Assembly: GCA_040954595.2 (NCBI GenBank) | Contig: CM082596.2 | Span: forward strand, 5,282,791 to 5,346,790 | Reading direction: 5' to 3' | DNA: 64,000 nt | Source of the DNA: Balanoglossus misakiensis | Lineage: Eukaryota > Animalia > Hemichordata | Shown here: in pieces, positions 1 through 64,000 of the stretch | Numbering within the stretch: position 1 is the stretch's first letter | How the letters are laid out: each line of letters starts with the position of its first letter | Translations under genes and position numbers: made by a program | The notes under the pieces: model-generated | What the model was told of the DNA's origin: nothing | The model's input: the letters and a program-made list of their open reading frames with translations, nothing else | Database searches by the model: none

Positions 1-1
1 C

Positions 2-1252
2 TTCGAGGCCGCTTCCAATTGGTTGAACTACGACCACGACACGCGCTGGGGCTACCTCGACGAGCTGATGGAGTGCGTGCGCTTTCCGCTCCTCCACGAG
101 TCCTTCCTCCGGGACATCATGGAGCAGCAGTCGTTCATCCTGAAGTCCGGGATGCTGAGGGAGAAGCTGGAGGTGGCCATCAAGACCAAGCAGGTGATTT
201 CGTCGGTCAGCGAAGCTTGCAGCGAGAAGTGCCGGCCGAGGAACTCCATGAATCAGGACTTGATCTTCGTGTTGACACGGGCGCTGGACGGTTCAGCGGG
301 GCCTCGCTGTGCGTTCCTCGGGCTCTCCGACCACGCGGTACATCACGTCAATGCGACCAGCGGCACCCTACCCCCCGGCCTGTCGCGGTTCACCATCATA
401 GCCAAAGACACGGACATCTACGTGATCGGGGGCTGGGACACGGACCACGACGTGGCCTGCCAGTCGACGTGGAAGTACAGCGTCACCAAGAACGCGTGGA
501 TCCGCTGCGCCGATCTCAACGTCGCGCGCTACGACGTGGCCGTCGGAATCATGGACGACTACATATACGCCATCGGCGGACAGATCGGCTCCATAGATAT
601 CACTCACCCGGTCGCCGACGTGGAACGATACGACATCGAGAGCGATGAGTGGACGGAAGTTGAGCCGCTGCCGTCCCCGCTCAACAAGCCCGTGGTGACG
701 GTGTATAAAGATAGACTCTTTGCCATGGACGCCGGAAGCCACTCCAAAGTGATCCGCACGCTGCTGGTCTACTACAGCTACACGGGACTGTGGGGCATGG
801 TTCCCGCCGGCGTGGGACTGATGAACATGCGCTACATCGAGCACCTCATGACGTTGAACAACTCCATCCTCTGCTGGGGGCTGTACGACGGCGAGGGCTG
901 CCAGCTGGCGTACAACGCTTTCCAGAAGTTCAACGCGGAGAACTTCCCGCCGAGGCGCGGCGGCCTGCTGGTGCGCCACCCTCCGTTGGTCTCCCCGCGA
1001 CTGCAGCATCCGGCGAAGTACGAACCCGTCAATCAGGTGGGACTGGCCATGAACGACGACTCGGTGTTCGTCATCAGCGACGCCCAGGCCAGGAGGGGCC
1101 GGCACTTGCTGATAGACAAGTACAACCCGCGCACGAGTGACTGGGACGAGCAGATCGAGATCAGCACACCCCTGTCCAAGGGCATCACGTCGGGGCTTCA
1201 GTGCGTGGTCTACAAAGGCTACATTGCCAAGCCGTGGAAGCATGAAAATTAA
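2..1252 (+). CDS. Kelch-like (BTB-BACK-Kelch) protein, 3' part; 5' end lies upstream of the window
   Basis: Open frame from base 2: FEAASNWLNYDHDTRWGYLDELMECVRFPLL (end of a BACK domain), then kelch repeats (IYVIGGWD...W, IYAIGGQ...VERYDIESDEW). GC-rich codon usage, TAA at 1250-1252, long AT-rich 3' region. Confidence 0.9.
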   Translation, partial: FEAASNWLNYDHDTRWGYLDELMECVRFPLLHESFLRDIMEQQSFILKSGMLREKLEVAIKTKQVISSVSEACSEKCRPRNSMNQDLIFVLTRALDGSAGPRCAFLGLSDHAVHHVNATSGTLPPGLSRFTIIAKDTDIYVIGGWDTDHDVACQSTWKYSVTKNAWIRCADLNVARYDVAVGIMDDYIYAIGGQIGSIDITHPVADVERYDIESDEWTEVEPLPSPLNKPVVTVYKDRLFAMDAGSHSKVIRTLLVYYSYTGLWGMVPAGVGLMNMRYIEHLMTLNNSILCWGLYDGEGCQLAYNAFQKFNAENFPPRRGGLLVRHPPLVSPRLQHPAKYEPVNQVGLAMNDDSVFVISDAQARRGRHLLIDKYNPRTSDWDEQIEISTPLSKGITSGLQCVVYKGYIAKPWKHEN

Positions 1253-4200
1253 AGCCACCGTCTCTCCCCGATTTCAGGACTGGCATTTGCTTGATCAAAA
1301 CTGCATGTAGATCCGACATCTTTCTCCTCATACATGTAAAATGGTACACTGTTCTAACCATCTACAGATAGCTTCAAAGAGTTGATTCTTATGTGTACAG
1401 CATCAGTGTATATTTAAGTGTTGCCATGGTAATATCATATATAGTAGTGTACAGATTAAAAACTGTCGGTTCTTATTTTATGAAGTGATTCCACTTCTGA
1501 AAATAATGGCTAAATTGTGAGGTTCTTTACCAAAACTAGTACTTATAGTTTCTTTGAAGTGTTTGTGTTTATGTACATAATTTTGCATGTACATAATTAG
1601 ATGTTGACTCACTGGTGGTTGAAAGAAGAGATGATCTGTACGTCTCATGAGGTCACATCAGTGTTTGTGTATACAATGATAGTGCAGTGTCCGATATTGG
1701 AATGTGACCTATGCGTACCAAAACATACCTAGTCTAGAACAAAGGACAAATTATATAGGGAAACAAATATTTTGGTAATAATGCTGACTACGTGTGAAAA
1801 ATCATAACTACTATTGCGTCATTGATACTTTACCCAGAACAGGACCATAAATACCTTATCTACGCATACCTTGCACGGTTCCGTGCATTTGTAATGTTTA
1901 CATAGTCACTGCCCATTGACGTGTCTTTTTGTTTGCAGTCCTATATCTCTCCGAGTTCCGTCTAATCTTTGTTTTTCTGTCATTTATATATCGTGGCCAT
2001 GAAATGCATTTGGAAAACATTCAAATATGCTTTACATATATGCTTTACAAAGAGTGAGTTACGTGTGGTAAAACTAACGTCCCCCATGCATAAGTACAGG
2101 TTTGGCGTTCCAAAGTAATTTTTAACCAACTCCTTGTCAAAACCCAAAATGTGCATCACGATTGTTTGCGATACTTGGCAGCATTTACACCAACGCTTTG
2201 TTCACTTGAAACATTTGTATTTATTTATTTTATTTAAACCATTTTTCTTTTTCTTGTATTGTTTATTTATTTAATATCAATAGAATATTAATAATAATGT
2301 AGTGAGAGTTAAAGCCCTGAAAGTAAATATTACTATTTGCACGTTTGAGTAAGTTTAGAATCTTTGCCCCTATGTGACACTGTACTATTGAAGCCAAATT
2401 ACAAGATGTTGTGTACACCTATTGGTTTGCATGACACAACCACACACAACTTCCATCCCACTTGTAGACTCGAGAGTGAAAAACTCGCCAAAATGAATAA
2501 TCGGTGTTTACCATTTATTCATTTTGGCTGACAAACAGAATGGAAGTTGAGTGTGGTTAAACGTTGATTCACTATATATCCACATGTAAAATGACATAAG
2601 CACTGTCTTGTATCAAACATAATCAATGGAATAGGGGCAGCGAGAGAGAGACTTTGTCCCTTTAAGAGGCTTCGTGTGGTTGACATTTGTGTTGAATATT
2701 TGCCTGAATGCTTTTTGTATATTCCAGAGTATTGCAAGATGTATTTTTTATTTCTGACCAAAAAGAGATCTATTTCTGTAATTTAAAGAAATAACTTATT
2801 TTGTTATCTTTTTTTTGTAAGTTGCGTTTGAAAAAGTTACATTAATATTGAAACCTTTGCACTTGTTTTATGTAGTCTCCCAGCATTCTTTGCTGTACCG
2901 TTGAGATGTAATCATGAACGAGGTAGAATTTACCACCGATGCATCGCAGTTGTTGTTGTTGAACAATTATCACAAATGCCGTAAAGTGGCATTGATTTTT
3001 ACTTGTTTATGCAGTGGTTTGCAATTTTAGCTGATAACTAGATCTGCTGAGTAAAATTGATTCACATCTACCGGTATAAAGGAACAGATAGATCGCAGAT
3101 GATGATGCAGATAATGCCAATCCTCATGACAGGAGTTGGTCTGATTGTACAGGCCTAGTTAATGAGTTGTGTGGAAAATGTAGCTTTACTCAGACATGTT
3201 CAAATTACACCATTTTGCTGTAATGTTGTAATAAAGCTGTGTTACAATGATAACTTGCTTTTGTGTCTGATAATTTCTACGTAGGATTGTCTTTGAGGAA
3301 CGCATGTAATTTGCCGTAAAAGGGTGCCTGATTACGACGATGGTGTTTATGAAATATCGCCCTCTGTCGATAAAAACAAAAGAATCGGGGAAAAACAAAA
3401 GAACTCTCCCTACGCTGCTAACACAGACCCCTGAATCGTTTAACATTTTAAACAACATACTGTTTGAGACAACAGTTGCTTTTATACATCCTCGAATAAT
3501 TGGAAATGTTGATACTCGTCATGAGATCCTATTATCTCAGGACATTTACATGTACATGTGACGATAATGTACATGGGACATTCACATGGAAATCCGTATG
3601 ATGGGAAGCAGGAAAGACTTATATTTGAACTCTGAAATAGAGATACCATTTGCCTCTTTCCTTTGACGATTCAGCACTACATTGCTAAAAGAATTTGCAA
3701 TCGATTATGACTAGGACTTCAGTATACTGTAGAACCGATCTGACTGCATCAAATATGGACTCTCACGAAGTGAATAACATTGGAATTAGCAATACATAGA
3801 AATTTCCTTTTTAGGTAATAGGATAGGTTGTATCGCATGCCCGATGCCGTGGCAACCAGACAACAGTGCGGTAACTATGACAACGTCAATCGGAGCGCAT
3901 TTCCTGACTACGGGGCTACATGTACTTTTTGATGGACAAGCGATGCTATTTTGTTTTCTTCTAAGTAGACATGGCAACCACGCGTTGATTGACCCAACTT
4001 CGCGAACGACCTCTGTGTTTAGCATTGAAACTCACAATGAATGCATGCACGCCGTGAGGTGGTGTTAGTCACTTCGTTGCGTGCGTAATCGAAAATTATT
4101 CCAAGAATATTTATTTACATCAGACGGGCGTTCTGTGGACATTTGGATGTGCATCGTACGCCAGCAGAACTAACCATTGCAGTTGTATGGGCGGAGCGTG

Positions 4201-4260
4201 GCGGACAATCATTCGGCATATTACATGTATAAAGCATAGATAGATTCCAGACGCCAGTAA

Positions 4261-5062
4261 GGCTGCATTCACAAACACCTCTGGAGGGGGGGGCAGGAGA
4301 ATTGAGGGGGGGATTTGAAAAAATTGAGGGTATGTAAGGGGGGGGATTTGAAATAATTTAGGGACTGAAAGGGGGGGACTTGAAAACTTTAACGACTAAA
4401 TATTTATTTTGAGTCCACAAAAATGCAGTTTCGCGCCCTTTATTTTACAAAATTTTCTAATGTGGGAGGGGGACACCCCCTCCCACACCCACCCCCTCCA
4501 TTCTTCAACACCTTTCAATCATTGACTGGTTTATCTAGTGTCCCAGGTCAGGGGACTTGCCCCACCCCATGATAACTTTGAGCGGCGACGGTTAAATTTG
4601 TCCTCCCCAACATACCGGTAGTTGAGTTAATTTGTTTTTGCCGGGTTCATTAAAATGCAGCTTTGAGCTCTGTATTTTAGAAAATTTTCTTACGTGGGAG
4701 GGGGACACCCCCTCCCAAACCCACCCCCTTCAATTCTCGGTTTACAATGTCTCCCAACACAGAATACAAATATATGTACTTAAAAAATTAAAACAATGTT
4801 CAGTTTTAATACCCACTGATGAGGGGAAACATCAGTTTCAAATTCTTTTCATGGGAGCGCTGTTTTTCTTTTTACAAGATAGATAGGTGATGTGTTTTGC
4901 TCTGTGAAAGAAAATGGGGGGGGATTTCAAAATTTTGGCAGTTCGGAAGGGGGGGATTTGAAAATATTGGCAGTTCGGAAGGGGGGCATGTGAAAATTAG
5001 CGGTAAAAAAAATTGAATTCTCCCGCCCCCCCCCCCCTCCAGAGGTGTTTGTGAATGCAGCC
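4261..5062. mobile_element. Non-autonomous PIF/Harbinger-like MITE (~800 bp)
   Basis: TIR GGCTGCATTCACAAACACCTCTGGAGGGGG... at 4261, reverse complement ending at 5062 (~45 bp similar). TAA on both flanks (4258-4260, 5063-5065). Internal GGGGGATTTGAAA repeats; no transposase ORF. Confidence 0.88.
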
Positions 5063-5311
5063 TAAGAGAGAAACAACAGAATTGGACCTATGTACAACTG
5101 CGCTTTTTGCTTGGGATTTGCTTCTAAGTCTCGCGTAAACCAACACCTCACGTACCTAACACTGTAAAAGAACAAGACTGACTGTACTTCAAGTGGCATT
5201 TCATAATGGAACGGAAAACCGGATTCCGCAAGCCGCCCGACCGTGGCGTCTCCCTCCAATGAGAAGAGATCAGTGGGAACCCGGAGCGTGCAGGGTAGGT
5301 GATTTTGTCCC

Positions 5312-8300
5312 ATGGCCGTTGTCACACTCGTCAAGGCGTGCGCCGTACGCGCTCTCTTCGCCGCGCACGGGATCGTGGCGATCTGGAGGGTGGTGGACGT
5401 CAGGGAGGACCCGTACTACTGGTTTCTACTCGTTTCTCTGCTCGGACTTGTCTGCGAAAGTACGCTGACGATGAAACTGCGCCGCGGAAAGGAGTGGAAA
5501 TGGTGAGTGTTTCCGTGATGGTTTTTTGTCAAGATTTCATTTCGATTGACAAGTGGTCAATATCACGAGCCCAGCGTTCATTTGTATCCCTGACATCGGA
5601 AAGAGTTTACAAGAAACACAATGTCTATAAAATTAATTGATGTACAGCAAGTAAAAAAATAGCCTATAGGTAATGGCAATATTCTACGACTAATTTTCCT
5701 TGGTGTAGATTACAATATATCCACGGGAAACGAACACGACGACATCGCATGTAATTGACATGGGTTCCACGTTTCCAAGAGAGTATAAGATAGACTGAAA
5801 ACGTTAAATTCACCCGTGTCAGGGGAGTTAAAACGAAACGCCTTATGCATCGTATTTTCCTACTCTAATACAATATCATTAAGCCTATACACGATGGTGT
5901 GACTGTGTACGCAAGGCTGCAAATAGTATATGTACGATCTACTCTTTGTAAAAACGCGACGTGCAGTATTCACTTGTCCAAAAGGTTGTATAAAGCACGA
6001 TCATTTACACCAAAGGCATTTAATTTTCTCTCAGCTATGAAATATCCAATTATATCTCGTGAGAGAAAACGGCGCGATTAAAGTAGGTTTACGACCTATA
6101 ACTTAAGAAGGAACCCGGAACCTTTATGCACGTTACACGTATGTAAGATTCTCAATTATACTGAAGTGCATGGTGTCAGTTACGTCACTGGTCGCGTGGT
6201 TGCGAGGGAGATGTCAGCACCGCGGATAATACACTGACACTACAGAAGAAGATACTCAGATCTAGAAAGTGTCTCAAATTAATGAAGACGAAGCGCCCTT
6301 ACGCACTCCCTGGACGGCGGCACAAACGAAGCAAGTTGTCGAGCGCATGCGTGTTTCGTTAGACACAGTTCTCGGAATTATTCTGGGAACCACTTGAAAA
6401 TTCAAGCGACATTTAAGTGTGTGGCAAATTATGTTACTGCATTGAGGTCGTCTATACCATTTTGATCCGTCAATGTTTCTAGATATTTTTCGGATATGTA
6501 TTATTGCCCACGGCAATTTTATTTTATATTATTCGATACGTCTGATTCTGTTCATGGTCGCAAAACATATGCGCGAATTTTGTAGACAAAAATGGATACT
6601 CATACTAGTAATAAATAGGCTCTATTGGTTGAAAAATTTTTTAGTCGAGGCTGTCATCTCCAGACTCTCACTTAGAATGCCATCAGATGGAAACTAACAT
6701 AAGCGTACCAGGCATATGTTGATAGGCCATTAGTCTAAACATGTGACAAGCAGATAACCGTGATTGCGACCCAAGGTGTAAAACTATCGATCACGGGAAA
6801 GTAAATCGGATTAATGACATCGACAGCCTCGGTAGACGCGGAAGTGTTCATTTGTGAACGCTGGAAAAACATTAAACTTGTTCCAATTTGTTTTGATAAT
6901 GACGGTGAAAAATCGGGTTTTGAAGTCAGTTATCTGCGGATGCAATCAATGACAGAATGTACAAGGAATCGATAACGAAACCCACCCTTGATCACAACAC
7001 GTTCTAAGAGGCAATGTCTTAGCGTATCCACATCTCGAGATTTCTTGCCTCATTTCCCTGTATACCCATACGTCTCGCGTGCCAACAGGTGATTGTCTGC
7101 TTTTGTCAGTTTGCGAAAGATTTGTCATCAAGGACACTATTTCAAATGGCGCGGAAAGACTAGAAATTATTAACACATGAATGCATATTGTGCGCTATAC
7201 TCATTTGCATGGGTCTTTTCCGCAAAGGGGTAACAAGGCCATCAAACGAAGGAGGCTATCTACAGACGTCAGTATACAGAACGTGTGGCGTTTATGCCTG
7301 CACAGATAATTCAACTCAATTTACTACCGGGATGTTAGTTCAATATTACGTCAAAATAATTATAGAGTCATCACTATACACTGACAGGATAATTTGCCGG
7401 GAATAAGTTGGCATATATCTTACCACGTCACCTGATGGTACATTCAGCGTAATCAAGTCCGTATACTTGTCTGAGGTACATTCTATTTTTGTGCGTAAGA
7501 TTCTAATACGCAATCTAATGCACGGGTAAGCTATATGACCCAAGTAAAATCCGCGGAAGATTACTTTTCTACAATGAATATCTGAGGGAAGTAGAAGCGT
7601 TTTTTTGTAATTGTATACCCATCAGCGTCAATATTTCACACGCAGCAGGTATAGGTGTTCTGTTAATAGATTTATTAGTGATAAAAGGATTATTCTCGCT
7701 GCCGGCGTCTTGAAGGAAACCGTTCTCTTTCTACGTTAAGTGGTATTTTAAATTTGTCTCTTGCATCAACTGGAGAAGTATTTTCGGAATAATCCTGTCA
7801 GTGTTTGCCTGCCAAATGATGCTTCTATACATTACTACGGACAATATCACCACTACCACCACCACCATCACGACCACCATCACAATCATCATCATTATCA
7901 TGATCATCATCAACAACAACAACGATAACATCACCACCACCACCATCATGATCATCATCAATTCCATCATTGAAATGTCTCATCTTTTCAGTCACGTCCT
8001 CATCGCTGCACTGCCATCACCAATGACGTCATCATAAGCACCACCGCCATCATTACCATACTATGGTTGACAGCAACGTTTCATTAAAAGAGAGAAAAAT
8101 TCATCAAGTTTCACGAGGCCAATTTTCTGTAATCTTTAATTTCTGATCACCGAGTGCAATAAACTGTCATTTGCATCTGTCAGTTGCCATACAAACGTTT
8201 GACAAAAGACGCAGAAAATGCTATTGCATTCCATTGTACATCAGGCTACCTGTCCGCCTCGGTGTTATTAGGCCGTTTGCCTTCGTTTTATTGATGGTAT

Positions 8301-11300
8301 TGATTCTGGGATCTGAAGCGCAAATTAGACCCAATTAAGTTGGAAGGCCATGCGTGTGTTTTTATCGTGTGGGTTTTTTCTCTCTCTAACTACCCACCGA
8401 TCGGTATTTTGACGGGCGATGCTGTCAAGGATGCGATCGCTCCTTTCCCTTGAAGGGAAATAGCTCCAAATGGACTTTTAGTTTTGTAGCGTAAACGCTA
8501 ATTAGATTTCAGAATACACTAATGCATAAATGAAGATTATAGGAAATTTGAACATATGAAATCCGTTTCTTTAAGGGTACACGTAATTAGGCCGTAGTTG
8601 CCAACTTGTGTTTTACTCCGAAGCACCGACTTTTTTAATTGCACAAAAATGGTTTAATGCATTATGTACTCTGTGTATAATTTTATCCTCAGGTTTTTTA
8701 AGTATAATACAAGAAAATGAACTGGGTTTGACTACACATTGCCAGCGACTCCCTGTTCTTGTTTGTAAAAGGCGGAAAACATGATTTTTCCTAAAAATTG
8801 AAATGCCCGTAAAGAAATCTCAAAAATAGAACTACAGGATAATACTGGTACGACACGTACGACGTTTGTCATTTAACGGAGAAGCTCAGATTGTCAGGTT
8901 GATGAACTCACAACCCTGCTTATTAATTTTCCCCGTTATTTATTTTTGCAAACCGCCGTTTTCAGTTACCGACCTCCAGTTTAAGGGTCGATTTTCCCCC
9001 TCATTAACTAGACTCTGCAATAAACGACTCCAGACAGTTGATTACACATTTGTCACATCGATGCATTCTCTCAATGACCCGTGTTATTCACGTCCCGGAA
9101 AAGGTCTCACGTTTGAAGATACATCGAACACGTTTATATTGTAGGGGTCACACAAGACGTTTAGCTGCAGTTTTGATTACGAGCAGCAAATTCCCTCTTG
9201 TTTTTTTCTGACTCAAGTTAAACCCTCTCAATAGCAATCGAGATTTCTCTAACGTGTTCTATATTATTTTCATGTAGTCCCCTTCATCAGATGCACACAT
9301 GGAATGAACAGAGAAACAGAGAATCATTGGGTATTCAAAGTAGGAAATATGTGCAGGACCAGGTGCATCAGAAAACAAAAGAATGGTTGGGTGTGAAAAT
9401 GAACAATGGAAACGTTAATGAGAATGCAAATTTGTAAATACTCTTAATTATCAGTATTAGTGATATCACAACTTGCATAACGTGTGTCTTGAACGCTTCA
9501 CAGGTTTTGCCCGAGCGTTCTGTTCTACCTGGGATCCGTACTTCCGTGCATGTGGATCATGGAATTGGTTAATCTGGAGAGGCGTCTGGAATACCGGGAC
9601 AGACACGGCATGAACAACTGTTCCCAGCTGAACGTCTTCAACAAAGACGAGGCACTCACTACAATGAACGGGGTAAGTTTTCGGGAGAAGAATTCCGAAG
9701 ATATTTTTCTCTTCTGTATACACACAACTGGCCATACGTCCAATGGAAATTTTAGTATTGCTACACCAGAACTCTATATACACACAAACGCGAACATTTG
9801 GTGGTTATTTCGTCTACAAGTGCATTTACTATGGACTGCGACAACAGTGTCGCTTTAAGATTACACACATGCCCCCATTTGCATGCACACGAATTGGAAA
9901 GCTTCGAGCGATCTCTGAGTCTGAAATGTTCAAATTTAAAGAAAAGGAAATGCCGGGGGCCTTTACAAATCTCGCAGGACTATCCTACGCTAGTTGCAAG
10001 TGAGTTGGATCGACTCTTATTATCTCAAATTTCTACAAAGTCTGATTGGAGACAGGTAATCATTACCTTACTGTGATACTATATACCGGTTAGTTCGCTT
10101 TTCGCGAAATTCGGCTCGCCACTTCTGCATGGACTAATCTTTAGTGACCGTGGAAGATTAGTTGTGCGGACGGAAATGAAAATGGGATAGTCAAATCATC
10201 AGTCCGGTCGCTCTTGTATTCGGTTTAATCTTTGTTTTCATCACAGACCCGCTGGTTTCATTAAAGCTTGTTCCATTTCCACGATTAACATGTCGAGCAG
10301 GCTGAAATCACAGTTCGTGGAATTATTTTGCATAGGATTTCCATAAGGGGGGTAGTCTATTTTTGTATTTTTCAACTGAAGTTTCGATCCTTTTCCCAAT
10401 TAACAATGTCGGGTAGCTAGGCTGAAATTACATTACATGGAATTATTTCGCATAGGATTTTCACAACGGGGTTGTCTGTTTATGTTGTTAACAACAGTTT
10501 CAATTCTTTATGAGATTATGCAAACTAATTAGATCTAATTAAATCTAAGTTGATATTGATTTCTGACTATTGCAGTTTCGCCTGCCAATAGCGTTGAAGA
10601 GTGACGAATGGGTGCTGGCTATGCAGCAACTTCTGCTTGGATTGCTCATTGTGGGGCGTTGGATACTACCGAAGGGGGAGATCACGCGAGACCAGCTGTC
10701 GCAGCTCTTGCTGGTCTACATCGGCATCGCCGCCGACATCCTGGAGTTCTCCACGGAGGCGCTGAAGGAGGAACAGGTGAAGTGCAACGAGCTGCTCATC
10801 ATCATCCTGATGGCCGTCTGGTCGTGGAGCCTGCTGCAGTTCTGCTTCGTGCTGACGGCGACCAAGGTGCGCAAGCCGCGGATGACGACGGCGCGGGCGG
10901 CGCCGCCGTCCCCGGGGTTCCACTGCTGCGAGACGGAGGTGTGGGCCATCATGCTGACGCTGGTGATGCAGGACGGGCCGTACCTGTCCACGCGCATGTA
11001 CCTGCTGGTCAGGTACCACATCGACAGCCAGATGATGGTGTTCTTCACCTGCAAGAACATGCTGGTCGTCCTGCTCCAGCTCTACCGCCTCATCGTCCTG
11101 CGGGTGGAGAAACAGTCCAAAAGCGCCCGGCGCCCGGAAACGGTGTCCTTGGCAACCATCTCGTCCGCAGACGGGAGGAGGAGGGAGCAACGTCCCGCCG
11201 ACGCGCGGGGGTTCTCGAATCTGAAAACTCACCACAACGAGATCGACGTCTCGGCTTTCATTTTGGCAGCCAAGACAGAGGAAAAGCGGAGAGTTTTGAA

Positions 11301-11361
11301 GTCTTTGGAAAACTTGCGACGCGAGAACGGGAACGTGAATCACGCCGTTGAAATCACGTGA
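5312..11361 (+). CDS. TMEM26: Transmembrane protein 26; exons 5312-5502, 9504-9672, 10576-11361
   Basis: Spliced product MAVVTLVKACAVRALFAAHG...GKEWKW/FCPSVLFYLGSVLPCMWIMEL.../...GRWILPKGEITRDQLSQLLLVYIGIAADILEF...QDGPYL..R...FFTCKN matches TMEM26 hallmarks. GT-AG junctions are phase-consistent (2, 0). Confidence 0.9.
7843..7972. repeat. Degenerate (CAC/CAT/AAC)n trinucleotide microsatellite
   Basis: accaccaccatcacgaccaccatcacaatcatcatc... in TMEM26 intron 1. Confidence 0.85.
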
Positions 11362-12026
11362 GGCTATCTCCAAATTGTCATCTTCTCGACTCCGTTAGGT
11401 ATCACTGATTCAAGTTCGTCGTACTGTCAGACATAACGAGCAGGCGCGATTGTCCATAAGACTTTGACCTTTTGATTTGTCTGCAACACATCGCCTATGG
11501 GTATACTTTGCACAAGGACAAGCACTCGGAATCCATATGAAGAAGAGGTGGCTTTGTTCAGAGAGCAGGCGACATAATATATGCAAACGTTGTATATAGC
11601 AAAGAAAAGGACACGAGGCCTGAAGGTTTATGTTCAGTAAAACCTCACGCACAACAATCGAATATCACTAAAAATTTAACATATCTCAGGACTCGACTAG
11701 GCAATCTAAAGCGGGCACAAGTACATGGACGTATTGGAGTCAAATCGTAGTCTTTATTAAAATGACAGTTTCTATTATATATATCTACGGTCACATTTAC
11801 TTGAATCCATGAAGGTATTAAACTATTTGCAATTGTCATATCAATTATCTTTTCATTCTTAGACTATAGTTCTTACGTGATTTAACAGTGTGTGTTTTCA
11901 TTCTCTCCGTAAAATTTACAGTTTTTACAATTTTATAATTAAACATTGCATTATAGGTCAGTTGGTGGGCAAAGAAATCACTAAATGCGTTAGGAAAGTT
12001 CGACAAGTACCATCTGCCTGTGACAG

Positions 12027-12073
12027 AGTCTGTCTGTCTGTATGTCTGTCTGTCTGCCTGCCTGCCTGCCTGC
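12027..12073. repeat. (CTGT)n/(CCTG)n tetranucleotide microsatellite
   Basis: gtctgtctgtctgtatgtctgtctgtctgcctgcctgcctgcctgc. Confidence 0.8.
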
Positions 12074-15050
12074 ATTCCACGATACAACGTCTATAATTGC
12101 TAGTCATTACTGATCTCTTATTCTTCAGGGCATACTTAATTTCACACAAATGCCAAAGTAAAATTGAATGCCTGTCCATCATCATTAATTATAACGCATG
12201 AGAATTACAATTCCCTAGTACAGACAGCCTTTACGAAAGCGGCAATTACGGTGATATTTTTTTTCCAAGAGAAAACGTGGTATTTACCTGGGCACCTTCA
12301 ATAACTACGTCATTCTTCTTGATCTATTCGATTAAAGAATAAATTCCTTACAAGGTTTCTTTGTAATAATATGTATCCGATAGAACATTTCAGCGCACAA
12401 TACACGAAGGTTTATTTCATGATGCTACTAGTCAATGCGTTTTATTCGTATACGTGGGGAGAGAATCGGTTCATGCAAACATATGTGCATAGCTACACGC
12501 TCAATCGCATTAAACGCGGTTTCTAGATTGGATTTGAGTTGCTTTCGTCAGTACATCATTTACATTGATTGCATGTAATGGTATGAGAAGTAAATCTGCT
12601 ATTGCATCAAGCCTCCTCTCGCGGCTGGAGTTTGTTAGTCGCGGAGGTTGACAATGGTTTAATGGTATAGCATTGTGTGTGTGTCTCTCTCTCTCTCTCT
12701 CTTCATTTGTGAAACCAGGTGGTGTGACGGATTATACTCTGTAGAGTGATCGAAGCGGACCTAATAATAATATTTCGCCCCTACATTAACATGCCACCTG
12801 GTAAGATGCGTTCAGCATTCTTGTCAGGCACCTATACATGATTGTATATTTGTACTTGAAAGTAGTCATGGTAACTTCGATGTATATAAAACTTGAATGC
12901 TATACCACAGCACAACTTGATATGAGGGATTGACATTTCAGTTCATGTACGATATAAACGCCACGGCGTATTCCAGGCACGTCTCTCAAACGGGATGGCT
13001 TAAATTGGCGATGGGAATAACAACTGCGGCAATCGTTTTGGATATTTCCTCTGATAATAATCAGAACGTAGGAGTATAACTGCCAGTTTTGACTTGATAA
13101 AATGCCCCGAGAGTTTCGGGTAACGAATCGTCTGATCAAATTGCTTTTAAAGCTGAGCTGTCTCAGCAACCATACCCCGCCCCGTAATATTTTCGATTTT
13201 GATGTTAAATGGGACACGTTTGGGCAGTTTACATACGGCGGTTGTTGTTTTTTAAATTAACGACAGAACGTCTTGCGTTCCATTTCATTCCCATTTTTTA
13301 TTAGATGTCTTTCTGCAGGCGTGTAGTTGACATTGTGCGTGACATTTGACGCGAACCGGCATTGAACCGCCCTGCTTCCTTAATTTGACACATTCTAACA
13401 CTTAGCTGAGATCGTGTCGACTTCCTTTTGGCCTTGTCAGAAGTCATTACCCCCAGGGCTGAAAGTGCTCCAATCAGCTCAAATAGACGTCAAATGACGC
13501 CTTACAGAGCCAAAAGTCATAATATCTAATCGACTGGACAATGTAGTTAGCGCCGGGTGAAAAGACACTAAGCAAATGTTGGGCAGCTGACATCGGAAAC
13601 ATCCAGAGGGATTGAATTATACCTTAACAAAAAACAAGGCAATGCGCAGCGGAAGTTACCTTAATGTCTTCTCCACACAACTTCTTCGCTTGGCGTGTAA
13701 TTCGATTTGCGGGCGACTGGCTAGGCAAACAAATCTCACTGCAAGAAAAGAGATTGCGTTTGAATGGCGCGAGAAGACAGCGTGGGGGAAATCGAACCCG
13801 GGTCACGACAACAAACTCTGGCGTATAGCAAATACCTGAATGAGTGTTTAACCTTTCGATAAACGCTCTCCTGATTGCATCATCGGCGTGAGTGGCGTGT
13901 CCGTGGCCTGTGGGGATGGGATATGACACCTGACAGGCCAAAGAAACGCCTTTCTGGGCAAATATTAAACCAGCGCGATTCTGATTGATTTAATTAAGTC
14001 GTACCTTGATTAGCTGTCCATCAACATTGCGACGTACGAAATGGCCGTTGTCAGAGTACTTCAATATTTCTTCTGAAAGAAACGAATTTAATTAATGACT
14101 ATTGCATCAGATTGAAAGGCGAAACATTTCCAAGAGTGGACAAGCAATGGAAAGTCCACGGAATAATGACGTCTTCGCATGAAATCAAATTACATTTTGT
14201 ACATGAATTCGATTAGTGTAGTTTGATTAGGTTTGTCTTGGCTTTTGGAGGCTGAAAAAACAGCTGCTTCCAAATGACTTCTGTTTTCATACAAGTGTCA
14301 GCCGTCAAACCTTCTTATTTAACGGGTGCCCGGTTATGTCGTCAAAGATCAAACTTTTCACGTTCTTATTCTATTGTCAGGCCATATACTGCTTTAGGCA
14401 TTGATTTCGCCACGTGTATACGCACATTCATAACACACAAACCGTTGGTGGCGCTGTTACGTTGTAGCTACTGAAAGTCGCTAACAAAAACTTGAAAGAA
14501 CTCTTCTGCTGTTCAAATTAGGGTTAAAACACAACTCATGTCAGCACGATATGGAGGCCATAGGCCTATCAGCCCCCCAACGGTACAGCTGCGTACCACA
14601 GCAAATACTAGACCAACAAAAATAGCTTACCTTGCAATGTATACGAGCCAAACCACGAGCCTTTGACTTCCGCCTTGTCCTCACTGACCTCAGCAATCGT
14701 TGCCGTCTGCAACTCTCCACGCAACGCAACGAGCGGTCGTCTGCGCCCAATGCAGTGCAAACATACTCGCAGATAACGGGAATAGCTTGACACAGGGCAA
14801 AATACCCCTGGCATTGAATGTCCGACACCGATACCAATTACCCTTTGACCCTCGGCGAGACAGGTAAGCCGGCCATTTTAGAGACACCTTTGTCCCACAG
14901 TTCAGTGCGCGCTCATTAACATATTCAATAACCAGAGTTTTCTCTGCATGACTATATTATTAAAGTTGACACAATTTAATCTCAATTTATTTAACAGGTG
15001 TAAAATAACATATACATTTTGTCTGTAAAATAAAAAAGACTGCTTTAGGC

Positions 15051-16468
15051 CTAAATAACTTCAGTATCCGTGTAATCATGTCTTTGCGGCAAGTTGTACT
15101 GAATACTTGCACTGCACAGAAATCCTGCACCTATGAGTGACAGTGCAACTGACATCCAACTCACTATAATGGAGTAGCCCCAGGTGTAAGCGATGTTGTT
15201 GTCTCCTGCGTATCTGGATGTTCTGGCTGCATACCATCCGCTTCCGATCAAAGCTACCAAACCTGGTAGAAAACAAGGGAGAAGAGAGAGGGGGAGGGAG
15301 AGAGAAGAGAGAGAAGGCATGTGAGAGAGGGGGAGAGACGTGTATGGAATCAGATCAATAACATTGTGACTAAAGTACATGCAGATTATGTACACCTTGT
15401 CGATAATGACTCATTAAAGTTTAATTAGTCGCTCTTCTTTTGTCTAGAACGTAGAAGCTCCGAATTTCGGAATTATGTAGACATTTAAAACGTTTCAGTT
15501 GCTGATAGCAAATTTGGTTCCCGTTGAAAACGACCACAATGAGCAACTGACAACAATGTGTTGAGAGAAGATGTCGCTGGGAACTCGTGTCCAGCCTAGC
15601 GCACACACAAGTCTTAGACACGAATCTACATTATTAATGGCAGACGAGATTCTATTGTTGATTCACAAAAACTTGCTATGGATTTTAAATAAAGTGACGT
15701 ACGAGAATTGCCTACTTCAATAGAAAAAAACTTCGTTAAAATAATACGTTAAAGGTACATCTACCGATGTAGATTTCTAAGATGCTGATAAGTTCAAATT
15801 TGAGGTTTTTTGTAGAAAAGTGTGAAAAGTAAACACGTACTTGAAAGGAACATGAGGATACTGGCACTTTTGACTTTCCCTGCACTCAGTCGCCCACTGA
15901 AGATGAAGATTAACATCAGGGTTGTGGTGATAGTAATGATACAAGCAAGAACCATGCAGAACTGGGCGCCTCTTACTTGAACTGAGACAGACAGACAGAC
16001 AGACATAGACGGACAGATGGGAAAAAGAATTATTGAATCAATGATCTGGTAACTGTGACGAAAAGCTTCGCATTGTTTTTAATGCTGCTATGAAAGTGAG
16101 TGTTGGTTTTGTAGGGTAAACAATACGTTACGACGGCTAACTCAGCAAGATTATGAAGAGCTCAACACAATTTGCGCGTATCCGAATCAATAAGGAAAAA
16201 CCAACACAAATTTCCAGAGTTCGATGAAGTGAGAGATACCAGTAGTTTTATTACCTGCGGCCGAGTTCCAGTCCAGTGGTGCGTGGCTGCAGTTCGTGCG
16301 GGCAGCTAACGGTGACGACACGCACTCTCTCCACAGTCCGTACGTGTGCGTCAGGCGCAGTTTGTCGTCCGTCACTTTGTGCCAGGAAGACGTCGCTGTA
16401 CTGACTATCTGGAACACCAGAGCCGTCACAGTCACCACGAAGCCGAGGATGGGTAACGTGGGACCCAT
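15051..16468 (-). CDS. Claudin/PMP22/EMP/MP20-family tetraspan membrane protein; exons 16468-16255, 15981-15841, 15262-15051
   Basis: MGPTLPILGFVVTVTALVFQIVSTATSSW...GLWRECVSSPLAARTNC carries the W-GLW-C-C signature. VRGAQFCMVLA and YTWGYSIIVSW are typical of the family; four hydrophobic segments; phase-1 GT-AG introns join in frame. Confidence 0.85.
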
Positions 16469-17305
16469 AACTCCTTCTTCATTGCCAAAATTCGGAGTAA
16501 AATCAGCAACAAAACGGACCAGAAGACACCAGAGTACGCCTGTAATTGTCCCTCTTTGACCCTGTGCGGAGGACAATACAGTAGTAAATCTTTATCAGTT
16601 GCAAACCAGTGAAGCGAGAAAAGTTTTACCTCCCAAGGTGCATTGTTAGCGACAGATAAAGTCCTTATTCCGCACAGCAAACTTATACACTGAAAAAATT
16701 CGCTGTCGTTTAGTCCCGCAGCTTAGGAACCACCAGTTGTCCTCTTTTCATCTGGTAGTTTAATTGAGAATTTTAAGACTACATATTCTCTCACCTTTCG
16801 TTTTTTTCTGCCTGGTCTATGACCTTACGAGGAACGATTTGAGTGAGTGACTTTGGTTGACATTTTGGCCTACACAAGTCAAACCTAAGTCAAACCCCCC
16901 TCTTGCACAAACACATTTTTCACTTTGGTAATCACAAATAAAAGAACTACCACATAGTCACTAGAAGACATTGAGCAGATTTTAAAAAAAGACCGACAGA
17001 ATTTATTTGGGTAAAAAAGGTGGCCAACTTGTCAACATGATCTGAATAATTATGACTGACATAATACATGTATTGTAACAATATTAAATGTTTTTTTAAC
17101 AAGCTGCCGTTTCTGTTTGTAAATATGTACACTGGGCAACAGGTTTTGTATGGTTCAAGTCGTTCAAAATTCCAGAAATCTCTTAAATATCCAGGTGATT
17201 TCCAAGAAGGATGCCATGCTCGTTTCTGAGAGTGATTGTGCACTGTATTCTTATCAAGCATTTTGCTTTCGCGATTGATCAATAGTTATCCTGGTGGTCT
17301 ATGAG

Positions 17306-20300
17306 TTACAAAACCATGGCCTGTTTGATGGTCATCGTCTCGTCAATGAGGAACTTCTTCAAGACGCTGAGGAGATTTTCATCGCATCTTGCCATCTGCT
17401 TCTCCATGGCAATCTTGAAATCCTCCTCCCCTCCTTTTGTCACACCCCTGGTTACCGTCCTGGTCCTGAAACAAGAGAAGATGCGGGATGTCAACACTAC
17501 CTGAAGTAGGAGAGAGTTGCACATTAACTGCAAGAATTCAAAGGTAAACACTTAACACACATCTTATTTGGAGGAAGAACTTGGTCCCAAAATACAGTGC
17601 ATCCCTCCCATATGTTCAGAGCAGAATACAGTCTAGTATAATCTTGGACACTCTGAGGTTCACCAGAACATCACCCTCTATCGTACCTTTGTTGTGCCAC
17701 TGGGTGAGGAATGAGATCCAAGTCGACTCTACCGCCCTCGTCAGTCTTCAGGTAGGCAATCTCTTCTAGTACGTCGACATCTGTGTTGTGAGACTTGTAA
17801 GAATAATACTTGCATGCAACAAGACACAGTGGCATTTAGGTATAAAAATATGCTACAAGTGGCAGCTATTGGGGCTTTAATACCAGCTTTGAAAGGATAC
17901 GAATGACGTAATTGAAGAACGGAAAGTAGGTCAGGCTGCCCTGTTGACTGATGACCTCCAGCACCTGATTGAAGAGCTTCTCTTCCTTTGGCCAATCGTA
18001 CTGCATCATTGTTATCATGTGACCCAAGGCCAGTTCATTGACACCACCACTGTTGAAGATTTTCTGTGGAGAGGTGAAACGAATAAATACTGACAATAAA
18101 TAATAAATAGTGACATCAAAATCTATTAAAGACATATATATTTAAATTGATACAGGCAGATCACAAAACAAATCACATCAAAATCTATTGAAAACATACA
18201 GACAAATAACATCAATCATGATGGTTAAGTTTCCACTACTGTATAATAAACCCTTTGCATTCAAGCTACAACATGACTTTCATGACCCTACTATACCTTA
18301 AAACACATGAGTATAAGTTTGATGCAGTAGGGCAGAATGTAGGTGGGCGTGCAGGACACAAATTGGAGACTATGGGTGGGCTTGGTTTCCACTGGAGAGA
18401 GAGGCTTGCAGTCCACTGTGTCGGGCATCTTGGCAACCGCATTCAGGGCCATGTCACAGGCTTTCTGATTGGATGAAACGGAAAAGAGTGAGTGTCACAG
18501 GCTTTCTGATTGGATGAAACGGAAAAGAGTGAGTGTCACAGGCTTTCTGATTGGATGAAATGGAAAAGAGTGAGTGTCACAGGCATTCTAATTGGATGAA
18601 ACAGAGCAGAGCCTTGTCAATGATGATGTTAATAATTGATTTCACACAAATGATGAATATGACCTTACTTGATAATGTTTCATGGCAAGGAAACATGACG
18701 ATAGTTGCAGAGAAGCCTCCAGTTGACCCTGAGAAATGAAGAATATATTTACATAATCACTCAACCGGTTAAATTCATCTTTTATTTTCACTACGTACAT
18801 TAGGAGAAGCTGAAATGTGTAGCATTCAGAAACATAGGTTTGAATCGGTTGTTTGTAGAATTCTGATTTCAAATGATAAATTTCAACATGAACACTGTTT
18901 TGTTGGACGTTGGACGTCAATCTAACCTGTAGTTCCCCAGACTCTTGTTTGTCTTCTAACATTATTAGAGCTTTTGCTGTGTCTCCCTGTGTGCAAACAG
19001 TCAACAAGAAACAAAATGTTGATCGGTATATTTAAACTGAACAACTGGGTCAAATTCTGCAAAGTCCTGGCTAGTGGCACATCAAAGTCTACCAATATCA
19101 ATTCATGTGACAGACACTATTAACATTGCATTTGTTTCTTGTTATTGTTGATGATGGTGGTGGTGGTGGTGATGCAACCAGATTTACAAGCTATACTTAC
19201 AGAGAAGATCCCCATATCAATTTGGAATGACACCAACCAAGCCCATCTTTCTGACCGCCAGTGATGCAATAACCACTTGAAATCTGAATATAGAAGAACA
19301 CAAAACACATGGCCAATTCAAAACTTGAGTTCACACAGGAAATGTCTGTACAATGTACTTCTTTGTAGGCTACACAACATCATCATGGCAATGCAAGGCA
19401 TTAGAAGCCACTGTTACTTTGTGCAATTAGAGTAGGTACACTTTATCACATAGATCAACGTTTGAAACTTTCCATTACCTTTATCAAATGTTTCATCAGA
19501 GTGAAGTAACTGCCAGCAATGGACAGCTGTAGTGAACGCTTCCAGTAACTCAGACTTGTCTTTACTGAGACCGAACACACTGATTTGATCTTTGCTGCCC
19601 TCTCCACCATCATCCTAATCAGAAGACACAGACCGACATTCTATGAACGCTCACAACTAATATTGGATGTAACTGAAGGTTACAGGAATTTGCATATGAA
19701 TTCCACTCATACCATGCAACTAATTTAACTCAACGCATATAACGATTTTGATGGCATTTTCTGAATAGTTACTTAAAGAGTGCCAGCGTGTATGCTAGCG
19801 CTCTGACATATCTATACTTCACCTTTTCCAGCTTGGCTCGTTTGTGTTCACTTCTGTCTTTTTTCCTCTTCAGAGCCACATCCACATTGTGAAGTAGAAC
19901 CAGAGTGCCGTACTGAAATCCTGGCGACCCACTGCCTGTAAAGGAAGACAATGCCTTTGTCATGCAATGTTTTCACGGAAAAAGGAGGGTATTTATATTT
20001 TTCAACATCAAACACCAAAGAGAGTATTCAGGAAATTGTCAACTAGCTGGCACTGTGTGACAAAAATGTTGAGGAAATCCTGTTAAGTTGCAGGACATGG
20101 TTGCTATAGGGCACCAGCATGTACACACCAGACTGGTATTCCCGCTATCTGCACAACCACCACACACGCACTGCCTTGTAACATTGCACCTACCTGCAAA
20201 CTGTTCGGGATCTCGGAACTTGAGAAAGTTGTGAAGACACTGGAAGAAGAGCAGGATCAGGGAATAGAAGATCGGTTTCAGATGCGGCGTCTTGTTCTCC

Positions 20301-22978
20301 TCCGCCATCTTGTTGCAGCTCTTGTACACCCTGGATAGGTACAGCCACTGTTGTCTGCTGTTCCTATAAAAAAGAAACACAATGTTATTGTTAGAGTTGG
20401 TTAGCTGTTCCCCTAGTAAATATCTTATATATTGCAGCATTTTGAATGTGCTGGATAGATTTACCTGTCTGTTGGCACAACATTTTCAGTGTTCCATCCA
20501 AGTCGGGTTGCAGATAACATCAATAAATTGTGCAAGCTGGACCACGGACTGTCAACCTGGCTCTCTCGCTCAGTCAGTCCATCAATGTGCGTATACCTAC
20601 CAAAGAAGACGGACAGATTACATAATCATTGTTCGCACACACAACAGAGTAACTCATAGCAAGCTCACAAGCTCAAGTACCTTGATGACGATGAATCTGG
20701 AGACTTGAGTGGACTCTTGAAGCCAGAGCCATCCAACTTGGGCCTGACCACAAAGCTGACGTAGAACTCCACCGATTTCTGCAGCCACTTGGACAGGTGT
20801 TTGTTGCTGTACTGGGTGTCGCGGTTGGACAGAATGATTGGCAGCACATCACACACTGCAAAGAAACAAATCGAGACAATAGGTGATTCTCTACAGATTG
20901 TGAGATCTTGCGAGACTTGGCTAATTAATGCAGCAACAGGTTGCTAGCCAAGTAATAAAAGTAAGGCTTTGTATGAAACTAGAACGGGTGCAGATTTTAA
21001 CAAAATTTTGTGCTGTTTAACATGATGGGCTACGTTTTGTCCTTTTTCAAATGAGAATGTCCTCCCATATAAACTGCCCAGCCACGCGATATCTCGCAGG
21101 CCTTAGGTAGTCCATTCATACGACATTCATGTTACTGGTGATCTACGGACATACCAAGAAGTTTCCGGAAACAGTTGACCGGATTCCTCTCCGCTTGCAT
21201 CTTTTCTGCATTCAACAAAGTCTCAACGAGCTTGACCTGAATTTGAAGGAAAGCAAACATTGAATCCTGTGGGTTAAAATTGTACAGCACTTCAAAAAAT
21301 ATTACTCTATACAGCATTTGGTTTAATTTGATTAAGCTTGTTGCTTGATCATTTGTGATCATTGGTGATCGAGACAATAACTTAGGTGGTGGGAACTGCC
21401 CTTTTCAGACCCACCCCTTCGCTCCTCCGCAAATATATCTCGGTGGGTTGTGATTTGTCAGGTGTGACTTACCCCATGGGTCACGGCAGCTGTGGAAAAT
21501 CTACGAAGCAGGAGAAGCTGTAATTTACAGTGGGCCATAATGTCCTTGGTATGCTCTGTGGTGAGAATAAACAAATTGCACCAAATTGCGTTAATACACC
21601 ATGTTCCATCACAAGAAATCAAACAGAATGAATGGTTCCACAGATTTTACATGATCGAAGGCTCAGTGTTTTGAAATTGTTTCACATGATGTCTGCAAAA
21701 CTGGTGGATTTAAGTCAGACTGCCACACTGATGATAATACATATACTCAAACACAGCAATGGCCACACACAAAGGCAATACCAAGCTCAGATACATAACA
21801 AGTGTCTTTACAAACCTGAAACTTGGAGTAAAATGTCGTGCTGTGCTTGACTTGGCAGCGCTTCAAACAACTCTGTAATGCGATGAGATACAATGTAGGG
21901 TTAACCCTTTCGCATACCACATGGTTTGGTCCAAACCCATTGTTTTCTATGATGTAATTTGACCTCTATATAGGAAAATGGGAGTAAAAGGGGCTAAGAG
22001 TTGTCAGGACAAATCTGATGGTGTTTTTTGGTACACTTCATCACAATGCAAGTACTGGTATATTCTGATTTATTTTCTCACCTGAGAGGAATGTGGTATA
22101 TGGATCTGATTGGTCAGACTGCATCGCCATGGTGATGCAGTGCAGCTCTTGCCATAAGGTGGCCTCATGATGGAACTGAATGAATCTGTGGGAAGAGTAC
22201 AGTGTGTGTGGTTATCTACCATACCATGAATTTACAGTGATGGTAATCATGGGCATCCGATTCCATATCTAATTCTAACAGATGGGAGGAATGTGATGGG
22301 CGTTCTCTATATATCAAAATCATACTTACAGGTTGTACAGTGATCTCGCAGCTTCCTTCAGCTGCCTTGAAGATTTAGCAATGCAGTATGACTGGTACTG
22401 GCAATTGAAACACGGTATTGAGAGGTAGGAGTTAGTGGTTTCGTGGTGGGACTATGTAGCTGCAGTTCAGTAGCTAGATTTTACCATAGACAGTAGAGGG
22501 GGTATGAATTCCCCCCTCTACTGTCTATGATTTTACACAGCCCTGCCACGCAGCGCTTAGCAAGGCAAAATCGATCCACAGAACTGCACCTGTGGGCTGT
22601 GGTGTGGGAGGGGCCTACAGGCCTCCCAGTCTATGAAACGCATGTATTTGTATCGTTGCTGTATCACAAGCCCTCAAATCAACAACTCGTAGCCCCAACT
22701 GGTACAACTGTAAGATACAGGAACCGATTCACCTCCAAGGTACAGTTGTATCAGCGGGGGCTTCGAGTTGTTGATTTTAACAGATTGTCTAGTAGGCATC
22801 ATTCATCGCATAGGTTTATCCCCGTCGAACTTTTTCCACTCACCTGGATCCCAAAGTCTCGCGGAAATAATGCTCTTGCAGTCAACAACCACGCTTTGGC
22901 GGCCGTAGGGTCCTTTACAAGCAAACCCTGTGCAGTCTCGACCAACCACTTCTGGTCTGCTCCACGAAACGTCGCCAT
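17306..22978 (-). CDS. INTS10: Integrator complex subunit 10, about 18 exons (first 22978-22844, 22397-22330, 22185-22082 ... last ending 17306)
   Basis: N-terminus MATFRGADQKWLVETAQGLLVKDPTAAKAWLLTARALFPRDFGIQ; internal NPVNCFRKLL/VCDVLP, ILPYCIKLILMCFK, ELALGHMITMMQYDWP; C-terminus RTVTRGVTKGGEEDFKIAMEKQMARCDENL. All match INTS10 as I recall it. Several internal exon borders were only approximated. Confidence 0.92.
17781..17900 (-). other. Probable U12-type (minor spliceosome) GT-AG intron in INTS10
   Basis: 5' splice site GTATCCTTT. 3' end ...TTATTCTTACAAGTCTCACAACACAG has no polypyrimidine tract next to the AG. Flanking exons join in frame (FNYVI-H-VDVLEEIAYL). Confidence 0.8.
18452..18603. 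repeat. 41-bp tandem repeat (~3.7 copies) spanning an INTS10 splice acceptor
   Basis: Unit TGTCACAGGCTTTCTGATTGGATGAAACGGAAAAGAGTGAG starts at 18452, 18493, 18534 and 18575. Confidence 0.92.
21901..21997. mobile_element. ~95-bp piggyBac-like MITE, copy 1
   Basis: TTAACCCTTT...AAAAGGGGCTAA with internal CATGGTTTGGTCCAAACCCATTG and GACCTCTATA, shared with 43514-43606 and 51184-51276. Confidence 0.65.
22485..22529. repeat. Perfect 18-bp inverted repeat (hairpin) in INTS10 intron 1
   Basis: CATAGACAGTAGAGGGGG-tatgaattc-CCCCCTCTACTGTCTATG. Confidence 0.85.
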
Positions 22979-23663
22979 TTTGTTGTCTGCATTGAACTAC
23001 CGTAAAAGGGTGAGTGAGTACTAGGACGTACCAGTTTACGGCATTGCAAGTAGTCGCAAAGTGAGAAACATCCGAAACAGCACTTTGTGCCAGAAATTGG
23101 TAATTGACACATAGTTTATAAATCAAGGCCAGGGGATTTTAATTGATATCAAAAAGCAAAGTCGCTGTCCCCTCCTGTAGGCCTAAACCAAAGGAAAATA
23201 GCAAATTCGAATCGATCTACATATTTAATGTTAAACAAGTGATTTTATTGAAAACTAGAACGGTGTACTAAACATGACAAACATAGATGAAAAGAATATG
23301 AAAGACACTCAAACGCACACATCATCAGGTTAATGAAATGCATTTATTCATACAGCATATATGGTTCAGTTTACAGTATCACAAAATTAATTAACCCATG
23401 TTGACAGACAGCATTATGGAGCAATTCTCGCTTCTTAAATAGCTTTCTACTTCATAGTAAAATTGCATGTTACTGAGTACTTGCACTATGACAAAATGAC
23501 ATTTCATGATGCACAGCATACAAAACTAGAGAGGGCATGCTGTACAACCACAGTAGTACTAATGTCACGATTGTGTCCGAATGTTTGACAAGTCCAATGT
23601 AGTTCTCGGCTGACACAAATCTTCCACATGACACTCACTCTGTCACGCACACACACACAAAAT

Positions 23664-26600
23664 TCAGAATTCCATGGATTCCGATAACTGTCTTCTGCGG
23701 AGATGGGAGCTCGAGGGCCACATCGGATTCAAATCCAGGAGATTGTCAATATAGATCACCGGATCAAACCAACCCTGCACGGAAAAAAGATAACAGTATA
23801 CTCAGTCAGAGTGTATCAAAACCTTACATCTTTTCAGTAGACACTGACTACAGCCAAACTTTTGAAAACTGATTCAAAAGCTACCTTACCTCTGGCACAA
23901 GTAAAGTTTCCACATTCTTATCCACGGGTTCTATAAGTGGCGGTATTTCTCCAAAGGCAGCCGACTTGCCGATCTCAAGTAAGACTTCACGGCTATACTG
24001 TATTACTGCAGAAGAATATGAAAAGCACAAAAAAACATATCATTTTCCCAACAAAATATTTCTAGAAACAACCCCCCTATCAACCACCGTCTTCTATTGT
24101 CGGAAAACATGACAAACATTCTTAGCTAAGGCAAGAAAACTACTCACACTTCTTCCTCCGCCACGGTTGGTTAAGCCAAGTTCTGTCTCCATCTTCAAGT
24201 TCCACTGGATTAGATTCCTCTGCAATGATAGGAACACTTGCAACATTAACTGTACTTTTCACAAACAATAGATCAAAATTCCATGAAATACCAGAGAGTT
24301 TTCCAAGCCTATTCATAGCATTTCTGATGGTGTTTGACAAACCACTGTTTTTTTTTCTCACACAAAAACGTCATTGTATAGTTAGACCAATACTTTCCCG
24401 ATCAACCAGATGATGATGTGAGCTTGCAAATGCAACCCCATATAAGTGTATATCTCTCGCAAAGTGTTTACAAGGAAACCTTTCTCTTTCCTTACCTTTC
24501 TCAGAATATGTGATGGCGAACAGTCTTCTACGAGTCGCAGCAGATTTGTCATGTGGATAAATGTCGTGATAATCTTTGGGCAGGTGGGAGATCTTTTGCA
24601 CAGTTGGTCCCATGGGCTGCCTGGTCAGAGTCACTTCACATCTTGTCGTCCTGGGCTTGTTACTGTTTCTCCGCACTGCAGTGGTTCTCTCGGTGTCCCT
24701 CGCATCTGCATCTGACGGAAGATCGCGCTGAAGAACTTCGGGCATGTGACTGTCACCAGAGCTGGAGATAACCTCCGCATTCCCACTGGTAGCTGAGGTG
24801 TCAGATATCTCGGGAAGATCAGACAATTTCTCAGAATGTCCACAAACTGCTGCGGTTTCCACTTTCCAATCCACCGTCATTGCTGGCACACTCGGCCGAC
24901 TTAGAGCGACGTCATCAGTGCTAGTGCATAGTTTTCCACCACCATCAAAAGCGTCGAGTTCCCCGGATTTTGAGGAGTCGCAGAACGGCATGGACAGTGC
25001 ATTTACCAGTTTCCTTTCCAAGTCTTGTGCTCTGCAACAAAACTCTTCAACTGGACTGGACCTCTGCTGTACGGCAGTACTGGGTGAATGCACTGGGTCG
25101 ATGGGTCTCATCCGTTTCTCGGCAGGTGATTTGTAAATTTCAGCGTTGCTGCAGATGTACATATCTCCAAGCATCTGGACATCGTCTTCTATACTGGTGT
25201 TGTTGCTGATTGAACCCCGTACAGAACCTTGATCTGTGGAAACATAACCAAGATTTACATAAACAATTGTTATGAAATACACTCACTGGATAAGTTTGTC
25301 ACAAACCCCTGATATTGTGATGAAGCAAATGGAAATTAATTTTTAGTCATGTACTCCAAAACCAGCTTATTTAGACCTAAACCAAATACTTTTTTTGAAG
25401 GGGGGGGGGGGGGGTGGTGGCAATGCCCCATTACCTTCATTGCTTGCATACGGACAGCGTTTCTTCTTGTTTTTCCTCTTGGAAAACTGTTTTGACTCAA
25501 AGGAATTCATACGCAGACCAGAGTCACTGCTGACCAAAGACGTCATTGGCTTCCATATATGTGGTTTGGCATATTCATCGATGTCTGTACACTGTGGGAA
25601 TACGCATAAAAACGAGACATGTGAGAATATGTTTTAGATTGAACAGGATTTTGTTTCCATCTGTCAGTCAACGCCATGGTCCAAGTTAAAGGTACACAGT
25701 CACCGCCAGTTTACTTCTATCTATAAATGATGGTGCTCTTTCTCGTATAACCATGGTAACTGTAGCTAGATTTGGTGACTGTATACCTTTAACAGTGAAC
25801 TTTCATGCACTCACCCAGTCCTCCTCGCTGCTCGGTACAACTATGCCACCATGCTTCTCAGCCTGCACAGGAGAGACAGCATCTGAAGAGACAAAGAAAT
25901 TACGAAAGTAGAGATGTTAAGATGTTGAGACTGCAAGCATCATCCACAGAACTCGAACAGCAAAGACCAAGCAAATCAAAGGTAAAGATGCTGCATATCG
26001 CTACATCACATTTTAAACAGATTGAGTTCCAACCTGGTTCAGACGTGTTCAGCGAGCTGTTCCCACTGGATTCCCCGAAACTTGTGTGCAACACTCCCTC
26101 TCGGTGCACGGGCACTGATGTGTCGGCCTCCACGGATTCACTTGGTATGGCTTCTGTGACATTGTCGGTCTGGGTTTCTGCTTGGACACCCTTCAACAGA
26201 TCGTCGACATCTCGGTATATGTCGGAGGACTCCCCGAAAGATGGTGGACTGCCATCGTCCGGATTGGAAATCTGGAACAAAGACGAGAAAAATACCAGTT
26301 ATCATTGAGGTTATTATTGTAATAATTAAAGAGGAACAATATATACTGATTAACTGTGCAATAATATGACATAGAAAATGAGTACATACCTTGTAAAATG
26401 CCTGTGCAAGGAACGCTTGAGCTCTGCGACAATCACTCTGGTCTCTGCCACCAGAATTTATGGTGATATAACCATCTACATAAAAGCAATAAATACTGAA
26501 TGATGGATTACTACGAAATTGATATATTAGTCACTGATTGAGGTCGACTCCACAGACACCATCTAATTATTTCCGCCCACCATTTCCGCGTAAGTGAAGT

Positions 26601-29600
26601 TGTTTGCTGATCAAAGTGCCCCCACAGTTTGCATATGACGGATTGATCAGTCACCCCCTGGACATTCACCCACCAGATACACTACTGACCACATCTGTAA
26701 CTGACAGGTGGGGGAAATGCCCAGGGGGTAACTGTCCTATCCTGCTACTGATGAACGTACCTGGACAGTTATGATTTGTGGACATGAATGAATATAGCAG
26801 CTGCATGGTACAACCAGACTTCCTGCTGATGTGGACCACCACCTTCTTCAGACTTTCTAAAGTGGTCTTCTTCAAGACACTGTCGGGTATTTCAAACATG
26901 AATGGCTGAAAGACGAATGTGACATGGATTGAAGTCAGGTTACGGGAGATAAAATCGCACACACACATATATACATGTACAAACACACACACACACTCTA
27001 ACACTAACTCACTCATGACTCTACACCCAAAACATTTCCACACACATGCAGGCTCATAATATTGTACTAATTACCACCTCAATCAAACAATCACTGCACA
27101 CCAAAATACACATCAGTAATAACAGCGTTTCTTGGATACATGTAGTTTGATTCCCTGATCAGAATATCAACATTTCTAGTCTAGATTGAAGTTGAATACT
27201 CACCAATGATATTTCTTTCAGCTGATCAAACCCTGGTTTCAGATCATCAGAGAATTGTGCACTTGTATAATTACTGACTTTCATATCTCGATCAATGGTC
27301 CTTTGGTTTTGCTGCTGGTCTCCATGGTAACTTGGCAGTTTGACATCCGTAGATGTCTGCTGTGGTACTCCTAAGATAGAGAGGAGAACAAAGTTTGGTT
27401 AGATCCCTCACTCATGTGCATACAACTGCTTCAAATGAAGATTCAACATCTGTCTTAATACATGTTACCTACCTCCCTGAAAAAGTTGTTTCTTCTGTGG
27501 CAATGTGAAAGCGAGGCCAACTTGAGTTTTACTCATGTGACGTACTGTCTCCTAAGGAAGATTGAAGATTCAATTGAAAGGTTTTAATTTCTGGATTATT
27601 CTATGGCTCGCTCACAAACCAGATCAAGTCAATCTCTAATCAGATTAATCACACAACATGAAGTGGTAGTTGTTCTCACCTGAGGTGATTTTGCAGATCG
27701 TCTTTTCTCAGCCACCAATTCTTTGACTTTGTTCACTGCCTGTCTGTTGCCTTTCACTTGAATGTACATCATTGCACCGGCTGCAAACACGGGTTATTAA
27801 CAAGGAATGGTGAAATAAAAAAAAGAAGGAAGGAAATTTACTTGCATGCCTAATTTGGTTATTCAAGGAAAAACAGCCAGAAATTCGAGTATAAAGAAAT
27901 AATTTCTGGTGATAAATTAGATTTGATAGAATGATTGGAAACTCTCACCTGCTAGGGCTGGAAGAAATTTGATGTAAGCATTGCAGTGGTCCATGATGCG
28001 TGTCACTGCCTCTCCCTGGGCTCCAAACACTGCGTAAAAATGAAAACAACACTATGATGATGTTATAATAGACTATTTTCCAAACTGAACGACACACTGC
28101 GCGATCTCGCGTGGCTAGGCTGTTTATATGGGAGGGCATTCTCATGTGACACAGGACAAACAACACATGACCCATTCTGTTCAACGGCACAAAAGTTACA
28201 ATTCTTGCTTTTACTCTGCACCTAGTCTAGTTTTATACAAAGCTCGACTAGTATCATTATTTGGCTAGCACCTATATTGTAGGGATAGGAAAATCTTACC
28301 AGATTTTGCTTGGCTTGAATTAACAGCCAACGTTTCCTGTACCATCTCTTCATGTCTGGAAAAAAACGCCACCAACAAGTTAACAAACTCATCACACTCA
28401 TCAAAGACCTGCACAGGCCCTTTTGACCATACATGTATCCGGACACATGTAAATTAGAGGTGACCGTATATCTTTAATGCAGCTTTCACCTGAATTCAGA
28501 TAAACCAGTCTACCTTGAATATCGTTTGAGAAACTCCTCTTCACCGACATCATGACTGAAGTTGACATGCATTCCTTCACCACCACCCTTTTCATCCGCG
28601 ACTTCAGTCCTGTTCTCCTTCCCCTTTCCCTTTCCTTGGATCCTCGAAGTTCCTTCTCCCGGTGATACCGGGGAAGAAAGATTTCTCCATCTGGAATATC
28701 CACGGAGTAAGTCATCTTGGCACTCGATATTTTTCAGCCAGTTTTTAACGTTCAGACAACTTTTGTGTGGTGAAAACTGTACTGCATTCTTCTCTGTCAT
28801 CTGGAATGCGCCATCGCCACTGTCCGTCTGACAAGTTCGTAATAAAATCACAATGCTTACGGTATATTCAGTATGAGATAGCTTACAGTAGATATTATCA
28901 CTTCATGAAAGTCAAATAATTCTCAAAATATCTGAATTACCTAGGCCTGTAATATAAATAAGTTTTCTTCTCAACAATGTCAATCCCCCACAGCTCAATG
29001 TGGCTGAAATATTTTGCACAAGAAATATGAAAGTACTGTTGTTAAACCCTCAAACATATACATGCATGTATTGCAAAGGCCACCTATCTATAAAATCCAC
29101 CTTTCTATAAAGGCCAGTTTACTTAGGAAAGTCCCATGACTGGCCGCTACAGACAGATGTGTCTATACTTACAACATCAGGCATCTCCAACTTCGCAATT
29201 TTCCTTCCATAGTATGAAGATTTCACTAACCACTCAGCTGCCCTCAACTCTATCAATTCTAACAACTGAAGCCGACAGATAAAATTCAGTCTGGGATCCA
29301 TGGCCAGCTTTCGAAATGTTGTAAACATTCCATCAACCTTATCTGAAAAGGAAAACAGGATAGAACATCAGTAGAAACTGCACTGACTACATGTACTAAA
29401 ATATGCATCAGCCTCACTGGCGTGGAGATATGCAAAACAAGACCAGATACCTTTGTGTTCTTTTTCCAATTGCAAGCCATACTTCTTGAAAGCACAGTTG
29501 ATGTTCAGTATCACCGAGTTAGTCGCCTCATCCGTGTTGAAATTCACGTTGTACACATACTTTTCCAGATGCTGCAAGACCTCGTCAATGCTGGAGTCTG

Positions 29601-29736
29601 CTTCTTTGGGAAGACTGCAGGTTTCGCTGCTTTCTGAAGATGTCGACGGGTAGTTGCGACCAGACTCGGCCAGTTGGAGGTTCCTCGGCCGCCTGGATGG
29701 TGCCTGCAGGTTTCTTCCTATCCTTGACGATGGCAT
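23664..29736 (-). CDS. mxt: Mextli-like eIF4E-binding protein (MIF4G-like N-terminus, KH-like region, long disordered linker, C-terminal 4E-binding motif); multi-exon
   Basis: Exons 29736-29451 and 29342-29173 give ...KKYGLQLEKEHKDKVDGMFTTFRKLAMDPRLNFICRLQLLELIELRAAEW, resembling the Mextli N-terminal domain. KH-like IQVKGNRQAVNKVKELV near 27700-27780. Terminal exons 24219-24148, 24005-23890 and 23774-23664 give RRKKLIQYSREVLLEI...GWFDP...MEF*. Start codon and middle exons are less certain. Confidence 0.75.
25686..25792. mobile_element. Kolobok/T2-like MITE (TTAA-AGGT termini), copy 1
   Basis: TTAAAGGTACACAGTCACC...GGTGACTGTATACCTTTAA; related copies at 41631-41783 and 43822-43935. Confidence 0.75.
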
Positions 29737-29979
29737 CTTTGAAAGCCAGAAATGGCAAGGTGAACACAATCAAATCAATGGTACAACAGCTAGAAATTGA
29801 CAACATGCTCAAACTTCTCTCGACCCTGTTCCCCGTTTCTGACATTGTATGTCTGCGTGAACTTCTAGGACGCTTTTCTGAGACCTTTCATGTAATACAC
29901 AATCCTAATTCCACCTACCGCACCTTTTGCTCTCTGTTTTTCTCCTGAGAATCAACTTGCAAGAGCTGCAAACGTCTAC

Positions 29980-30102
29980 AAGGCGGCCATTTTGTTGTAT
30001 GAACGCTTAGCGCCCTCACAGGCGCTTTCCCCCGATATCGCCAAAAAGGCAATCTCATGAATATTTAAATTAGATGTCAAAGGTAACTTTCGCCCAATCA
30101 GA
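29980..30102 (-). promoter_or_regulatory. Putative promoter/TSS region of the Mextli-like gene
   Basis: YY1-type CAAAATGGCCGCC on the minus strand (29982-29994), CCAAT box near 30094, candidate non-coding first-exon donor (CG|GTAGGT) near 29918. Confidence 0.45.
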
Positions 30103-33100
30103 TTGCTGTTTTTCCGACTCATGAAAATCAGTTCCATAGAAAATATGCATACCATTAGTTTTAGTTCAATTAAATAAAATCTAAGCCGTCTAAATGCCCA
30201 AGATTTTGTCCGAGGATACATTGATACACGCTCTAGCGATCTACGGATGCGTAAAATTAATTCAAATCTCTATAAAAGCAGTTCTAACAATTTTGACCAG
30301 AACGAGCCCCATACTAACAAGTGAGGACGCTCTCAGTGTACTTTTTTTATGAAAGTCCAGTAAGGGAGAATGAAGGAAGAATCTTTCAACGCACCATTCA
30401 CATACCTTCCGTCATACTTTAACTATCTGGACAAGTTGCTATGGATATGGCAGTTGCACGTCACTTCCGGGCAACTGCGCGTCTCACAGACTCGAAATTC
30501 AAGGTCCCAAAATGAAAAACAAACCCATGGCCTATTATTGTGTGTCGATTTTAATCCGCCTCTCAAGGGAAGCCTGACTACAATAGTATTGGATATCATT
30601 GTCTGCATACGAACGTTTGCCATCCACTGGGCGCCACTTTTTTTTCTTTTTCACGCTCGTAATCGACTCGAACAGCAGACAAGTGAGCTGGTACCGACCG
30701 AATGCGTCCGCTTTGTACGCGTCTCTAGAGGGCTAGAAAACAGACTGATTAACGGAACATTTACTAGTATTCCGGGTAAGTGTGGTTTTGATTTCTTTTT
30801 CAAATGTAGCTGTTCGATCATAACTATTGTCTGTAGCCTGGAAAGTCTAAGAAAATTATTTTCTCTATCTGTAAACACTTTTATTCTATTTAAGACACTT
30901 TATTTTACCACAGACATTATAAGCTTATTGACATGGAAAGATCATAATTACCATATATACATTTGTACTTTTATTATCAAACTTTAATGCTGTTAATTCG
31001 CTGTTTAAACGTTCAATACTGTGATAAATGAAAGGGACATCCTAAACAAAAATTCCTATACAGAAGTCCAATTATGCTTGTGTAACACTGTATTGCTATC
31101 TTCGTCTGTACATTTCGCATCGCTAAGTATAAAATTTTATTCAATGAAGACTTGTTCGTGTCTCTAGTGGGTTTTGTAGTTCTTCGCGACAAAATCCACG
31201 TAGCCTATATTTCAACCGAGAACACACATTTCGCATAATCACGAACAACTGGACAGCTATGAGAAACTGCAGATTTTTTCGGCAATGCTTCGCTACGAGA
31301 GGTGAATGTACATTTCATCCGTGTACATTTCTGGTGGCTAGACCCTCTTAACGACCAAAGGCGTGGTACTAATTTCTTTGCCTAGACACGATAACGTTTG
31401 CCTTTGTGGAAAGGAAATTGTCGCATTTTTCATAGCAGCAACACGCCGTCAAAATCCGTAATTGATGTATAGTTTTGGAAAACGTAATCTGTTCTCTGAT
31501 TGTTCGGAGGAGGAACTGGATGCCAAAAGATCATATTCTGTTCCCGAAATTATCACGGAGATTTGATTAAATTTGAAAGTCTTTGTTATTTATCCCAGAT
31601 GGTACTTTTCATTTCGTAATTTGTATCACGCTCCAGAATCTCCGGTTGTAAATCATGCCACTTTGCTGCTCCCTGATAGAAACACCTGCTTTTCGTATTA
31701 TAGTAAAGCCATACATATATACACAGTGGAGTCTGGCATTATTTATGTTTTTGTTGCATTCCAATGGGGTAGCAAAGCGTATAATACACACAGACAGTTT
31801 ACCAACATCAAATAAACCTTGGAACGAAGCGCGTAGAAAAACATACAGTCAGTCAATGGCAACAGCAAAAGCTGATTTTTAATTGTACATGTTTATAGGC
31901 AAAAGAAAATTAACGTGGTAATTTTAGGGTTTCCTGACTGTAGCATGTGGCATTTCTCTAACGCGATAATCCTTGCGCCACTGCTGATTTCGATTAATTG
32001 ATGCGAAATCTGCGGATCCATGCTGTTCTAATTGTCAGCATGCTTTCCATACATGTGTGCAATCTGCAAATAATTTGCCGAACTTGACACATGAGCTAAA
32101 CCCGATGGCACCCCTGCACACCGGGAACGATGTATCATACTCATGTTTACCACAGGCGGAATTTAACCTTAAACTCCGTGCACTGCTCACCCAGACGCGG
32201 GTCTTTGAAAATGTGCGTAGATGTCAGAGGAACTCTAAGTTAAGGTCGACTGTTGTACTGTTAACGGTATACATATAACTGTATATACTTCTCCTGGTTA
32301 CTTGTCACGGCAACTGGGCATTTTTATGTAATTTACAATTGCGATCATATCCCCTTTTTATTGTTCGCGTCGTTTAGAAAGCCATAAAATAAGAAATGTT
32401 GAATCAAAGCCGGGTACAGATGTTAAAGCGATACCGCTGATGCGAGGTGACTGCTGACAATGGTTTGGGGTCGTGATCGGTTCAGATAAGATGCGTCGAG
32501 CGATGGTGTGACAAAGCTTTGAACACAAACGATAAAAGTCCGGAGCCTCAGACTGATGACACGACTGGTGGGTTTCTTGAACAGTTCCACAAGCAAAACA
32601 GGAATTTCGGGCATAAATACACTCATATTTGGTGTAAAGATTACAAAGTATGTACTGTTTCGCTACTGTGACAATATTAGCCATTTCTCGTACCGTACCG
32701 TACTTTTACTTCATTCAACGAAAACGACGAGATTAAGCTGAAAATCTAAAAACATTGTTTTGTTTTCTAGTCGTCGACCAGTGTGCTCGATTCCTCTGGT
32801 CCACCTGTCCTAAACCACAGACAAATGCACAATAATACGTTCCGTTATATGTCTAAACACAGTGGGAGTGCCTCCACTGTCTATGCCATCAATGAAAACC
32901 TAAAAGTGCAGCGACGGGTCGCAGTGAAACCCTTTTGTGCCATGCGTCTTTTGGCTTCAAAAATTAGAATTAACCCGTTTTGCATTAGATTTTTACCTGC
33001 CAACGAAGTCAGGAAGGACGTGACGCAATCTTCCGTGGAAAGTGATTCTCTCAGTTTGAAACTGTCAACAGGATATCTTTTGTTGAAGTGTGATAAACTG

Positions 33101-34872
33101 TTCGAGAAATAAAAGAAAGCCTGTATATGAACAAATCTCTAGTTTCACTGAATGTTCATATGTAAGATCTGGAGACCTTACACAGTTCTGGAATAAGTAA
33201 GCTTCACTAATTATTTCTTAACCGATATTAAAATCATGACAGTGTTTCATGATGTCCCGTGCTGAGAATTCATAAGAACCGTGCAAACAGCCGCCTTGCG
33301 ATATATTGGAATTTTACAAACACATCACTCATTTCACATTTTTGTTTTGTTAGTTTGCTTGTTTGCTTAGTTGGTTTGCGAATTTACAATCTTGAAAATT
33401 TGCGTCAGTGCTGAGCAGTAGCGACGCATCAGTTTCAAAAACCTTGGAGGCTTCCGCATTATTTCGTTGCAGGTTTGAATACCATGGTGAAAATCACCAT
33501 ACGTTCATCATGTTTATATTTGTCACTGATCTTAAAACGCGTGAGGAATTGTCACGAGAGTCCTTGTTAAAGGACATTAAAAGCTCGTTTCTTTTCTTTC
33601 CCTTGCTTTTACGTTGTTTCGCTGAACTTGAATTCAGAAGCAATCATCCGAAGTTTGCCTGCCTGCATCGTATACCGGTTTAGACATGTAGTGCCAGTAA
33701 GTTCGCCACTGTCCTGTACTCAAATTCAGCATGTACAACTTACCAGTGCAATACTATGAGCTCTGCGACCAAAATGAGAATTTAACGCGAAAAACTAAAA
33801 TTCAGGAAGACGCGTTACCGAGATAACGGTTGACTGACCACGCTGTCATCATCATATTTACTCAAAAGATTTCACGACATCGTCAAACCATTTACCTCCC
33901 GGGGTCTGACACACGCCCAAAAGTACTTTTGAAAAATAATAGGGAGATTACAGCACGCGCAGCTGACCACTGCTGACGTCACGCGTCCCCCATACCGGTG
34001 ATGGACACTCCAGAAAATCACAACAGAATTGCCTTCATTTAAAACATAATTTCTAATAATGGCAAGTTCCCCCACGAAGGTGTCCGACAAAGGGGGTTGG
34101 TCATTTCTGCCGGGTGCCACGCATTCTTGAAGCCCGGAGGCATGCAAGGCGCGCACGGAGAGTCCGAATCACTCGCATACATGCAAACAAAAAGCGCCAA
34201 CAGTGAAAGAATAAATAATAAGAAATTGTCGTTTGAATATTGCTATTTGTACAGAAGAGCGATCTCCTGTTTACTCAGAGAGATCGCCATGGCCCGAACA
34301 CAACAACCTGAACAGGCCACGGGGACAATAGGTGCCCCTTTGAAGCGAGCGGACAATGCGCCGAGGGGGGACGGTTCCTTCTGTTATGGATAATACGAAT
34401 TTTGCGCGCAGACAAGAAGTTTCGGATCCGCATTGATCAGCCTGCTATCTATTGTTATCCATCAAAGGTGTTTATTGTGACCAAGTGGGGTAGGAAGGTC
34501 GACAGGGGTCAGCGATGACACATCAAACTAAATACACAGGGAGTTCTCGCTGTCGTGTAAATACCCTCGAAATGAGCCATATTTATTGCACCGGTGCCCA
34601 GAGTGGCCGCGTTGGAAGACGAACCGGGGTTGGAAAATCGCCTCGTAAAACTGTCAGCTCGGGGTAATTACACGGCAGTTAGTGGCCATAAGGACAACAG
34701 CTATTGTTCGGGGAAGAATAGCTGTGCAGTGGTGGCGCTGTGCCGAGGTTACAGCCTGGAAGGACGGAGAGAGACCTGACAATAGGACGGGCACACAACG
34801 AGTAAACGAAGCGCTGAGGATAAGTTCACCATCTCCGGTTGCTACTCGTTTGACAGCTCACAAAGGCCAAAA

Positions 34873-37800
34873 ATGCGGTTCCTAGGTGAGTCGGACTGCT
34901 AATTAATCAAACGCGCAGCAAACGATTCGTCACGATAACTCCGGGCCATTAGTTTTAGATTTCCCCCGCAAAGATATTGTCATAAGTTTTATTGCGCCTA
35001 AAATGTGTCAGGGATCGGCTATAATTATCGGAAGACGACATCGACGGGCAGAGATCTGGTCCGAAGCGCCTATGGTTTATTCTGGAGCGAGAACAGGTAC
35101 TGTAACGAACAGTCGCCCCTTTCATTCGTTAAAAAACGGCTTTTCATAAAAGGAACGGTGAAAAGGAAAACTTATCACTGTACTTGCTAATCCTATTTAC
35201 GGCGTAGGAATAACAAGCTCTTGTTATTATTACTATGAATTGATCTACAATATATGAATCGGTGGTCTGACCGGCTTCTTATATCTAGACAAACTCGTCT
35301 TGGCACATTTACGGTGCAGGATTACCCACACGCGTAACGCCACGCCAATAATTCGCTCAGCGCGGAATATGTCGGGAGTTTCCGACATTTGACGGCATCC
35401 GTGGGGCCTTTGGAAGGTAAGCTTTGGAGACGGAGAAAAGTCGATGATGGACTTTTGTGCAAAGAACTTCTACAGACCTTGAATAACAATACTTGTTGGG
35501 GGAGAAATCTGAAGGTATCTGTCGGTAATTATGTGGATCTATAGTTCTTTCCTTATCAACTATTCACGTTTGCTGGACTAACTTGTATTTTTCCCGTACT
35601 TTGGTGGAAAAACGGGCACATATACAACAAAACAAGTTCACGACCAATTTTACGTGCAAGAACAACAAAACTTCCGTCTCCGTGCAATAATGTCTACGTC
35701 AGCGAAAGCCAACTCACGATTTTCAAACATCACGACGTAATGACGTGAAGGGAAAACGTGACTTCGTGACGTGTTTACGTGAATTTCGTATAGAAGTGAA
35801 AATTGCCCTTTTCTTCTGATCAAGCAAAAGTTACCAGTCTTAATTGACTAGCAAAGTCGTTTTTAAGAGTTCAGAAAAATATCGTACTATACTAGTGACA
35901 TCATATCTTGAAAATTGTAAAGAGGAAATCATTGTTCGTTATTAGTCCACGAACACAATTTTAGAAAGTGGTTTTCCCCCTCTATTCTCAATAATACAGT
36001 GGTAAATTCAAGAGCTCGTGTGCGCACACATCCAGATCTGGTGATCATTGAGAAAAAGCGCATTTAATTATCGCGTTACTGCACGAAAATGAAAGCTATG
36101 GAATATCAAAGTTTGGTGGCCATATATTTTAGGAGCAACCCCAAAAAATATTTCCACACTAAAATTACTGACACGTGTCAAATCGATCCGGCCAAAATTG
36201 GTCGTGAACTTGTTCCAGATTGCTCCCTGGCACCATTCCAAGTTCACGCGGCGAGTGTCCTGTACGTCTCATGTATTTTGCTGTTTCCGTCAGTCCGAAA
36301 ATTGTCACGAAGTGAAAAGTCCGTCGAACAGAAGGATTCTTCCCCCCGTGCGAACTTTTTACGCACATCAAAATATGGGTTAAAATCCCCGTTTTGTGTT
36401 TTATAGTCAGGATAGTACGCGATTCCTTCCATTGTCATAGTCAAATTTGGGCATTTATTTCACAACAGTGTGATTGTGGTCGGCCCCCATTGTTGAGATT
36501 TCGTGACCGAGAAAGTGTCCATTATCAAAATCACTAATTGAATGATGAGTGGCGTGGTCGTAGCCTTGCCGTTGGTCATTCTTTCTTACTTTGGTACAAA
36601 ATCTATCGGATAACAAAGAGGAGTGACAGTACATTCTGTCGCGCCAGAAAAGAGGGAGGGGAGGGCGAGAAAGAGGAGGTCACTAGTGTAGAAGATTTGT
36701 CATGTCAAGGCAAGGTATTAGCGCATGCATTGGCATTACATATTAATCACTTGATGATACGTGTCGAATTAAACTTTTATTCTGAAACGATGTCATGCCT
36801 AGCTACTGGTTAATAATACTGTACTTAAAATGTAAAGTCTATTACACCGATTGAGATATTTTGACTTATTTTAATTTGACGTGTTAAAATGCACGTACAA
36901 ACACACAAATTACTTTACCACGCATGGTTCATGACGAGGAATGAAACAGTCATGTTAACATACACTGAATGCATGCTGAATTAAGTTGGTAACTTAACTG
37001 TTGAAATGAGAAAATAAACAGCGTAATTTGTGCTTCGAAATTACAGGGATATACCAAGACAGTACTGTCTATGGATATACGCTTGTTCTGCCTGTAGTCT
37101 ATATTTATTTCCACGAGGAAAGGTCGCAAGAACATTTAACACTGCAAAGTTCGGATCAGATCATGTGAACTCACGATCTCATATTATTTTTTTTTCGCAT
37201 TTTACATCATTTTAGCATGAAATAGGGCTGGTACGGTTTATGTTGAGAATTATAAGCAAAGATTAGACATGACATAATCAAATTAGTCGTAAAATCGCGG
37301 GCTGGTGAGACGAATAATGAAACGGAAATCCAAAGATAACGTTTTGACATGTTCGTGATTGATTTCAAAATGATACGTTGATTTTTAATTAACTTGAAAA
37401 AGTGGGAACGTGATTCGCGTGGATTATGAGTTTTTGATGGGCTTGAGGACAGTTATACATTTTCACACATTCAATTGTTAGAGGGAATATTGTACAAAAT
37501 GAAACGACATCTAAGTTTAGTATTTCGGCAATTCTGCAGACGAATGTGCCACTTTGAGGCTGAGGTGAAATCATCACTTCATGATACGTATGCAGGTTTC
37601 TTCATGTATTATGCACACATGGGAATTAATTGATTTCTTGGAGCCCCGGGCAGACTGGACGGGCAGACAGTGTACCATTATCATGGTCAGGTTCAAGGTC
37701 AACGAGTGTGGTCGAAAAACAAGTTTCTCAGATGGTGTTAAGATGAAGGACATACATGAATGAAAGAGATGCAATTTTATTTTCACGGTGTGAACCCCTT

Positions 37801-40800
37801 CAAGCTAGCTGCCCCAGCAAATCGCTACAATTCGCCAACGAAGTGGACAATACACACTTTATTAGCGGTGCACCGCAAAGGGGATCGCGTTAGATCCAAG
37901 ATGTCGCCGCTGTCATGGCAACGCCGCTCGACTTCTTAAGAATCGGGCCATGAATGCGGGGATGCGCGCCATTGTTCTGGTCATAAACTGACACTCCTTG
38001 ACCGGTATTATGTCAGTCACAGTGATCCCTCTCCCAGCGTTGTCTGCATAAAACACACGGCTTTATACAGAGGGGAGCGATGACACAGTCAGTGTTGGCT
38101 TTGACTTTGGTCTGTTTTGCATGTCAAAACGAAAGACACGTCAGCGCTCAGGGCGATATCAAAGCTTTGATAACTCTGGTATAAACTGTTGGCATTATTG
38201 TCCTATTTTTGCTTTGTTTTGTGCATCTCCTGCAGTTTCTTGTTCAAATCTTGTATGTGTGATGAAATATCTTAAACTTGTCAACTCAAAATGTGATATC
38301 CCCACTCCATAATAGCAAAATGATTCCTGTGAAATCACCGAGAAACTACTATTTTAACTCTACGAGGTGTTGCTATTTTATCATGCTATTATAACCTACT
38401 TGACAACATCTGCTGAAGCAAATACCACAGCAGTTATGGTTAGAATCATACTAAAAACGGAAATTGTTAAGTAACTGTTATTAAACTTTGCAATTTTTTT
38501 CATTGATTTAAAAGTTATCCTATTACACTAAACTAATGCTTCCATTAATGGGATTTGTGTACAGTTACTAAAAATGGACAGATAGAATAAGTCACTGAAA
38601 TGGGACACTTGAAATTAAAAAATACACATCAAATGAAGGTAATATGGATCGAAGATATACAAAGGGAGCTTTAGGTCCGAAAATGAATAAACATAAGCAT
38701 TAAGTATGTTGTCAACACTGTCATTAGGAGAAATTCATAAATGATTATTGGCTATTTGCGATACTGGCAAAGACCTGGATGGGCGATCATAATTTGAATG
38801 CGAACGGATAGGGAGTACTTGTTCGGATGTTCTGCTCAGGATGGAGACTTCTCATAAATTGTGTGCGAGTCCTACGCGTAAGGTTATTTCATTCTTATCA
38901 ATAGGTTCCCAGAAATGTTGGTCTCTTTCACGGTTTTACGCTCAAATCAATCCATACTTGATTTCTAGCTCAACTTCAAAATGTGCCGTGTGCATCAATT
39001 GCGTAGTCATTATTTTCAACCATTTGACATAATTTCACATTTTACAAAAGCGAGAAAAAAAACCTAAATAAAACAGGGAATAACCATACAATGGAACACG
39101 GCGAAATCTTACACTAATTCGACTTTTCTCCCTTTTTTTCAGGAGGTCGATGTATTCGTACGGTGATGTACAGCGCCATTGTACTGGTGTTTTTCACAAT
39201 GATCGTGTCATCGTACGGTAGGTATATTTTGCAGATGAAAATCTGAACATGATTTTTAAGTTGGCATATTCGAACAGGTGGTCACAATGCTTAAAAAAAC
39301 ATACCGACTTTTATTCGTTGTCAAATATTCCATTTTGTCCTTTTCATTTTGATGTCGCGACCCTGGCTATATGTTAACATTTATGGCACAATATCAATTT
39401 TACAAGCTAACGTATTGTCTCACGTCAACATAGTTCTCAATGTCCTCTTTGTTTTGTTTGCTCGCCACAGAAACTGGGCAGAGCAGCGACCAGGCGCGTC
39501 TGCTGAAGGCGCTCTTTGACGAGAGTGGTTACAGTCCGAAGATCAGGCCAGTCTGGGACCGATCGTCTGTCACTAACGTCACCATGACGCTAGTGCTGGC
39601 CACAATCATTGATATGGTAGGCGTAGCATTAAACTGTTAACTAAACACCTTACTGAGACAGATAGAGGGGGCCGGACAGGCCGTTATAAACCCAAACAGA
39701 TAGTTGTATCTGAATATGACAGACAGACAGATAGACTGCCTGGGATAAACAGATATGACAACTGCATCAGCTCCTGATGAGAATTTTGTCTGGGTGTACA
39801 TACCATGTCCGGCTCCATCTACCGTACATTCAGCTCTCAGACTGTAACTATACTGAATATAAACAGAATCTACCGTGATGTGAAAATCAACAGAGACACT
39901 GTTCAACCTACCCTAGTATTTCACACCTCTCCAGAGCTTCAGACACATTATCCACGTAAAGGCCTAGGTCAGTCCTGGGAACAAAACACATGACAGTTAC
40001 AAAAAGGTTTCCACAACCTAGCCATGTTATTTTCAGAAACTCAGCCACTAGCAACCCAGTCATGTACTTTAAATTTATCCTGACGAAACTGATTTACAGC
40101 TGTAATGAAGAAATAAATGTAAAATATTTAGAAAACCACATTTTTGTCACATTTGCCATCAGGATGAACGTAACCAGGTATTGAAGAGTAACATGTGGGT
40201 CTCTTTGGTAAGTTGATTGCCCTCTACAAAATCCTAAATTGCAGCATCATATTTCCATGTCTTTAAAGTTGTAAAAATGTACCACTGTCGATATCTGGCG
40301 TGATCAGCTGTGTGCAGCAACGAAACAAATGTTTGAAGTGGGATTGAAATGTGTAATTTGGTTTTCAAATAATATTAATTAACAGCTTGACAACGAGTGT
40401 CATTTTTGCGTTTTTGGTAGAATACACCTTCTTGGGTTCGTATGCTTTATAGGTCGAATTTGAGAGTGTGAGATTTGCTAACTTGTCGATTGTGTCTTTA
40501 CAACTGAAGGAATGGAGGGATGAGATGATGCTGTGGAACCCGGATGACTTCGGTGGAATTGAGAACATCAAAGTGCCATCCCATGATGTCTGGCTGCCCG
40601 ATATTGTTCTCTACAACAAGTGAGTTAGCTTTTCTGGAGATCCATCCTTTTCTGGAAATCATTTGAGTTGAAGTCAGCCAAACCAGAAAGCGGCAAACAG
40701 TTTTTAATTTTACGTCGGATGCAAAAGAATAACTTTTGTGGCAAAATGTCATCATCATGGACAGATGTTGCAAGAGAATACTGACAAAATGAGAATGTTT

Positions 40801-42488
40801 CCTGTCCTTTGCAGTGCTGATGACGAGTATAAAAATTTTCTCATCAAGCAAGTGGCGATAGTCTATCACGACGGCACAATTTTATGGGCGACGCCCGTCA
40901 TCTACAAGAGCTCGTGCGCGGTTGACGTCACCTACTTTCCGTTTGATGTTCAAAACTGCACCATGAAGTTTGGGCCATGGCAACATGACGGAACCGAGGT
41001 GTACATGTATGGCAATAGTAAGTGTCCATACTGCAGGTTTTGAAATAATTACATGTGAACTCAAGCTTTATATAGGCCTATAGGAGATGGAACAACATAC
41101 ATGTAGGTTTTTTATCATCTATGGATAATCTGGAGGACTCCCCCCGACCTCACCATGGTTTTGATGACACCCCCAGCCCCCTGTCATAATTTACGTTTTT
41201 AACATTCTAAAAATAAACATGGAGTACTTTTCAACCCACAGGTGACACGACAGAATACGAAAGCGACGGACAGTGGGATTTGCTGTCAATGACGTTCGAT
41301 GCCCACGTCGAATTCTACCCCGACCACCCGGGCATTCCGTACACTGATGTCACCTATCACGTCATGCTGCAGAGACGGCCTCAGTACTACGTGTTCAATT
41401 TACTGCTTCCCAACGCGCTGTTCACGGTCGTCACCGTGACGGTGTTTTATCTCCCGCCGGAGTCGGGCGAAAAAATCAGTTTGAGTATTACAATTCTCCT
41501 GTCGTTGACTGTGTTTCAACTTATGCTTGCGGATTTCATGCCACCCTCAAGTTATCTACCATATATAGGTGAGTGAACATGCAGTTCTCCCTTGAAGATT
41601 TTCAGAAGTATTTCAAATCTCTTTGCTGTATTAAAGGTACAGTCACCTGTGCAAATTTAGCTACAGTTACCATGGTAAATTGAGATCTAGCCAATCACAG
41701 ATTTTCAGTGGGTGGCACAAGCGAAAAAAAGAGCGCCACCATATATGGGCGTATATAGATTGGAGGTGACCATCTACCTTTAAGATGAGCACTGAGAACA
41801 TAAATGTTACTGGACATGTGTAATTGTTGTATGCCTATTTTTACCGAATTCAAAATGGTATCGGACATTCGCTCTCAAAATGATTTTTCAGAAAAATCTC
41901 CATGACGTCATATCTTTCTCATTTCCAGGTTATTACTTCGTGAGTGTGATGGTACTGGTCTCCATGTCGCTAGTTTCCTCCGTTCTCGTCGTGAACATTC
42001 ACTTCGGCAACGCTGAAGAAGACGGAATGCCGCACTGGGTGAAGCGGGTCTTCCTCGAGTACCTGGCGAAGATTCTCAAAGTCCGCCAACCGCCAAAGGA
42101 GCCGCCCTACCAGTCGAACATCTCCTCGCACCGCCTGGAGGAGCTGAAACGCACCCCAAAGTACCTCCATGCCCGCATGAGCAACGGCGAGGTGCTGGTC
42201 CCCCTCATGAGGAAATACAGCACCGACCGAAACTACATCAACGGCACCCACCACCACCACCACGCGAGGAAAATCAAAAGCAACCCGTGCGACGAGAGCG
42301 AGATAGTCATTGAAGTTTTGGAGGAGGTTCGAAAAGTAGCAAGGTACCACGAGGGAAAACGGAGAGAGGAGATTCACAAGAGAGACTGGAAAATTGTGGC
42401 CATGGTACTCGATAAAATATTCCTTATAGTGTATATATTTGGAAGTATTCTGGCTGCTGTGTGGTTTGGTGGTCAAATGTCAGCGTGA
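34873..42488 (+). CDS. Nicotinic acetylcholine receptor-like Cys-loop cation channel subunit, formally non-alpha; exons 34873-34885 (tentative), 39143-39217, 39471-39616, 40163-40207, 40510-40619, 40815-41017, 41242-41568, 41929-42488
   Basis: Signal peptide, then [26 protein letters not shown], Cys-loop [50 protein letters not shown] (cationic GEK), and [14 protein letters not shown]. All junctions are phase-consistent. Alternative start is ATG 39166. Confidence 0.93.
41631..41783. mobile_element. Kolobok/T2-like MITE, copy 2 (nAChR last intron)
   Basis: TTAAAGGTACAGTCACC...GGTGACCATCTACCTTTAA; interior similar to the reverse complement of 43822-43935. Confidence 0.7.
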
Positions 42489-43238
42489 GAGGGCGCTGTC
42501 TCGAAAGAACTATTCCGTTTTCTGACTTCATGGCGCTGTGCAATACAGAAAGTATCTTTAAAGTTCATCAAGGAACCAACTTTACGTTTACTCAACTTTA
42601 CCAAGTAATGCATTTTGTTATTTAAACATAAGTGCATGTATGTGCAAATGATCGAATGCAGAGTTGCATAATCTACCGACTGACGACAACACTCTGAATT
42701 CGATTTAAATTTTTACACACCTGTCGTGAAGGTCACTGAACTCTCCCAGATAGGCCATGAGACTTGATTTGAAGATCACGGTAAACTCTAGCTTGCTGAC
42801 AAACCTTGAAAGCATGGCTTTGTCAAAATTGTTCCACAACAGTACAGTAATATGTGCATACTTCAAAAATGAAACTTGTAGCATAAACAAAGACACTGTT
42901 GGTTCTCAATTTACACCTGCAGTCATCAAGTTAACCTTTTGGAGATATTTAAACAAACGCATGTTTGTAACATAACCAGATACGAACATCCTTTAGTTTA
43001 ATTGTTAAATTATCTGTTATTTTGGTTCTGTTCATTTTAATAAAACCATGCATGCGTTCATTACAGAATGTAATGCTATAGTATCGCTTCTATATAATAC
43101 TTTGCATCTTTTCAATCTTTTATCATGCCTGGCGATTACATGCAAAGCAGCTACGCCACATTTTTGTTAAGTAAAAAACTCGACTACTGAAATTATTCAG
43201 TCCAGCATTCTCTTTGGTGAGGATGTGGTGGTCTCCCA

Positions 43239-45570
43239 TCAGAATTTGAATAACCTGATGTTGGTACAGGCACTGAAGTAACATGTCCCAGCGCAGGAGT
43301 TCCCGTCCCACAAATCCACATGACCAGTTGCCGTGGCAAAATTACAACCCTGGAACACTATCAGACCTTTTGATCCCTGTAAAAAGTACAGGAAAAGATC
43401 TTATGTCATATTGCATGGTCCTTCCAAATCAATATTTATTATTTTTTTAATAGCTGCAGCTCTCTCGCGCTTGATTATGAACCTATTATAGGCAATATGT
43501 CGCGCGAATCATTTTAACCCTTTCACCACCATGGTTTGTTCCAAAACCATTGTGTTCCATGATAAAGTCAGACCTCTATAAAGGGAACTGGGGGTGGAAG
43601 GGTTAAAGGCCTGGTAGCTACCTTGTTTTCTTACATTTGACTGTACTACCAGCCCTATACCCCATATACTTTGAACGTCAAGTATTGCAATATTGCGAAC
43701 AGCTCCCTGTATGGGTAACGTTCTGACATATTGTTGATCATGGTAGCCAACAATAATAATGAACACTACACATACATGGAAAGTGTTTTCAAGGTAAATG
43801 CTGGGCGTTCAAAGTTAAGCCTTGAAGGTATACAGTAACCTCTAATTTACCACCCCTGAAAATCTTTAATTGGCTAGATCTCAATTTGCCATGGTAACTG
43901 TGGTTAAATTTGCATAGGTGACTGTATACCTTTAAGACAAGGAGTTCTGGATGAACCAACAAAAAGTAGATGTGTACATTAGACTCTCTCACAGCCCACG
44001 GTTCGCTACAAGGCTCTTCACTGATACGCCCGGCCTCAACTGTTTAGCAAAGGAGAAGCCCCATATCATATGGTGTTGTGTAGCGAACCTTAGAGCCCCT
44101 CTCGCCGGGCACACATGCAATCAGTCCATAAGCCTGCATGGACGACGAGAGGGGCTGTGAGAGAGTCTAATGTGTACATGCACAGTGGCTGTGAAGGATA
44201 GAAACCATTCTCACCTTGAACGCTGCTTGGTTCTTGGATACAATGTCTGCCTTGCCTTTGCGTGACTCCATGTAACACCGCATAGTGACGACACGAATGA
44301 TGTACTTGTCTCCATCGGCATTGCTTACTTCTGCCCAGTTGCATTGGCCTATCTTGATATCATTGAACTTCCGACCTGCTCAAGAAACAAAATAAACCAC
44401 TGGTAAGCATATGATACATATACACAATTCACCATTACACCAATATCTCATGAAAGTAATGATACAGTTGACCAATCCGAAAAATGTGATGTTTTAAAGA
44501 ACCAACTGGATTCACTGTCTTTCTCTCTGCACCTTTGCACCAAAAACTTGAGTACACTATATATACAAACCTGATGCAATGAATGAGTAGCTCACACGAA
44601 TAGCACAGGAATTCTGTCCAACCAACCACTTCGGAAGTTTGCATTTCTCGATCAATGCTGGAGATTTCTCGTGGGGATAGTTGCGCCACAAACTGGTGAA
44701 AGTTGGCCAAGCGTTTGAGCCTGTATGAAATAAATTACAAAATCATTTTATCGGCCATCAACAGAGTCAAGAACTCACTTTTTCAGTCTAGTGATAAGTT
44801 CATCATTTTCTTGTGTGAGCTTTTTTTTATAAAAGCAGTTCAGAAAGGCATTTGCAGAATCATTTTATACACAATATACAATTCAATATATATTTCGTTG
44901 CAATATAATACAAAATGTACCTACCGATCACATCTGACTCTAAAGTTGTAAAGTTTCCAAACTTTAAACGAAAATCCATACATCCTTTGCACTCGCAGTG
45001 TGAGGGCGTACTTCCACACCAACCAAGGGAGGAACAGCACGGAAATTGGCCGCGAGGATCACACTCGCCCGCAAAACCAGATGCAACGGGCCACTCTCGA
45101 CCACATCGACCGTCACTTCTCCATCTATCATCTGGGTTTTTTAAAAATACACCGCCAAATAATAGATCTTAATCTAAAGCGTTTTAAAGATCATGCAATC
45201 GGTGCTTGACCTCGCACGAACCCAATGGTGCCGTGCGTTCTCTTTTACTGTTTTAGTTTCACTTTCATTATCCTGTTCTCTTATTAAAGAGTGACTCTGC
45301 AAATTTCTGTGTGGCCTTTTCCATGTAATCGAAGTAAAATGCCAAAGTTGATTTACCCAAAATGTAGTTGGGTCACTTCACCTATACTGGGGTAATCTAA
45401 GGTCAGATATGCAAATTTTTCTCCGTGTGTCGTGAGATATCATATGAACAAAGGCGGGGTTACCCCACTTCAAATTCCAATCTGACGAGAAAACCCGCCC
45501 GAGTTTACTCACCTGCTGAAGCCAAAGTGATCAGCAACAACCCGGCAAAAACCAGAGAGCCCCTCGTCAT
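43239..45570 (-). CDS. Secreted chitin-binding type-1 (hevein-like) domain + Tae4-family peptidoglycan amidase fusion (dae4-like), 237 aa; exons 45570-45513, 45131-44925, 44720-44571, 44375-44215, 43376-43239
   Basis: Spliced ORF of 714 nt, all GT-AG, phases 1,1,1,0: MTRGSLVFAGLLLITLASA-DDRWRSDGRCGREWPVASGFAGECDPRGQFPCCSSLGWCGSTPSHCECKGCMDFR...-WPTFTSLWRNYP...NSCAIRVSYSFIASG...DGDKYIIRVVTMRCYM...GKADI...FKGSKGLIVF...ATGHVDLWDGNSCAGTCYF...LFKF*. NxCxIRxSY, YxxRV, GxxGxIxF and TGHVxLWxG are the Tae4 motifs. Confidence 0.88.
43514..43606. mobile_element. piggyBac-like MITE, copy 2 (intron 4 of the amidase gene)
   Basis: TTAA-CCCTTTCACC...GGTGGAAGGG-TTAA; TTAA flanks with CCCTT/AAGGG termini. 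Confidence 0.72.
43822..43935. mobile_element. Kolobok/T2-like MITE, copy 3
   Basis: TTGAAGGTATACAGTAACCT...AGGTGACTGTATACCTTTAA. Confidence 0.7.
43980..44169. mobile_element. 190-bp MITE with 18-bp TIRs and a 10-bp target-site duplication (Academ-like TAG...CTA termini)
   Basis: TAGACTCTCTCACAGCCC...GGGCTGTGAGAGAGTCTA flanked by ATGTGTACAT at 43970-43979 and 44170-44179. Confidence 0.82.
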
Positions 45571-45640
45571 GTTTGCAATATCTAAACGCAAGTTTGGCAG
45601 ACGAAAACGCGGAACTGACTTCCCGCACACACGCCAACAT

Positions 45641-45688
45641 GGAAGTGAAACTATGGTGACGTCACATGAGGCCAAGACAGTGACGTAA
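45641..45688. promoter_or_regulatory. Motif cluster just upstream of the amidase gene: ETS-IRF composite-like site, perfect CRE, CRE/CEBP-like site
   Basis: GGAAGTGAAACT (45641-45652), GTGACGTCAC (45656-45665) and TGACGTAA (45681-45688), 70-120 bp upstream of ATG 45570. Confidence 0.5.
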
Positions 45689-46104
45689 TGGAGAGAGCGA
45701 TAGAGGTTATTGACACATATAATTATGTCAGATAGGAATGAACATAATATTAGTGTTATAAGATACAAAAAGGAAAGTAAACAGGTTTGAAAAGCCAGCT
45801 TTCCAAAGAAATGGAGATAGACGAGAGAAGGAATTTCAAATTATTGCAACTGGGTTTTTTATTCATTAATTTTGTACTTGTATAAAATACAGCATATTTT
45901 TTAATTACACTTGTGCCAGTACTGACAGGTAAAATTACAGAAATACAATAATCAGATTGCAAATCTAAAATTAGTATGTACACTACCTGTGTTAAAACTA
46001 AAAGCATTCCAAATGAATCTACTTCCCTGTAAAAACCTGATAATTCTGAGAGCATATTTGTGTACAATAATGGTGTCTCTGTTTAATATGCAAAAACTTT
46101 TTTA

Positions 46105-46332
46105 TTAAAGGTAGTATGCACCTAAGGGACAGAGTTTCAGAAAAAATGACCGTCCTCCAAACTTTTCAGTTCTAAGCTATATTGGAGTTTTATGAAAGCA
46201 GAAAACATGCTGTTTTCATAAAAATCTCTACTTAATATTTTCTCCATAGATGGCGGCCATTTTGAATTTCAAACATGAGACAATTTCGCTCTCTGATCGA
46301 GGTGCTCTCCTTCGAGGTGCATTCTACCTTAA
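46105..46332. mobile_element. TTAA-flanked MITE (Kolobok-like, second subfamily)
   Basis: TTAAAGGTAGTATGCACCT...AGGTGCATTCTACCTTAA; about 15-bp TIR with one mismatch. Confidence 0.65.
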
Positions 46333-48809
46333 TTCTATGATGAAAATTAAAAAAAAGTTGTTCAGTTATATTAGTTATATTAAATATGGGATATACTGAC
46401 TGTATTAAATTCTTTGCACCGTGTCTGGCCATCAAACAGAATTCTGAAAATTGTGTCGGTCTAAATTATGAGTTGCATTCACATACATGTATCAGCAAAA
46501 TAATTCCATCCAGATAAGATTAAAGTACTCTGGATATAAAGATTCATCAAATACATTTCTTGAACAATGCACATCATATACATTAGTAAATATAATGACT
46601 TTTTTGACAAAATAAGGCTTGTCAGAAATAGAACAGTGCAGCCATTATGTCCAATGCAATCAGCGCAAATCATTTCACACCAAAATGAACCTTTGCACCT
46701 CACAACAATGGTTTGGTAGGATTTACACTAGTGAAGTTCCATCAATCGCAAAGACAACAATAAAATGCTCTAAAACATCAACACTGGTCAAAATTATAAA
46801 ACAACACTACTGTAATCCATAGGAAAGCTGAAATCATTTTCTGCATCCTTCAACTCTTCTGATGAAACAATCAATGTATACCGATTCATACGACTTGTCT
46901 AAACTGAATCGCATCTAAACTGGAAACTGTCTATACTAAACAACCCTTTTCAATCACCCTTAACATATCACACTGTGCCTCAGAAGGATTGGACAGTTGC
47001 ACACAACTGATCCTAACTTTCACACATCAAAACAGTGTATACATTCCATTGGTGTTCAGATGTCCTATCTCGACAACATGTCTGTCGATTGAAACTTGAC
47101 ATACATAAATTTTCATGAAATAATTGTACAATGCACAGCTATCGAACTCATCAAACCTGGCTCAGAAGAACACATCATCAAATGTCAGAAAGAGTTAGGA
47201 GGATGAAAAGATAAAGTTACAAGGCAAAACTACTTCTCTTCATAAAATGAAACGGCTTTTTTTTAAAATGTCTGACAAGCCAAGAACATATTTTTAAAAT
47301 GGCGAAACACACAAAAAACTATTTCCACTTACGGATATGACAAAATTAGAATCACAATGCGGCACAAACTTTATGTAAATTATTGCCAAATTTTAAGTGT
47401 GTGTTCAACTTGCCAGTAAACCAAGAAAAAGAGAGATGTATGGTATACAATATTGTAAATAGTACTCTAGCATTTATGCGTATCCAGCAAAAATCAACTT
47501 AGACTAACCTTTGATAAGTAGGGTTTTCATAATAAATTACCCATACACTGAGTTGAACAAAGATAATGCTGGCCATTCTGACTTCGGTCAATCAAGACAC
47601 AAGCTTTGATTGAAAACATATACCATCCTGCAACTTGCACTACATTCGAACCTGTGCCCCTTCACTCTCTAACGTCTGAGTCCAAACCAAAACTGCAGCC
47701 TATTATCCAATCCTAGCACTGCTTACACACATACATTAACCGTACATATATTACGACTCCTCCTATTGGATTGCAACAAACGCCCAACTCTCACTGATAA
47801 ATCACAACTTACTTTGCATACAGATTAAAACTATCCCATAAAATAACACACTTCAGATCCACATGATCTGGGTAACAGATATGTACAGCACCAATAAAAT
47901 GTATAACCCTTCTCCCAATTAAAATATTTATTATGTAAATGCATAGGATATCATTTTAAACATGTACCTTCCCCAAATTATAGTGAAATCAATTTTGTAT
48001 TCCGACCACTAGTTAAGGAGGGTGGCAGTCACATGACTTTTTTTCATCTTTAAACACTATCAATGCAATTTGACTGCACTACAGATGGATCTCACAGGTA
48101 TCATTTGGGTACATAGATATAATAAAAGTATTCATATATCTTGTTTTCAGACGATTCATGAAGGTTAGCACACAATTTGGCAGCCATTTTGAATTTCTTA
48201 TAATTGTTAATTTAATTCGAGACTATTTGTTTCTTTGATGAAAACTAAACAAATTCCTTCCGTTGCAGCTCGAATGAATTCAGTTCAACATTTCTCTCAT
48301 CAATGAAATAGCCAAAGAAACTGAAAAGTAGAAGTGACCCTGACTGTTTTGAAAGAGACCTATAATTTGGGGAAAGTACAATAATTAATTCTTGTAAATC
48401 ACTATACTTCAACTTCCCTTGACATTTCAAATCTGACTAACAAGGCAAATGATCGACAATATCAATTATATTATATACAATACAAGCTGCTTGTGTAGAA
48501 GCTAATTCCTGAATGACACGGCCCACCCGTAAGGTGAGAGTTAGTCTAATCTAAACACCCCTACATCTCATCCAAATGGAACAGCCCACCAACACAGACA
48601 GAGGTGGGCAATTCTAAGTTTCAAGATATAGGGGTGAGAAATCTAAGGCTCCCAGAGTCTTCTAACCTGACTTCTGATATCAGCAATCCCACCCTGTAAT
48701 TAATTATCGGTAATTCATAATACTTGTATATTTTGGCAGTAATGTTGGGAGGGTGAGACCTCACTATTTAAGTACGATACTTGTAATTTCTTTCTTTCTT
48801 TCTTTCCTT

Positions 48810-51800
48810 TCACCACAATGGAGTAAATTCCATGTTTGAAAATCCAGGATCTTCCTTGAGCTTCCAGTATTTGTTGTTGGTCACCCAACATTCCTTGCCG
48901 TTGTCCGTGTCTTTCCTGCAAAGAAATAAGAAGGATCACTCATCAGTTTTCAGTCACGCATTGGGTTCTAGGACAGCTGATGTAAATGGCCAAATATTTG
49001 TTTAAGCACTGTATGAAACCTTCCAATGACGTCACACAGCAGGTCACCGGGGGGTCAGAGTGCAAAGGTTAAAACTATGCAAGATATATCATCTAATAAT
49101 GAGTTCAGCCACTCACTTGAAAAATAATGGTTCATGGGTGAGGTTCTCCTCTTCCCGTTTCTTCCGTCTATTTCTCTGTAGCATTTCTATTCTGGCCTTT
49201 TCCTTCTCGGCTGAATCTACGTTTCCTTCTTCCATCATTCTGTCGAAATAAACGAAACAGCAACATTACACTACAGTTGTGGTATAGCTCGATACTTCAG
49301 CTCGATACTTCAAGGATATAATCTGGGGGCTGCAAACACAGGTTACAACATAGACTCCATGAGTTTTTCATATGCGAAAGTGACTTCATGTGAAAGCCAC
49401 TGAAGATAATCAGCTTGTGCGAACACAATGACATCTTTCATGGCACTGGCCAAAAACATACATGACATGCTTTTGTATTGATTCAATCAATTTACCTCTG
49501 GTCCGTCCTAAACCGGGAATCGGTTGGCGGCAACAGGTGCTTTGTCGTGCTGTCAATTTCGTTCAACTCTGTCGCAAACCTGGTGAAACCATAGTAGAGA
49601 TCAAAGTCTTCTGGCATAGCACCTGCAAATCAAGGAGACAGAAATCAAGTTATTGATCCATACAGATGGTTGAAAGCATTTAGGTTGGATTTAATACTTG
49701 AGATGCCTGGTATATCACGAATTGCTGGAGTCCAACAGTGCATTGGGTGAAATATGATGGACCTAGACTGCGTGCTTGTACATCTATGTGTGCATCCATC
49801 CACCATCAAGAAGTATAGTGATATCACTTATATTCGACACACTGATCAAAAGTGATGCAAGTGTCAATGCCACAAGTCAAGGATGCAACGATGTGGAATT
49901 CAACATTCTTCATGATCATCATTGTCAAGACAAACATGTTTTGATGACAGATCTTGATTAACTCATACAAATGTAAGAATGCAGACCACCACTTCATATT
50001 TTTTTTCGTGAACCCACCTGGTCTCCATATACACTTGGCCGAGCCCGACACTCCACAATAAAGACCTTCAGTCCACTTGCCGAACAGATGGTGCACAACC
50101 TTGCCGCTGTCCGTAATACTGCCGTAGACTTCGTAACGCTTACTGCTGAAATAACTGGCCTGAAATTAACCACAAGCAGTGAACTTCAGCCTCTGTACAT
50201 CAAAAGGGTGACATACATTCTCAATCTCCACTCAAGGTCAACAGCATTGTACTTCAAAACACTGAACAAAAAAATATGTTTCATTAAGTTACAAAAGTTA
50301 CAGGTGCTATCCTTTCAAACTATGGCTACAAGTGTCTTACCTTAGCAAAGGTTAATTTACAACAGATGGCGCCATTCTTGATAATCATTTCCCCATACTG
50401 ATCCACCCAGCGTTGACCACTCAATATGTTATGTACACATGTGCTGACTTTGTTCCATCTATAGTGATCACCATATCTGGAATGCAATTAAAGATGAATG
50501 TAAGATTAAAATCACATTGTGAACATTCCACGGGATACTAGTGGAAAACAAGGAAGTACTAGGTGTCAGCTTTAAAAGTTCCAGTACTTGCATACAGAAT
50601 ACTGAGACTCAGAATATGATAACACTTACTTTGGTATTGTCAGATTGACAACACCCACTGGCTGAAATTCCATCGACTTGCCCCAGAACTTGGTTTTGAT
50701 TCGTACATCCTGCCACAGGCAATAGTTTTCACTTTCGCAATGACAGGCTGATATGGGTGGGTGATGGGAAACCTGTTCAGCGACAAATTTGAATCCTTTG
50801 TCGTCCCTGACTGCTTCGTACGTCTCCCCTAGCAACGGATTGAATGGTTTCTGCCCGGCACGGAATTGCGAGGCGGAGTACCCAGACACGGCGAAGGTGG
50901 CCACCAGAACCATTCGATCGTACGGGTTGTCAGACAGACATGCCTTGTCGATTAAATCACTGTACTCCATCTCCTCACATAAACGCTGAAAAAAAAAATA
51001 TTCGACAGTGTTTTCAAAATTACACACAGAAAAAAATCATCCTGTTTAATAATAGTGGGAATTAAGTTTCCTTATTCAAGATGCCATTGAAGTTCTGTCC
51101 ATCATTTTTATTGTGATAGTGTATTAGTTTGGGGAATTTCAGGGACCTATATACACTTTGTGTTCATGAGGTGCATTCTGCCTGTAACCCTTTCACCCCT
51201 GTTTCCTTCTATAGAGGTCCAACTTTACTGCAGAGAACAGTGGATTTGGACCAAACCATGGTGGTGAAATGGTTAATAGTAAATATGAGCAGAGAGACAG
51301 GTTAGCCAGGGTGATTAACATGATGGCTACACAGTTAAATGATATCTGATCCGACGTGACAATGGGAGATTCACCTGGAGCATGCTGAGCGGTTCATTCA
51401 ATGTGACCGGCATGGACACCTTGGATAAATCTTTGCCGATATTCTTCTTCAACAAATTCCACAGACTGAAATCCCCCGTGTCCGGTTTGGGAACCGGGAG
51501 TTTGCTCCGTCTCCCAGTCTGGGAATAGCTAGGCCGTGTCTCATTCTCCACAACTGAAAGTTTATCAAACACAAATTTGTCAGTCTTTTTTTTCTCTTGT
51601 ATTCAATATCGTTTGCTATCCATCGTCAAGACTGGTGCTTTCATAAGTAACTTACTATTAGTACATGAAAGACAAAGAGTGATAGCTGAGATCCAGTGTT
51701 ATCATTAGTATGTTAGGGATTACAACTGAAGTTAGTAACACTGAAATCCATTCTAAAATACACATAGTGTACAGTATACAAGCATTGTGCCATCAAAGGT

Positions 51801-54800
51801 ATGCAGAATGAACCAAAGTATCCTTCTTTGCAATGACTCAATTGGAGTGAAAATTCTGTCAAAATTCACACAAATCCCACAAAGAGCATACACATGTTTC
51901 ATATCACTTTTTATAGCTTACCACTGCTTGGACACTGGGACTGGATGTCCAGGGTTTCTTCTGAGTTGTCGTCTTCATCACTGAGCATGCTCGAGTCCAG
52001 TTCGTCTTCATCGGAAGGCTGCGTGGAATACAAGCAAAACACACTACATTTACTGTCAATGTCTCGTAAATGAAATCGGGGGGAACCTTAGCCTGCTCAA
52101 TAGCTGTGGTTATAGTTACATGATCAGGTGTGTACACGATGTTAAGTGGGCCAAAACATGGACTTATCTGCATTGTAGTGTTCAGTTTTCTGAATGCCTG
52201 TTCAAATATAGATCTTTATTATGTTTTTAAGATTTGAGACAGAGACACTCACTTCAGTGGATGAGCTGGATGCCAGGTACTCCTGTGCGTCAAAGAACTC
52301 CCCAACATCAGATACTGACATGGTTCTTTCGTGAGTTGTATCTCGTATCAACATAGGACTTGAAACTTTAACATCAGTCGGCTATGAATAAAACAAGAAT
52401 AAAGTTTAATACATACTGTGTTGGATATTCATGTTACGAATAAAAAAGGGCACACTTTATATTCAAGAGAAAAGTCATACTGCTGCATAACATTAAAAGG
52501 GGGAATAATAAAAGTGTCAGGGTTTGTTTGAGGTCATCTGTGTACGTAACTGTCTGCTAGTCTATTGCTCTATCTGCCTACCTGTCTCTGTCCTATTGTA
52601 CACTCTCATCATGTGTCCACCTCGGTCAAGATACATGTAAGATCTATTCAACCTTTACCATGCTGACATTTGATATATCTTGTACAATGTGTCTCACAAT
52701 ATCTCAAGGGCTTATCCCTTCATATGTTTGCCGTTTTCAGTGCAGTGGGTGTTGTGAGAATCATGACTGTGAGTTGAGTGAGTTGGTGAAATCACGACTG
52801 TTTACCTCGTCTAGATTTGCAACAGGTAGCATTGGTGTAGTGGAGAGGTCAGATTCTAGGAATACCCTCTGAAGCCTTCCTCGGAGATCAGTGTTTTGTG
52901 CGTATGCCTGCATCAAAGCAAATGACTGAGCATGAGTCATCTGGTCTATAGGAAAGTTTTTTCATTTACTTGGATTTTCATCACAAATATCAGAATTGCA
53001 ACTATCAGTGGTCCTGTTTTAAGTCTAGTGCTTGTGAGTAATGTCGATGTATAAACAGATTTGTGCTAGTAATGGGATTTGTGTGTTTGAAATCAGCAAT
53101 TTACTGCTAGATAGTTTTCAAACAATACTTGTGATCTTTGAATATAGCAAGACAGTGCCCATGATGATAACATGTGGCCCTGCATGTAAACTTCAATGCT
53201 GAAAAGCACCCCTGAATTCTTACCTGTTTAAGCTGACTTTGAAGTAAATGTATTTGCTTGTTTGCTGGTAGGAACTCCTGTTCCAAAGCCTGCTGCATCT
53301 TTTCTCGTTCCGACGTCATCGTGTGCAGCAAGCCGCGCATGTTTTTATGCACTGGGGACGGAAAGAAGATGTGAATGTGTTGAGCAAAATGTGGAGGTAA
53401 CACAACCCAGGTACATAAAACATTCGTCAGACGTGACAGGCAGCTGACATATGACGTTCAACGATAACAAGCAGTGTCGATCAAACTCTAACCAGGTCTA
53501 AATCATATTGATGTATGTCAATCACAGCGTTCAGTTTAGACACGTACCTTCATTTGCAGTGGTTATAAATTCCTCCCGGACTTTGTTCTCGTGTTCTTTC
53601 TGCTTGGCAGCGTTGCGGAAGAGTCGGTGGTTGGATCCCTCGTTCTTCTCCAGATCATCTATGTTGATATCCGGCAGATTCGGATTGGAAGCACTCAGTC
53701 GCATACTCTGTTCTGATGCTGATAACTGCAAAAAGAGAAATTAGAAACATTTATTTGACAATCTAATCTGAGTAGAACGATCCAGTTTCCTGCATTGTCA
53801 TAAATTCTCCAGGGATATTTTGTAAGCATCTTTTCAACACTCTAATGGTACTGATGAAGGTACAATGTTTTGGAACACAAAATCACACGAAGTTGCTCAA
53901 CAGAATTTGATGACTTGTCACAGTTTTTTCAGTCATTTCAATTCCTCAATGATTATGAAATTAGTTGATTCATTTTCAAACAACTCAATGTACATGTATG
54001 TGTGCATATCTTTGTTTTAGTAATGAGTACAATGGTATGATGTTAGTTAATATGCAATTGATCCTGAGAAATTCCATCCTAAACTTCTTCCTGCCAATGC
54101 TATGTTCTTATTTTTCAGTGAATGACTGACTCTAATTCCTGGCTCACATTATACCATACATTTTCATTTTGACACCGACCAAAGCCAGACCGCACACTGA
54201 CACACAAATTAATTTGATAATGGGAAAGAAATGTTCTTTCTCCTGGGAATGACTGGCCATGCTAACAGACTGTTTCTGGTTTGCGATAAAAAAAAAAAAA
54301 TCTCACTAGATGACTGGTTTGGTTAGACATACACAGTGCTGAGTCATTCACATCTAAGCTTAGAAACAAACGTGCAATGGACGAGATGCAAATATCACAA
54401 TTTAGTGTACAATCATGCCTATACACGTATCACTCTCAACATGTACCTTCTGAAGGGATCTTATCGTGGGGTAATAGAGTTGAAGCTGAACAAGAAGAAA
54501 GACATACGGACAAGGAATTAAAAATAACTCCAATTTTCGGCAATCACAATTAATCAGTGAGAATACATGTAATACTATTATCACTTATCTCCTAAGGAAT
54601 CCCTTGTTACATATTAATGAATATAGATATTAATGATGAGATTTATTATATTTATAGGGATTTTTTATTGTTTTCATAAACTGGGAAGAACACTGCAGTG
54701 TCAAAGTAATCATTCAAAAGCCTCTAATATGCAAAATATAATTGATTTTGAAAAATCAACCACCGATTAATTATGTTCGGCTAAGCTTGCAACATGAAAT

Positions 54801-57800
54801 GATAGGCAATCATTCTATTCATTGGATTTGAATGGAACTGTCATGATCTTTACACATCACATTTTGAGACACACTTTGGCTGTCATCTTTTTATAATCAA
54901 TATCACCTAAAATTTTCTATAGTAGAAGAATCATTTCACATCAATCTCATTGTCATAATATTACAATAACTGTCCTTCATTATCATGACTTACAGCTGTA
55001 CAACGATTTCTGTAATTGCAAGTGAACTGTGTTTGTCTAGATCAATATTTTTGTCTGTGATTTCATGGAAGAACCATCTTACCCTGTCAGGTGACGGTGG
55101 CATTTCAGGAATTTTCTTCTTCGCCTTGCCTTTTCCAAATGACAATCGTCGACTTTTCTTCGTAGATGCTGGAATATCGAGCTATGAATAGGAACAGAAA
55201 TCACTTGACTCAGCGGGGATTTGTGAAGAATTCTGCCACCCTACTAAATATTACTGCACGCAAATAAATACATCAAGAGCAAATCTTTCCAAACTGTTCA
55301 ATTCATACAACGATAAAATATGCAAATGCATTCAGAACATAATCACTACTGCAAATTTGTCATGCAGATTTCTGAGAAGCTCGGAGACCATTTTCAATTC
55401 CACATTTTAAAATTTAAGATACTTTTCTTATTGTAATCCACAATGCATCATGTCAATGCAGTGTTTCATTTAGTACACCACGGTATGTGGGAACTGCTTC
55501 CTCCCCCAATTTTCCTGAGGAGGAGGGGGGACTGTTGGGAGACTTGAAATCTAGCCACGACTCTATGCACAAAATGGCTGCAGTTTGCGCAGTGAATCCC
55601 ACCAACGTCAACGATGTACAATGTGACGTTTGCCGGCAGCTCGACATTCATCTGGCCTTACCTCGTCCAAGAGAGGCAGCTGCTGCAGTTCTTGTAGTAA
55701 ACTCGTCAAATGGAACACGCTGCTCTGTAATGCTGTTAACTCTGCAACAGGAAACAAACAGCCGCATGAGTGAATCAAGAACTCAAGCAAGAGACAAGAA
55801 ACAGCCCACACACACACAGCATGAACAGAATAAACACAATGGGTGATCTCTGATAAATCAGTACCAGTATGTGGGCGTGTGATATTTATCCAAGTCATTA
55901 TGAATATGGATGGAATGCAACTAGAAGATGATTATCATGTAATCAAGGCTTATTTCAAATACAGGCTGTGGGGTCATTCCATTTTGATAGTCCAAGCATT
56001 ACAATCTCCTGACTGACATAATTGTTGGGGACCAGCCCACTTCATTTTATGCAAGAAAAAAATACTAGTACCGGTATATATACCTTTATTGCACTGGTTT
56101 AAATTCGCAGTATCGCTCAGCCAAGCGGCGACCCTTTCCTGTCCCAGCGAAGTCTGACTCTGCAGCGTGGAACTCCTGGACCTGGAGGGGTCCTGTCGCA
56201 GTCCTGCGTGGATCTGCCGGCGCCTGGCCTCGGCTAGAAGCGGCGAGGAGAAGTAGTCAACGCTTGGCGATGCAATGTTGACCAGATTGGGCATGTCCTT
56301 CGAGCCGAACTGCAGTTGGTGCTGGCGGTAGAGGCGGTGGCTTCGCAGCTTGGCTATCCACTTATCAAAGGAGTCTTTTGTCTTCGCCTGTAACGACACA
56401 AATCAAATTAAAAGATTCATTTCGCTTTATTTGTAAAATTTCAATTAGTGACATAAATTTCATTCTTAGCTCAGTTCCTGTACTGTACAGTATGGGGGCA
56501 TATTTGCATAACAACAGGTGTAACTTAGACCTATTGAGTTTCTATTGTTGGAGAACAGGGGCCCCTATGTTTCATAAGAGCTGTGGGCAAAACAACTGAT
56601 TCTTGTAAGTGTCTACCGGTACTCTTAGGGGGTTACTGTACCTTGAGATGAAATATGGACTCTTCTGTGTCCAGGTCAATTCTTCGACTGTCCGACATTA
56701 TTGCCAGTACTGATAATCCCACATCAACACGACCATGCAATTTCCCCTTTGATATCTGCAATGCATATCAATGAGGAGCAATGAGAAATAGAAGAATTGA
56801 GTTTGTATTCAGTTTAGTTTATGGGGCAGTGATAAAGTAGGAAACAAAAGTGAGGGCGCCACCACTGTTTGAAATGTAAATCCTCGTTGCTCAAAAAAAA
56901 AAATAAACAGATTCAAAGACTTGCATCACAAAAGCCAATCAAGAAATTTCCATTACCCTATCATCTTAGCTTCTCTGTTATCAACAAATCTTTATCATTA
57001 GATCTGATAAATGCCAATGTTGCTATTTGTCACTGACAATAATAATATCCTAGCGGAGACAGCTTCTGCTGCTCTGAGATGATGCATTTCCTGACAGAGA
57101 TCAATGATGCCATAAAGTGTCTACAGCCATAACAACAACCTTTGTCATTTACACAAGCTCAGAAAAATCTCTCATGCTTTTGTATTTGCCAAACTTATCG
57201 GGGGCCATTTCACTACTTTAAAGTAAAATGCACCATGAAGAATATTTTTTCATGAAGGAGATTCTTTTAAACCTGCCAATTCTTTGCTATTTAAATTATT
57301 CTTGATGACAAAACTTTAATAATGACTGATACACAGCAATGCCCACTAGTTAAGGGAGTATAACAAGGTAGTAAAATTGACATACAATGAAGTAATATTA
57401 TCAAAATGTAAATAGCACCAAAGTTTCAAAATTTAGCTAAATACTTACATCTGAAGGCGTCTTGGCATACCTGAGTTCACCTTTATCAAGTATGAAATAT
57501 CTCTGAAAATTGAAAAAAAAAAAATCATCAGTCTGGAACAGCGCCCCCGTGTGGTGAAATTATACAATTCTATCACCTTCTGAACTGACCATCTTTGGAT
57601 AAATATAGTATATAGTTGCCAAATGTCTGAGACAAGCATCAATTATGGTTCATGGCACTTGGTTAAAGCGATCGCTTTAGAAATTAGTTATATGTGGAGC
57701 ACACTGCAGGCATCGCAAGGCAATTTTTTTATTTAAACAACCAATAAAATCTCATCAGGCCCTTGTTTGCCTACATCCAGCTGTCTCTGACTGCTGGATA

Positions 57801-58671
57801 TTTTCTTCATCTTTGAAGATGATTAAGATTCATACAGAATCAATGAAATGACCTTCGGAAATCTTCGACAGGAAATAAAGTATCCCAGTCAGTACGCACT
57901 TCAGAGCTCTTGTTGCAAGCGGGCCCTGAAAGCAGCCCTTTCAAGCAGCAAAATTACATTGTAAGTACTGCCACTTGAATGGTAGCTACAGATCGCATAC
58001 ACAATATCAGATTATTGAAGCAGCATATAAGCCTGTTATATCTACACCGATGGAGCTTTGCTGATATTTCAAATGTGGTGACCTTCACTGACAGAAAAGT
58101 GGGAGTCAGTAAACACTTGAGAAATTGTTAACTACTGTCTAATTGTCTTCGATTGTTTGTGTGTCTGTCTGTGTGTGTGTGTATCATGTATGTACATGTA
58201 TATCTGTCAGTCTGTCTGTCTTTGATTGTGTGTAGGTGTGCCTGTATTTGATTGTGTTTATCTGTGTGTCTGTCTGTGTGTCTGTCTGTAGGTGTGCCTG
58301 TATTTGATTGTGTTTATCTGTGTGTCTGTCTGTGTGTCTGTCTGTCTGTCTGCGTGTGTGCATGTTTGTCTGTATCTGTCTACCTGATTGTCTCACATTG
58401 AGATATTCCCCTGCAATACACCCACCTTGTGCCAACCTTTCATCGGCCATTTTCTCTTCTTCATCAGGAACCCATCATATTTTCCCGGCTCCTTCTCATA
58501 CTTTTGTCCCTCTTTAAGTCCTTCCACAATCTCCCAGTTACTCCGATCCAGAGCGGCTGATGGGGGCTGTGAGCCCGACTGGTTTTCAGTCTCCACCAGA
58601 TTGGTCGGCGATTTCGACGAGTTGCTGGAAATTTCATTTCTGTTGACAGCTTCACTGTCCTCACAAAAACT
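48810..58671 (-). CDS. OSBPL6: Oxysterol-binding protein-related protein, ORP3/6/7 subfamily (PH + FFAT + ORD), about 18 exons; first coding exon possibly 62369-62322
   Basis: PH start [16 protein letters not shown]; [13 protein letters not shown]; FFAT EFFDAQE (52300-52280); [28 protein letters not shown]; [12 protein letters not shown]; ORD signature EQVSHHPP; [11 protein letters not shown]; C-terminus [19 protein letters not shown] (TGA 48812-48810). Likely co-orthologous to OSBPL3/6/7. Confidence 0.92.
51184..51276. mobile_element. piggyBac-like MITE, copy 3 (opposite orientation)
   Basis: TAACCCTTTCACCCC...TATAGAGGTC...TTTGGACCAAACCATGGTGGTGAAATGGTTAA is similar to the reverse complement of copies 1 and 2. 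Confidence 0.68.
58155..58381. repeat. TG/TGTC-rich simple repeat containing a 56-bp tandem duplication
   Basis: Two copies of TAGGTGTGCCTGTATTTGATTGTGTTTATCTGTGTGTCTGTCTGTGTGTCTGTCTG within a (TGTC)n/(TG)n tract. Confidence 0.8.
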
Positions 58672-61600
58672 CTGAAAACAAAAAACAGATACAGAATAAT
58701 GAGAAAGGGCAATCTTTGTTGCTTTTATATTTTTATATCGCTCAGGACTCCAATAGAAATCGGCCTGAATGCAAGTGACAGACATGCAGATTACTGACTT
58801 TTTAAAACCTTCCATCCTTCTTGATGTTCTAATACGTTTTTGGATAGTTAATTTTAAAGTAAAACCCTTGGTTTCCTACAATTCTCAAGAGAAACATTGA
58901 CTTCTCAATTGGCTGCCCACACATCATATTTCACTTGACAACTCTGTCATTTCTTCGCAGTGCATGTACGTCATCAAATTTTCTGAATCATTTCATGGTG
59001 CGGCATATTTCAGGAGTCAATTCAGAAATCCTGCATTTCGGTTCAGTATTCATCTTAATCACGTCGGCTCTACACGTATTCAACTCTTGCTATTCCTCTT
59101 TCATCAGAGTCGTGTTCAACAGCAAAGACGGGACACACGCACTCTGAGTCAGCCCCAGTTTTGTTGTAAAGGAGGCTTAAACATGGCATGCGCATGAATT
59201 CTGAAAGGCGTCGTTTCAATTTCCATGACAAATTGAACTGTACGTGTTACGTATGAATGTGGTTTCTGCACTGTGACAGGTTACAATCACAAATAAAGAT
59301 TACTTCATCTACTATCCTGACATAGTTCGTGACACTCTACATGCTGCATCTGTCACTTCACGTCAAACACGTTTAAAAAAAGCCTTGCGTGTACACTCAA
59401 GGAATGCAACACCTAATTTGCGTCAAATTGAAATGCGAGTAGACTCTCCTGTCGATAACCAATGACGGAAATGTACATTATGTAGCTGACAAAAGGTGTA
59501 AGGAAAGCGCTTTTTCTTCCTTTCCTGTTCTGTTACTTGTACAACTCTGGTGACAGCAACAAAGGGGCGCTACAATGTCATTTTGTCGCAGTGTCTATCA
59601 TTTACGCAAAGCATACAAACATGTAGTTTCTCTTGCTGTACACTCTGGTTCTGCTCTAGGCTAACAGCGAAATTAAGCCATATGAAGTCACTACAAAATA
59701 ACTCTGTAGTATAAATTAATTATTTTCTGAGTAAAGATAAAACATGTCTACCAGTATCTCGCTAATAATACAAGATGAAACACGTTTTCCTTATGGTGAT
59801 GAGTCTAACACCTAGATATATTTGGAGATAACATCATATTAGAGTAATTGCACTAACGGTACACTGATTTAAAAGACACATGCACTTTGGAGTTTTAGAC
59901 TCATGATATCTCACCTCTCTTATTTTTAACGCACTTCAGACTTTACAGACACAGACTAGCTGAAGATGAGATATTGGATAAGATTTGGATACCTGTATAA
60001 CCATTTTGCAAATGGCAAGGTAGTATCTGTTTTTACTTTGCAAGTAATATCTATGTCAGACATCCCCAGCTAAGAAGAGCAAGGTAGTCCTTCATTTCAT
60101 ACTTCATTTCCCTGCCGTTAATTTCATACAGTATATTGATATTGCACCCACACTGATGTTCAGGCTCTGAATTGGATGATATGCCAATAAGCGTTTTTTT
60201 TCTAAGGATTCTGTATTACAGATGTGAGTCCTATCCAACAGCCTGTTTGACATTCAAACCACGTCACCACTCAGAATTCCAATCACACACAAGATTCCTT
60301 TCGCTCCCCGAGCACAATGCCTCTGACCTACTTTCCAGGACAGCTCGCCTTTCCCTCTCATGAACTGCAGACATTCGTTTTTGCTCCAATCTCTGGTCTA
60401 TTTCAGTTTTATGAACCAGACTCCTGGGGGAAACACTTTGCAAAGTAACCGATAAGCATTTCACTTACATTTGCAGATAAAAAAACTACAGTGTCCAAAA
60501 TGCACTTTAAGATTTGCCTTTGTGCAGAAGCTTCACAACTGAATGCTTCAACAAAGTATTTTCAAGACTATATATTACTTTTATTTGACTTGATCCTTAG
60601 ATACTAGTATTCAGTTTTTGTGTCAGTTTCAAGAAATATTATTCATTCAAATTTATCTATTCCTATGAGATTACATTGAAAATTGCTAGATCACACAGTT
60701 CAAAATATTTGTAATTATTTCTCCCAAATAATTGCAAAAACAATCTGACATATTTCATAGCAAAATAAGAAATTATAGCAGCTTGATGTTGAGTGCATGG
60801 CCTGCCACTTTCAATTATTTTTAGCATTGATCCGCTGCATTGTAAAACTGTCATGCATGAGGAATTCTCTCTGCCATAATGAGGCATTTGTTGGATCGAT
60901 TGATGAGAATGACTGTTCAGGTTCCCTGCGCATTAGTGTTATTTACATCAACGAAATTAACTGAGACCTGACATTGGGCTAATGGTTCCTCCTTGGGAAT
61001 ATTATACCGGTACACTCGATCATACCTGATTCTGGGCTGACATAAATTTTGAGTTTTCTGACCTCTGACCACAGTTCAAAATAGCACAGAGTTGAATAAA
61101 CACCAAGCAGATTTAAAGGTATCCATCTCAATCCCTAGTTGAGACATTAGTGGATTAAGTGAATTGCTTGTTCACTGTCATCTTGTAAAAAAAGGTTACC
61201 TGTTTTAGGTCAACTCTGCGTCTGATTTTGATCAGATTAGAGCTGTCACTGCTACTGGTTATTCCAATGAAATGGACATATGTTATAGTGTTAAAAGGGC
61301 CATTGAAATGGACTTACGTTTATGTTATTGTGTTTAGTTTGGCAAATATGACAACAGCTTAGCAGCCATAGGAAACCTGAGAATATGAGAGCTCAACGTA
61401 AGAAGCCATGATGACAATTGCCTGGCAGCATAATATAAACATGACAGATGCTGGCCGACAGATCAATTTGTAATTGATGTCTTCCGCAGAAGCCTCCTTT
61501 GTTTGAACCTCTCTGGCTGCTCATATCCGTGCCAGCAGTGTCCTGTTACAATTATAATTGAAAACAAGTTCAAAGTCCTTTTAGATTCATCAATAATGAT

Positions 61601-62321
61601 AATTACAATTAGTTGAAAATTAATAAGATGTTGCTGATTGGGTGTCTCAGTGTAAATATTATAAAACTCTTATGTATGTAGCTGCTATTTATATTGATGT
61701 TAAAACTGCAAAAACAGGGAAATGTTGACTCTTCTCAATAATTATAGCTCAGCAGCCATTTTGTTCATAACAAATATACATGTATATAATCCATCGTCTA
61801 CATAACAGGATTTTGTATAAATAACTGTAATGCTCCATCTAAAAAATACTACATTTTCTATCACAGGTATTGTCTGGCATTTACTGTGAGCGAAATACAG
61901 CATTGTATTCGGGAGGCCTACAAGCTGACAATGGGTAGTTATATTTGTACAGAGGTGTACATGTACCTGGCATTAAAATCAAACAAACAAATCGGCAAGA
62001 CTATTACATCACAGCGTGTGTCCACAGTAAACAATGAGTTCACCTCAACAATCGGAGATGTAGGTAAAATACACGTCTGGATCTTTCTTAAATTGCCTGC
62101 GTGTATTTGTACAGGCTGAGTCCTTTTCATGCCTTCATTCCATGAGTCAAGCAGTCGAGCATGAGTCAGTATAGTCGTACCGACAGTTTACGGTGCAATG
62201 GGGCAACGTCCAACAACGATTACGATACGCTTTTACGAAGGTTGACGACCATAATCAGAGCTAGACCCCGGACTACGAATTACAGAAAGACACAAAAAGC
62301 CACACTGAGATCTGACAATAC

Positions 62322-62369
62322 CTTTCGCTGGGGCTGGGGCTTCTCGGCCTCTGCGCTCTGCGGCTCCAT
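62322..62369 (-). CDS. Candidate first coding exon of the OSBPL3/6/7 gene (MEPQSAEAEKPQPQRK)
   Basis: GCCATGG Kozak context and AAG|GTATTG donor in phase 0, matching the phase-0 acceptor at 58671. Confidence 0.4.
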
Positions 62370-64000
62370 GGCTTGCCTCACGCCGAACCTCTTAAACAGA
62401 CTGAGACACAGACATTTGAAATCCAACGGCAGAGTGTCATACTGTATGATGGTGCCGGTCGAGGGTCGATCCATGAGTTACCTATTGCCAGTGTAAATTA
62501 ACCCCGCGCTTCATTATACAACGGGCTCATTATCTCGATATATATATAACAATGCTATCTTCTCAAGGGGAGCAGCAATCGGCCGTCATCATCAGATTAC
62601 CATGGCAACGATTTATCCAGATCCCAAGCAGGGGTCCCAGCTGCAGCTAACTGTCCAGGTAGTGCAAAGACACTACAGCCACTTCGACCACACGCATGTA
62701 AAATCCCTGTGTAAAATCCAGGCAGCCAGCAGGACGAGTGCATCGGATGATTTTTAACAGATGCATCACGTGACTTAAATTACAAATCAGTGGCCCCAGG
62801 GAATTGAATCATATTGCAGTCGTGAGCTGCTGAGGTGTGCTCATGTGCTGATTACAGCTGCCTCAGTCTTACGACAAAATATGCAATTACATCCATTGAA
62901 TATCAATTGATGTCATATTCTCGTTACCTATACATTGCCCATTTCTTAATCAATAATTGAAGACATTGAGAGATGTAGGGAGTACTGAAAGATTGAGTGA
63001 CCACTGCACAAGTTTAAAAATATGACCTATATTATAATTTAACTAATTCACACTTTATATTTTCATCGGGCAATAGTGAAACTGCATTTGAATGTATATC
63101 TGTTGCATATGAAAATATCTTGAATACATGTATGCGTGACAGGAACACATGTATCCTAGCAGTGAAGACTGACTTCATCATCACCTCATATCATTATATG
63201 ACATAAATCCTGAGGCTATACACAGTGCTGAGAGCTGTCCCTGATTATGCTGATATCCCTTTCCTTGGTTTGACACATTCAGCTTCCTGCAGTAAATTTG
63301 TTTTTTATTCCTACACTTCAGAAGGAAATTTCTCATTATCATTCTAAGCTTGTATCTGTAATTCAGTCTGTCAGTGTTCAGCATGCAATGCACATCTGAC
63401 GAACAACAGACAGAATGTGTTAATTATACAAAAAATGTCAGTACTCCTGGCCTGCGCAGACTGTCTGCATTGTTCTGCATTGCAAGCATTTCCATGTAAA
63501 AGCTATCTTCCATTTGTCACCTGAGCCATTAGAGTCTTGTGAATTAATTTCTTTGATTCTGTTTCCAGCAGACGCATAAGGAACGCCGTGCTACAAGGCC
63601 TCCTGACTCTGTGCATGTGACTATTATCATTGTATTGATCACTGTTATCAATGAAGTAATTTAGGACACATATGGTCTGCAGTTGAATTCAATATTCAGT
63701 TCTTTTCATGAGTGTTTCTTGTTTTTTAGAGTTTGTGAAATATGCTTGTCAACCCGACTGGTGACATATAAGTAGGGAACTGATAGCAATTACCTTCTGC
63801 GTAGGAAGCCGTGATTGAGATTGAATTTTGATGACATAATAGATAAAGTGGCTGGATCTCCAATTTCATGAAATACGTTCCACTCAGTCAGTTTCCGTTG
63901 CTCTGGATAAGTATCCATTAAATATGTAGCATTCTATATCCATTTTTCACAGCCAAAACATTCGGCCAGGCAATATTGCCAACTTGGATAGTGTATGGAA

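Follow-up and report, generated by a model that had tools for sequence, protein, structure and literature searches.

Analysis of the 64-kb stretch of Balanoglossus misakiensis DNA studied here (the window) revealed a five-exon gene on the minus strand that encodes a probable secreted protein in which a hevein-like module precedes a Tae4-family catalytic domain. The joined exons comprise 714 nt, an uninterrupted reading frame of 237 codons closed by TGA, and the four introns (381, 204, 195 and 838 nt; phases 1, 1, 1 and 0) all begin with GT and end with AG, so the intact 237-residue product described in the first-pass annotation was recovered. The spliced product aligned with the RefSeq protein XP_077997622 of the acorn worm Glandiceps talaboti (hereafter P0121) at 65% identity over 234 columns (E 1e-115), and since this alignment crosses every one of the four junctions, the exon boundaries are independently supported. 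Splicing is thus backed by homology rather than by reads, and we judge the gene to be real and animal.

Exon 1 (45570-45513) contains the start codon and a likely signal peptide (residues 1-19). A scan of hydrophobicity placed the top 11-residue windows of the whole protein at starts between residues 3 and 10 (maximum 2.84), and P0121 has a matching hydrophobic stretch immediately before the same domain start, suggesting that this N-terminus, encoded on an exon of its own, is likely a signal peptide and that the protein is likely secreted, as had been proposed. Exon 2 (45131-44925; residues 20-89), which runs from phase 1 to phase 1 and has an A-rich rather than pyrimidine-rich splice acceptor, encodes the eight-cysteine, hevein-like module (residues about 21-73) and a linker. 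The Tae4 domain starts in exon 3 (44720-44571), which includes the predicted catalytic Cys127 (TGT codon, 44607-44605), has its middle part in exon 4 (44375-44215), and continues into exon 5 (43376-43239) with His211 (CAT codon, 43322-43320), Asp213 (43316-43314), the CxxxC pair Cys220/Cys224 and the stop. The Cys and His codons and the CxxxC motif marked by the first-pass annotation were all found at these places, and two of the four introns, 3 and 4, interrupt the catalytic domain as it had stated, at residue 139 (phase 1) and residue 192 (phase 0). Its reading of a C-terminal Tae4 domain also stood, but it had overlooked the exon-2 module, which is what distinguishes this gene.

The gene lies between a downstream nicotinic-type channel (nicotinic-receptor) gene and an upstream oxysterol-binding-protein gene, both animal, with TMEM26, claudin-like and INTS10 genes farther away in the window. 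Read-through from the oxysterol-binding-protein gene was ruled out, because that gene terminates at a stop of its own near 48810, some 3.2 kb upstream. A bacterial contaminant, a recently inserted gene or an accidental splice, an explanation favoured only by the bacterial nature of the Tae4 domain, is contradicted by the four GT-AG introns, two of them within the Tae4 domain, by a GC content near the gene (0.41-0.42) like that of the remaining window, by the animal genes on both sides, and by a Ptychodera flava protein (P0001) that is 84% identical to the window protein over 134 residues compared with at most 41% for the non-animal matches listed. We regard this explanation as already refuted, in agreement with the earlier argument from introns and neighbours. 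Unlike a bacterial Tae4/Tai4 pair, in which an intronless gene sits beside tai4, this gene is intron-bearing and surrounded by animal genes; a scan of 24 other frames of the window detected no Tai4 or T6SS family, and neither tblastn nor a six-frame HMM search found a second Tae4 or hevein exon within the 64-kb window.

Comparison with Pfam, exon by exon, identified Tae4 (PF14113) as the sole match of exons 3, 4 and 5, at the colinear positions 2-15, 19-64 (E 0.0059) and 75-108, consistent with the family assignment of the first reading. Taken singly, exon 5 passed the Pfam cut-off of 27 with 30.7 bits while exons 3 and 4 fell under it; the relatives P0001 and P0121 scored 73.6 and 77.3 bits, respectively. 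Against solved structures, exon 5 matched PDB 4HFK (E 2.8e-7) and P0001 matched Tae4 chains (E 2e-13); a homologue search with exon 3 alone returned no candidate. Comparison of structures was made by proxy, using an AlphaFold model of P0121, which is 70% identical to the window protein in the catalytic domain, built with a 58-sequence alignment (catalytic-domain pLDDT 95-98). All 11 Foldseek matches of this model at E<=0.001 were Tae4/Ssp1 chains, and a second aligner gave Tae4 entries Z scores of 17.2-20.3 (rmsd 1.8-2.0), the best overlay being 4JUR (Z 20.3, rmsd 1.8, 142 aligned), compared with Z 8.3 for Tae3, the next fold. By this proxy, the window protein is predicted to have the NlpC/P60 fold of Tae4, the structural resemblance that had been expected.

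The catalytic residues point in the same direction, with one substitution relative to the best-known bacterial enzyme. Salmonella Tae4 is reported to cleave the gamma-D-Glu-mDAP bond and to find Gram-positive walls a poor substrate. Its catalytic residues are given as Cys44, His126 and Asp137, and mutation of Asp137 as abolishing toxicity (PMC3695027). The position of Asp137, 11 residues after the His, is Gly222 in the window protein, so activity would rely on an alternative Asp two residues after the His (His+2), which is the third residue described for the Serratia and Agrobacterium Tae4 proteins (PMC6277958). Because the His+2 Asp serves in these two solved Tae4s, loss of the triad through the missing Asp137 was ruled out. 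With Asp213 at this position the Cys127-His211-Asp213 triad is complete by sequence and is predicted to be catalytic. The His is present in 26/26 animal rows and the Cys in 25/26, and the His+2 Asp occurs in 25/26 animal and 43/46 other rows. Cys127 aligns with Cys63 of Nematostella LOC5507694 (protein P0125), and nvDae4, the Nematostella enzyme, is reported to be inactivated by mutating Cys63 (C63A; bioRxiv 10.1101/2021.05.13.443009). The same source describes one Nematostella Dae4 paralogue that has lost the Cys, so membership in the Dae4 family is no guarantee of activity.

Animal Dae4 proteins have already been described and assayed in Nematostella, and the novelty implied for the gene by the first-pass annotation does not extend to its family. 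In the available text of two reports, nvDae4 is secreted, cleaves E. coli and Staphylococcus epidermidis peptidoglycan and kills B. subtilis (bioRxiv 10.1101/2021.05.13.443009; PMC8713801), and Margolis et al. report its induction by 2'3'-cGAMP through NF-kappaB (bioRxiv 10.1101/2021.05.13.443009). The D-Glu-mDAP specificity that had been assigned to the domain therefore stands for bacterial Tae4 but cannot be taken strictly, since nvDae4 also acts on S. epidermidis walls. nvDae4 is 46% identical to the window catalytic domain over 157 columns, and homologues are found in acorn worms, amphioxus, sea anemones and a snail: a profile search gave 128 matches, of which the best 24 were anemone, acorn-worm and amphioxus proteins plus two others, and an exhaustive search gave 642, adding a Littorina (snail) protein among the best 150. 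A survey of horizontal gene transfer in amphioxus (PMC13350694) contains no occurrence of Tae, amidase or peptidoglycan.

A phylogeny of 72 of the 274 extracted domains (166 columns, unrooted) placed the window protein within the animal Dae4 proteins. The 72 rows excluded nine animal rows that were near-duplicates, any protein with too little of the domain covered, and the solved enteric Tae4s; the non-animal rows were 15 named loci from bacteria plus the top-scoring proteins at <50% mutual identity, 31 rows being presumed bacterial, and P0013 and P0014 were counted as animal. The window protein was sister to Ptychodera P0001 (support 99/96) within an acorn-worm clade (100/98), and the anemone, amphioxus and acorn-worm rows, 25 in number and including nvDae4, fell on one side of a branch (99/94), which Littorina joined to make 26 rows (98/88). 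By sequence, the gene is thus a Dae4: a Tae4 homologue with spliceosomal introns inside the animal Dae4 clade. This placement rules out a recent, lineage-specific transfer; in all probability the transfer is ancient and common to other animals. One acquisition before the cnidarian-bilaterian split, followed by patchy retention and losses, fits these data without being proven by them. The free tree paired acorn worms with anemones (99/85) and not with amphioxus, but holding the deuterostomes together cost only 1.6 log-likelihood units (p-AU 0.457) and was not rejected, so we claim no transfer between animals.

A bacterial-type origin is supported; no donor can be named. Among 28 frames from 8 of 17 bacterial loci, taken with flanks of about 3 kb, Tae4 was present in six, two of them tips of RHS proteins and one carrying PG_binding_1, and no T6SS core families were detected; among 74 longer relatives, fusions with SH3 and eCIS-core domains recurred. 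These associations indicate that the Tae4 domain occurs outside classic T6SS cargo effectors as well; of the T6SS-derived transfer that had been inferred, the bacterial-type source holds, while a T6SS donor is not supported by them. In a phage collection of 50,697 records, the single match was a 1.4-kb record lacking annotation, at 35%.

Compared with the solved bacterial Tae4 enzymes (Salmonella 4HFF/4J30, Enterobacter 4HFK, Serratia Ssp1 4BI3 and Agrobacterium 6IJF), the window protein has in common PF14113, the papain-like NlpC/P60 fold and the Cys-His-Asp residues, combining a CxxxC as in Salmonella with the His+2 Asp of Serratia and Agrobacterium. In contrast to them it is encoded with introns, has a likely signal peptide instead of T6SS delivery, carries the hevein-like module at its N-terminus and the animal-enriched cysteines 150, 172, 203 and 229, and has Gly at the Salmonella Asp137 position. 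nvDae4 belongs to the same family and animal clade, has the equivalent cysteine and also bears a secretion signal; it lacks the hevein-like module, and its activity and NF-kappaB induction are experimental, whereas those of the window protein are inferred. Tick Dae2 is likewise a domesticated, secreted Tae whose range has widened to Lys-type walls (bioRxiv 10.1101/2020.04.10.036376), but it belongs to the Tae2 family, cuts another bond and stems from a separate transfer, and the widening is attributed to active-site loops, not to a fused domain. Glandiceps P0121, annotated as 'uncharacterized', has the same architecture throughout and a longer annotated N-terminus.

What appears to be new is the hevein-like fusion. 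The closest solved relative of exon 2 is the chitin-binding domain of the amphioxus protein BbtPGRP3 (PDB 4ZXM/4Z8I; E 1e-13 and 2.3e-13), with plant heveins far weaker (E 0.003 or worse). Pfam Chitin_bind_1 (PF00187) matched exon 2 at E 0.0011 and 19.6 bits, under its cut-off of 27.8, as did the P0121 module (15.9 bits); Atlas matches for the module, at 0.86-0.88 and so below the 0.9 level, were all Chitin_bind_1. The eight-cysteine spacing is identical to that of BbtPGRP3, cysteines 29, 43, 51, 52, 58, 65, 67 and 70 corresponding to its 27, 41, 49, 50, 56, 63, 65 and 68 plus 2. Models of the module made without an alignment were of low confidence (pLDDT about 50 in the P0121 model and 45 for single-sequence exon 2). 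The BbtPGRP3 module is reported to bind chitin via Ser51, Trp53, Trp55 and His62 and to raise activity about 5-fold on S. aureus (Lys-type) peptidoglycan and by about 50% on E. coli peptidoglycan, a gain lost in the W53A/W55A double mutant (PMC4610682). Three of these four residues are kept in the window protein (Ser53, Trp57 and His64), but Leu55 replaces Trp53, and Glandiceps P0121 has Asp at this position. With one of the two required tryptophans absent from both proteins, glycan binding is uncertain, and with three of four binding residues we name the module hevein-like rather than a demonstrated chitin binder. BbtPGRP3 itself is a functional analogue only: its module also precedes a peptidoglycan-cutting domain, but in its case this is a PGRP amidase, not related to Tae4.

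Among 281 fetched proteins, the module was found in one, Glandiceps P0121; because this set was gathered by catalytic domain, and exons may be missing from spliced gene models, the true range of the fusion may be wider. P0001, the closest relative, has neither the module nor a signal peptide in its annotation, which could reflect a real absence or a gene-model error. Between the window protein and P0121 the module is 66% identical and the catalytic domain 70%, and conservation at about the level of the catalytic domain suggests that the module is under selection in the two acorn-worm proteins. Both introns flanking exon 2 are phase 1, the pattern to be expected of a shuffled module. Our literature searches, in which broad queries covered the best matches only, found no description of a hevein-Tae4/Dae4 fusion or of an acorn-worm Dae4.

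We propose that the gene probably encodes a secreted Dae4 peptidoglycan hydrolase, consisting of a signal peptide, a hevein-like module and a Cys-His-Asp domain that would cut stem peptides after gamma-D-Glu. By analogy with bacterial Tae4 and nvDae4, His211, oriented by Asp213, would activate Cys127, which would attack the amide after gamma-D-Glu; walls would then weaken, and accessible, mainly Gram-positive bacteria may lyse, or fragments may be processed for immune control. The hevein-like module may help the enzyme to dock on bacterial walls. As a more specific version of this idea, exon 2 may have come by exon shuffling and may bind GlcNAc-containing glycan strands, raising the local concentration of enzyme; because of the missing tryptophan, we see the chances for and against this anchor role as evenly balanced.

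The same substitution underlies the alternative to which we give appreciable though lesser weight, that the protein is an active Dae4 hydrolase whose module no longer binds glycan and instead rides along as a passenger, stabilises or spaces the protein, or binds another ligand. In place of the first aromatic residue, the binding site has Leu in the window protein and Asp in Glandiceps, and BbtPGRP3 needs Trp53/Trp55, as judged from the double mutant; in addition, 280 of the 281 fetched proteins do without the module, and nvDae4 cleaves Gram-positive walls without one. Against this, all eight cysteines, Ser53, Trp57 and His64 are retained and the near-equal identity of module and catalytic domain indicates selection, while a single Trp53 mutant of BbtPGRP3 is not among the mutants reported in the available text of PMC4610682. 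It is also conceivable, though quite improbable, that exon 2 is a cassette exon that most transcripts skip, leaving an ordinary Dae4 of signal peptide plus Tae4 domain. Skipping would preserve the frame, since the introns on either side share phase 1, the acceptor of the exon is A-rich, and a shorter annotated Glandiceps isoform lacks the module, though it lacks the signal peptide as well; yet the Glandiceps X1 model has the module in the same place, and the exon is open and conserved.

The proposed Dae4 hydrolase could also serve digestion or scavenging, of bacteria swallowed with sediment or of immunogenic wall fragments, and not act as an inducible killing effector. Acorn worms live by deposit or filter feeding, and sequence cannot separate killing from digestion or fragment clearance. 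We nevertheless consider this role unlikely, given the cGAMP- and NF-kappaB-dependent induction reported for nvDae4 and a cluster of IRF-, kappaB- and CRE-like motifs, picked post hoc, at the 5' end of the gene. Within intron 1, a possible immune-inducible element that we take to be an ISRE-like (IRF) site lies at 45255..45266 on the minus strand; its consensus was chosen post hoc, and it is the sole match in the 64 kb, against an expectation of 0.22 per window, with one or more turning up in 18 of 100 shuffles. A near-palindromic site that we take to be kappaB-like, at 45456..45466 in the same intron, is one of five window matches to an 11-bp pattern written post hoc, and the canonical 10-bp kappaB consensus has no match there. 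Upstream of the gene, at 45641..45688, a cluster again chosen post hoc contains what are presumably an Ets/IRF-like site (45641-45650), a CRE (45657-45664) and a CRE variant (45681-45688). All five of these motif classes occur in the 740-bp stretch of promoter and intron 1, and when 86 tiles were scored with the patterns, which had been picked after the motifs were seen, 70 contained none, 15 one and a single tile five. The cluster weakly fits immune induction, and we treat it as a lead rather than as evidence.

Returning to the secreted Dae4 hydrolase, its architecture suggests a broader evolutionary reading that we put forward tentatively and, taken as a whole, hold to be somewhat doubtful. 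Acorn worms may have carried out a second domestication step, in which an ancient Tae4 already resident in animals acquired a hevein-like module by exon shuffling. Amphioxus would independently have fused such a module to unrelated PGRP amidases, so that two deuterostome lineages would have converged on turning different hydrolases against Lys-type (Gram-positive) walls, and the binding site with Leu or Asp in place of Trp could have been retuned from chitin to peptidoglycan.

The domesticated Tae4 alone adds one further species to a known story, and it is the fusion that could matter. If true, it would show that a horizontally acquired toxin was rebuilt with host parts after its arrival, and it bears on whether the hevein anchor of BbtPGRP3 can be moved from one peptidoglycan hydrolase to another to broaden the range of walls that these enzymes cut.

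The Dae4 gene is flanked on one side by a nicotinic-type ligand-gated ion channel gene (40700-42488, plus strand), which is convergent with it and leaves about 750 bp between the two stop codons, and on its upstream side by a multi-exon oxysterol-binding-protein gene that shares its strand (about 48810-58900, minus strand). A cluster of IRF-like, κB-like and CRE-like motifs spans the Dae4 promoter and first intron (45255-45688); these are candidate sites, picked post hoc. The cluster includes the single strict ISRE-like match that our motif search, also post hoc, returned across the whole 64-kb window.

Elsewhere in the window, we identified exons of TMEM26 (10567-11361, plus strand), a PMP22/claudin-like gene (15054-16591, minus strand) and Integrator subunit 10 (17869-21404, minus strand). 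A long, GC-rich open frame (2-1252, plus strand) extends beyond the window start and, judging by resemblance, may encode the C-terminal end of a BTB-kelch protein. Two identical copies of a G4-ACA-C5 motif (4469-4480 and 4701-4712), spaced 232 bp apart, are probably a local repeat.

Among the homologues, Ptychodera flava has at least four dae4 paralogues (P0131, P0007, P0001 and P0006), including a DUF6973-Tae4 fusion (P0131), and the consecutive accession numbers of XP_070570324 and XP_070570325 suggest tandem copies in this acorn worm. In the Nematostella paralogue P0124 (LOC5507684), the catalytic Cys is replaced by Tyr, a substitution that would fit the inactive copy reported from this sea anemone. 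The amphioxus (Branchiostoma) proteins P0130, P0263, P0265 and P0266 range from 330 to 657 aa, and P0130 contains three Tae4 stretches in tandem. Another Tae4-containing protein, P0016, is named in its record as C-type lectin domain-containing, hinting at a further fusion of Tae4 to an accessory domain.

Two kringle-Tae4 fusions from Logan/ENA records (P0093 and P0127) were placed outside the main animal clade by FastTree, possibly representing a separate eukaryotic acquisition. At two bacterial loci, one from a cyanobacterium and one from an acidobacterium, Tae4 forms the C-terminal tip of RHS proteins (L001:1-3465 and L002:1-3438). Finally, the first Atlas row (score 0.80), an entirely eukaryotic, mostly mollusc cluster of 57 members (258 aa; Tae4 in 58%), provides a lead that molluscs hold many further Dae4-like proteins.

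Follow-up and report, generated by a model that had tools for sequence, protein, structure and literature searches.

A hevein-like module fused to a predicted Dae4/Tae4 amidase in acorn worms

Described peptidoglycan amidases

Among described proteins, the closest in layout to the one considered here are BbtPGRP1-3 of amphioxus (4Z8I, 4ZXM; PMC4610682), in which a signal peptide, a module with eight cysteines and a linker precede a peptidoglycan amidase. According to the parts of that paper drawn on here, the BbtPGRP3 module has a hevein-like fold with four disulfides, uses Ser51, Trp53, Trp55 and His62 as binding residues and binds chitin beads directly. Acting through this chitin site, it raises activity by ~500% on Staphylococcus aureus walls and by 50% on Escherichia coli walls; chitin competes and lowers the module's gain by ~30%, and a W53A/W55A double mutant loses chitin binding and has its activity down by 75%. 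The same parts of the paper describe the combination of a hevein-like module with a PGRP as amphioxus-only.

On the catalytic side, the relevant enzymes are bacterial Tae4 (PF14113; 4HFK, 4JUR, 4HFF) and its animal relatives. As given in the sections of PMC3695027 cited here, Salmonella Tae4 has a Cys44-His126 dyad, with Asp137 needed too, and Gram-positive walls are poor substrates of Tae4. An animal version, nvDae4 of Nematostella vectensis, is secreted; it cleaves the walls of E. coli as well as those of Staphylococcus and is lethal to Bacillus subtilis, with no killing by the C63A form (bioRxiv 10.1101/2021.05.13.443009, in the portions used here).

The acorn worm gene described below shares with BbtPGRP1-3 the order of parts, whereas its catalytic partner is different: that of BbtPGRP3 is a Zn-dependent PGRP domain cutting MurNAc-L-Ala, and the one found here is an unrelated Cys-His enzyme of the NlpC/P60 type, Tae4. 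With nvDae4 it has in common the Tae4 domain, a secretion signal (here a predicted one) and the column of the catalytic Cys, but a hevein module is absent from nvDae4 and from every cnidarian, amphioxus and snail protein examined. Likewise, it shares the fold and the Cys-His dyad with bacterial Tae4 and is set apart from it by introns, a predicted signal peptide, Gly at the Asp137 site, the hevein-like module and the absence of any immunity partner that we could see.

Gene structure and domains

The window is a stretch of 64,000 nucleotides from Balanoglossus misakiensis (contig CM082596.2). Splice dinucleotides and reading frames delineate on its minus strand a gene of five coding exons separated by four GT-AG introns, with a joined frame of 237 amino acids and no internal stops:

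45513..45570, minus strand: coding exon 1, with the ATG and a predicted signal peptide; 19 codons plus 1 nt, ending at a GTGAGT donor in phase 1
44925..45131, minus strand: coding exon 2, an eight-Cys hevein-like module of the BbtPGRP3 type with a linker of ~14 residues; 207 nt, phase 1-1
44571..44720, minus strand: coding exon 3, in which Tae4 starts, with WP-x-F and with NSCAIR, where the catalytic Cys is encoded (44607-44605); 150 nt, phase 1-1
44215..44375, minus strand: coding exon 4, the middle of Tae4, with a YIIRV motif; 161 nt, phase 1-0
43239..43376, minus strand: coding exon 5, in which Tae4 ends, with GHVDLWDG, where the catalytic His is encoded (43322-43320), and with the stop codon

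The phases of the five exons thus run 0-1, 1-1, 1-1, 1-0 and 0-stop. Exon 1 has a 10-residue hydropathy of 2.74 and aligns with a hydrophobic stretch (24-40) of a relative, P0012. The earlier note had placed an eight-Cys exon of 207 nt and phase 1-1 at 44925..45131 without naming a strand; the AG and GT bounds and the peptide that it quoted are indeed there, on the minus strand, and the plus-strand ORFs overlapping exon 2 were set aside as a reading of the locus. A CC-x5-C-x6-C-x-C-x(1,4)-C pattern is found at a single place when the window is read in all six frames, and in none of 30 block-shuffled windows. The acceptor of exon 2 is the weakest of the four, with 9/21 pyrimidines as against 14-16/21 for the others, and the frame without this exon encodes a signal and Tae4 in 168 amino acids.

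The module encoded by exon 2 scores 19.6 bits against Pfam Chitin_bind_1 (PF00187), and its counterpart in the acorn worm Glandiceps talaboti scores 15.9 bits, both under the gathering cut-off of 27.8. A profile built from 91 further modules of animals matches exon 2 with an E value of 9e-24. The best matches among PDB sequences are gapless and are to the N-terminal domain of BbtPGRP3 (4ZXM, E 1e-13; 4Z8I, E 2e-13), with plant lectins next at E 0.003 and worse. Plant and fungal hevein domains (CBM18, PF00187) share the CCS-x-x-GWCG core and give weak matches (pokeweed lectin-C, hevein), but the window module has a longer N-terminal loop, other Cys spacing and His at the last site. All eight of its cysteines are in register with Cys27, 41, 49, 50, 56, 63, 65 and 68 of BbtPGRP3 at a constant offset of 18, and three of the four BbtPGRP3 binding residues (Ser51, Trp55, His62) are kept both here and in Glandiceps; Trp53 is replaced by Leu here and by Asp in Glandiceps. 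From its match to 4Z8I, a hevein fold with four disulfides is predicted for the module. In an alignment-based model of the Glandiceps orthologue, the Tae4 domain is folded and the module, with pLDDT 43-60, is not; the ESM Atlas leads for the module reach 0.86-0.87, all below 0.9.

The conservation of these sites was scored over 114 modules from 47 of 66 proteins, the other 19 having no match to the strict pattern: Ser51 is present in 100/114, Trp55 in 76/114 and His62 in 91/114, and site 53 is aromatic in 34/114. The earlier description of the module as deviant in Cys spacing and in its last residue therefore fails on both points, since the spacing is identical to that of the BbtPGRP3 domain and His is the usual residue. 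The idea that this His marks a degenerate site was rejected on the same count. By its sequence, the exon 2 module is unremarkable within a subfamily that is widespread and promiscuous, and what does set it apart is Leu in place of Trp53 rather than its His; by score it is not a canonical Chitin_bind_1 member, yet it is predicted to work like one.

Downstream of the module, exons 3, 4 and 5 match successive parts of Pfam Tae4 (PF14113) with 12.4, 17.1 and 30.7 bits, exon 5 alone exceeding the cut-off of 27. Together with the gapless match to BbtPGRP3, these matches bear out the proposal that a hevein-like module is fused to a Dae4/Tae4 amidase. The Glandiceps orthologue scores 77.3 bits against the same profile and matches bacterial Tae4 structures by sequence at E 1e-14. 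In its alignment-based model, the Tae4 domain reaches pLDDT 94-98 and a target TM of ~0.8, and the top 11 Foldseek matches are Tae4-family entries; a single-sequence model gave pLDDT 31. The catalytic residues of the window protein are intact (Cys in NSCAIR, His in GHVDLW), Cys being present in 48/51 and His in 51/51 of the aligned relatives, and the exon 3 Cys shares an alignment column with Cys63 of nvDae4. The site of Salmonella Tae4 Asp137 is Gly in the window protein. Among 11 animal rows, this site is Gly in 7/11 and Asp in 0/11, with Asn in the Nematostella rows; among the 55 representatives that could be scored (the other 92 of 147 do not have the motif used), it is Asp in 19/55 and Gly in 15/55.

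Distribution and history of the fusion

The same architecture is found in a RefSeq protein of Glandiceps talaboti, LOC144450778 X1 (XP_077997622.1), a likely orthologue that likewise runs from a hydrophobic leader through the module to Tae4. Identity between the two proteins is 41/64 (64%) in the module and 35/50, 37/54 and 32/45 in the catalytic exons; between the two acorn worms, the module is about as conserved as these exons. A second Glandiceps model, X2, begins at a Met in the 3' end of the module and is without the signal and most of the module. Compared with nvDae4 and other animal Dae4 proteins, the window protein is 49-60% identical where the catalytic exons align, and exon 3 has 21/49 (43%).

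A Tae4 profile matched 1127 Tae4-like representatives, and the 150 best of these were taken further. When a profile of the module built without the two Dae4-linked copies was run against 172 Tae4-like proteins, it matched one, Glandiceps X1, so that the proposed survey of Dae4/Tae4 homologues for this exon did recover the fusion, in that single protein. Chitin_bind_1 has no match among 76 longer Tae4-like representatives, and the hevein-like module is present in 0/7 bacterial Tae4-like loci. As the earlier note had supposed, then, the fusion is absent from the bacterial-type relatives in these samples, and inheritance of the fusion from bacteria was rejected because the module was not found in the bacterial-type relatives examined. 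Its description of Tae4 as a stand-alone domain, on the other hand, is too strict: the 76 longer representatives include fusions to SH3_3 (4), PG_binding_1 (3), eCIS_core (5), M23 (1) and RHS (1), some of them below cut-off. As a separate observation, a Dae4 paralogue of the acorn worm P. flava (XP_070570416.1) has DUF6973 ahead of Tae4, a second fusion to an accessory domain, and a Branchiostoma model (XP_078604954.1) has three tandem Tae4 stretches, either a repeat or merged tandem genes. Six bacterial Tae4-like proteins from Pirellulales and Bryobacterales (L001-L006) have hydrophobic, signal-like N-termini, suggesting that part of them may leave the cell by ordinary secretion and not by injection.

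A tree of 60 rows (the window protein, 18 named animal proteins, one transcript-like protein and the next 40 representatives; midpoint root) joins the window protein with P. flava (100/96) and then with Glandiceps (100/95), within a hemichordate clade of six rows (100/94). The other three hemichordate rows have no module, the Saccoglossus model among them starting at the catalytic domain and possibly being incomplete. The window protein groups with the named animal Dae4 rows, and the animal group forms one side of a branch at 99/66, which is not starred. An apparent module-less P. flava orthologue (XP_070570325.1) was rejected as a counterexample: its residues 1-36 look like the Tae4 start motif read off frame (8/8 residues compatible, and no more than 6 in any of 2000 shuffles), so its N-terminus, which looks like an assembly error or a broken allele, is not countable.

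A two-row profile search for the module itself found it in 65 longer proteins among 137 candidates. Named carriers come from amphioxus, acorn worms, Holothuria (a sea cucumber), Mnemiopsis (a ctenophore) and Vitrella, and the partner domains comprise LDLa-GPCR, MACPF, SRCR, F5/8, multicopper oxidase and PGRP; the module is thus a promiscuous, shuffled domain. The Mnemiopsis protein P0060 and P0014-P0016 carry it in LDLa-bearing GPCRs, and such LDLa-GPCR modules, that of the ctenophore included, suggest an old animal module. As acorn worms, a sea cucumber and a ctenophore have the module too, the published view of it as amphioxus-only among chordates, through transfer from plants, is weakened. 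The two Dae4-linked modules are mutual best matches among 93, by a small margin (211 vs 208), and the module tree pairs them at SH-aLRT 91, below the starred level; with 3/77 branches starred, this tree names no module donor.

The Tae4/Dae4 family was likely taken by animals from bacteria. In the window, the gene has these neighbours, recognized by Pfam matches of single exons:

40708-42488 (approximate), plus strand: ligand-gated ion-channel (nicotinic-receptor-type) subunit gene
48800-58900 (approximate), minus strand: oxysterol-binding-protein gene
10567-11361 (approximate), plus strand: TMEM26

Its position between the first two places it in the animal genome, and the nearest relatives of its product are acorn worm proteins. 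On these sequence features (host gene, introns, a secretion signal and grouping with animal Dae4), it appears to be a Dae gene. As the fusion maps to one sub-branch within acorn worm Dae4, it most likely arose after the transfer from bacteria, and a single post-transfer event in acorn worms is the simplest reading. We envisage that a module which animal genomes already carried widely would have been copied into an acorn worm Dae4 paralogue, downstream of its signal exon and upstream of its catalytic ones, before the Glandiceps and window lines split. The timing given in the earlier note, a module added after transfer, therefore stands. Exon shuffling, which it offered as the means, is plausible: the frame left on skipping exon 2 is a signal plus Tae4, which is the layout of most animal Dae4s and fits insertion of the exon. 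The phase symmetry that it adduced is weak evidence, as exon 3 is also 1-1 and the symmetry is not special to the module exon.

Proposed function and alternatives

The gene most likely encodes an antibacterial Dae4 amidase that is secreted. Its Cys-His pair would cut the peptide stem, as Tae4 (at the gamma-D-Glu-mDAP bond) and nvDae4 do, and the module is predicted to bind peptidoglycan GlcNAc, holding the enzyme on its insoluble substrate. If BbtPGRP3 is a guide, the boost would fall mostly on exposed Gram-positive (Lys-type) walls, and it would probably be weaker than in BbtPGRP3 because Trp53 is replaced. That a secreted Cys-His amidase is made more active in this way, by a module docking on peptidoglycan GlcNAc, mostly of Gram-positive walls, we consider to have slightly better than an even chance. 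Several results count against it. Trp53, one of the two residues changed in the binding-null BbtPGRP3 mutant, is non-aromatic in both orthologues; nvDae4, in the account cited above, cleaves both types of wall without a module; the Asp137 site is Gly, though so it is in most of the animal rows; the exon 2 acceptor is weak and Glandiceps X2 starts inside the end of the module; and the pairing of the two modules falls below the starred level.

The first two of these results would also fit a module that is folded but binds weakly or not at all, serving as a spacer, a stabilizer or a protein-interaction unit next to an amidase that acts like the lone nvDae4, as would a Chitin_bind_1 score under the cut-off. 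Against this, an aromatic residue at site 53 is the exception across the subfamily, and the majority states at the other three sites are kept in both species; we regard such a passive module as rather improbable. The presence of the module on GPCRs, MACPF and SRCR proteins also counts against docking, in that its ligands may extend beyond peptidoglycan. The module might instead serve to tether the enzyme to glycans of the host or the environment, such as mucus, chitinous food particles or fungal walls, a matter of surface placement rather than of better catalysis. The many non-enzymatic secreted and membrane proteins that carry it are consistent with tethering, as are the binding of the BbtPGRP3 domain to chitin beads and the competition of chitin with its enhancement, but the only tested module-amidase fusion that we found, as reported in the same parts of PMC4610682, gains activity on purified peptidoglycan, and we hold tethering to be unlikely.

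The weak acceptor, a frame that survives the skipping of exon 2 and the X2 model, which has lost most of the module, could further indicate that exon 2 is a minor or skipped alternative exon; equally, the gene could be a catalytically weak copy, given Gly at the Asp137 site, and in the exon 3 region the reference model of P. flava seems to be frameshifted. Under either version the fusion protein would be rare. We give this little credence, in that the frame has stayed open with 64% identity across two acorn worm lineages, RefSeq X1 includes the module and the catalytic Cys and His are intact.

The earlier notion of a lectin-amidase chimera has a close published precedent in the same module on PGRP amidases, with an approximately five-fold gain on Gram-positive walls in the parts of PMC4610682 used here. 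Already known, then, are both parts, the lectin-amidase principle for PGRPs and the fusion itself, as an uncharacterized protein in RefSeq. What appears to be new is the pairing of the module with a horizontally acquired amidase: titles and abstract openings among the literature matches listed name no chitin-binding module on Dae4/Tae4, though the original Dae paper (Chou et al. 2015) or supplements may mention one. Also apparently new is that acorn worms seem to have joined this module to the PGRP and the Dae4 fold alike: a P. flava protein (XP_070572361.1) combines two hevein-like modules with a PGRP amidase. More tentatively, and with the odds in our view somewhat against it, acorn worms may have grafted the module onto a horizontally acquired bacterial type VI toxin domain to yield a lectin-guided antibacterial enzyme, the module having been recruited independently to the unrelated PGRP and Dae4 folds, both apparently within acorn worms, and re-aiming at Gram-positive walls a family that in bacteria is poor on them. 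The surprise is limited by the promiscuity of the module and by the published PGRP precedent. The gene clearly illustrates how an antibacterial enzyme acquired by horizontal transfer was afterwards rebuilt with a module of the host. One small lectin module on two unrelated amidase folds also offers a direct test of it as a general booster of wall-cutting enzymes, with the module-less P. flava paralogues and nvDae4 as natural comparators.

As a minor feature of the locus, the last intron contains three short MITE-like elements (43970-44179, 43821-43936 and 43513-43607) with inverted ends of 28, 21 and 19 nt that are 89-93% complementary.
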